NCBI GenBank assembly: GCA_009914755.4
Contig: CP086569.2
Span: 288,001 to 352,000 of the forward strand
Origin: the human T2T-CHM13v2.0 reference genome, Homo sapiens
Reading direction: 5' to 3'
Length of the DNA: 64,000 bases
Shown here: positions 1 through 64,000 of the stretch, piece by piece
How positions within the stretch are numbered: the stretch's first letter is position 1
How the letters are laid out: every line of letters starts with the position of its first letter
The notes under the pieces: model-generated
Seen by the model: the letters and a program-made list of their open reading frames with translations, nothing else
Told to the model about the DNA's origin: nothing
Databases searched by the model: none
Translations under genes and position numbers: made by a program

Positions 1-368
1 ACACCCTCTTTTACCGAGCACTTCTGATTTATATTATAAAAATCTCATTTTCAGAAAAAAAGAAGGGAGTTTTACATGGGATAGGGTGGTGTGAAATCAG
101 CAAAAAGAAAACAAAACAAAACAAAAACGCTTTTCAGGAAAACGATGATGGATTTGGGTGGGGAGAGGGCAGAGCTCCTGGGACCTGATTACTGTTAATT
201 TGTAATCCAGGGAGGTCCTGAGCCTGGTGAAATATTAATGCTTGAGAAAGGCCACTGTCTTCTGATTCTTTCTGTGCTTTTGGGACAATCCCAATGGATG
301 CAACACACCCCCGCGTTGATTTATTTATGTTCACAGCATGGCCGAGGCAGCAGGAGACCCCAAGTTGT

Positions 369-452
369 ATTCAAAATATCCAAAAGGGGCTTTTCTTTTT
401 CCCTTTGTTTATTCAAAATATTCAAAAAGAGCTTTTCTTTTTCCCTTTGTTT
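369..452. repeat. Tandem duplication, about 42 bp x2 (attcaaaata-tycaaaa-rgrgcttttctttttccctttgtt)
   Basis: Two adjacent near-identical copies read directly in the sequence; the ORF track shows the repeated peptide FLFPFV. Confidence 0.85.
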
Positions 453-604
453 CCGCGATTTCTGCGCTGTTGGCTGAAAGTGCTCTGAGTTCACGCGCTA
501 CGGGGGGTGACTTCCATTTCTGCAGACAGCAGCCTTGGGGATGGCCTGGCGAGGGCTAGGAATACCACACCCTGATCCCATTCTTCCTGGCTCAGTCCTG
601 ACTG

Positions 605-660
605 TGAGAGTCACGGTGGACTCTGGGTTTTTCGGTTTTTTTGTTTGTTTGTTTTTTTGT
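605..660. repeat. T-rich / (GTTT)n simple repeat merging into the Alu poly-T
   Basis: ggtttttcggtttttttgtttgtttgtttttttgtttttt... Confidence 0.8.
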
Positions 661-958
661 TTTTTGTTTTTTTTTTTTGACAGGGAGTCTCGCTCTGTCG
701 CCCAGGCTGGAGTGCAGTGGTGCACCCTAGGCTCACTGCAACCTCCGACTCCTGGGTTCGATTCTACTGCCTCAGCCTCCCGAGTAGCTGAGACTACAGG
801 CACCGGCCACCACGCCTGGCTAATTTTTTTTATTTTTTAAATAGAGATGTGGTTTTGCCGTGTTGGCCAGGCTGGTCTCGATCTCCTGATCTCAGGTGAT
901 CCACCTGCCTCGGCCTCCTAAAGTGCTGGGATTATAGGCGTGAGACACCATGCCTGGC
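661..958 (-). mobile_element. Alu SINE, full length, minus orientation
   Basis: A poly-T is followed by the reverse complement of the Alu consensus (gagtctcgctctgtcgcccaggctggagtgcagtgg ... cctcccaaagtgctgggattataggcgtgag). Confidence 0.93.
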
Positions 959-1057
959 CTCTGAACTCTGTTTTAAGTTTTTTTTTTTTTTTAATTGAGG
1001 TGAGTTTCACGAAACATGCAATCAACCATTTTATTTTTATTACTTATGTATTTATTT

Positions 1058-1345
1058 TGAGACAGGGTCTCACTCTGCTGCCCAGGCTAGGGTGCACTGG
1101 TGCAATCACAGCTCACTGCAGCCTCAATGTCCTGGGCTCAGGTGATCCTCCTGCCTCAGCCTCCTGAGTAGGTGAGACCGTGGGCATGCCCCACCATGCC
1201 TGGCTAATTTTTGTATTATTACTATTTTCTTGGTAGAGACAGGGTCTCACTGTGTTGCCCAGGCCCATCTTGTACTCCTGGTCTCAAGCGATCCTCCTGC
1301 CTCGGCCTCCCAAAGTGCTGCAATTACACAGGTGAGGCAACGCAG
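1058..1345 (-). mobile_element. Alu SINE, minus orientation, older and more diverged
   Basis: gagacagggtctcactctgctgcccaggct ... cctcccaaagtgctgcaattacacagg. Confidence 0.88.
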
Positions 1346-1564
1346 CCAGCAACCCTTTCAAGCAGAAGGATTTGTTGGTATTTACTGAATTCACCTTGTT
1401 GTGGTAGCATATCATCTACATAATACCAGAATATTGTCATCCCTCAAAAACAGAGCCAGGAGAAGAACTGCCCATTTTCCCTCCCCATTCCCAGGCAACT
1501 CAAAATCTTCCTTCTGTCTCTATGGGTTTGCCTGTTCTACACATTTCGTATATGATGGGAATAG

Positions 1565-2714
<1,150 letters not shown>

Positions 2715-3289
2715 CTCTTTATACTATTTTGCAGGAACATTACCTTGCTTTCAGTGAGTGCAGTTCCCACGAAAAAGCCGCGAGTATGGAGAAGTTTGCC
2801 TAGAAAACTTAGGCAGTTACTCCTTTTAGATAATTTAACTTCAAAGTCGAAACAGGGCATCGCAGAAAGGATCTGAATTTAGAGGTATGTTTTATTGAAT
2901 CACTCAAGGCCTAGAAATAGAAATGATCAAAGGGTGTTTGCGAGCGTGCTTTCCAGCTTCTGAGGAGCTGAGCCCAGCTCACTAATGATGGCAATTGTGG
3001 TCATAGGTGACTCGCCCCCGAGCTGGGGGTGCCTCTGAGCGCCTCTGCCTTCCACCCTACTGGGGAGCAAGGCTGTGGGGCCACCTCTAATGATTGGTTG
3101 TTATTGTCTGAGGATATCTAGAAATTCAAGAGAGATCTACTTTATACTCTGGAAATGAAGAGCCTTTTGTATTCAGCAAAGGGATCGGTGTTGAGAGGGG
3201 GCTTCACGGGTGTACACCGTGGGGAGTATCCCTCCTGGGTTCCAAGCTCAGACAGGTGGCCCAAGACAAGATGTCTGGCTTTTTAAATT

Positions 3290-3678
<389 letters not shown>

Positions 3679-3689
3679 GTTATTTTTAT

Positions 3690-3934
3690 TTTTAGTACAG
3701 ATGAGGCTTTTCTCTGTTGCCCAGGCTGAAGTGCAGTGACGTGATCAGGGTCCTTGCATTTTTTGTTTTGAGACAGGGTCTTGCTCTGTCGCTCAGGATG
3801 GACTGCAGGGATGTGATCCCAGCTCAGTGCAGCCTCAGCCTCCTGGGCTCAAGCCATACTCCTGCCTCAGCCTCCTGAGTAGCTGGACTACAGGTGTGTG
3901 CCAGTATGCCTGGCTGTTTTTTTCTAAATGATTT
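3690..3934 (-). mobile_element. Two truncated Alu copies, minus, leading into the 155-bp array
   Basis: Alu right-arm motifs: ctctgttgcccaggctgaagtgcagtg and gagacagggtcttgctctgtcgctcaggatgga...cctcagcctcctgagtagctggactacaggtgtgtgcc. Confidence 0.8.
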
Positions 3935-5180
3935 TTTTTGGTAGAGATGGGGTCTCACTATGTCTCCCAGGCTGAAGCTCTGTGGTGTGATCATAGCTCA
4001 CTGCAGCCTCGAACTCCTGAGCTCAACTGATCCTCCCACCTCAGCCTCCTGAAGTGCTGGGATTGGGGGGGTGAGCCACTGCACTCAGCCAACAGATAGA
4101 GATGGGGTCTCGCTATGTCTCCCAGGCTGAAGCTCTGTGGTGTCATCATAGCTCACTGTAGCCTCGAACTCCTGGGCTCAACTGATCCTCCCACCTCAGC
4201 CTCCTGAAGTGCTGGGATTAGGGGGGTGAGCCACTGCACTCAGCCAACAGATAGAGATGGGGTCTCGCTATGTCTCCCAGGCTGAAGCTCTGTGGTGTCA
4301 TCATAGCTCACTGTAGCCTCGAACTCCTGGGCTCAACTGATCCTCCCACCTCAGCCTCCTGAAGTGCTGGGATTAGGGGGGTGAGCCACTGCACTCAGCC
4401 AACAGATAGAGATGGGGTCTCGCTATGTCTCCCAGGCTGAAGCTCTGTGGTGTCATCATAGCTCACTGCAGCCTCGAACTCCTGAGCTCAACTGATCCTC
4501 CCACCTCAGCCTCCTGAAGTGCTGGGATTAGGGGGGTGAGCCACTGCACTCAGCCAACAGATAGAGATGGGGTCTCGCTATGTCTCCCAGGCTGAAGCTC
4601 TGTGGTGTCATCATAGCTCACTGCAGCCTCGAACTCCTGAGCTCAACTGATCCTCCCACCTCAGCCTCCTGAAGTGCTGGGATTACGGGTGTGAGCCACT
4701 GCACTCAGCCAACAGATAGAGATGGGGTCTCGCTATGTCTCCCAGGCTGAAGCTCTGTGGTGTCATCATAGCTCACTGCAGCCTCGAACTCCTGAGCTCA
4801 ACTGATCCTCCCACCTCAGCCTCCTGAAGTGCTGGGATTACGGGTGTGAGCCACTGCACTCAGCCAACAGATAGAGATGGGGTCTCGCTATGTCTCCCAG
4901 GCTGAAGCTCTGTGGTGTCATCATAGCTCACTGCAGCCTCGAACTCCTGAGCTCAACTGATCCTCCCACCTCAGCCTCCTGAAGTGCTGGGATTAGGGGG
5001 GTGAGCCACTGCACTCAGCCAACAGATAGAGATGGGGTCTCGCTATGTCTCCCAGGCTGAAGCTCTGTGGTGTCATCATAGCTCACTGCAGCCTCGAACT
5101 CCTGGGCTCAACTGATCCTCCCGCCTCAGACTCCTGAAGTGCTGGGATTAGGGGGGTGAGCCACTGCACTCAGCCAACAC
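3935..5180. repeat. Alu-derived satellite: 155-bp unit x8 (an internally deleted Alu, tandemly amplified)
   Basis: The unit is ccaacagatagagatggggtctcgctatgtctcccaggctgaagctctgtggtgtcatcatagctcactgcagcctcgaactcctgrgctcaactgatcctcccacctcagcctcctgaagtgctgggattaggggggtgagccactgcactcagc. Copies recur at about 4089, 4243, 4398, 4554, 4709, 4862 and 5021, and identity between copies is very high. Confidence 0.95.
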
Positions 5181-5336
5181 ATCTGTAAATATGCCTAAGG
5201 CATCTATACCGTAGTAGGTTTGCTACAAGGATCAAGCAAGATAGTGTTCTGGAAATACAAGCCTCACCCTTACGAAGCTGTTTCAGCAGGTGTAACAAAT
5301 GGCCGTTCACAGAGTGGCTCAAAAAAACACACATTT

Positions 5337-5975
<639 letters not shown>

Positions 5976-6206
5976 CCCTGTCTGTCCCCTTTCCTTTATC
6001 TTTTACAACTCCAGGACTTTAGCATAAGCCTACAAGTCCTCCCCCTTCTTTTAAGATTTTTTTCCTCTTCAATTTCACTCAGCTGAGAGAAAGGGGAGAC
6101 CCCCCCTCCCTTTTCACCAAACACCTACTCATTTTCCCAAGCTGTACCCACCATACTCACAGCAAATTTCATTTAGGATAGACATTTTATTTTATTTATT
6201 TTTATT

Positions 6207-6350
<144 letters not shown>

Positions 6351-6664
6351 CAACCTCAGCCCACAAGGTGGCCCAAGGCACACGGAGTTCACATTGTACC
6401 CACCATGGGTCGAAGGTGGGCGTCTGATTCCTCCTGAAGGGTGGGGAGCTGTGATGTGAACAGGCCACTTCAATGGGACAGGCGTGATCTCCATTTGGGA
6501 CTAAATACAAGCCCATGGAGGGTCCACAGAGCACCAAGGGAAGCTGGCATTTCAAAACATCTGCCTCGTTTGTCTAAACCACACCACACCACACACCACT
6601 CTGGGGTCTGTTTGGCCACAGAGAATCCTCTAGCCCCAAATGTCAGCAGAGCTGAGGCTGAGAG

Positions 6665-6915
6665 ACACTGACTGAGGGACTCTATCTATCATCTGTCAAT
6701 CAATCAATCAATCATCTATCTGTCTATCCATTATCTATCTATTTATCCACCTATCATCTATCTATCTATCATCTATCTCTCTCTCATCCGTCCATCCATC
6801 GTCTATTCTATCTGTCATCTATGTATCTATCCATCTAGTCATCCATCTATCTATCCTGTGTGTATTTATCCATTCTATGTATCTATCTATGTATCTATCT
6901 ATGTATCTATCTATG

Positions 6916-6960
<45 letters not shown>

Positions 6961-7620
6961 GTCATCTATGTATCTATCCATCTATTCATCCATCTATCCT
7001 GTATGTATTTGTCCATCCATCCATCCATCTATTCTATCATCTATCTTCATCTATGTATCTATCCATCTATTCATCCATCTATCCTGCATGTATTTATCTA
7101 TCCATCATCCATCTATTCTATCATCTATCATCTATGTATCTATCCATCTATTCATCCATCTATCCTGCATGTATTTATCTATCCATCCATCCATCTATTC
7201 TATCATCTATCTATCATCTATGTATCTATCCACCTATTCATCCATCTATCTTGTATGTATTCATCCATCCATCCATCTATTCTATTATCTATCTATCATC
7301 TATTCATCCATCTATCTATCCTGCATGTATTTATCTATCCATCCATCCATCCATCTATTCTATCATCTATCTGTCTTCTATGTATCTATCCATCTATTCA
7401 TCCATCTTGTATGTATTTATCCATCCATGCATCTACTCAACCATCCCTCCTCTATTTATCATCTCTATCATCTGTAAGTCAATCAGTTTATCCATCATCT
7501 ATCAATCACCCACATCTATCTTTATTATCTATCACCTGTCTATTTATCTATCTATCCTGTATGTATTTATCCATCCATCCATCCCTCCATCCATCCATTC
7601 CCTGTCTATCTCTATCATAT
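6665..7620. repeat. ATC-rich tetranucleotide-type array ((TATC)n/(CATC)n/(TCCA)n variants) with a sub-periodic motif of about 90-160 bp
   Basis: Continuous ...atctatctatc..., ...ccatccatccatctattctatcatctatc... and a recurring ...catctattcatccatctatcctgcatgtatttatctatccatc.... There are no stops in several frames, which explains the 254-268 aa ORFs of S/I/Y/L-rich nonsense. Confidence 0.93.
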
Positions 7621-7669
7621 AGAGAAAAATGGCAGCCGCGTCCACACTGGCCTCAGAACTCTCTGGTGA

Positions 7670-8007
<338 letters not shown>

Positions 8008-8194
8008 GTGACGTCACTTTTCTTTGAATAGTTTAGATCAAACCGCACCAACTGTATGTGACTTTGTTATATCTTTTATTATATGTATAACAGAAATACA
8101 TAGTTATATGTGTTGTATTTGGAAGTGTATCACTGAATGTGGTTCTGAGGACCTTGGGGAATTATTTAATTTAATTTAATTAATTTATTGTAGA

Positions 8195-8305
8195 GATGGG
8201 GTGTCATGAGGTTGCTCAGACTGATCTCAAACTTCTGGGCTCAAGGGATCCTCCCTTCTCGGCCTCCTAAAGTGCTGGGATTACAAGTGGGAGCCACTGT
8301 GCCTG
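8195..8305 (-). mobile_element. Alu left-arm fragment, minus
   Basis: gagatggggtgtcatgaggttgctcagactgatctcaaacttctgggctcaagggatcctcccttctcggcctcctaaagtgctgggattacaagtgggagccactgtgcctggc. Confidence 0.85.
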
Positions 8306-8400
8306 GCAGGGGGATTATTTTAAATGCTTCCTAAGCAAAATAAATAATGCATGAGACACTTACTGCATCTGCTCCTCAAATTCCTTCCAAAAGTGCTTTG

Positions 8401-8965
<565 letters not shown>

Positions 8966-9198
8966 AAAATACTCTCATTGTTCAACTCCCACTTAGGAGT
9001 AAGAACTTGCGGTGTTTGGTTTTCTGTTCCTGTGTGAGTTTGCTGAGAATGATGGTTTCCAGCTTCGTCCATGTCCCTGCAAATGACAGGAGCTCACCCT
9101 TTTTCATGGCTGCATAGTATTCCATGGTGTCTGTGTGCCACATTTTCTTTATCCAGTCTATCATTGATGGGCATTTGGGTTGGTCCCAAGTCTTTTGC
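8966..9198 (-). mobile_element. LINE-1 3'-end fragment (ORF2 C-terminus plus the start of the 3'UTR), minus
   Basis: The minus-strand translation MIDWIKKMWHTDTMEYYAAMKKGELLSFAGTWTKLETIILSKLTQEQKTKH matches the canonical L1 ORF2p C-terminal peptide, and the nucleotide motif ctcctaagtgggagttgaacaatgagag is present as its reverse complement. Confidence 0.9.
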
Positions 9199-9342
9199 TA
9201 TTCCCAGCAGGTTTTCAAAGCCCGTCGTCTTTGCTTAGCGTGCACCATGATGTCGGCTCTCTGAATTCACCGTCTTTCTAGATGAGTCCCAGAGTTTTTC
9301 TTCATCACTCAGTATTTGGCAACAGGGAAGTTTTTCTAAGCA

Positions 9343-9640
9343 AGTCAACCCATCAATGATAGACTGGATAAAGAAAATGTGGCACATAGACACCATGGAA
9401 TACTATGCAGCCATCAAAAAGGATGAGTTCATGTCGTTTGCAGGGACATGGATGAAGCTGGAATCCATCATTCTCAGCAAACTCACACAGGAACAGAAAA
9501 CCAAACACTGCATGTTCTCACTCCTAAGTGGGAGGTGAACAATGAGAACACATGGACACAGGAAGGGGAACATCACACACCGGGGCCTGTCGAGGGCTGT
9601 GGGGCTGTGGAAGGGATTGCATTAGGAGAAATTCTCACCA
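9343..9640 (+). mobile_element. LINE-1 3'-end fragment (the same ORF2 C-terminus / 3'UTR region), plus. It forms an inverted pair with 8966-9198
   Basis: The plus-strand translation MIDWIKKMWHIDTMEYYAAIKKDEFMSFAGTWMKLESIILSKLTQEQKTKHCMFSLLSG, followed by ctcctaagtgggaggtgaacaatgagaacacatggacacaggaaggggaacatcacacaccggggcctgtcg. Confidence 0.9.
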
Positions 9641-10414
9641 TCTATGAACCCCTCATTTCCTCATCGGGAAAAATGTACCTGAAAATAGCGCCTGCCTCTG
9701 CGTGTTGTGGTAAGGAAGCAATGCCATTATTTATGTCTCATTTATGTCTCATGCTGTGGCTTGAGACTGTGTCTGTTTATGCTGCTCTGGTTTGTGGTGG
9801 AGGCTGCCGTCTGTCAGCCTCTGCACCTGCCGTCTGTCAGCCTCTGCACCTGCTCTGAAGTTTTCCTCTCGGTGGTACCCACCCATCATCCTGCTGCCCT
9901 TGAGTTCCCAGGAGCCCACAGGAGCTGCACTTTCTCCAGGCCTTTTGCCGGTGGAGCTGCCTCTTGGAATGTGCGTCTCCATCCGATGCACTCTGTTTTC
10001 GTGTGAAAATCCATGGGAATAAAAAGGCTCTTTTTGTGCTGAAAAATTGAGCCCAGGGGTTCAGCCAGCAGAGGACTCTGTGGGTATAAATATGAATGGA
10101 GAGGATTCTAAATATATAGCAGAGCAGAAGTCAGATGTTTGTGGAGAGGTGAAACGGCCTGGCCAGGTTCTTGGAACTTTAGAAATGAGGATGGCTTCCG
10201 GGGGAATTGGGGAGCGACTGTTCTCAAGTGGGGATGAACATGCACCCCGACGGACACTCGGCACTGTCTGGGGCAGTTCTGGGTGTCGTAACTGGGAGGG
10301 GGGTGCTCCTGGCACCTGGTTTGTGGAGCCCGGGGATGCTGCTCACCACCTTACAGTGACCACAGAGAATCCTCCAGCCCCAAATGTCAGCAGAGGTGAG
10401 GCTGAGAGACACTA

Positions 10415-11030
10415 TCTGAGGGACTCTATCTATCATCTGTCAATCAATCAATCCATCTCTCAATCTATTATCTATCTATCTATCTATCTACCCACCTATC
10501 ATCTATCATCTATCTATGTATCTATGTATCTATCTACCTATCATCTATCTATCTATCATCTATCTATGTATCTATCTATCTATCTATTATCTATCTATCC
10601 ACCTATCATCTATCTATAATCTCTCTCTCTCCCAATCATCCATCTATCCATCCATCCATCCATCTATCCATGTATCCATTATCTATCATACATCTATCTA
10701 TTCATCCATCCATCATCTATCATCTCTATCATCTATAAATCAATTTATCCATCATCTGTCATTCATCCATCCATCACCCATCTTTATTATCTATCATCTA
10801 TCTATCCATCTATCATTCATCTATCATCTACCCATCCATTACCTATCTATCTCTATCATATATAAATCAATCATCTATCATCCACCAATCTACCTATTTA
10901 TCTATATCTGTCTATCTACCTTTATCTATTATCTATCATCAATCTTTATTATCTATCATCTATCTACAGATCTATTTATTGACCCATTATCTATCTATTA
11001 TCTATCTACCTATCTAATCTGTGCTTTTCA
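10415..11030. repeat. ATC-rich tetranucleotide-type array, a second copy of the 6665-7620 module
   Basis: ...atctatctatctatctacccacctatcatctatcatctatctatgtatc...ccatccatccatccatctatcc.... It is preceded at 10355-10415 by the same roughly 60-bp flank (ccacagagaatcctccagccccaaatgtcagcagaggtgaggctgagagacac) that precedes the array at 6605-6665. Confidence 0.92.
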
Positions 11031-11284
11031 GCTGCTGCCGATTGTCTCCTCTGAGGACACTTTGTCAGTCTCTGGGGACACTTTTGGTTGTCTGGATTGT
11101 GGAGTGAGGGTGCTCCTGGATTGGGAGTGAGGGTGCTTCTGGTCGCTGGTGGGTGAAGCCCAGGGACACTGCTCAACACCCTACAGTGCACAGATCAGCC
11201 CCACCAGAGAGAATCGTCCAGTCCCATGTGTCAGAAGTACCAGGGCTGAAAGACACTGCCTGAGGCTGAGACAATCTCTGTTTG

Positions 11285-12820
11285 TCCATCTATCACCTAT
11301 CAGTGATCTATCAGTCAATTATCTACCTATTAACTGTCTATATCAATTATCTGTCATACCTATCAATCAGCTATCAATCATTAATCATCTGTCTATATCA
11401 ATTATCCATCATACCTATCAATCAGCTATCATCAATCATCTATCTATACTAATTATCCATCATACATATCAATCAACTAACAATCATCAATCATCAAGCA
11501 TCTATATCAATTATCCATCAAACCTATCAATCATATATCATCAATCATCTATCTGTGTGAATTATCCATCATACCTATCAATCAGCTATCAATCGTCAAT
11601 CATATATATCAATTATCCATCATACCTATCAACCATCTATCAATCATCAATCATCTATATCAATTATCTGTCATACCTATTAATCATCAATCATCTATAT
11701 CAATTATCCATCATACTTATCAATCAACCATCTATCTATATGAATTATCCATCATATCTATCAATCAACTACCTATCATCAATCTATATCAATTATCCAT
11801 CACACCTATCGATCAGCTATCTATCAATCATCAATCATCTATATCAATTATCCATCACACCTATCAATCAACTATTTGTCAATTATCAATCATCTATATC
11901 AATTATGCATCATACCTATTAACTATCATCAATCATCTATCTATATGAATTATCCATCATACCTATCAATCAACTACCTATCAATCTATATCAATTATCC
12001 ATCACACCTATCAATCAACTATTTATCAATTATCAATCATCTATATCAATTATGCATCATACCTATCAACTATCTATCATCAATCATCTATATCAATTAT
12101 CCATCATACCTATCAATCAGCTATCAATCGTCAATCATATATATCAATTATCCATCATACCTATCAACCATCTATCAATCATCAATCATCTATCTATATC
12201 AATTATCTGTCATACCTATTAATCATCAATCATCTATATCAATTATCCATCATACTTATCAATCAACCATCTATCTATATGAATTATCCATCATATCTAT
12301 CAATCAACTACCTATCATCAATCTATATCAATTATCCGTCACACCTATCGATCAGCTATCTATCAATCATCAATCATCTATATCAATTATCCATCACACC
12401 TATCAATCAACTATTTGTCAATTATCAATCATCTATATCAATTATGCATCATACCTATCAACTATCATCAATCATCTATCTATATGAATTATCCATCATA
12501 CCTATCAATCAACTACCTATCAATCTATATCAATTATCCATCACACCTATCAATCAACTATTTATCAATTATCAATCATCTATTTATATCAATTATGCAT
12601 CATACCTATCAACTATCTATCATCAATCATCTATATCAATTATCCATCATACCTATCAATCAGCTATCAATCATCAATCCTTGATCTATATCATTTATGC
12701 ATCAATCATCAATCATCTGTATCAATTATCAATCATCTATTTACCTATCAAATCAACAATCTATCATCTTTCATCATATCTATCAATTGTCCATCAGTCA
12801 GTTATCTACCTGTCTATTCA
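11285..12820. repeat. A/T/C-rich minisatellite with higher-order repeat structure: base motifs of about 55-60 bp and a super-period of about 540 bp
   Basis: The unit has the form caattatccatcatacctatcaatca(a/g)ctatc(t)atcaatcatcaatcatctatat. A long block beginning attatccatcatacctatcaatcagctatcaatcgtcaatcatatatatcaattatccatcatacctatcaaccatctatcaatc recurs almost identically at about 11560 and about 12100. The ORFs at 11876.. and 12415.. give identical peptides. Confidence 0.92.
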
Positions 12821-12866
12821 ATGGTTTGCAAACAGGATGATTTTCTTTTTTTGAGAAGAGGTCTCA

Positions 12867-13180
<314 letters not shown>

Positions 13181-13407
13181 TCTTCATTTTGTCCTGAGTT
13201 GAAACTGAAGGGCCGGCATCGTGCTTCCCAAAGATGTCCTGTTTTATGCTGGAGGTGGCAGTTTCTTGTATTTGCAGATATGTGTGAAAAACCAGACCTT
13301 GGCAATGACCTTGACAATAGGCGGTAAATAACTCCCAGATGCTTAGTGTTCCAATAATGGAACGCTAGGCATCGATAGGTTTAAGCCCCCTATGATTTTA
13401 GCACTGA

Positions 13408-14075
<668 letters not shown>

Positions 14076-14081
14076 AAATAG

Positions 14082-14404
<323 letters not shown>

Positions 14405-16334
14405 TTATTTCAGGATTTCTTTACGTTGCTGTGAAAACCTGGATGTTGGGGGCTCTGTCTGTGTATCGTAGACGGAGTTTTGAATTGCTCCAGTGAAACA
14501 CAAGTATTTTACCTTACGCTGTCAACCTGCTGGGGGAAGCGTGAAGACAGTTTAACCTTCTGGCTCCGGTAATCATCTTGTCTCAGAGACCTCGGAGAGC
14601 TCCCAGAGCCTGGCTGCCACGGTGGTTCTATATACCCTCCAGCCCTGGCCTGCCTTGGGACACCCCTCTCCGCCTGCCGGCCCCAGAATTTCCCCACACA
14701 CGCGGTCATCACAGCCCGAGATGTTTAATGACGGCTTCATGCACCAGGCTATTGCCCTAAACACGGGTGACAGGCCAAACACACACTAATTACCTAACTC
14801 AATTCAAGCCCGCCTGGCCCCGTGGAAAGGCTGAGCTGGGGATGCACGCAGGTGCCCCGTCGTTACCTCCGGATGTCAAATTGAAGTGAGGTTTTCCCGC
14901 ATGAGCGGGGAGAGCTGTTTCTACGCACCAAGATTTCCACGGTTTGCAGGAGAAAGAGTTTTGTGTCTGCCCTCTGGACAGCCCTGTCAGTTTTATCAAG
15001 CGTGTCTGATTAAGGAATATTTAAAGGTATGTGTTCAGAAGCGTTTCTCCCCTTCTTTTGTGTGTGTGTGTGGCCATGTTTAAAAAAAACAAATGTAAAA
15101 CCAGTTACAGGCAAAGTAGGCTAGTTTGGTGCTGAAATAACGCCGTCGTTCATGAGCCGGCTTAAATAATGCAGTTGTTAGAAACCAGCTCTCAAAGCTG
15201 TGGGTTGGCTGAGGAGGGTTAGTACGAGGTCCTGACCCCAAACCTGTGTGTATCTGGAGCCGGCGGGAGACATTTGGCCTGGAGTATGAGGCTGGCTGGA
15301 CCTGGAAGGTCCTCAGCGTTAGAGGGACTGTTTCGGGAAGGTTTTCTGGCAGCTGAGTCCCAATTCCAGGAGGAAGTAGGCATTGAGTAGATAATTTCAG
15401 CTCCCCCATTGAAGCCGTCCAGCCTGCAGAGAAAGATAGCAGTGGCCCCCTGCCCTATCCCGGCAAAGCTGACCCCGAGAATGCCCGGGTCACAAGCCCA
15501 GGTGGACAGTGTCTCCTTGTGCCTCGGAAGAGAATTCTGCATTAGGAAGGAATCCAGGGGGAATGGGGAGAAAAGGCCCGAGATACGTGAGCAGAGGTGA
15601 GAGCCGTGCCAGGGCTGAGCCACGCTTCAGGAGAGACCAGCTACGTCTCTCTCTGTGTTGGGAGCCGTTGGGTAAAGCGGGGACTTCTGGGTGAGCCAAC
15701 ATTACAGACTTATATGGGGATTTAAGGCTCGGTTAAATATGCCCCTCAAAAAAGTTTCCTGACTTTTTTTGATACGCCAGTTTCATTATCAGGGGGCTCA
15801 TCAGCCGGGGACGCGGTGCAGGACGGATGGAAGCCGTGGGCCGTGTCAACTCTACAGGGCTGTATTTCTTTTTTTTTTTCGTGCTCATTACGATTCTTGG
15901 ATGTGTGTAATTTACATCTAAATGCACTGACTAATTTTGATCCAATCATGTCAAAAATGATAGGTACTGTGTGGGAGGAGATGACAGCCGTACCAGCGCG
16001 CGTTGCCAGAGTGAGAGTCCCTCGGGGCAATGATTTAATGCCCCCAGTCAGCCGGGCCTGTCAGCTTCGGAGGCCAAATTATGACACATCATGTCGACGA
16101 CCGGTCCACACGGAGGCTGCGGTGGGGGGAGCCCTGGTTCACCCAGCACTGTCCTGGCCGACCCCCGGCCCCGGCTGCCGCCCCGTGCCCCGTCACACAC
16201 GCAAGATGCAGAGTGGGGAGAAATGATGCGCTAACCCCCCTGTAAAAGAGTCATTTGCATCTGTATTTTTTACTCCAGCAAGGGCATGTCAGGTGTTTGC
16301 GGGAAGGGCAGGCTGGACGGCCTCCATGCAGCGT

Positions 16335-18150
16335 GAGCGTGTCCGCGTGTGTGTGTGCACGTGTGTCCACATGTGTGTGTGGTGTCTGCGTGCCTCTGTG
16401 TGTGTCCGTGTGTGCGCACGCGCCCGTGTGTGTGCATCTGTGTGTGGCGTCAGCATGTGTCTATGTGTGTCCATGTGTGTATGTATGTGTGCATGCATGC
16501 ACCTGTATGTGTGTCTGTGTGCATGCATGTGAGTGTATGTGTGTGTGTCTGAGTGTGAGCGTGCCTATGCACGTGTGTGTGTGCATGTTTCTGTGTGTGC
16601 ATACGCCCATATGTGTGTCTGTGTGCATGCGTGTGAGTGTGTGTGTATGTTAGTGTGAGGGTGGACGTGTGCCTATGCACCTATGTGTGTATGTGTTTCT
16701 GCATGTCTGTGCATGCATGCACCTGTATGCGTGTCTGAGTGCATGCGTGGGAGTGTATGTGCGTGTCTCAGTGTGGGCATGCCTATGCACATATGTGTGC
16801 ACATGTTTCTGTGTGCATATGCTTGCATGTGTGTGTGCATGCATGTGAGTGGATGTGTGTGTGAGTGTGGGCATGCCTATACACGTGTGTGTGTGCATGT
16901 TTCTGTGTGTCTGTATACGCCTGTGTCTTGAGTGTGTGAATGTGCCTATGGACATGTGTGTACATGTTTCTGCATGTCTGTGCATGCATATGCCTGTGTG
17001 TCTGTGTGCATGCGTGTGAGTGTGTGTGTATGTTAGTGTGTGGGTGGACGTGTGCCTATGCACCTATGTGTGTATGTGTTTCTGCATGTCTGTGCATGCA
17101 TGCACCTGTATGCGTGTCTGAGTGCATGCGTGGGAGTATGCGTGTCTCAGTGTGGGCATGCCTATGCACATATGTGTGCACATGTTTCTGTGTGCATATG
17201 CTTGCATGTGTGTGTGCATGCATGTGAGTGGATGTGTGTGTGAGTGTGGGCATGCCTATGCACGTGTGTGTGTGCATGTTTCTGTGTGTCTGTGTATACG
17301 CCTGTGTCTTGAGTGTGTGAATGTGCCTATGGACATGTGTGTACATGTTTCTGCATGTCTGTGCATGCATATGCCTGTGTGTCTCTGTGTGCATGCGTGT
17401 GAGTGTGTGTGTGTGTTAGTGTGAGGGTGGACGTGTGCCTATGCACCTATGTGTGTATGTGTTTCTGCATGTCTGTGCATGCATGCACCTGTATGCGTGT
17501 CTGAGTGCATGCGTGGGAGTGTATGTGCGTGTCTCAGTGTGGACATGCCTATGCACATATGTGTGCACATGTTTCTGTGTGCATATGCTTGCATGTGTGT
17601 GTGCGTGCATGTGAGTGGATGTGTGTGTGTGGGCATGCCTATGCACGTGTGTGTGTGCATGTTTCTGTGTGTCTGTATACGCCTGTGTCTTGAGTGTGTG
17701 AATGTGCCTATGGACATGTGTGTACATGTTTCTGCATGTCTGTGCATGCATATGCCTGTGTGTCTCTGTGTGTATGCGTGTGAGTGGCATTCATGTGTGT
17801 GTATTTGCGTGAGGTGGGCATGCCTATGCACGTATATGTGTACATGTTTCTGTATGTCTGTGCATGCATATGCCTGTATATGTGTCTGTGTGCACATGTG
17901 TTCATATATGTGTGTCTGTGTGAGTGTACATATGCCTATGTACGTACGTGTGTACGTTTCTGTGTATCTGTGTGTCTGTGCGTGCATCTGCCTGTATATG
18001 TGTCTGTGTGTGTGCAAATGTGTCTGTATGTGTGTGTCTGTGTGAATGTGGGTGTGCCTTGTACGTATGTGTGTACATGTTTCTGTGTATCTGTGTACCT
18101 GTGTGTGCATTCGCCTGCATGTCTGTGTGTGTGCATGCATGTCAGTGAAC
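16335..18150. repeat. GT-rich complex minisatellite ((TG)n / GCATG / GTGTGAGTG motifs) with a higher-order period of about 378 bp
   Basis: The block gtgagggtggacgtgtgcctatgcacctatgtgtgtatgtgtttctgcatgtctgtgcatgcatgcacctgtatgcgtgtctgagtgcatgcgtgggagt... recurs at about 16665, about 17045 and about 17420, with degenerate copies on both sides. The track ORFs (C/V/M-rich on plus, H/T-rich on minus) are repeat read-through. Confidence 0.93.
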
Positions 18151-18773
18151 GTTGGCGGTCCCTCCTCAGAGCCCCTCTTGCCTGAAGGAAGTGTCACCCC
18201 CAGCCCCCCTTTGCTTTGTTTTGCGTCTCGGGAGTGACGTCACTGTCGGCTCCGCAGGATCCTCCCATCCTTGTTCGTCCTGGGCTTGCGGGATGAGTCT
18301 GTCAGGAGCAGACACGCCGTGGTGGGCCGTGCACACGTTTGCACCTGCTCTCAGAAGTCCTTTCCCCGAGGAGGAGGCTCTGTTGGAGAGAGAGACCCTT
18401 GGGCACCTGTGGGCCCTCACTGCTCTCTTCTGAGACTGTGGTACCGGCCATCTCCAGCCCTGGCCCTGGCCCGGTGACTTCCCCAGGGCACCCCAGGGAT
18501 GTGCCAAAGGAGGACTCCCCGGGGAGGGTGGGTGAGGTGCGTGCCCGCCGTGCCGAGACGCTCCTGAAGGCAGAGGCTGCTCAGGAAAGTCGGCTGCTTC
18601 CTAATCTCCGTCCGTGCTCACGCAAAGTCCTCGGTCGCCGTCTGCCACACGCTTATTTTATTTGGCAGAAGTTACAGCTCAGGCAATTTCGTTAGGAAAC
18701 CTGTTGGGGTTTCTTGGTTCTATGCAGGATGGCTGGTGCTTTAGGAGGAGGTGGGGATTAGAAAGAGTCTTGA

Positions 18774-19230
<457 letters not shown>

Positions 19231-19337
19231 AAAAGAAAATATGATCCATCTGTAACATTGAATGCTACACAGCCATGAAAAAGAATCAAATCATGTCCTT
19301 TGCAGAAATACGGATGCAGCTGGAGGCGCTTCTTCTT

Positions 19338-19458
19338 CTTCTTCTTTTTTTTTTTTTTAGACGGATTCTCACTCTGTCGCCCAGGCTGGAGTGCAGTGGC
19401 GCGGTCTCGGCTCACTGCAAGCTCCGCCTCCTTGGTTCACGCCATTCTCTTGCCTCAG
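19338..19458 (-). mobile_element. Alu right-arm fragment, minus
   Basis: (ctt)n/poly-T then agacggattctcactctgtcgcccaggctggagtgcagtggcgcggtctcggctcactgcaagctccgcctccttggttcacgccattctcttgcctcag. Confidence 0.88.
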
Positions 19459-19731
19459 TGGAGGCCCACATAAGAGGGAGCTAAAATTGGGTACAAATAG
19501 TCATAGAAATGGGAACAATAGATGCTGGCGTCTGCTAGACGGGGGAGGGAAGGATGGAGGCAAAGGCGGAAAAATCATACGTTGGGTCCCATGCTCAGTA
19601 CTTGGATGGCACAATCCTTCATGCCCCAAACTTCAGCATCACACATTATACTCAAGCAACAAATGTGCACATGAGCCTCCTGAATCCGAAATAAAAGTTG
19701 CCATGATTTAAAAAAGAAATAAAGATGATGA

Positions 19732-20711
<980 letters not shown>

Positions 20712-21310
20712 TAGCAGCCACCCGTCTGGGTCCCCACAGTGTTTGGGGAAAGGGATTTGGGGGTGTGGTACGCCCTGTGTTCCCCGGCGGGCAGCTGGGG
20801 CCGGACTCCCTTCCCGACATCCTGTGTGTTCTCTGCATCTCGAAGTTGTCACGAACTCTCATGGCAACCCCCTTCTCGTGCTATGGGTTCCGTTTAGCCT
20901 CCCTCAGAATTAGCTAAAAACCCACCGGCTTGATTTCTGGCATTTGCAACGGCCGCGCTCAGGAAACCTCCTGCCTCCTGAAAATGCTCATGCTGGCGGA
21001 ACGGGAAGGCAAATAGGAATCCGTGGATGATAAATGGGCGTTTTAAGCAGCAGTTTACTTAATATCCCTATTAAACGAGACTCTTTGCATTAATCACTTC
21101 ATTCTCCAGCAGTCTATAAGGCCCTTTAATTGCTTCTTAAATGAGGACTGAGTTTCCGTCCAAACTCAATCTTGGATGGGGAGAGAGAGATGCTAGCCAG
21201 GGCTCAGCTGCCCGGCTGCCAAGAACTGTCAGAATTGATCACGTATGTGTTCACGTTTCCTACAGTCTCATTGGAGTTCTCTGAGATTGACAGGAGAAAG
21301 TATCACATAC

Positions 21311-21347
21311 TTTGTGTGTGTGTGTGTGTGTGTGTCTGTGTGTGTCA
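21311..21347. repeat. (TG)n microsatellite, about 17 units
   Basis: tgtgtgtgtgtgtgtgtgtgtctgtgtgtgtc. Confidence 0.9.
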
Positions 21348-21472
21348 GAGACAGAGGGACACAGAGGCCGGGAGCAGGGGTGTGTAAGTGTGAGGTTCTG
21401 AACGCAAAGACAGGCCGTTCTGCTCACAATCCACAGGCCAGCGACCTTGTGGACCATTGCATTATGTATTAG

Positions 21473-21988
<516 letters not shown>

Positions 21989-21989
21989 T

Positions 21990-22567
<578 letters not shown>

Positions 22568-22665
22568 TAGTTATTCAAACCTAGGGCTAAAAATGATGTG
22601 GCTGCTGGGGTGACCTTTGGGGTAGGATCGGGAATTGGGGTGTAGCCCTCCTCCAGGCTCCATAG

Positions 22666-23124
<459 letters not shown>

Positions 23125-23462
23125 TAGGCCATCAGAAAGCAAATGGGGAGAGGCTCGTGGGAATAGCGTGGGCCTCATGTAGTGTTTTGCTTTATGTGAA
23201 ATGGGGCAGCAAAAAACAGCTGTTCCCTCCACCCCCCAGGCTGGAAAATTTATCTCCAGTATTCATTCTGGTAAATGAATGCCTGTGTGTTAGTAAGAGG
23301 GGAAGGAGCTGCTAGTCCTTGAGGTCAGCTGAAACCTCCTTCAGAGCCTCCAGCCTGGCCTTGAGACCGGCTCACCACATGTGAGCAGCCAGGAGCCCCG
23401 CCAAGACCTGCTGTTGCCCCTCCTTCCTGCCCTGCCCCAGTGCCGGGGTCCTGTGGATGTAG

Positions 23463-23762
<300 letters not shown>

Positions 23763-23882
23763 TGTTGATTCTTATCTGGCTTTCATGGGACCACAGGGGC
23801 TCCTGAAAGTGTGAAACAGAGAATTTCCATAGAACCCAGTAATACCCCAGCTAAGTATGTACCTAAAAGAATAGAAAGGAGG

Positions 23883-24205
<323 letters not shown>

Positions 24206-24224
24206 TCACGTTTGTAGGAGCACA

Positions 24225-24400
24225 CACATGGAAACCATCCAGGTGTCCCTCAGTGGATGAATCGATAAACAAACAGTGGTTCACTCACTTTGTGCCCACC
24301 CAGTGGAGTACTATACAGCCATGAAAAAGAATGAGGCTGTGACCTAGGCTGCAACGTGGATACACCCTGAAGAAGTCACACTCAGCGATATTTCCTTTGG
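24225..24400 (+). mobile_element. Probable ancient LINE-1 (L1M/L1P-type) 3'-end fragment
   Basis: gtgtccctcagtggatgaatcgataaacaaacagtggttcactc...ggagtactatacagccatgaaaaagaatgag follows the pattern of old L1 3' ends (caaatgtccatcaacagatgaatggataaa...ggaatactactcagccataaaaaagaatgaa). This is an assignment from memory, not a search. Confidence 0.55.
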
Positions 24401-24965
24401 CTTATTGTACAATCCCCTTACGTCAACTGTCCGGAAGCGGCCAATGCACAGAGAGAGAGCTCAGATGAGTGGTTGCCACAGGCTGTGGGGAGGGAATGAG
24501 GAGGAACTGCTTCCTGGGGAGGGGGTCTCCTTTTATGGGGAGAAGGATGTTCTGGAAGTAGACAGAGGGGGTGGTTACACGGCGCAGTGATGTTCTCAAT
24601 GCCACTGAGATTTTCACGGCGGTTAAAGTGGTGAGTTTTATGTTGTGAAATTTATGGTGAATTTCATATAATACGTTTTATGTCATTGCAGTGAAAAACA
24701 ACACAATCCCGGCCCTCCTACGGCCCCCGCCTTCCCTCTGTGTCTGCGGTCTGTACCCTACGAACGCCTAGGACGCTAGACGGGATCCCTCCCCACGGAG
24801 CTATATAGGAAGGTGAACCCAGTCTGGGGTTCCTGAGCTGCTACGGCTCACTGCTTCCTTTCGGAAATTGGTGTATTGTCTTTGGAAAATGACTTCACAC
24901 AAACCTGCTCACAGATATACCCGGTCCCAGATATGCCTAAGTGAGCGGAGACTACCGTGTCCTGA

Positions 24966-25640
<675 letters not shown>

Positions 25641-25689
25641 CCTCTTTTTTTGTTTTTGAGACAAGGTCTGAAATAACAACTATCTGTAA

Positions 25690-25860
25690 AAAAAAAATAT
25701 ATATATATATATATGGTTTTAATGTTATATATATAAGGTTTTAATGTTATATATAAATGTTTTATATTTATATATGACATATATAACATTTTAATGCTAT
25801 ATACATATAATGTTTTAATGTTATATATACATACAAATATATAAATATATATATTTTTAA
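25690..25860. repeat. (TA)n-rich low-complexity minisatellite (tatatat / ggttttaatgttatatata motifs)
   Basis: atatatatatatatatggttttaatgttatatatataaggttttaatgttatatataaatgttttatatttatatatgacatatataacattttaatgctatatacatataatgttttaatgttatatatacatacaaatatataaatatatatat. Confidence 0.9.
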
Positions 25861-26010
25861 ACAGGGTCTTGCTCTGTCACCTGGGCTGGAGTACCCTGGT
25901 GTGATCACAGCTCACGGTTGCTTCGACCTCCTGGTCTCCAGCGATCCTCCTGTCTCAGCCTCCCCAAAATGCTGGGATTACAGGTGTGAGCCGCCGCTCC
26001 TGGCCAGCAC
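25860..26010 (-). mobile_element. Diverged Alu fragment, minus
   Basis: acagggtcttgctctgtcacctgggctggagtaccctggtgtgatcacagctcacggttgcttcgacctcctggtctccagcgatcctcctgtctcagcctccccaaaatgctgggattacaggtgtgagccgccgctcctggcc. Confidence 0.85.
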
Positions 26011-27379
26011 CTTCTCTTATGCGGTACCTGGAAAGTCCCACATCATGCGAACGTCTCCACCAGGTACCCGGGAGGTGGCATTCGGGGAATGAGGGGGACC
26101 AGGGCTCAGAGCATCCCCAAAGTGGCTTCCTTGCCTCATAGGGTCACCCCCTTAGCCCAGAGCTGGAGGTGAGTGGGGGCGTGAAAGAGGCATCTTCCCT
26201 TCCAGAGGGCGGCAGTGGGGTTGAATGGATAACTTTAATCCTGACACACGTATTTCAGAAGACCTACCGCCAACTTTCCAGCTATGGGCAGCAGGTGTGA
26301 TGAACACACGGGCCCCGGTGAGGGCTGAATGGGCCCAGATGGCAGGGGCAGAGAGGTTTGCATTCATTTTAATGTTCTCAGAAACTAGGATAAGCACTGG
26401 CAGCGGATGGAATGAGGAGAGCTGCATATTCGGTGAACTGTGTTGAAAGCACAGGGTTTTCACGGAAAATAAATAATGTCCAATGCAGCTAAAATACCGT
26501 GCGCCACCCGTAAGCCGGCGTTTATCCAGAGCTCCGAGTGTCTGTGAGATTTTAAGGAAAAGAAAGGAAGCTGGAAAAAAAAATAATAATCCAAATGAAT
26601 CACAGACCAACGATCCCTAAAAGGTTTGCTTTAATAATTTTTTTTTTTTTTTTTTTGTGGCTGTGGAAGATGACTCGGATTCAAAATAATGAGGATGTTT
26701 ATGTCTGCAGTCTGTTCCTCTCTTGAAGATTCAATTCTAAATAATGCAGGTCTCCTAAATGCTAGCAAATAGTGTCATACACTCCTTTTCACAAAATAGC
26801 TTTGACTTTGGGGAAGGCAACTATCATTAACTGGGCACCGGCACCTTTAAGCAAAGGTTTCCTGGAATAACAGTCAGCTAAGGAAATATAATGAGAGCTA
26901 TTTCTTGCCCTTCCTGCTCGAAACCGTTGGCTGGAACTCAGCCTGCCCCTCAGCTGAAGCACGTCTGGTTTAAATTCATACGGCATAGATTTACAATTTT
27001 TAAACGACTGGATATGTATTTTTTTTTTTCTACGCTGTTTGCAGACCTGGTGGACACCTGTTGTTTCTGGTTAGGAAAGGAGGAGATAATTGGATACCAG
27101 AGAGAGCCTGACTTCTTGAGCCACCATTTAACCGGCTGATTTCAGCAATAAATTGGAGGGGGGCGGGGATGGGGAAAAAATAACACCCAAGAAACATTCA
27201 GACAGATTTGCAACCACAAAGTCTGTCTCCTTTATTATTTTAATTTTATTATTATTATTACTTTTGCTTTGTTTAACATAAAAACGATCTAGGCGAGTCC
27301 TTCTGGGCTGATGTGTATGTGCTTTTTCCTGCCTGGCTATACTGTAGCTTTATCTAAGGCAAATCGGAGTACGTGTAAA

Positions 27380-28020
27380 TAAATTAGTTCAACCATTGTG
27401 GAAGACAGCGTGGCGATTCCTCAAGGATGTAGAACTAGAAATACCGTTTGACCCAGCCATCCCGTTACTGGGTATATACCCAAAGGATTATAAATCACTC
27501 TACCATAAAGACACATGCACACGTATGTTTATTGAGGCACTGTTCACAACAGCAAAGACTTGGAACCAACCCAAATGCCCATCAATGATAGACTGGATAC
27601 AGAGAATGTGGCACACAGACACCATGGAATACTATGCAGCCACGAAAAAGGATGGGTTCATGTCCTTTGCAGGGACATGGATGAAGCTGGAAACCATCAT
27701 TCTCAGCAAACTCGCACAGGAACAGAAAACCACACACCGCATGTTCTCACTCCTAAGTGGGAGCTGAACGATGAGAACACAGGGACGCAGGGAGGGGAAC
27801 ATCACACACCGGGGCCTGTCAGTGGGTTGCGGGCCAAGGAGTGGGATTGCATTAGGATGCTATCCTAATGCTAACAAATATCTAATCCATCCAGGGCTTA
27901 ACACCTAGATGACGGGTTAATGGGTGCAGCAAACCACCATGAAACATGCACACCTGCGTAACAAGCCTGCACATTCTGCACGTGTATCCCAGAACTTTAA
28001 GATAAAATGTAAAAAAAAAA
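27380..28020 (+). mobile_element. LINE-1 3'-end fragment (ORF2 C-terminal region through the 3'UTR and poly-A), plus
   Basis: The ORF at 27396-27767 translates to ...CWRGCGE-like MWKTAWRFLKDVELEIPFDPAIPLLGIYPKDYKSLYHKDTCTRMFIEALFTTAKTWNQPKCPSMIDWIQRMWHTDTMEYYAATKKDGFMSFAGTWMKLETIILSKLAQEQKTTHRMFSLLSGS, which is the canonical L1 ORF2p C-terminus. It continues into the 3'UTR (...cctaatgctaacaaatatctaatccat...taaaatgtaaaaaaaaaaag). Confidence 0.92.
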
Positions 28021-28316
28021 AGTAAATTGTCTTAAACACACTTTTCCCTGTAGCGTATTAAAATGCGTCGGTTACTGCTTATTAAAAATGTAGGATTTTG
28101 AGGATCATTTTTTTTCCTCAAGCACAGAGAGGGCGTTGCTATATTTTCTGATCCAAACTGGGGTATTTTTGAAGGCGAGGAGGAATATCTCACTACCCAG
28201 GTACCCAGGAGCAAAGTGGCCGGGGCTCTGAGACGGCTTGGAGACCCGTTCCACAGACCTTCGTTTTGGGAGTGGCCGGTTTCCCACACTGTTGGGGTCG
28301 ATGGACAAATGCCTCA

Positions 28317-28905
<589 letters not shown>

Positions 28906-29511
28906 ACATTATAATAAATAAAGCAAAGATGATGACTCTGAACAGGGTTTTTGAGTTCTCAGAGATTCGGGGTTCTCCCAGCTGGACTGCACCCCAGTGA
29001 CCATTTTTAAGGCCCTGCCACGTGGACGAGGATCTGTATTCGGTTCTGCGTCTCATCCTGGACGGAGCTGTCAACATGCCAACATCCGTTTCACATTTCA
29101 GCCTTAACGACGCCTTTAAAACATGCACAAGTCGTTTTGTGCAAAAATAAAATAAGTACTCGAAAATGCATTCAATTATCCTTTTGTAAAATGAAATCGT
29201 GCCGGGGTTTTGACAGGTAAATAGATGGGTCTTATTACGCCGGGGATTACGGGTGGAGGTTATTTAGTATTCGTATTTTATGGTGGTGTTGGAGTCTGCA
29301 GAGGACTGGACGTCCTGTTGCTTCATTTCCAGCATCGATTCTTAGATAAGGGACCTCCTCTGAATAATTAATATACTCCTGGTGATAGATGATCCGCACG
29401 GTCTGGATATTAGGTTATCAATCACGACCCACTTGTTTTAACGTAATCCTATTGAACACGTGTCAGGAGCTGTTTACCCAGAGGTGACAGCTACACAGCA
29501 CCCCCATTTCC

Positions 29512-29639
29512 AGCCAGAAAATCGTACCATTTCCTTTCCTTCGACTGCCGCTTCCCGACCCCTTTCCCCGTTTCCGGCCAGAAAATCGTACCATTTCCTT
29601 TCCTTAACCTGCCGCTTCCTGACACTTTCCCCCCAGTGT

Positions 29640-29640
<1 letters not shown>
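29512..29640. repeat. Tandem duplication, about 64 bp x2
   Basis: ccagaaaatcgtaccatttcctttccttcgactgccgcttcccgacccctttccccgtttccgg followed by ccagaaaatcgtaccatttcctttccttaacctgccgcttcctgacactttcccc. Confidence 0.9.
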
Positions 29641-30650
<1,010 letters not shown>

Positions 30651-30867
30651 CCACAGTGTTTATCTTTCTGTGTCTGGCTTCGTCACTGCTCCAAGACTCA
30701 CGTTTGTTGTAGCAAGCGCCAAATTTTCTTCCTTTTGGCTGGCTTATGAGGATTTTAGGAGGGACTTCAGTCTCCCAGTTTGTTATTTATTTTCTACGTG
30801 CTTTCTACGTCACGCGTTTCCTGTGTTTCTGTCCTCTTGTGTGTTTCATTGATTTATTTTTATTTTT

Positions 30868-31010
30868 GTAGACACGAAGTCTTGCTCTGTCACCCAGTGA
30901 GACTCCAACTCCTGGGCTCAAGCAATCCTCCTGCCTCAGCCTCCCGAGTAGCTGGGAGCACAGGCATGCACCACCACGCCTGGCTAATTTTTTTTTTTTT
31001 TTTTTTTTTG
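30868..31010 (-). mobile_element. Alu right-arm fragment, minus
   Basis: gtagacacgaagtcttgctctgtcacccagtgagactccaactcctgggctcaagcaatcctcctgcctcagcctcccgagtagctgggagcacaggcatgcaccaccacgcctggctaattttttttttttt. Confidence 0.85.
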
Positions 31011-31089
31011 GTAGGGACAGGCTCCTGGGGAAGAGGGGGAAGGAAAGGAGTGGTCTTGGGCCCTGTATTGTAGGAGTTTCTGGGCTTCT

Positions 31090-32420
31090 AACAACAGCAA
31101 CTTGTTTTCTCCCAGTCCCGGTGTCCAGGAGTCTGAGATCAAGGTGTAGGCAGGACCACAGTCCCTCCAGAGGTTCTAGGGGAGGGTCCTTCCTGCCTCT
31201 CCCAGCTCCCGGGGGCTCCAGGCTTCCTGGGCTTGTGGCCGCGTCACTCCAGTCTCTGCCTCCGTTCTCCACGTGGCCTTCTTCTCTGTGTCTGTGTCTT
31301 CTCTTCTGTCTCTTACAAGGACACCTGCCATTGCATTTAGGGCCCAGCCTACTCCAGGATGACCTCATCTCAAACTTCTTGAGTTAACTGTGTCTGCAAA
31401 GACCCTATTTTCAAATAAGTTCTCATTCACAGATACTGGGAGCTTAAAACAACAGAAATTTATCCTCTCCCAGTCCTGCAGACCAGGAGTCTGAGATGAA
31501 GCGGTCTCAGGGCTGAGCTCCCTCCAGAGGCCCTAGGGGAGGGTCCTTCCTGCCTCTCCCAGCTCCTGGGGGCTCCAGGCTTCCTGGGCTTGTGGCCGCA
31601 TCACTCCAGTCTCTGCCTCTGTTCTCCACGTGGCCTTCTCCTCTGTGTCTGTGTCTCCTCTTCTGTCTCTTAGAAGGACACCTGTCAATGGATTTAGGAC
31701 TCACCTAATCCAGGATCATCTCATTTCGAAATCCTTGACTTAGTTACATCTGTAAAGACCTCATATCCGAATAAGATTCCATTCATGGGTTGAGGGAGTT
31801 AGGATGTAGACATAGCTTTTCGGGGAGACTATGGTTCAACCCATTCCGATTGTATCCAGTTCCTTCTGGAGGTTCTAGGGGAGGGTCCTTCCTGCCTCTC
31901 CCAGCTCCTGGGGGCTCCAGGCATCCCTGGGCTTGTGGCCGCCTCACTCCAGTCTCTGCCTCCGTCTCCACGTGGACTTCTCCTCTGTGTCTGTGTCTCC
32001 TCTTCTGTCTCTTAGAAAGTCACCTGTCATTGCATTTAGGGTCCACCCTCATTCATGATCATCTCATCTCAAGATCCTTCACTTAATCACATTTGCAGAG
32101 ACCCTATTTCCAAACGATATCTCATTCTAGGTTCTGGGCTTTAGGATGTGGACAGATCTTTCTGGGGGCCACTGTTCAATCCATTACAATTGTATCCACT
32201 TCCTTGTAGAGGTTCTAGGGCAGGATCCTTCCTGCCTCTCCCAGCTCCTGGGGGCTCCAGGTGTCCCTGGGCTTGTGGCCGCATCACTCCAGTCTCTGCC
32301 TCCGTCTCCACGTGGACTTCTCCTCTGTGTCTGTGTGTCCTCTTCTGTCTCTTACAAGGACACCTGTCATTGCATTTAGAGCTCACCTAATCCAGGATGA
32401 TCTCACCTCAAGATCCTCAA
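31090..32420. repeat. Tandem array of units of about 350 bp, about 3.7 copies. Each unit resembles a mammalian interspersed LTR-type repeat (MLT1/MaLR-like by recollection)
   Basis: The conserved core cc(a/t)(c/g)aggttctagggg(a/c)gggtccttcctgcctctcccagctcc(c/t)gggggctccagg...cttgtggccgc(g/a)tcactccagtctctgcctccgt(tc)tccacgtgg(c/a)cttct(t/c)ctctgtgtctgtgtctcctcttctgtctcttacaaggacacctgtcattgcatttaggg recurs at about 31170, 31520, 31875 and 32215. Units 1-2 carry the head aaaacaacagaaatttatcctctcccagtcctgcagaccaggagtctgagat; units 3-4 carry ggagttaggatgtagacatagcttttcggggagactatggttcaacccattccgattgtatcc. Both heads are parts of the same family consensus as I recall it. Confidence 0.8.
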
Positions 32421-32699
32421 CTTAATTACATCTGCATGTGTGAGTGGCTTCCCGGAGACACCCCTTTTCTCTCCCATTCCTTTTTCTTTTTCCCTACCAT
32501 GGAGGACGAGGACACGCACGCACGGGAACTCAAGTTTCACCCCGTGAGTATTTTAGGCGTGGGGCACTTTCAGCCCAGGTGTATGAAAATGGTCTCATTA
32601 AGGGGACTGCTCGGATGACACATCCAGTGAGGGTGGCATTGCCTGTGTGGCAGTTCAAAGAATCGGAGACAAGCTCTAGAGAGAGCGAGGACACACACA

Positions 32700-32760
32700 G
32701 GTGCACGCATCACACACACACACGTGCACACGCGGGCACGCACACACAGGTGCACACGGC
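32700..32760. repeat. Short CA-rich low-complexity tract
   Basis: cacacacacacgtgcacacgcgggcacgcacacacaggtgcacacgg. Confidence 0.8.
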
Positions 32761-33136
32761 CATCACCCCGGCCGCGTGAGAGTGTTGCTTATATCGAAAC
32801 CGTCTTCAGCCCAGAAGGTCACTCGTGGCAATAATGGTCTCGTTAGACACGCCATCCATCATTCAAATAATCGCAATTTAGAGCCCGCGTTTCATGCCGG
32901 GCTGGTTTAATCACCAGCAGCAGTTTGTGAAGGGCCTCATTCGCCTGGGATTCGGGGATATTGCGTGATTTAGCAGACGTGACCCCTGACCTCTGCGGGG
33001 GGCGGAGAGCCTGCCTTGGAGGCAAAAGCGGAACAGCGAGGGTGACTCACTCAGGGACAATTATTATGCTTAACAGCCTCACTGTCATCTTAGAAGGAAA
33101 AAGAGCCAAAAAAAAAAAAAAAATCCATAGGATGCT

Positions 33137-33265
33137 GAGCATTCCTTCCAGATCCTTCAGCATTCCTTCCAGATCCTTCAGCATTCCTTCCAGATCCTTC
33201 AGCATTCCTTCCAGATCCTTCAGCATTCCTTCCAGATCCTTCAGCATTCCTTCCAGATCCCAGTT
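33137..33265. repeat. 21-bp minisatellite, about 6 copies (cattccttccagatccttcag)
   Basis: Perfect tandem copies read in the sequence. The track ORFs show (SIPSRSF)n on plus and (LEGMLKD)n on minus. Confidence 0.96.
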
Positions 33266-33409
33266 TAGAAGAAGGCAGTGGGGTCGGTTTAAATGCACCC
33301 AGCGTGCTCCCGAAGATAATGTTTTTGTTTCTGTAGACGCGGTGGCAGCTTTCTGGCGATTTCTAGGCAATGTACAGGAGGAAAGAAAGAAGGAAGGGGA
33401 GGGCACGGA

Positions 33410-33550
33410 GAAGCTCCGGAAGGCTGGATGCTTGGGGAAGGAGGTCAGGAGGCAGGACCGGCCGGCCGCCCTCCAGACGTCCAGATGTCCAGACGTCCAG
33501 CCAGCCGGACACCGGTCTGCACCTGTCACAGGTGAGCAGCATTTGTTAGC
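33410..33550 (+). repeat. Left arm of a long inverted repeat (partner at 34166-34262). It contains an extra insert of about 38 bp, ccgccctccagacgtccagatgtccagacgtccagcc
   Basis: gaagctccggaaggctggatgcttggggaaggaggtcaggaggcaggaccggcc...ggacaccggtctgcacctgtcacaggtgagcagcatttg is the reverse complement of 34166-34262 (caaacgctgctcacccgtgacaggtgcagacccggtctccggctggtcctgcctcctggcctccttcccgaagcatccagccttccggagcac), with about 90% identity outside the insert. Confidence 0.85.
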
Positions 33551-34165
33551 GACGTCTGCACAGGCATCAGTTGGGTAAAGGATGTTCCCGTGTTGTACCT
33601 GGAGCGAGTTAGAGAAAACGCCACACTTTGAGACGAATTAAGAGTCCGTTTATTTAGCCGGCGGCCAAGAGACGGCTAACGCTCAAAGTTCTCTCGGCCC
33701 CGAAGAAGGGGCTAGATTTTTTTTTTATACTTTGGTTTAGAAAGGGGAGGGGGATCTAGCGAAAACCATTTTACAGAAATAAAGTAGGCAAAAAAGTTAA
33801 AAGGATAAATGGTTACAGGGAAGTAAACAGGTGCAGGGCCTTTAAGACTATTACAAGGTGATAGACGCAGGGCTTCGGGCGTTAGTAATCAGACGAATTC
33901 CTGGGAATTGCGGATATAGCTCGCCACAGTATCTTATCAGTTAATTGCATTCTTGGATGTGCTGGGAGTCAGCTTGCACGAGTTCAGTCCTTGAGGAAGG
34001 GGCTGCCAGTGAAAGAGCCATGATGGAGTCTGTCTGGTTCTCTTAGCTAAGGGTGAGTCCATTCAGGTGGAAACAAGGCTAGGTGATTGAAGGAAAAGGG
34101 AGAGTCTAAAAACAGGGTTAGTAAAAAGGAGGTTGGGCATTACAGGTGAAACCCCGTCTGCCCGA

Positions 34166-34262
34166 GCCAGCAAACGCTGCTCACCCGTGACAGGTGCAGA
34201 CCCGGTCTCCGGCTGGTCCTGCCTCCTGGCCTCCTTCCCGAAGCATCCAGCCTTCCGGAGCA
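34166..34262 (-). repeat. Right arm of the long inverted repeat (partner at 33410-33550)
   Basis: See the partner feature. The ORF-track peptides SFPKHPAFRS and VTGEQ(H/R)LLA appear on opposite strands at the two arms. Confidence 0.85.
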
Positions 34263-34856
34263 CAGGCAGACGGGTACAGGATGGTCCCCAGGCCCTCATT
34301 CACTTGGAAGCAACAGGAGAAAATCCTCTATTGCATTTCTGCAGCCGTCCGCATTTCTGCGCACAGAGACGGTTAAATGCTTGTCATTTAACTTGTCATT
34401 CTCTCCATAACACAGTGTTCTATTTTTATTTCCATCGGTGCAAAGCTCATCACTCTCCGTCCCCTCCTGCCTGGGATGCTTGCAGCCCCCTTCCTGAGAC
34501 GGTGGCGATCCCCCAGTACCAGATTTTTGGTGATCCCAGGGGGCCACGGGCTGTGCCTGGCATCTCTCTCATGAAACATCTCTTTTTCTTGTGATCATTT
34601 AAAATTCATCCTCGCTCCAAAGAAGGTATCTGTGTAGCAGTGTTGCCTCCGTGAGCCGTCCTGATTTTTTTTTTCCGGTATTTCAAAGGGAGGTTAGGGG
34701 ATCGGGTTATTTTTGGTGAGAACAGCGGGAAACCAAGCCTTGACTTCTGGAGTCCCTGGGGTGCAGGAGAGGGGTCTCTGAGGACCATGGTGGGAAAATA
34801 ACTCATCCCTCCTTTGGTCATCTTTGGAGATGAGCTGAAACCAGGCGGGGCTCTAG

Positions 34857-35186
<330 letters not shown>

Positions 35187-35584
35187 CCAAAGATGCCTTT
35201 TAATAAACAAGGTATTTGGGAGGCTGAAGAGGGTGGATGACCTGAGGTCAGGAGTTCGAGACCAGCCTGGGATGACAGGCGTGAGCCACCGCGCCCGGCC
35301 TCATGCCTCCTGTTTTTAGGACATACAGGGTAACTTCCTGCGTGGCTATGACATCTGTAAATGGTCCTGGTGCTGGTGGGAGTGTCTTTTAGCAGCAAAT
35401 GAATTACAGTTAGTGTAAGGTACAATTAGTGCGGTGAGGACAACCTGAGGTCACTTTCGTTGCCATCTTGGTTTTGGCGGGATTTGGCCGGCTTCTTCAC
35501 TGCGAGCTGTTTTATCAGCAACTCTTTATGACCTCTGTCTTGTGCCAACCTCCTATCTCAACCTGTAGGTTAGAATGCCTTAAC

Positions 35585-36115
35585 CTGGGGAGGCCGAGGC
35601 AGGTGGATCACCTGAGGTTGGGAGTTCCAGATCAGCCTGACCAACATAGCGAGACCCCGTCTCTACTAAAAATACAAAATTAGCCAGGCGTGGAGGTGCA
35701 TGCCTGTAATCCCAGAACTTTCGGAGGCCAAGGCGGGCGGATCACCTGAGGTCGGGAGTTTGAGACCAGCCTGACCAACATGGCGAAACCCCGTCTCTAC
35801 TAAAAATACAAAATTAGCCGGGCGTGGAGGCTCGCACCTGCAATCCCAGAACTTTGGGAGGCCAAGGTGGGTGGATCACGAGGTCAGGAGTTCAAGACCA
35901 GCCTGGCCAGCACGGTGAAACCCCGTCTGTAATAAAAATACAAAAATTAGCCGGGCGTGTGGTGGCGCGTGCCTGTAATCCCAGCTACTCAGGAGGCTGA
36001 GGCAGGAGAATCGCTTGAACCCGGGAGGCGGAGCTTGCAGTGGAGCTGAGATTGCACCACTGCACTCTAGCCTGGGTGAGAGAGCGAGACTCTGTCTTAA
36101 AAAAAAGAAAAAAAA
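35585..36115 (+). repeat. Alu-derived tandem array, plus: about 3.5 copies of a unit of about 127 bp from an Alu left monomer, then a complete right arm and poly-A
   Basis: The unit gg(a/g)ggcc(g/a)agg(c/t)(g/a)gg(t/c)ggatcac(c/g)(t/a)gaggt(t/c)(g/a)ggagtt(c/t)(c/g)aga(t/c)cagcctg(a/g)cca(a/g)ca(t/c)(a/g)g(c/t)gaaaccccgtct(c/g)ta(c/a)taaaaatacaaaa(t)tagcc(a/g)ggcgtgg repeats at about 35590, 35715, 35842 and 35965. The array ends in ...gcactctagcctgggtgagagagcgagactctgtcttaaaaaaaagaaaaaaaaaaa. Confidence 0.88.
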
Positions 36116-36439
36116 AAATCTGAACCTTCTGAGAATGCAGCCCAGAAGGTCTCAGCCTCATTTTACCCAGCCCCTGTTGAAAGTGGAGTTGCTTTACTTC
36201 CAACACCTCTGACACTGCTGTTTGGGAATCTTCCGAATGATTAGAGAGTTATAGAAAGTTAAGGCGCCTTGATCCGGAGAAGCTGGTGCCGTCTCTCTCA
36301 TGGCGTCTGTGGGACAATTGTCCGGGAAGAGGGCGGCTCTGGGCACTCCGGGGGGCTGGAGGTGGGAGCTTCGTATCCTGGAGGTGGCTGTGTGTTTTGG
36401 AGACTCATTGTACCACATAAAACACCCTTAAATATCCTT

Positions 36440-37192
<753 letters not shown>

Positions 37193-37194
37193 CA

Positions 37195-37851
<657 letters not shown>

Positions 37852-37924
37852 TAAGCTGTATGCCGGATGCATACGGCCGGCCTATAGTTTCTGCAAATCC
37901 AGAAAAGCTTACTGCAACTGCAGA

Positions 37925-40900
37925 AAGAAAAAAAAAAGAAAGAGAGAAAGAGAGAGAGAGAAGGAGGGAGGGAGGGAGGAAGGAAGGAGAGGGAGGGAGG
38001 GAAGGAAGGAAGGAAAGAAGGAAGGAAAGAAGGAAGGAAGGAGAGGGAGGGAGGAAGGAAGGAAGCAGAGGGAGGAAGGAAGGAGAGGGAGGAAGGAAAG
38101 AAGGAAGGAGACAGAGGGAGGAAGGAGAGGGAGGAAGGAAGGAGAGGGAGGGAGGAAGGAAGGAAGGAGACAGAGGGAGGAAGGAGAGGGAGGAAGGAAG
38201 GAGAGGGAGGGAGGAAGGAGAGGGAGGAAGGAAGGAGAGGGAGGGAGGAAGGAAGGAAGCAGAGGGAGGAAGGAAGGAGAGGGAGGAAGGAAAGAAGGAA
38301 GGAGACAGAGGGAGGAAGGAGAGGGAGGAAGGAAGGAGAGGGAGGGAGGAAGGAGAGGGAGGAAGGAAGGAGAGGGAGGGAGGGAAGGAAGGAAGGAAAG
38401 AAGGAAGGAAAGAAGGAAGGAAGGAGAGGGAGGGAGGAAGGAAGGAAGGAGAGGGAGGAAGGAAAGAAGGAAGGAGAGGGAGGGAGGAAGGAGAGGGAGG
38501 GAGGAAGGAAGGAAGGAGACAGAGGGAGGAAGGAGAGGGAGGAAGGAAGGAGAGGGAGGGAGGAAGGAAGGAAGGAGACAGAGGGAGGAAGGAGAGGGAG
38601 GAAGGAAGGAGAGGGAGGGAGGAAGGAAGGAAGGAGACAGAGGGAGGAAGGAGAGGGAGGAAGGAAGGAGAGGGAGGGAGGAAGGAAGGAAGGAGACAGA
38701 GGGAGGAAGGAGAGGGAGGAAGGAAGGAGAGGGAGGGAGGAAGGAGAGGGAGGAAGGAAGGAGAGGGAGGGAGGGAAGGAAGGAAGGAAAGAAGGAAGGA
38801 AAGAAGGAAGGAAGGAGAGGGAGGGAGGAAGGAAGGAAGGAGAGGGAGGAAGGAAAGAAGGAAGGAGAGGGAGGGAGGAAGGAGAGGGAGGGAGGAAGGA
38901 AGGAAGGAGACAGAGGGAGGAAGGAGAGGGAGGAAGGAAGGAGAGGGAGGGAGGAAGGAAGGAAGGAGACAGAGGGAGGAAGGAGAGGGAGGAAGGAAGG
39001 AGAGGGAGGGAGGAAGGAAGGAAGGAGACAGAGGGAGGAAGGAGAGGGAGGAAGGAAGGAGAGGGAGGGAGGAAGGAAGGAAGGAGACAGAGGGAGGAAG
39101 GAGAGGGAGGAAGGAAGGAGAGGGAGGGAGGAAGGAGAGGGAGGGAGGAAGGAGAGGGAGGAAGGAAGGAAGGAAGGAGACAGAGGGAGGAAGGAGAGGG
39201 AGGAAGGAAGGAGAGGGAGGGAGGAAGGAAGGAAGGACACAGAGGGAGGAAGGAGAGGGAGGAAGGAAGGAGAGGGAGGGAGGAAGGAAGGAAGGAGACA
39301 GAGGGAGGAAGGAGAGGGAGGAAGGAAGGAGAGGGAGGGAGGAAGGAGAGGGAGGGAGGAAGGAAGGAGAGGGAGGAAGGAAGGAAGGAGACAGGGAGGA
39401 AGGAGAGGGAGGGAGGAAGGAGAGGGAGGGAGGAAGGAAGGAAGGAGACAGAGGGAGGAAGGAGAGGGAGGGAGGAAGGAGAGGGAGGGAGGAAGGAGAG
39501 GGAGGGAGGAAGGAGAGGGAGGAAGGAAGAGGGAGGAAGGAAGGAGAGGGAGGGAGGAAGGAGAGGGAGGGAGGAAGGAGAGGGAGGGAGGAAGGAGAGG
39601 GAGGGAGGAAGGAGAGGGAGGGAGGAAGGAGAGGGAGGGAGGAAGGAGACAGAGGGAGGAAGGAGAGGGAGGAAGGAAGGAGAGGGAGGGAGGAAGGAGA
39701 GGGAGGGAGGAAGGAGAGGGAGGAAGGAAGGAAGGAAGGAGACAGAGGGAGGAAGGAGAGGGAGGAAGGAAGGAGAGGGAGGGAGGAAGGAAGGAAGGAG
39801 TCAGAGGGAGGAAGGAGAGGGAGGAAGGAAGGAGAGGGAGGGAGGAAGGAGAGGGAGGGAGGAAGGAGAGGGAGGGAGGAAGGAAGGAAGGAGACAGAGG
39901 GAGGAAGGAGAGGGAGGAAGGAAGGAGAGGGAGGGAGGAAGGAAGGAAGGACACAGAGGGAGGAAGGAGAGGGAGGAAGGAAGGAGAGGGAGGGAGGAAG
40001 GAAGGAAGGAGACAGAGGGAGGAAGGAGAGGGAGGAAGGAAGGAGAGGGAGGGAGGAAGGAGAGGGAGGGAGGAAGGAGAGGGAGGGAGGAAGGAAGGAG
40101 AGGGAGGAAGGAAGGAAGGAGACAGAGGGAGGAAGGAGAGGGAGGGAGGAAGGAGAGGGAGGGAGGAAGGAAGGAAGGAGACAGAGGGAGGAAGGAGAGG
40201 GAGGAAGGAAGGAGAGGGAGGGAGGAAGGAGAGGGAGGAAGGAGAGGGAGGAAGGAGAGGGAGGAAGGAAGGAGACAGAGGGAGGAAGGAGAGGGAGGGA
40301 GGAAGGAGAGGGAGGGAGGAAGGAGAGGGAGGAAGGAAGGAGAGGGAGGAAGGAAGGAAGGAAGGAGACAGAGGTAGGAAGGAGAGGGAGGAAGGAAGGA
40401 GAGGGAGGGAGGAAGGAAGGAAGGAGACAGAGGGAGGAAGGAGAGGGAGGAAGGAAGGAGAGGGAGGGAGGAAGGAGAGGGAGGAAGGAAGGAGACAGAG
40501 GGAGGAAGGAGAGGGAGGAAGGAAGGAGAGGGAGGGAGGAAGGAGAGGGAGGAAGGAAGGAGACAGAGGGAGGAAGGAGAGGGAGGAAGGAAGGAGAGGG
40601 AGGGAGGAAGGAGAGGGAGGAAGGAAGGAGACAGAGGGAGGAAGGAGAGAGAGGAAGGAAGGAGAGGGAGGGAGGAAGGAGAGGGAGGAAGGAAGGAGAC
40701 AGAGGGAGGAAGGAGAGGGAGGAAGGAAGGAGAGGGAGGGAGGAAGGAGAGGGAGGAAGGAAGGAGACAGAGGGAGGAAGGAGAGGGAGGAAGGAAGGAG
40801 AGGGAGGGAGGAAGGAAGGAAGGAGACAGAGGGAGGAAGGAAGGAAGGAGACAGAGGGAGGAAGGAGAGGGAGGAAGGAAGGAGAGGGAGGGAGGAAGGA

Positions 40901-43445
40901 GAGGGAGGGAGGAAGGAGAGGGAGGAAGGAAGGAGACAGAGGGAGGAAGGAGAGGGAGGAAGGAAGGAGAGGGAGGGAGGAAGGAGAGGGAGGAAGGAAG
41001 GAGACAGAGGGAGGAAGGAGAGGGAGGAAGGAAGGAGAGGGAGGGAGGAAGGAGAGGGAGGAAGGAAGGAGACAGAGGGAGGAAGGAGAGGGAGGAAGGA
41101 AGGAGAGGGAGGGAGGAAGGAAGGAAGGAGACAGAGGGAGGAAGGAAGGAAGGAGACAGAGGGAGGAAGGAGAGGGAGGAAGGAAGTAGAGGGAGGGAGG
41201 AAGGAGAGGGAGGGAGGAAGGAGAGGGAGGAAGGAAGGAGACAGAGGGAGGAAGGAGAGGGAGGAAGGAAGGAGAGGGAGGGAGGAAGGAGAGGGAGGAA
41301 GGAAGGAGACAGAGGGAGGAAGGAGAGGGAGGAAGGAAGGAGAGGGAGGGAGGAAGGAGAGGGAGGAAGGAAGGAGACAGAGGGAGGAAGGAGAGGGAGG
41401 AAGGAAGGAGAGGGAGGAAGGAAGGAGAGGGAGGAAGGAAGGAGACAGAGGGAGGAAGGAGAGGGAGGAAGGAAGGAGAGGGAGGGAGGAAGGAAGGAAG
41501 GAGACAGAGGGAGGAAGGAGAGGGAGGAAGGAAGGAGAGGGAGGAAGGAAGGAAGGAAGGAGACAGAGGGAGGAAGGAAGGAAGGAGACAGAGGGAGGAA
41601 GGAGAGGGAGGAAGGAAGGAGAGGGAGGGAGGAAGGAAGGAAGGAGACAGAGGGAGGAAGGAAGGAAGGAGACAGAGGGAGGAAGGAGAGGGAGGGAGGA
41701 AGGAGAGGGAGGGAGGAAGGAAGGAAGGAGACGGAGGAAGGAAGGAGAGGGAGGGAGGAAGGAAGGAAGGAGATGGAGGAAGGAAGGAGAGGGAGGAAGG
41801 AAGGAGAGGGAGGAAGGAAGGAGAGGGAGGAAGGAAGGAGAGGGAGGAAGGAAGGAGAGGGAGGAAGGAAGGAGAGGGAGGGAGGAAGGAAGGAGATAGA
41901 GGGAGGAAGGAGAGGGAGGGAGGAAGGAGAGGGAGGGAGGAAGGAAGGAAGGAGAGGGAGGGAGGAAGGAGAGGGAGGGAGGAAGGAAGGAGAGGGAGGA
42001 AGGAGAGGGAGGGAGGAAGGAAGGAGAGGGAGGGAGGAAGGAAGGAGATGGAGGGAGGAAGGAGACGGAGGAAGGAAGGAGAGGGAGGGAGGAAGGAAGG
42101 AAGGAGACGGAGGAAGGAAGGAGAGGGAGGGAGGAAGGAAGGAGACGGAGGAAGGAGACGGAGGAAGGAAGGAGAGGGAGGAAGGAAGGAAGGAAGGAGA
42201 TGGAGGAAGGAAGGAGAGGGAGGAAGGAAGGAGGGAAGGGAGGGAGGAAGGAAGGAGACAGAGGGAGGAAGGAGACAGAGGGAGGAAGGAGAGGGAGGGA
42301 GGAAGGAAGGAAGGAAGGAGAGGGAGGAAGGAAGGAAGGAAGGAGACAGAGGGAGGAAGGAAGGAGACGGAGGAAGGAAGGAGAGGGAGGGAGGAAGGAA
42401 GGAAGGAGATGGAGGAAGGAAGGAGAGGGAGGAAGGAAGGAGAGGGAGGGAGGAAGGAAGGAAGGAGACGGAGGAAGGAAGGAGAGGGAGGGAGGAAGGA
42501 AGGAGACGGAGGAAGGAGACGGAGGAAGGAAGGAGAGGGAGGAAGGAAGGAAGGAGATGGAGGAAGGAAGGAGAGGGAGGAAGGAAGGAGGGAAGGGAGG
42601 GAGGAAGGAAGGAGAGGGAGGGAAGGAAGGAGAGGGAGGGAGGAAGGAGGGAAGGGAGGGAGGAAGGAAGGAGAGGGAGGGAGGAAGGAAGGAGACGGAG
42701 GAAGGAGAGGGAGGAAGGAAGGAGAGGGAGGAAGGAAGGAAGGAGAGGGAGGAAGGAAGGGAAGGGAGGAAGGAAGGGAAGGGAGGGAGGAAGGAAGGAA
42801 GGAGACGGAGGAAGGAAGGAGAGGGAGGGAGGAAGGAAGGAGACGGAGGAAGGAGACGGAGGAAGGAAGGAGAGGGAGGAAGGAAGGAAGGAAGGAGATG
42901 GAGGAAGGAAGGAGAGGGAGGAAGGAAGGAGGGAAGGGAGGGAGGAAGGAAGGAGAGGGAGGGAAGGAAGGAGAGGGAGGAAGGAAGGAGAGGGAGGGAG
43001 GAAGGAGGGAAGGGAGGGAGGAAGGAAGGAGAGGGAGGGAGGAAGGAAGGAGACGGAGGAAGGAGAGGGAGGAAGGAAGGAGAGGGAGGAAGGAAGGAAG
43101 GAGAGGGAGGAAGGAAGGGAAGGGAGGAAGGAAGGGAAGGGAGGGAGGAAGGAAGGAGAGGGAGGAAGGAAGGAAAGAGAGGGAGGAAGGAAGGGAAGGG
43201 AGGAAGGAAGGGAAGGGAGGGAGGAAGGAAGGAGAGGGAGGAAGGAAGGAGAGGGAGGAAGGAAGGGAAGGGAGGGAGGAAGGAAGGAGAGGGAGGAAGG
43301 AAGGAGAGGGAGGAAGGAAGGAAGGAAGGAGATGGAGGAAGGAAGGAGAGGGAGGAAGGAAGGAGGGAAGGGAGGGAGGAAGGAAGCAGAGGGAGGGAAG
43401 GAAGGAAGGAGGGGAGGGAGGAAGGAAAGAAAGAAGGAAGGAAGA
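37925..43445. repeat. Giant polypurine (GGAA/GGGA/GAGG) tandem array of about 5.5 kb, purine on plus and pyrimidine on minus, with two sub-domains: 37925-41770 and 41770-43445
   Basis: Domain 1 units such as ggaaggaaggagacagagggaggaaggagagggaggaaggaaggagagggagggag are reiterated about 60-70 times with small length variants. Domain 2 switches to gacggagg/gatggagg/gggaagggagg variants (ggaaggagacggaggaaggaaggagagggagggaggaag...). The plus strand is essentially 100% A+G apart from scattered C/T in gacag/gacgg/gatgg. The 1109-aa (+), 681-aa (-) and 596-aa ORFs are stop-free read-through (E/G/R/K on plus, S/L/P/F on minus). Confidence 0.97.
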
Positions 43446-43753
43446 TTCTAATTCAAATCAGTTGCTTAAGAGGGAGAGATCAGGAAGTTCCCAACTAAAG
43501 TGCTGGGGTGACAGGTGTGAGCCACCATGCCCGGCCAGGTTCCCCAGCTGTTTGGACAAGTAGTAACAAGTAGCTAACTGCAAATGCACAAAGAAAGAAG
43601 GAGGAAAGAAAGAAAGAGAGAGAGAGAAGGAAGAAAGGAAAGAGAAAGAAGAAAAGAAAAAACCAATTCTAATTCAAATCAGTTGCTTAAGAGGGAGAGA
43701 TCAGGAAGAAAGAAAGAAGGAAAGAGAAAGAAAGGAAAAGAAGAAAGAAAGAG

Positions 43754-43808
<55 letters not shown>

Positions 43809-43860
43809 AAAACAAATCCTAATTCAAATCACTTGCTTAAGAGGGAGAAATAAGGCAATT
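43443..43860. repeat. Composite flank: a 40-bp motif (ttctaattcaaatcagttgcttaagagggagagatcagg) repeated 3 times, interleaved with (GAAA)n/(GA)n tracts and an Alu-end-like piece
   Basis: Copies sit at about 43447, about 43668 and about 43815, the last as ...tcctaattcaaatcacttgcttaagagggagaaataagg. (aagaaaga)n runs lie at 43600-43660 and 43700-43810. aaagtgctggggtgacaggtgtgagccaccatgcccggccagg at about 43497-43545 is an Alu 5'-end reverse complement. Confidence 0.85.
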
Positions 43861-44697
43861 TCCCACCAGGAGGATGCCGTCTAGATCGGACGGTGTTGTT
43901 GGTACGGGACCTGACTCTGAAGTCACTAACAAAACTCCCAGGCTTTGTGCAAAGGAGAACCTCTAAGCCCCCGGGAACGGCGTTTTCTCGCTCGCCACCA
44001 TGAGTCTGGCTGGCTCGCCTCCTTGTAGAACGAGGTGGCCGCAAGTTTGGCGGCCTCTGGAGAAACGGCGGTGCATTTGTTGACGTAAGAAGTAATGTAG
44101 AGGGTGGGGGAGTGTCTGTTCCATGATAATTTCTGAATAGTGCGTTTCTCCGGAGCCATACATCATTGTCAAGTCAGAAGATTACACGTACCGTTGCCTT
44201 TGTGAACCGGGGACTCGGGGTGGGGGCAAATGTCCCCAAATGCAAATCCGCCTGGTAGATAGAGTGAGATAGATATGAATGTAGACACCACGGGTCTCCT
44301 TCCCCGACAACCCACCTTTTTTTGTTTGTTTGTTTTAGGTGATTCAGGGACAAAGCTTTCCTGGAACAACAAGGCTGAAATTACATCATCATTGCAGACG
44401 TCCGTCGGCAAGCGGCGTTTTATTTCAAGGCTAGGAGCTGAAATGATCGTGTTCAGTCACGCACACCGTCTATGATAAGGTAGGTCTGGGCGGGAAGGGA
44501 GGTGCAGAATACATGCAATCATTCATCGAGATGAAAATAAAGTCAATCGAGCGCTCTCCCCCTGGAGGGAACAGGAAGGCAAACGTTTGTCTGGCTGAAA
44601 ACACAGGCAAAAAAATTTAGACGTTGTCTATAGCTGCAACCAGATTTGGAGACAGAGGCCAAGCACCTGAATCGTTGCCCCAACTTTCTAGTTTTAA

Positions 44698-45040
<343 letters not shown>

Positions 45041-45284
45041 CTACACACACGTTTATATACACACATACCTGACCATATATATGCATACATCTATATTTAT
45101 CACACATACGTACATAGATGTATGGATTTTGTTACAGACAGAAACTTAATTTAACCATCTCTGACACATTGCTTCTTAAATTATAAAGCCACTTTCCCAC
45201 TTTCCCGATATCCACTGGTGGCACACTGAATCTGAGTTAGTTCTAAATGTTTCAATGCGATTGTGTGTATATATGCCTTCCTAG

Positions 45285-46430
45285 AATGGGATGTATACAG
45301 CTGGCCTGTGGTCTCTCCCTCCCTAGAGTGAGATGTATACGGTTGGCCTGCAGTCTGTCTTTCTAGTGTGGGATGTATACAGCTGGCCTGTTGTCTCCCT
45401 CTGTAGAGTGGGATGTATACAGCCGGCCTGCGGTTTCTTTCTTCCTAGAGTGGGATGTATACAGCCGGCCTGTGGTCTGTCTCTCTAGTGTGGGATGTAT
45501 ACAGTTGGCCTGTGGTGTTTCTCCCTAGAGGGGGATGTATATAGTCAGCCCGTGGTTTCTTTCTTCCTAGTGTGGGATGTATACAGCCGGCCTATGGTCT
45601 GTCTCTCTAGTGTGGGATGTATACAGCTGGCCTGTGGCCTCCCTCTCTAGAGTGGGATGTATACAGTTGGTCTGTGGTCTCTTCCTCCCTAGAGTGGAAT
45701 GTATACAGCCGGCCTGTGGTCTCTCTTTCTAGAGAAGGATGTATACAGCCGGCCTGTGGTCTCCCTCCCAGGAGTGGAATGTATACAGTCGGCCTGCGGT
45801 CTCCCTCCCAGGAGTGGGATGTATACAGCCGGCCTGTGGTCTCTCTTTCTAGAGAAGGATGTATACAGCAGCCTGCGGTCTCCCTCCCAGGAGTGGAATG
45901 TATACAGCCGGCCTGTGCTCTCCCTCCCAGGAGTGATATGTATACAGCCGGCCTGTGGTCTCCCTCCCTAGAGTGATATGTATACAGTTGGCCTGTGGTC
46001 TCCCTCCCAGGAGTGGGATGTATACAGCCGGCCTGTGGTCTCTCTTTCTAGAGAAGGATGTATACAGCCGGCCTGTGGTCTCCCTCCCAGGAGTGGGATG
46101 TATACAGCAGCCTGCGGTCTCCCTCCCAGGAGTGGAATGTATACAGCCGGCCTGTGGTCTCTCTTTCTAGAGAAGGATGTATACAGCCGGCCTGTGGTCT
46201 CCCTCCCAGGAGTGGGATGTATACAGCAGCCTGCGGTCTCCCTCCCAGGATTGGAATGTATACAGCCGGCCTGTGGTCTCCCTCCCTAGAGTGATATGTA
46301 TACAGTCGGCCTGTGGTCTCCCTCCCTAGAGTGATATGTATACAGTCGGCCTGTGGTCTCCCTCCCAGGAGTGGGATGTATACAGTCGGCCTGTGGCCTT
46401 CCTGCCTGGTGTGTATACAGCAGGCCTGTA
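45285..46430. repeat. 40-bp minisatellite, about 28 copies (gagtgggatgtatacagccggcctgtggtctccctcccag and variants)
   Basis: Regular repetition of (a/g)agtgg(g/a)atgtatacag(c/t)(c/t)ggcctg(t/c)ggtctc(c/t)ct(c/t)(c/t)c(t/c)ag. Variants include ...agagaaggatgtatacag..., a 34-bp form lacking cg (...atgtatacagcagcctgcggtctccctcccagg) and ...agtgatatgtatacag.... The track ORFs repeat MYTAGLWSPSLEWDVYSRPVVSL. Confidence 0.96.
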
Positions 46431-47637
46431 ATGCTCACCTCAACAGGCAGTATTCCTTGGACTCCTGGTCTGCAGACATCCTGGTTCCTCATTCCCTGAA
46501 ATTCTGCGTGGGACGTTTTTCCGCCTGGGCCTGAGTGACACTGGCTTTGACGTAGCTTCTAGGTGAAGATCAATGAAGGCCTCGGTGGGGCCCAATTTCT
46601 TGGTGGAAACTCATCCCGTTTCTGATAAAGGATGGCCCGGGAAGACCTAGAATACGGTGACACCACGTCCCTCTCCCCCGTGGGTCCCCGAACCTGCAGA
46701 TGACCACATTTTAGGAACCTTGTATCAGGAGCACGTCTTAATGTTATTACGTCTTTCTCAAAAACAAGATTTTGGATTCCTACGTGACACGGATCCTTCT
46801 AGGTCCGCCGGCAGCTATTTGACCAGGCTGTTATTTAAGAGAATGTAGATGATTCCCTAAACCTTCTAGCTCATAAAACGTGGATTGTTAAGATTGACTC
46901 CTTCAGGTAAAATTATTGGATTTCATATACCAACTGCTAAAAGGCACTATTCATAGTCTCAAACGGCTTGCGGGAAAAGCTGTTCTAATTTACGTTCCTG
47001 CCGGCAGAGCGAGAGGTCGCCCGGGACTTACGCTGTGATGAACATTGAGGTTCATTTTAAAAAGAAAATGAGGAATTCTGCAAATTTCATAGTTTCAAAA
47101 CGGCATCCATTGTTTTGACTTGGCATTTAAAGAAGACTTTTTAGTGGGGGACAATTCTTTTTCATGTTTACAAGCCATGTGTGTTTCTCTTTTGTAAATT
47201 ACTTGAGATGTTTGCTTATTTTTCCAGTGTTTACCAGTTCTTAGGGCCCTGAACTTCAGAGTCACACAGAACTGGGTTTGAATCCAAACACAACACGACA
47301 ATTTACTAGCTCCGTTTCTCCGGAGAAGTTAATTTATGCCTTTAATTTTCACTTTCTCCGTCTGTAGCAAATTGCCTAGAGTTTTTATGACATTTAAACC
47401 AGATAATATATGTACATTGAGTAGCACAGAATTTTAATGCACAGAAAGCATTCAATAAATAGCAATCATTCTTGTTGATTTGTAAGAGCTCTTTATATAT
47501 TAAGGACACAGGCTCTTTTATCATTGGCATATTTTATCAATATTTTTCAACTTCTTTTATGCTACTTGAAATTGTTTTTTAAACCTAAAGAGTTTTAAAA
47601 TTGAATGTAGTCAAATTGATCAGTCTTGTTCATATAA

Positions 47638-48360
<723 letters not shown>

Positions 48361-48370
48361 TGTACTTTTA

Positions 48371-48729
<359 letters not shown>

Positions 48730-48730
<1 letters not shown>

Positions 48731-49130
48731 AAACACAAAGAGAAAGAGAAGAAAGAGACAGGATGGAAGGAAGGAAGGAAGGAAGGAAGGAAGGAAGGAA
48801 AAAGAAGAAAGAAAGAAAGAAAGAAGAAAAGGAAGGAAGGAAAAAGAAAGAGACAGAGGGGAAGAAAGGAATGAAAGAAGAAAAAAGAAAGTAAGAGAAA
48901 GAAAAGAAAGAAAGAGGAAGAAAGGAAGGAAGGAAAAAAGAAAGAAAGAGACAGGAAGAAAGGAAGGAAAGAAGGAAAAAAGAAAGACAAGAAAAAGAAA
49001 CGAAGGGAAAGGAAGAAAGGAAGGAAGGAAGAAAGAAAAGAAAGACAAAGACAGAAAGGAAGAAAGGAAGGAAGGAAGGAAAAAGAAATGAAAGAAAAGA
49101 AAGAGAAAAGAGAGACAAAAAGGCTGTAAG
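48730..49130. repeat. GA-rich (GGAA)n/(GAAA)n/(AAAG)n purine tract of about 400 bp, an expanded Alu tail
   Basis: aaagagaaagagaagaaagagacaggatggaaggaaggaaggaaggaaggaaggaaggaaaaagaagaaagaaagaaagaaagaagaaaagg.... The 214-aa and 186-aa ORFs are repeat read-through. Confidence 0.93.
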
Positions 49131-49814
49131 AAAGGAAAAGCAATGATGCCTCATACTGGATTAAGTTACCCATGAAATCTAAGCTTGGTTCCTTAAGCCT
49201 CGCCTCTTTGAAGAGGAATCCAATTCTGAAATGAATGACACTTTTGGGGGGCCTCATGCCATGGGGAGCTTAGATTGTCTTTGAAACTGGCCTCTGAGTT
49301 GAAATTCCAGGTCCTACCCTTTCCTGCTCAGTCCTCAGACAATTTATAAAACTTGCCTAAACTCACATTTTTATCTGGTAATTTGTGACTTGCAGAATGA
49401 ACGCAAGAAAACAGAGACGACATTGTAAAGTAGCTGGCCATCGTATTTTTCTTGGAAGAGACAGTATCCTTAAATTAATGCTAATATTTTAAACACTGGC
49501 CCACTGATCATGAACACCCAATTCCTGGGTTCCTTGAAATATTTTTGGAAGGGGCGGCCAACCCGTGCCTTCATTCTTGCCCAACACCAGTGGGCTGGAT
49601 GGGATGTTCGCCGCAGTCTCCACTGCTCCCCGATGTCTCTCTCACATCAGGCCTGCCTTACTGACCTGACCTGCCTCCTCCTGCAAGCATTTGAGTCTGG
49701 AATTTTTTTGATGTGCAGAAACAATGCCTGTAAAACACCCAGTACAGGGGTGCTGAAGACATGTTCGTTCAACATGAGCTGAAGCATTCTTAGAGGCAGG
49801 TGCTGGTACACCCA

Positions 49815-50855
49815 CATGCACTGGAGACTCTGAGATGAGCATTGCAGACTCTGAGATGTGCACTGGAGATTCTGAATGGGCATTGGAGACTCTGAGATGG
49901 ACACTGGAGGCTCTGAGCTGTGCTTTGGAGATTCTGAGATGCGCATTGGAGACTCTGAGGTGTGCATTGGAGACTCTGAGATGGACACTGGAGGCTCTGA
50001 GCTGTGCTTTGGAGATTCTGAGATGTGCATTGGAGACTCTGAGCTGTGCTTTGGAGATTCTGAGATGTGCATTGGAGACTCTGAGATGGGCACTGGAGAC
50101 TAAGATGTGCATTGGAGACTCTGAGGTGTGCTTTGGAGACTCTGAGATGTGCTTTGGAGACTCTGAGATGTGCTTTGGAGACTCTGAGGTGTCCATTGGA
50201 GACTCTCAGATGTGCATTGGAGACTCTGAGATGGGCATTGGAGATTCTGAGCTGTGCTTTGGAGACTCTGAGATGGGCACTGGAGATTCTGAGATGTGCA
50301 TTGGAGACTCTGAGATGGGCACTGGAGACTAAGATGTGCATTGGAGACTCTGAGGTGTGCTTTGGAGACTCTGAGATGTGCTTTGGAGACTCTGAGGTGT
50401 CCATTGGAGACTCTCAGATGTGCATTGGAGACTCTGAGATGGGCATTGGAGATTCTGAGCTGTGCTTTGGAGACTCTGAGATGGGCACTGGAGACTCTGA
50501 GATGTGCATTGGAGACTCTGAGATGGGCACTGGAGACTCTGACGTGTGCTTTGGAGACTCTGAGATGGGCATTGGAGACCCTGAGGTGTGCATTGGAGAC
50601 TCTGACGTGGGCATTGGAGACTGAGATGGGCATTGGAGACTCTGAGATGTGCTTTGGAGATTCCGATATGTGCATTGGAGACCCTGAGGTGTGCACTGCA
50701 GACACTGAGGTGTGCATTGGACACTCTGACGTGGGCACTGGAGACTGAGATGGGTACGGGAGACTCTGAGGTGTGCATTGCAGACTCTGAGGTGTGCTTT
50801 AGAGACTGTGAGATGGGCACTGCAGAGGCTGAGGTGTGCTTTGGACACTCTGGTG
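49815..50855. repeat. 21-bp minisatellite, about 50 copies (gagactctgagatgtgcattg and variants)
   Basis: The unit is ggagactctgag(a/g/c)tg(t/g)gc(a/t)(t/c)t(g), with variants gagatg/gaggtg/gagctg/gacgtg and tgcattgg/tgctttgg/ggcactgg/ggcattgg/tccattgg. It is stop-free in all frames, giving (ETLRCAL)n on plus and (SESPKHI/LRVSNAH)n on minus, which accounts for all the 135-219 aa ORFs here. Confidence 0.97.
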
Positions 50856-51359
50856 TTCCAGTATGATGTGATTGCTTTTCAGAGCGGCAGACAGGATGTC
50901 CAGCTGGAGCCGGCCAGCAGCAGGACGCTGACTGTGCGTGAGTGATGCAGCCGCGATTGGTGTTGACGGCCGGCGCGGAACACTCCATCTACATGCAGGT
51001 GCTAAGTGAGCCCTGGGGAGAAGGTGACCTGAATACTTGCCAACTGTTCTTTAGAAATTTCTTTAAATGGAAAATATGATTTAGGCAATGTTAAAAAAAA
51101 AACAAAACCAGACAGAGTCCCAGGATATTAGCACATGGCTCAGAAGACCGGACGCAGAAGGAGGAAAAGTCATGCTCTTTGCCAAGCCCAGTGCTAACTA
51201 GACCTTAAACCTGGGCGAATGCACCCATAACGTGGGTGTCTCCACGCCTTCCGTGCAAACTGTGTGTATTTGACAGATGAATGGTTTGTCTCTGGGATGA
51301 TACTTTTCTGACAGTGCAGCCTGCAGATAACATCTAATGAGGGGAGAAGGATTATGTGA

Positions 51360-52027
<668 letters not shown>

Positions 52028-52394
52028 CGAGGTGTCTTATGAGTGGGCAGTGGACTGTGGCTCAGCTCTGGCCCACCTGAAGGTGAAGAGAGGTGGCTTT
52101 CTGGCCCTGGGATTAGTCCTGCCTTGTACAAATCTCCACCTCCGAAGGAAGGAAGAACAAGGGATTTATAGAGATGCCTTTGGGAGCTTCAGAAGAAAGA
52201 GGGTGTAATCTTGCTGGTTGATATAATTTTGGATGAAGGCACTGTCCTCCAAGCTAACAAACACACAGGACCAGAGAGAAGGACGGAGGAGATGGGGTTT
52301 CAGCGAGGGAGGTGGGAGAACAGGCCTGGCCTGTTGGGGGTAGAACGTAGAAGAAAAGGGCAATCTGAGAGATGAACAGGGGACGGTATTAAGT

Positions 52395-54195
52395 GCGTGC
52401 CCCCACACACATGCGCACATGTCCGGAAGGCAAGCACACACCCACCGTCATGAGCCCTCACGTGCAGGTGCATGCACGCATTCTTGCAAACCCCACACAT
52501 GCACACAAGCCCATATGCATATATGTGTACAGAAGGCAAGCACACATTCACAGTCATGAGCCCTCACGTGCAGGTGCATGCACGCATTCTTGCAAGCCCC
52601 ACACATGCACACAAGTGCATATGCATATACATGTACAGAAGGCAAGCACACACAGCCATGAGCCCTCACGTGCAGGTGCATGCATGCATTCTTGCAAACC
52701 CCACACATGCACACAAGCCCATATGCATATATGTGTACAGAAGTCAAGCACACACTGATAGTCATGAGCGCTCACATACAACTGCATGCATGCATTCATT
52801 CAAGCTCCCACATGCACAGATGCACACAAGTATCTCTGCACAGAGGTGTACAGAAGGCAAGCACACATTCAGTCATGAGCCCTCACGTGCAGGTGCATGC
52901 ACGCATTCTTGCAAACCCCACACATGCACACAAGCCCATATGCATATATGTGTACAGAAGGCAAGCACACACCCACAGCCATGAGCCCTCACGTGCAGGT
53001 GCATGCATGCATTCATTCAAGCCTCCACATGCACACAAGCCCATATGCATATATGTGTACAGAAGGCAAGCACACATTCACAGTCATGAGCCCTCACGTG
53101 CAGGTGCATGCACGCATTCTTGCAAGCCCCACACATGCACACAAGCCCATATGCATATATGTGTACAGAAGGCAAGCACACACTGATAGTCATGAGCGCT
53201 CACATACAACTGCATGCATGCATTCATTCAAGCCCCCACATGCACAGATGCACACAGGTATCTCTGCACAGAGGTGTACAGAAGGCAAGCACACATTCAC
53301 AGTCATGAGCCCTCACGTGCAGGTGCATGCACGCATTCTTGCAAACCCCACACATGCACACAAGCTCATATGCATATACGTGTACAGAAGGCAAGCACAC
53401 ACCCACAGCCATGAGCCCTCACGTGCAGGTGCATGCATGCATTCTTGCAAACCTCACACATGCACCCAAGCCCATATGCATATATGTGTACAGAAGGCAA
53501 GCACACATTCACAGTCATGAGCCCTCATGTGCAGGTGCATGCACGCATTCTTGCAAGCCTCACACATGCACACAAGCACATATGCATATACGTGTACAGA
53601 AGGCAAGCACACATTCACAGTCATGAGCCCTCACATGCAGGCGCATGCACGCATTCTTGCAAGCCCCACACATGCACACAAGCACATATGCATATACATG
53701 TACAGAAGGCAAGCACACACAGCCATGAGCCCTCACGTGCAGGTGCATGCATGCATTCTTGCAAACCCCACACATGCACACAAGCCCATATGCATATATT
53801 TGTACAGAAGTCAAGCACACACTGATAGTCATGAGCGCTCACATACAACTGCATGCATGCATTCATTCAAGCTCCCACATGCACAGATGCACACAAGTAT
53901 CTCTGCACAGAGGTGTACAGAAGGCAAGCACACATTCAGTCATGAGCCCTCACGTGCAGGTGCATGCACGCATTCTTGCAAACCCCACACATGCACACAA
54001 GCCCATATGCATATATGTGTACAGAAGGCAAGCACACATTCACAGTCATGAGCCCTCACGTGCAGGTGCATGCACGCATTCTTGCAAGCCTCACACATGC
54101 ACACAAGCCCATATGCATATACGTGTACAGAAGGCAAGCACACACAGCCATGAGCCCTCACATGCAAATGCACATGCACATACACGCACAATGCA
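52395..54195. repeat. Minisatellite of about 106-110 bp, about 17 copies, with higher-order structure (variant units recur every 4-5 copies)
   Basis: The common unit is agccctcacgtgcaggtgcatgca(c/t)gcattcttgcaa(a/g)cc(c/t)cacacatgcacacaag(c/t)(c/g)catatgcatata(t/c)(g/a)tgtacagaaggcaagcacaca(ttcacagtc)atg. A longer variant, agcgctcacatacaactgcatgcatgcattcattcaagctcccacatgcacagatgcacacaagtatctctgcacagaggtgtacagaaggcaagcacacattcagtcatg, recurs at about 52763, about 53193 and about 53832. Identical ORF peptides in the track at 52472/52680/52897/53108/53327/53433/53747/53964 reflect this. Confidence 0.95.
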
Positions 54196-54199
54196 AAGC

Positions 54200-54845
<646 letters not shown>

Positions 54846-55752
54846 GACGCGCTGGGCAAGGGGAAGTTGTTAGAAGCCCTGAGTCCCACACATGAGGGTC
54901 CTGACAACTTTTCTTCGTGATTCCGTATTTTAAAAGTAAATCTCCTTTCTGGGAACTTTTAATACCATTTTGGTTACGCGTCTAATCCACCTGCTCCTTA
55001 ACCAGAAATGGTAATCACGTGGAAATCACTGCCAAACTATGATGTCCAATTAAAATTCAGGTTATTTTGTGGGAGGCAAACGCACCCCCCAGCCTCTCTC
55101 TTTTTAAACCGTCATCTTACAAATCCTCTGATAGAAAGTTCGGGCTGTTTTGAGGGAGAGCTCGTCATCAAGAGCCATCTGGCTTCCTCAGTCATGACAG
55201 ATTAAAATAGGATACAGTATGAAAGCTTTGCCACCCCTCCAGGGGCGAAAGAAGTCACTGGGGGAAAGAGGTAATTAAAAGATCCCCTTGCAGAGACGGG
55301 CTCTGAGAGGGACCCTGGCACTCACCAACGGCAAAAAACTCATTTTCCAGAAGAGAGCAGGCCCCGGCCGGCCGGACATCGATGGCCTCGGAGCCACTCT
55401 GTCTCCTTTGGGGATGAAGGTGGGCTGGCTCTCGTAACCCCTTAGCTTTGTCTGGCCAGCACCCTTGGCTTTGTCTGGCCAGCACCCTTCTCTCCGTCTG
55501 GCCAGCACCCTTCTCTCCTCCTGTCCATGGCCATCAAGCGGCCAGGACTTGATAGCCGTGGAAATTGCACCTGATGAAATGGACGTAATGAGTGTCATGA
55601 AGAAACAGGATTGTTTCTCCCCAAAACAGGAGGTCGCAAGGATGTCTCGATTTTCAAAGCCTGCAAGGAAAAAAGGTGACATTCCCCGTCGTGGGACATC
55701 CCCTCGCAAGGAGCCGACTCATGATTCCCACCTAGATAGTAAATACCACTCA

Positions 55753-56102
<350 letters not shown>

Positions 56103-56327
56103 TTACCGCTCCGTAACTGACACGAACGATGCCGGAGAGCTGGGAGCTGGGAGCTGGGTGCCCAGCCTTGGAGGCGTGCTCCAAACCACACCTCCCTTTT
56201 GAGCTTGGCTGGTATGTAAACGATTGGAAGGATAGTTAATCAAGCAATTCCTCCATCTCACCTAAGTGAACCCAGAGATATTTATTTTCTCTCTCTATAA
56301 AGGTGTTCACTCCCCAACTGTTTTTTT

Positions 56328-56460
56328 TTCTTAAAATGCAGATGGGATCTTGCTACGTGGCACAGGCTGGTCTCAAACTCCTGGGCTTAAGAGATCATCT
56401 CACCTTGGCCTCCCAAGTAGCTGGAACTGCAGGGGCACGCCACCACACCTGGCTAATATG
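56328..56460 (-). mobile_element. Alu left-arm fragment, minus (old)
   Basis: gatgggatcttgctacgtggcacaggctggtctcaaactcctgggcttaagagatcatctcaccttggcctcccaagtagctggaactgcaggggcacgccaccacacctggctaat. Confidence 0.8.
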
Positions 56461-56932
56461 TATATATTTTATATATTACATACATATTATATATGACACA
56501 TATTATATATACTACAGATATATATGTTATATTACATACATAATATACCATATACATTATATTGCATATATAATATACATTATACTACACATAATATGTA
56601 ATATATTACATATATAAAATATAAAATATATAATGTACACATACATAACTTACATATCACATATATAACACATATATAACACATATATAATATGCAATAT
56701 AATATACATGTAATATCTAATATATGTAATATATGCAATAATTATATACATGTAATATATGCAATATATATTTTCATATTATATTTTTATATATAAACCT
56801 ATATTTATAATATATATAAACCTATATTTATATATAATATATAAACCTATATTTATATTAATATATAAACATATTTATATATATTTTTATATTATATATA
56901 AACCTACAAATATATATTTATATATATATATT

Positions 56933-56940
<8 letters not shown>
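56460..56940. repeat. AT-rich low-complexity minisatellite ((TATATA)n / atataatatacat / aacctatatttata motifs)
   Basis: atgtatatattttatatattacatacatattatatatgacacatattatatatactacagatatatatgttatattacatacataatatacc...ataaacctatatttatatataatatataaacctatatttatattaatatataaacatatttatatat. Confidence 0.9.
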
Positions 56941-57721
<781 letters not shown>

Positions 57722-58599
57722 TGAGCTGCTGTCTGGGGCTGTCAAAGCCACGTTGCTCACCTGACCAGGTAAGTCTTGGCTTGGACTGTTTCCCAGGACA
57801 AATAACAGGTGTTTTCTCCCATTCCCTGCCCTGAGACATGGGAGTGTCTTTGCTGGAATTATAGCAACTGTGAGCCTCTTCCTGGCCGTCCTGTCGCCTT
57901 GGAGTCTTAAGGGAAGGCGCACACGTTATCACAAAGCATATGCATTTGCCCCTGGGCCCCAGAGGTGCTGGATTATGGGGGTACAGGGAAAAGTCTGTCC
58001 ACACCCCAGTCTTCTGGGATCCATAGGCCAGGGAGAAATCCTCCTTCTGTCTCCGAGAGTCTGACAGAGACAGCATGTCATTATCTTAACAGCTGTAAAT
58101 CCCAATTATTTCTGAGGCAGAAAATGCACTCTAAAATATGCATGCTTATTTAAAAAAAGAGAAAGAAAAAAAAAACCCTCAAAGATTGCAGTCGTGTTGC
58201 TATAATTTAGAGCCCTAAACCTCAGAACCTCCGGATGAGTCTTCGGCTTGATATTGTGAGACCGGCTCTTTCAATCTTGGAGGGATATCTCAGCAAATGC
58301 TCCTCTTCCCGTTCTCTGCAAGTGGGGGGAAACCGCGGCTGACCCACGGGGTGACACGCAGCTGAATCATTCCAAAGGGAACCGGGGGCCGGATTGATCT
58401 GCGTTGGTCGCTAACGAAGGCTCGTAGGCAAAGCTCAGCGAAGTGGGCTCGGCGGACACAGGGTGGGCTCGGGGCCCCGGGGCCGGGCCTGCTGGTGGAG
58501 GCTGGGGATGTCTTTTTGATTTTGTCGTTAGGAAGCCGTACCGTAGTCTCTCCGAGGCGTTGGGTGAAATTCACAGATTTCATCTTCCGTGAACTGTGG

Positions 58600-58626
58600 C
58601 TCACTTTTTGATATATATATATATAT
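58600..58626. repeat. (TA)n microsatellite
   Basis: gatatatatatatatatatttttt. Confidence 0.9.
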
Positions 58627-58934
58627 TTTTTCCCCGATTGCTTGATGTCACCCTGTGCTTTTTCCATAAGACAAATGCAAATGAGCCAGGCATTCTAACG
58701 AGGCGAGCCCTCGGAGGTGACCTCTTTCTGGGGAAGCTCCGGTCTGCAAAACCACGATGAGAGAGGAAAACGTTTTTTTTTTTTTGCAGAGAAAACTCAG
58801 GCCTGCTGTTTAATCAGGGCCTTTGCTGCGGCCGCTGCTCCTGCAGACACAGAGGCGTTAATGAGGCAAGACTAGTCCCCATGTCCCCACGTTGGAGGCC
58901 TGGGATGAGGATCCCTTCTCTGTCCCCCATGTCT

Positions 58935-60762
58935 GCATCCCAGGACGCAGGTGGATCCGAGTCTGCTGCATAGACGGCCATTAGGTCCCAGGATGGAGCT
59001 GGATTCGAGCCTGCTGTGTAGACGGCCATTAGGTCCCAGTCCCAGGATGGAGCTGGATTCAAGCCTGCTATGTAGATGGCTATTAGGTCCCAGGATGCAG
59101 GTGGATCTGAGTCTGCTGCATAGAAGGCCATTAGGTCCCAGGATGGAGCTGGATTCGAGCCTGCTGTGTAGACAGCCATTAGGTCCCGGGATGCAGCTAC
59201 ATCTGAGCCTGCTGCATAGATGGCCATTAGGTCCTGGGATGGAGCTGCATTGGACCCTGCTGTGTAGACAGCCATTAGGTCCCAGGATGCAGCTACATCT
59301 GAGCCTGCTGCATAGATGGCCATTAGGTCCTGGGATGGAGCTGCATTGGACCCTGCTGTGTAGACAGCCATTAGGTCCCAGGATGCAGCTACATCTGAGC
59401 CTGCTGCATAGATGGCCATTAGGTCCTGGGACGGAGCTGCATTGGACCCTGCTGTGTAGAGAGCCATTAGGTCCTGGGATGTAGCTGCATCCGAGTCTGC
59501 TGTGTAGACGGCCATTAGGTCCCAGTCCCAGGATGGAGCTGGAGTTGAGCCTGCTATGTAGATGGCTATTAGGTCCCAGGACGCAGGTGGATCCGAGTCT
59601 GCTGCATAGATGGCCATTAGGTCCCAGGATGGAGCTGGATTCGAGCCTGCTGTGTAGACGGCCATTAGGTCCCAGTCCCAGGATGGAGCTGGAGTGGAGC
59701 CTGCTATGTAGATGGCTATTAGGTCCCAGGACGCAGGTGGATCCGAGTCTGCTGCATAGATGGCCATTAGGTCCCAGGATGGAGCTGGATTCGAGCCTGC
59801 TATGTAGATGGCTATTAGGTCTCGGGATGCAGCTACATCTGAGCCTGCTGCATAGATGGCCATTAAGTCCTGGGACGGAGCTGCATTGGACCCTGCTGTG
59901 TAGACAGCCATTAGGTCCTGGGATGCAGCTGCATCTGAGCCTGCTGCATAGATGGCCATTAGGTCCTGGGACAGAGCTGCATTGGACCCTGCTGTGTAGA
60001 CAGCCATTAGGTCCCAGGATGTAGCTGCATCCGAGTCTGCTGCATAGATGGCCATTAGGTCCCAGTCCCAGGATGGAGCTGGATTCGAGCCTGCTGTGTA
60101 GACGGCCATTAGGTCCCAGTCCCAGGATGGAGCTGGAGTCGAGCCTGCTGTGTAGACGGCCATTAGGTCCCAGTCCCAGGATGGAGCTGGATTCGAGCCT
60201 GCTATGTAGATGGCTATTAGGTCCCGGGATGCAGCTACATCTGAGCCTGCTGCATAGACGGCCATTAAGTCCTGGGACAGAGCTGCATTGGACCCTGCTG
60301 TGTAGACAGCCATTAGGTCCCAGGATGTAGCTGCATCCGAGTCTGCTGCATAGATGGCCATTAGGTCCCAGTCCCAGGATGGAGCTGGATTCGAGCCTGC
60401 TGTGTAGACGGCCATTAGGTCCCAGTCCCAGGATGGAGGTGGAGTCGAGCCTGCTGTGTAGACGGCCATTAGGTCCCAGTCCCAGGATGGAGCTGGATTC
60501 GAGCCTGCTATGTAGATGGCTATTAGGTCCCGGGATGCAGCTACATCTGAGCCTGCTGCATAGACGGCCATTAAGTCCTGGGACGGAGCTGCATTGGACC
60601 CTGCTGTGTAGACAGCTATTAGGTCCCGGGATGCAGCTACATCTGAGCCTGCTGCATGGACGGCCATTAGGTCCTGGGACGGAGCTGCATTGGACCCTGC
60701 TGTGTAGACAGCCATTAGGTCCCGGGATGTAGCTGCATCCGAGCCTGCTGTGTAGACAGCCA
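58935..60762. repeat. 48/54-bp minisatellite, about 36 copies (ggccattaggtcccaggatggagctggattcgagcctgctgtgtagac, with or without agtccc)
   Basis: Very regular repetition. Variants at the sub-motifs are gatg(c/g)ag(c/g)t(g/a)(g/c)at(t/c)(c/t)ga(g/c)(c/t)ctgctg(c/t)(a/g)tagac(g/a)gc(c/t)attaggtcc(c/t)(a/g)gg, with optional (agtccc) after ggtccc. It is stop-free on both strands, giving the 669-aa and 646-aa minus ORFs ((DLMAVYTAGSNAAPSQ)n and (LGPNGRLHSRLESSSI)n) and the plus ORFs ((LLCRRPLGPRMELDSS)n). Confidence 0.97.
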
Positions 60763-61547
60763 AAATAAATAACAAAACTGTGTTGGCAGGCGGTGAGCGA
60801 CAGACGAACCACTGGGCTCTCATCCCGGCCGGCCCTTTGAGTTGTTTAAGTTCCTCTTGTACTTGAATTGTTTCCCCAGAACGAGGTGGATCAAAGTGTC
60901 ATACAGTAACAGCCCAGACAGACGATAGGTATGGCAGAAAAGAAAAAAACTAAAAAAAAAAAAAAAAAAATCGCATGGGAAGTTTCCCCGCCTCCTCTTT
61001 GGCCATTCTGTGCCCGGAGATCAAAGTTCTCATTTCAGCTCTAATTAAGAAAAACTAACACAGAGCCAAGGCCTTCTGGCTCCGAAGAGGGCCTTTGGTG
61101 GATCACTGCTGAAATCTTCCCGAGATTTAAATAATTAATATGACACCTTGAGCTCTGCACGGAGAAATTAAAAAAAAAAAAAACAAAAAAGGGAAAGGGA
61201 AAGGGGAGGAAGGGGGCCCCGTGTCGGAGCGGGGAACAATGGGATTGAGGATATGGCAGAGCATTTGTACCCCTGGATGCGTGCAGCCCTCCTTTGTCAT
61301 GCTAAAGGGGAACCTTTATTTTCTGTGGTCACCCCGGGTGCTCAGAGCCTCTAGGAGGATCCTTTCGGAAAGCAAGTCTGCTGTGGGGAGTTGGAGGACG
61401 CTCATTTAATGCTTTTTAATCCTGTTAATCCCAGGCAGAATGGCCATCCCCAGCGCAAATCCGGTCCCCAAAGCCCTCCCCGGCTTGCCAGAGCCAGGCT
61501 CCCTCCCAGACGCTCCCGGGAAGCATCTCTTCTGCGAGCCGGCCTGT

Positions 61548-61692
61548 CTCTGTGCTGTGTTCCCGGAGCCATCTGAGCCAGCACAGGCGACGAGAAATTA
61601 AAATCAGGCCTGGCATTGTGCTACGTCTCTGTGCTGGGTTCCCGGAGCCATCGTGAGCCAGCAGAGGCGACAAGCAATTAAAATCAGCTGCA
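61548..61692. repeat. Tandem duplication, about 58 bp x2, separated by a 21-bp spacer
   Basis: ctgtgctgtgttcccggagccatctgagccagcacaggcgacgagaaattaaaatcag | gcctggcattgtgctacgtct | ctgtgctgggttcccggagccatcgtgagccagcagaggcgacaagcaattaaaatcag. Confidence 0.88.
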
Positions 61693-62087
61693 AATCCTAC
61701 GGCCGGAGCGTCCGGGGAGTGCAGGACGGGACCAGCCAGGCCTCGAACCCCCGTCCCTCTCGATGGGGTCGAGTCTGAAGATTCCTCCTCCTGCCCAGGA
61801 CTGTTCAGATCCTCGGTGGAGTGTGGACACGGATTAGTCGTCCACTGCTGCAGACGAGATCAGAGCCAAGCCTCGGTATTCAGTTCGTTACAACTTCATA
61901 AAGCCAGGTCGCTCCCCCTCTGCCTCTGTACGCAGGAAGAAAATCGATCGGTCTAATTTCATAGCTCAGCATAAAACTCGACGGAACCTTTGCAAAGGCA
62001 ATGATAAAAAAGATCCCGGAAAAAGCCGACAGTCTCCACGGCATGACGGCGCGGCCGCAGCTGAATAAACTCGGGGTGGGCGGCCAA

Positions 62088-63058
62088 CCCTGCTGCATAG
62101 ACGGCCATCAGGTCCCAGGATGGAGCTGGATTCGAGCCTGCTGTGTAGACACCCATTAGGTCCTGGGACGGAGCTGGATTCGAGTCTGCTGCATAGACGG
62201 CCATTAGGTCCCGGGACGGAGCTGGATTCGAGCCTGCTGTGTAGACAGCCATTAGGTCCTGGGATGGAGTTGGATTCGAGCCTGCTGTGTAGACAGCCAT
62301 TAGGTCCTGGGACAGAGCTGGATTCGAGTCTGCTGCATAGACGGCCATTATGTCCCGGGATGGAGCTGGATTCGAGCCTGCTGTGTAGACAGCCATTAGG
62401 TCCCGGGACAGAGCTGGATTCGAGTCTGCTGCATAGATGGCCATTAGGTCCCGGGATGGAGCTGGATTCGAGCCTGCTGTGTAGACAGCCATTAGGTCCT
62501 GGGATGGAGTTGGATTCGAGCCTGCTGTGTAGACAGCCATTAGGTCCCGGGACGGAGCTGGATTTGAGTCTGCTGCATAGATGGCCATGAGGTCCCAGGA
62601 CGGAGCTGGATTCGAGCCTGCTGTGTAGACATCCATTAGGTCCTGAGACGGAGCTGGATTCAAGTCTGCTGCATAGACGGCCATTAGGTCCCGGGACGCA
62701 GGTGGATCCAAGTCTGCTGCATAGATGGCCATTAGGTCCCAGGATGGAGCTGGATTTGAGTCTGCTGCGTAGATGACCATTAGGTCCTAGTCCCAGGATG
62801 GAGCTGCATAGGAGCCTGCTGTGTAGACAGCCATTAGGTCCCAGTCCCAGGATGGAGCTGGAGTCGAGCCTGCTGTGTAGACAGCCATTAGGTCCCAGTC
62901 CCAGGATGGAGCTGGAGTCAAGCCTGCTGTGTAGACGGCCATTAGGTCCCAGGATGCAGGTACATCCTAGTCTGCTGCATAGACGGCCATTAGGTCCCAG
63001 TCCCAGGATGGAGCTGCATAGGAGCCTGCTGTGTAGACAGCCATTAGGTCCCAGTCCC
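62088..63058. repeat. Second 48/54-bp minisatellite array, about 20 copies, of the same family and orientation as 58935-60762
   Basis: ctgctgcatagacggccatcaggtcccaggatggagctggattcgagcctgctgtgtagacacccattaggtcctgggacggagctggattcgagtctgctgcatagacgg.... 54-bp variants with agtccc lie at 62780-63058. The 401-aa and 273-aa minus ORFs and the 156-aa plus ORF are repeat read-through. Confidence 0.96.
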
Positions 63059-63059
63059 A

Positions 63060-64000
63060 ACACACACAAACCACAGTAAACACATACACTATGCACAACA
63101 CAGATGCCACACCACACACACACAACACATAAAATACACAGTACACACAAAACACATACTGCACACAACACACAGAATACACACTACACACAGCACACAC
63201 AAACCACACTAAACACATATGCTATGCACAACAAAGATGCCACACAACACACACACATAGAACACACAAAATATACACAACACACACAAACCACACTAAA
63301 CACATATGCACAACACAGATGCCACAGAACACACACACATAAAACACGCAAATACATACTATACACAACACAGCACAAACCACACACTGCACACACAAAT
63401 GCACACTACACACAAACCACACAAACCACACTAAACACACACACTCTGCACAGTACAAACACCACACTAAATACACATATACACAAAATACATATGACAC
63501 ACAAAATACATAGAAAAACACAGACTGGCCTCACAAACCACACACACTATGCACAACACAGATGCCACACCACACACACACATATAACACACAAAATACA
63601 CACTACACACAGCACACACAAACCACACTAAACACATATGCACAACACAGATGCCACACAACACGCACACACCCAACACACAAAATACACACTACACACA
63701 ACACACACAAACCACAGTAAACACACACTATGCACAATACAGATACCAGACAACAGACACTTACAACACACAAAATACACACTACACACAACACACACAA
63801 ACCACAGTAAACACATACACTGTGCACAACAGATGCCACACAACACACACACATACAACACACAAAATACACACAAACCACACTAAACACATATTCTGTG
63901 CGCAAAACAGATGCCACATAAAACACACACATGCAACACACAAAATACCTACTACATATACACAACACTAAACACAGACGTTATGCACAACACAGATGCC
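63060..64000. repeat. CA-rich minisatellite with an irregular period of about 85-135 bp (cacaacacagatgccacacaacacacacacat..aaacacacaaaatacacactacacacagcacacacaaaccacactaaacacatatgc). It continues past the window end
   Basis: The landmark cacaacacagatgccaca recurs at about 63091, 63226, 63311, 63553, 63641, 63730 (diverged), 63826 and 63988. The plus strand has only about 1-2% G (apart from the agatgccaca landmark) and is about 55% A and 35% C. The H/T/Q/N-rich and C/V-rich ORFs are artefacts. Confidence 0.93.

What the first reader, a model, noticed from the sequence alone, without database searches (positions are those of the whole stretch)
37925..43445. A 5.5-kb uninterrupted polypurine·polypyrimidine tract with two compositionally distinct sub-domains
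Purine or pyrimidine mirror-repeat tracts of tens to hundreds of bp are common, but a roughly 5.5 kb essentially pure R·Y block is exceptional. Domain 1 (37925-41770) is built from gacagaggg-containing units of about 60 bp. Domain 2 (41770-43445) uses gacggagg/gatggagg/gggaagggagg variants and so introduces regularly spaced CpGs. Established biophysics says such a tract can adopt intramolecular triplex (H-DNA), stalls replication forks and RNA polymerase, and is prone to expansion or contraction. (GGAA)n tracts are also known binding arrays for ETS-family factors, for example the EWS-FLI1 GGAA-microsatellite enhancers. The domain switch implies two successive amplification episodes from different seed variants. 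The array is likely to be highly length-polymorphic and under-represented or collapsed in short-read assemblies.
Basis: partly seen in the sequence, partly recalled or inferred. Interest (0 to 1): 0.6.

Follow-up and report, generated by a model that had tools for sequence, protein, structure and literature searches.

The report
Giant expanded GA-rich tandem repeat
A 5.5-kb stretch of primate non-coding DNA that is 98.5% purine on one strand is a real, hugely over-grown GA-rich tandem repeat; it belongs to a known class of triplex-prone, hard-to-sequence repeats, is unusual for its size, and shows no sign of a dedicated function.

Summary
The block is real and lies at 37922-43445 (5524 bp), but it is not uninterrupted. 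It holds 81 pyrimidines, about one per 68 bp, and its longest pure purine run is 278 bp. It is a hierarchical tandem repeat. GGAA/GGGA tetramers build blocks of mostly 17 nt. Those blocks build 59/68/93-nt units bounded by a C-marked block. The units build higher-order repeats of about 305-391 bp, some duplicated with 100% identity. There are at least four sub-domains, not two, and base composition is the same throughout; only motif variants and 14 CpGs differ.

The array is one of three paralogous GA microsatellites in a locally duplicated module. The other two are 73 and 110 bp, so this copy expanded about 50-75-fold. H-DNA-type mirror repeats are extremely dense: 32 per kb, covering 63% of the tract. 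Canonical G4 motifs are absent, and GGAA never runs longer than 4 copies, which weakens the EWS-FLI1 analogy. All six frames are open, so the long ORFs are artefacts of composition.

The window is primate, non-coding, 23% Alu and 36% tandem repeat. That profile resembles published descriptions of human PAR1, but I could not map it. Verdict: an unusually long member of the known R·Y / GA-microsatellite class, most likely neutral.

The parts
37922..43445 (+). Main polypurine (purine on the + strand) composite tandem array: 5524 bp, 98.5% purine, 81 pyrimidine interruptions.
   Evidence: TRF gives period 17 and 327 copies.
37922..37962 (+). A-rich / (GA)n leader: AGAAAG-A10-GAAAG(AG)n. This is the ancestral microsatellite edge and is homologous to the left edge of GA2.
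   Evidence: In one search, 37906-37965 aligns to 43572-43631 at 86.7% identity.
37963..39087 (+). Sub-domain A. A 391-bp higher-order repeat made of a 214-nt unit containing GGAAAGAAGG plus three 59-nt units. The duplication 38306-38696 = 38697-39087 is exact.
   Evidence: lag 391, identity 0.89; unit string ...ECCCECCC...; 460-bp exact run at lag 391.
39088..40427 (+). Sub-domain B. Mixed 59- and 93-nt units bounded by GACAGAGGG and enriched in GAGGGAGGGAGG blocks.
   Evidence: One search shows a 202-bp exact run at lag 714.
40428..41731 (+). Sub-domain C. 68-nt units (4 x 17), eight of them identical, with 25-nt short units. Higher-order periods are 305 and 373 bp.
   Evidence: One search shows a 231-bp exact run at lag 305.
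41732..43445 (+). Markers are GACGGAGG and GATGGAGG, with GGGAAGGGAGG variants. It holds all 14 CpGs and has a higher-order repeat of about 350 bp, in which the 42/38/13-bp CpG spacing triplet recurs three times.
   Evidence: One search shows exact runs at lags 358 and 698.
37778..37822 (-). Alu 5'-end fragment at the start of duplicated module copy 1. It is a paralogue of 43497-43541.
   Evidence: Alu positions 1-45, minus strand; 93.3% identity to 43497-43541.
43446..43487 (+). 42-bp motif ATTCTAATTCAAATCAGTTGCTTAAGAGGGAGAGATCAGGAAG that follows the big array. It repeats at 43667-43708 (100% identity) and 43819-43865 (89%).
   Evidence: One search finds 3 matches against 0 expected.
43497..43541 (-). 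Alu 5'-end fragment at the start of module copy 2.
43590..43662 (+). GA2: an unexpanded paralogous GA/AAAG microsatellite of 73 bp.
   Evidence: Both its edges align to the edges of the big array.
43703..43812 (+). GA3: an unexpanded paralogous (AAAG)n microsatellite of 110 bp.
   Evidence: (TRF period 4, 26.5 copies).
48737..49098 (+). A separate GA-rich block directly after the 3' end of a + strand Alu (48605-48722). It also has GAGACAG interruptions and contains (GGAA)9 at 48765, the longest pure GGAA run in the window.

Best explanation
The tract is a non-coding, hyper-expanded composite GA-rich micro/minisatellite. It is a by-product of repeat dynamics and not a dedicated functional element.

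Shown:
- It sits in a locally duplicated module made of an Alu-head fragment, a spacer, a GA microsatellite and a 42-bp motif. The module occurs three times in tandem, and the other two microsatellites are only 73 and 110 bp.
- Both edges of the big array are homologous to the edges of the small copy, so about 5.4 kb was generated inside one ancestral microsatellite of about 100 bp.
- The interior follows a strict grammar, GGAGA(GGGA)1-2(GGAA)1-4, with a modal block of 17 nt.
- A single variant block, GGAGA-CAGA-GGGA-GGAA, marks 59/68/93-nt units.
- Those units form higher-order repeats of about 305-391 bp, some duplicated with 100% identity.

Inferred:
- An A-rich microsatellite became G-enriched.
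- It then grew by replication slippage at the block level, and by unequal sister-chromatid or homologue exchange, or gene conversion, at the unit and higher-order level.
- This happened in several rounds, the latest very recent.
- The GACGGAGG variant arose once. Its CpG decayed to TpG at one higher-order position, and both were then co-amplified.

Consequences, taken from established biophysics and not tested here:
- The tract offers dozens of short H-DNA (intramolecular triplex) motifs. It is therefore expected to impede replication and transcription in an orientation-dependent way and to be length-unstable.
- GA-rich arrays of this kind are also documented causes of sequencing drop-out.
For: - Purity, boundaries and interruptions.
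- Periodicity and hierarchy: period 17, 327 copies; lags 17, 59, 68, 391, 373, 358; grammar; 127 of 190 non-empty blocks are 17 nt.
- Homogeneity: 13 identical 59-nt units, 8 identical 68-nt units; 460-bp exact run at lag 391, with others at lags 305, 714, 358 and 698.
- Paralogous module and unexpanded sister microsatellites.
- Non-coding context: no credible Pfam domain in 233 ORFs; 0-1 stop codons in each of the six frames, as expected when T is nearly absent on one strand and A on the other; no RNA family in the array, only Alu-derived hits nearby.
- H-DNA motif density: using the definition read.
- Repeat-rich primate setting: 36% tandem repeats; 23% Alu.
- Literature: PKD1 tract (PMC11667243); GA-microsatellites and HiFi drop-out in PAR1 (10.1101/2022.12.01.518724); GA-rich drop-out (PMC13456413); 200-320-bp tracts of the same GGAA/GGGA type in many human genes (PMC4589756).
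Against: - No functional or population data could be consulted, so neutrality is a default inference and not a result.
- The genomic location and species were not established.
- Triplex formation, fork stalling and length polymorphism are inferred from other loci.
- The mirror arms are short (22 nt at most) and the tract is interrupted every 68 bp or so. Structure formation could therefore be weaker than the total length suggests.
- Exact internal duplications could in principle also come from assembly error in a GA-rich region.
Confidence: 0.8

Rival explanations
1. The assembled length is wrong. The locus is real, but its 5.5-kb length or internal order comes from mis-assembly or patching of a GA-rich region that long-read chemistries cover poorly.
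For: - GA-microsatellites caused HiFi coverage drop-outs and graph breaks, 9 of 11 of them in PAR1, and these were patched with ONT assemblies.
- GA-rich drop-out is also noted in PMC13456413.
- The array contains long exact internal duplications, which are the kind of sequence assemblers can miscount.
Against: - Both junctions to unique flanks are present in one continuous sequence.
- The interior is not noisy. It follows a strict grammar with diagnostic variants arranged in ordered sub-domains.
- There is no sign of the scattered homopolymer-type errors expected from raw long-read consensus.
Confidence: 0.08
2. The tract is a functional protein-binding array. Candidates include an ETS/GGAA-type enhancer (EWS-FLI1-responsive in Ewing sarcoma), or a platform for purine-motif binders that acts as an enhancer, silencer or boundary.
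For: There are 567 GGAA cores, or 103 per kb, including 12 runs of (GGAA)4. Four consecutive repeats is the definitional minimum for a GGAA microsatellite.
Against: - No run is longer than 4 repeats. Maximum consecutive length, not cumulative GGAA count, predicts chromatin opening, with a break near 11 repeats (PMC13082088).
- Rapid internal turnover and 100%-identical recent duplications point to drift, not a constrained architecture.
- The sister copies are only 73 and 110 bp.
- The best GGAA microsatellite in the window, (GGAA)9 at 48765, lies elsewhere.
Confidence: 0.06
3. The tract is a selected structural element: a programmed replication-fork or transcription barrier, or a recombination-promoting site, in a highly recombining (PAR1-like) region.
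For: - H-DNA motif density is extreme.
- R·Y tracts stall forks in an orientation-dependent way (PMC11667243).
- From memory, not read here: long R·Y tracts are reported to cluster in the pseudoautosomal region (Bacolla 2006, cited).
Against: - The PRDM9 13-mer is depleted, not enriched: 7 matches against about 48 expected from composition.
- No canonical G4 motifs are present.
- Nothing distinguishes selection from mutational by-product, and the location is unproven.
Confidence: 0.05
4. The tract is protein-coding low-complexity sequence. Mechanical ORF calling lists ORFs of up to 1109 aa, rich in Gly, Glu, Arg and Lys.
For: One search lists ORFs at 37860-41189 (1109 aa), 41773-43563 (596 aa) and 37909-39954 on the minus strand (681 aa).
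Against: - All six frames carry 0-1 stops. This follows automatically from the near-absence of T on one strand and of A on the other.
- The ORFs end exactly at rare T interruptions, for example TAG at 41187.
- No such protein is on record.
- There are no domains nearby.
Confidence: 0.01

Closest known systems
PKD1 intron 21 polypyrimidine element (PyRE), 2.5 kb
   Same: It is a kb-scale, strongly strand-asymmetric R·Y block in primate non-coding DNA, made of many short mirror repeats (23 perfect ones in PKD1). It is shown experimentally to form triplexes, stall replication and cause fragility (PMC11667243).
   Different: - The present tract is about 2.2 times longer.
- It is an overt hierarchical tandem array with a 17-nt block and higher-order repeats, not a loosely repetitive tract.
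- It was not shown to lie in a gene.
- No experimental data exist for it here.
Long homopurine·homopyrimidine tracts of the human genome / GA-microsatellites of PAR1
   Same: - The sequence type matches: GGAA/GGGA/GAAA-based purine tracts, such as the 319-bp SHANK2 example in PMC4589756.
- GA-microsatellites are reported as enriched in Alu-rich PAR1, where they break HiFi assemblies.
- This window is likewise Alu-rich and rich in tandem repeats.
   Different: - Most catalogued tracts are 100-320 bp and uninterrupted. This one is 5.5 kb, interrupted every 68 bp or so, with a maximum pure run of 278 bp.
- Placement in PAR1 is inferred, not demonstrated.
GGAA microsatellites used as neo-enhancers by EWS-FLI1
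   Same: GGAA is the commonest tetramer in the array, at 103 cores per kb, with 12 runs of (GGAA)4.
   Different: Active GGAA microsatellites depend on long consecutive GGAA runs, with a break near 11 repeats (PMC13082088). Here the maximum is 4, because GGAA is constantly interleaved with GGGA and GGAGA.
Retroelement-tail-derived purine repeat expansions (RFC1 AAGGG at an AluSx3 poly(A) tail; FXN GAA)
   Same: - The array has an A-rich leader (A10 and AAAG) and has drifted from A-rich to G-rich purine motifs.
- The nearby block at 48737-49098 clearly grows out of an Alu 3' end.
- RFC1's location at an Alu tail is stated in PMC11667243.
   Different: - For the big array no intact upstream retroelement 3' end was identified. 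The adjacent Alu fragments are in the opposite orientation.
- The unit is a complex 17-nt block with higher-order repeats, not a pure 3-5-mer.

Membership tests
Homopurine·homopyrimidine (R·Y) tract | One strand is (near-)exclusively purine over a long stretch. | tested here: met
   The tract is 98.5% purine over 5524 bp. Eleven pure runs reach 100 bp and one reaches 250 bp (278 bp). It is not uninterrupted, having 81 pyrimidines.
H-DNA-forming motif (definition of PMC11879447) | Mirror repeat with arm of at least 10 bp, spacer under 8 bp, at least 90% AG or CT, and AT below 80%. | tested here: met
   There are 176 distinct motifs (32 per kb) covering 63% of the tract, with a maximum arm of 22 nt (definition read).
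H-DNA-forming motif | Actual intramolecular triplex formation (S1 or permanganate sensitivity under supercoiling). | not testable with these tools
   This needs S1/KMnO4 footprinting or PDAL-seq-type data (PMC12637528) mapped to the locus.
Tandem repeat with higher-order structure (minisatellite-like array) | Head-to-tail copies of a unit, with multi-unit blocks repeated as wholes. | tested here: met
   TRF gives period 17 and 327 copies. Lags of 59, 68, 391, 373 and 358 appear. A 391-bp block is duplicated exactly.
EWS-FLI1-responsive GGAA microsatellite | At least 4 consecutive GGAA repeats (the definitional minimum). | tested here: met
   There are 12 runs of exactly (GGAA)4 (definition).
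EWS-FLI1-responsive GGAA microsatellite | A long consecutive GGAA run (more than about 11 repeats), which is what correlates with accessibility and activity. | tested here: not met
   The maximum consecutive run is 4 repeats (PMC13082088).
EWS-FLI1-responsive GGAA microsatellite | EWS-FLI1 or ETS occupancy. | not testable with these tools
   No ChIP data are accessible here.
G-quadruplex-forming sequence | Four G3+ runs separated by loops of 1-7 nt. | tested here: not met
   There are 0 canonical motifs, 31 with loops up to 12 nt, and 307 two-tetrad (G2) motifs.
PRDM9 hotspot-motif array | Enrichment of CCNCCNTNNCCNC. | tested here: not met
   There are 7 matches against 48 +/- 7 in composition-matched shuffles, and no strict CCTCCCTNNCCAC. 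The motif itself is from memory.
SVA-derived (CCCTCT)n hexamer expansion | Tandem AGAGGG/CCCTCT hexamers next to Alu-like fragments in the SVA arrangement. | tested here: not met
   No AGAGGGAGAGGG occurs anywhere in the window. The adjacent Alu fragments are in the wrong orientation for a reverse-strand SVA (SVA layout from memory).
Human pseudoautosomal region 1 (location) | The sequence maps to Xp22.33/Yp11.3 PAR1. | not testable with these tools
   Only circumstantial evidence exists: 23% Alu, 36% tandem repeats, 49% GC, CpG o/e 0.39, and large GA microsatellites, compared with the description. No mapping tool or primate genome was available.

The most novel reading that the evidence does not exclude
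This array is among the longest near-pure R·Y blocks in a primate genome. By forming many triplexes, it acts as a strong, orientation-dependent replication or transcription barrier and a hotspot of breakage and unequal exchange. That activity would shape recombination or structural variation in a pseudoautosomal or subtelomeric region.
Probability: 0.1. Interest if true: 0.55.

Novelty: new member of a known kind. Interest (0 to 1): 0.3.

Why it matters
If the length is correct, this is an extreme natural example of a triplex-prone sequence, about twice the size of the PKD1 tract that has served as the model. It also has a built-in control: two unexpanded sister microsatellites lie only 150-400 bp away. 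That makes it a convenient locus for three things:
- studying how purine microsatellites grow into kb-scale arrays;
- benchmarking long-read accuracy in GA-rich DNA;
- testing whether very long R·Y blocks cause fork stalling, fragility or length instability in vivo.

It does not by itself reveal a new kind of element.

Tried and rejected
- **Coding potential.** The ORFs of 1109, 681 and 596 aa are artefacts. All six frames carry 0-1 stops, and no such proteins are on record.
- **Locus identification through proteins.** 233 non-repeat ORFs of at least 52 aa gave no credible Pfam hit. The best E-values, 0.0035 and 0.0066, are chance level for that many tests. A homologue search with the 114-aa ORF next to the array found nothing.
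- **Independent copies of the locus.** Exact-pattern scans found nothing in metagenome contigs (flank motif, array unit), GTDB genome contigs or viral contigs. These collections do not hold primate DNA, so length polymorphism and orthology could not be tested.
- **Literature search with repeat-unit strings**. The only hit was a different locus, SHANK2.
- **Bacolla et al. 2006 (PMC1464109).** This key survey of long R·Y tracts is not held. Statements about it rest on its title as cited in other papers and on my memory.
- **PRDM9 motif array.** Rejected.
- **Canonical G-quadruplex array.** Rejected.
- **SVA hexamer origin.** Rejected.
- **RNA families.** None in the array. Nearby hits (7SL, mir-1268, mir-3135, mir-619) are all Alu-derived and below their gathering scores.
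- **CpG-island call over 41661-43240**. It is an artefact of the tiny C count inflating the observed/expected ratio.
Full report
**1. Is it there?**

Yes. The + strand from 37922 to 43445 (5524 bp) is 98.5% purine, against 48.7% in the rest of the window. The binomial tail probability underflows, so it is below 1e-300.

The title word 'uninterrupted' is not right. There are 81 pyrimidines (70 C, 11 T), on average one per 68 bp. The longest pure purine run is 278 bp (43055-43332). Eleven runs reach 100 bp and only one reaches 250 bp.

**2. Anatomy**

TRF calls a single array at 37946-43442 with period 17, 327 copies and 81% matches. Tokenising the sequence shows a strict grammar. The basic block is GGAGA(GGGA)1-2(GGAA)1-4. 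Of 190 non-empty blocks, 127 are 17 nt long and the rest are 13, 21 or 25 nt.

It bounds units of 59 nt (13 spacings), 68 nt (10 spacings), 93 nt and other lengths. Thirteen 59-nt units are identical to each other, as are eight 68-nt units.

The units are organised into higher-order repeats:
- a 391-bp block duplicated exactly (38306-38696 = 38697-39087, giving a 460-bp exact run at lag 391);
- exact runs of 231 bp at lag 305 and 202 bp at lag 714;
- exact runs of 179 bp at lag 358 and 177 bp at lag 698.

By periodicity and marker type there are at least four sub-domains:
- 37963-39087, with the 391-bp repeat and GGAAAGAAGG-containing units;
- 39088-40427, with 59- and 93-nt units;
- 40428-41731, with 68-nt units;
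- 41732-43445, with GACGGAGG and GATGGAGG markers, GGGAAGGGAGG variants and a repeat of about 350 bp.

They differ in motif variants and in 14 CpGs, all of them between 41732 and 43054. The CpG spacings follow a 42/38/13-bp triplet that recurs three times. GATGGAGG units occupy fixed positions in the higher-order repeat. This fits a single CpG-to-TpG change that was then co-amplified (inference).

**3. Surroundings and origin**

The array is not an isolated object. Immediately downstream lie two small GA-rich microsatellites, 43590-43662 (73 bp) and 43703-43812 (110 bp). All three are followed by the same motif, ATTCTAATTCAAATCAGTTGCTTAAGAGGGAGAGATCAGGAAG. The copy at 43446-43487 is 100% identical to 43667-43708, and 43819-43865 is 89% identical. 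That gives 3 matches against 0 expected.

The first two microsatellites are also preceded by the same Alu 5'-end fragment (37778-37822 and 43497-43541, 93% identical) and by a related spacer ending in ACTGCAA(C/A)TGCA. The left edge of the big array aligns to the left edge of the 73-bp copy (37906-37965 vs 43572-43631, 86.7%). Its right edge aligns too (43367-43487 vs 43597-43708, 80%).

So a microsatellite-bearing module was duplicated locally, and one copy then expanded about 50-75-fold from within. A fourth GA-rich block at 48737-49098 grows directly out of the 3' end of a + strand Alu. It also carries GAGACAG interruptions.

**4. What kind of DNA is this?**

The window is primate. Sub-threshold 7SL and Alu-derived miRNA family hits confirm this independently. 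Tandem repeats make up 36% of the window. GC is 49% and CpG observed/expected is 0.39.

No credible protein domain was found in 233 non-repeat ORFs, so the window looks intronic or intergenic. The long ORFs across the array are artefacts, because all six frames carry 0-1 stops.

The profile matches the published description of human PAR1 as Alu-enriched and rich in GA-microsatellites that break HiFi assemblies (10.1101/2022.12.01.518724). I could not map the window, so PAR1 remains an inference. A subtelomeric region would fit equally well.

**5. Structural potential**

I used the H-DNA definition of the T2T survey: arm of at least 10 bp, spacer under 8 bp, at least 90% AG or CT, and AT below 80% (PMC11879447). 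By that definition the tract holds 176 distinct motifs, which is 32 per kb with 63% coverage. The rest of the window has 0.6 per kb, and that paper reports about 1 per 25 kb genome-wide. Composition-matched shuffles give 41-70 motifs against 321 observed at spacer 8 or less.

The arms are short, 22 nt at most. The expected behaviour is therefore many small H-motifs, as in the PKD1 tract, which has 23 perfect mirror repeats in 2.5 kb (PMC11667243). It is not a giant triplex like the 797-bp-arm motif reported in T2T-CHM13.

Other motif tests:
- Canonical G4 motifs are absent (0). Only long-loop (31) and two-tetrad (307) motifs exist.
- The PRDM9 13-mer is depleted: 7 matches against about 48 expected.
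- There is no SVA-type hexamer run.

**6. The ETS/EWS-FLI1 idea**

GGAA cores are abundant (567, or 103 per kb), but the run-length distribution is 134 runs of 2, 44 of 3 and 12 of 4, with none longer. Long-read work on Ewing sarcoma reports that the maximum consecutive GGAA length, not the cumulative count, predicts accessibility. It finds a break near 11 repeats and uses 4 repeats as the definitional floor (PMC13082088). The array therefore only just qualifies and is unlikely to behave like the classical enhancer microsatellites. The longest pure run in the window, (GGAA)9, is at 48765 in the Alu-tail block.

**7. Mechanism**

The best-supported reading is a neutral, hyper-expanded composite repeat. 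An A-rich/GA microsatellite became G-enriched. It then grew by slippage at the 17-nt block level and by unequal exchange or conversion at the unit and higher-order level. This took several rounds, and the latest was recent enough to leave 100%-identical copies.

What is shown: the hierarchy, the exact duplications, the unexpanded paralogues, and the non-coding context. What is inferred: the order of events, the mechanism of amplification, neutrality, and in vivo triplex formation, fork stalling and length polymorphism.

The main caveat is assembly reliability in GA-rich DNA. Against an artefact, the interior is orderly and not noisy, and both unique junctions are present.

**8. Comparison and novelty**

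The tract is an unusually long member of the known class of R·Y / GA-rich purine repeats. It is about 2.2 times the length of the PKD1 element and more than 10 times the typical 200-320-bp genic tracts of the same motif type (PMC4589756).

It fails the tests for a long-run GGAA enhancer microsatellite, a canonical G4 array, a PRDM9 motif array and an SVA hexamer expansion. Nothing suggests a new kind of element.

Interest is modest. The size, and the internal control provided by the sister microsatellites, make it a good model locus, but a specialist aware of GA-microsatellites in complete assemblies would not be very surprised.

**9. What could not be done**

No primate genome, mapping tool or population assembly set was available. 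Protein and DNA scans of the public collections returned nothing. Location, orthology, length polymorphism and every experimental signal therefore remain open.

Noticed in passing
window 36452-37500: A block of about 1 kb that is about 92% A+T (AT-rich minisatellites with periods 7-77) lies 420 bp upstream of the polypurine array. An Alu insertion at 36906-37186 splits it. It contains many imperfect inverted repeats (for example 53-nt arms, 75% complementary, 23 nt apart), so a cruciform-prone AT-rich tract sits next to a triplex-prone tract.
   Followed up: partly
window 3942-5179: A 155-bp unit repeated 8 times at 98% identity, built from Alu fragments. This is an Alu-derived minisatellite that has been homogenised very recently.
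   Followed up: no
window 6681-7397, 10425-11016, 11377-12740: Large TCTA-type arrays of 717 and 592 bp, plus a 539-bp higher-order TCTA/ATCA-rich repeat (2.5 copies, 93% identity). They produce strong negative GC skew on the + strand.
   Followed up: no
window 58938-60762 and 62089-63052: Two blocks of the same 48-bp minisatellite (about 37 and about 20 copies, 78-82% matches), separated by about 1.3 kb of CpG-rich unique sequence.
   Followed up: no
window 45276-46403; also 37850-37900: A 199-bp minisatellite (5.6 copies) whose unit (GATGTATACAGCCGGCC...) resembles a segment in the left flank of the polypurine array (gtatgccggatgcatacggccggcc). This suggests the whole 37.8-46.4 kb region was built by local duplications.
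   Followed up: partly
window 16612-17894, 49817-50852, 52426-54166, 63540-63874: Further large-unit tandem repeats: a TG-rich 383-bp unit x3.3, a 208-bp unit x5, a 425-bp unit x4.1, and a CA-rich 89-bp unit x3.7. In total 36% of the window is tandem repeat.
   Followed up: no
window 48765-48800: (GGAA)9 inside an Alu-tail-derived GA-rich block. This is the longest pure GGAA run in the window and a better candidate ETS-type microsatellite than the giant array.
   Followed up: partly
window 43841-44160: A short CpG-rich segment (18 CpGs in 320 bp) lies about 400 bp downstream of the array. It has no protein-homologue hit and no Rfam hit, and its nature (a degenerate repeat element or a small CpG island) is undetermined.
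   Followed up: partly
window 44856-44907 (- strand): A mir-1268 family match of 73.6 bits, below the gathering score of 83, lying inside an Alu (44754-45039). It is an Alu-derived hairpin and was not treated as a gene.
   Followed up: partly
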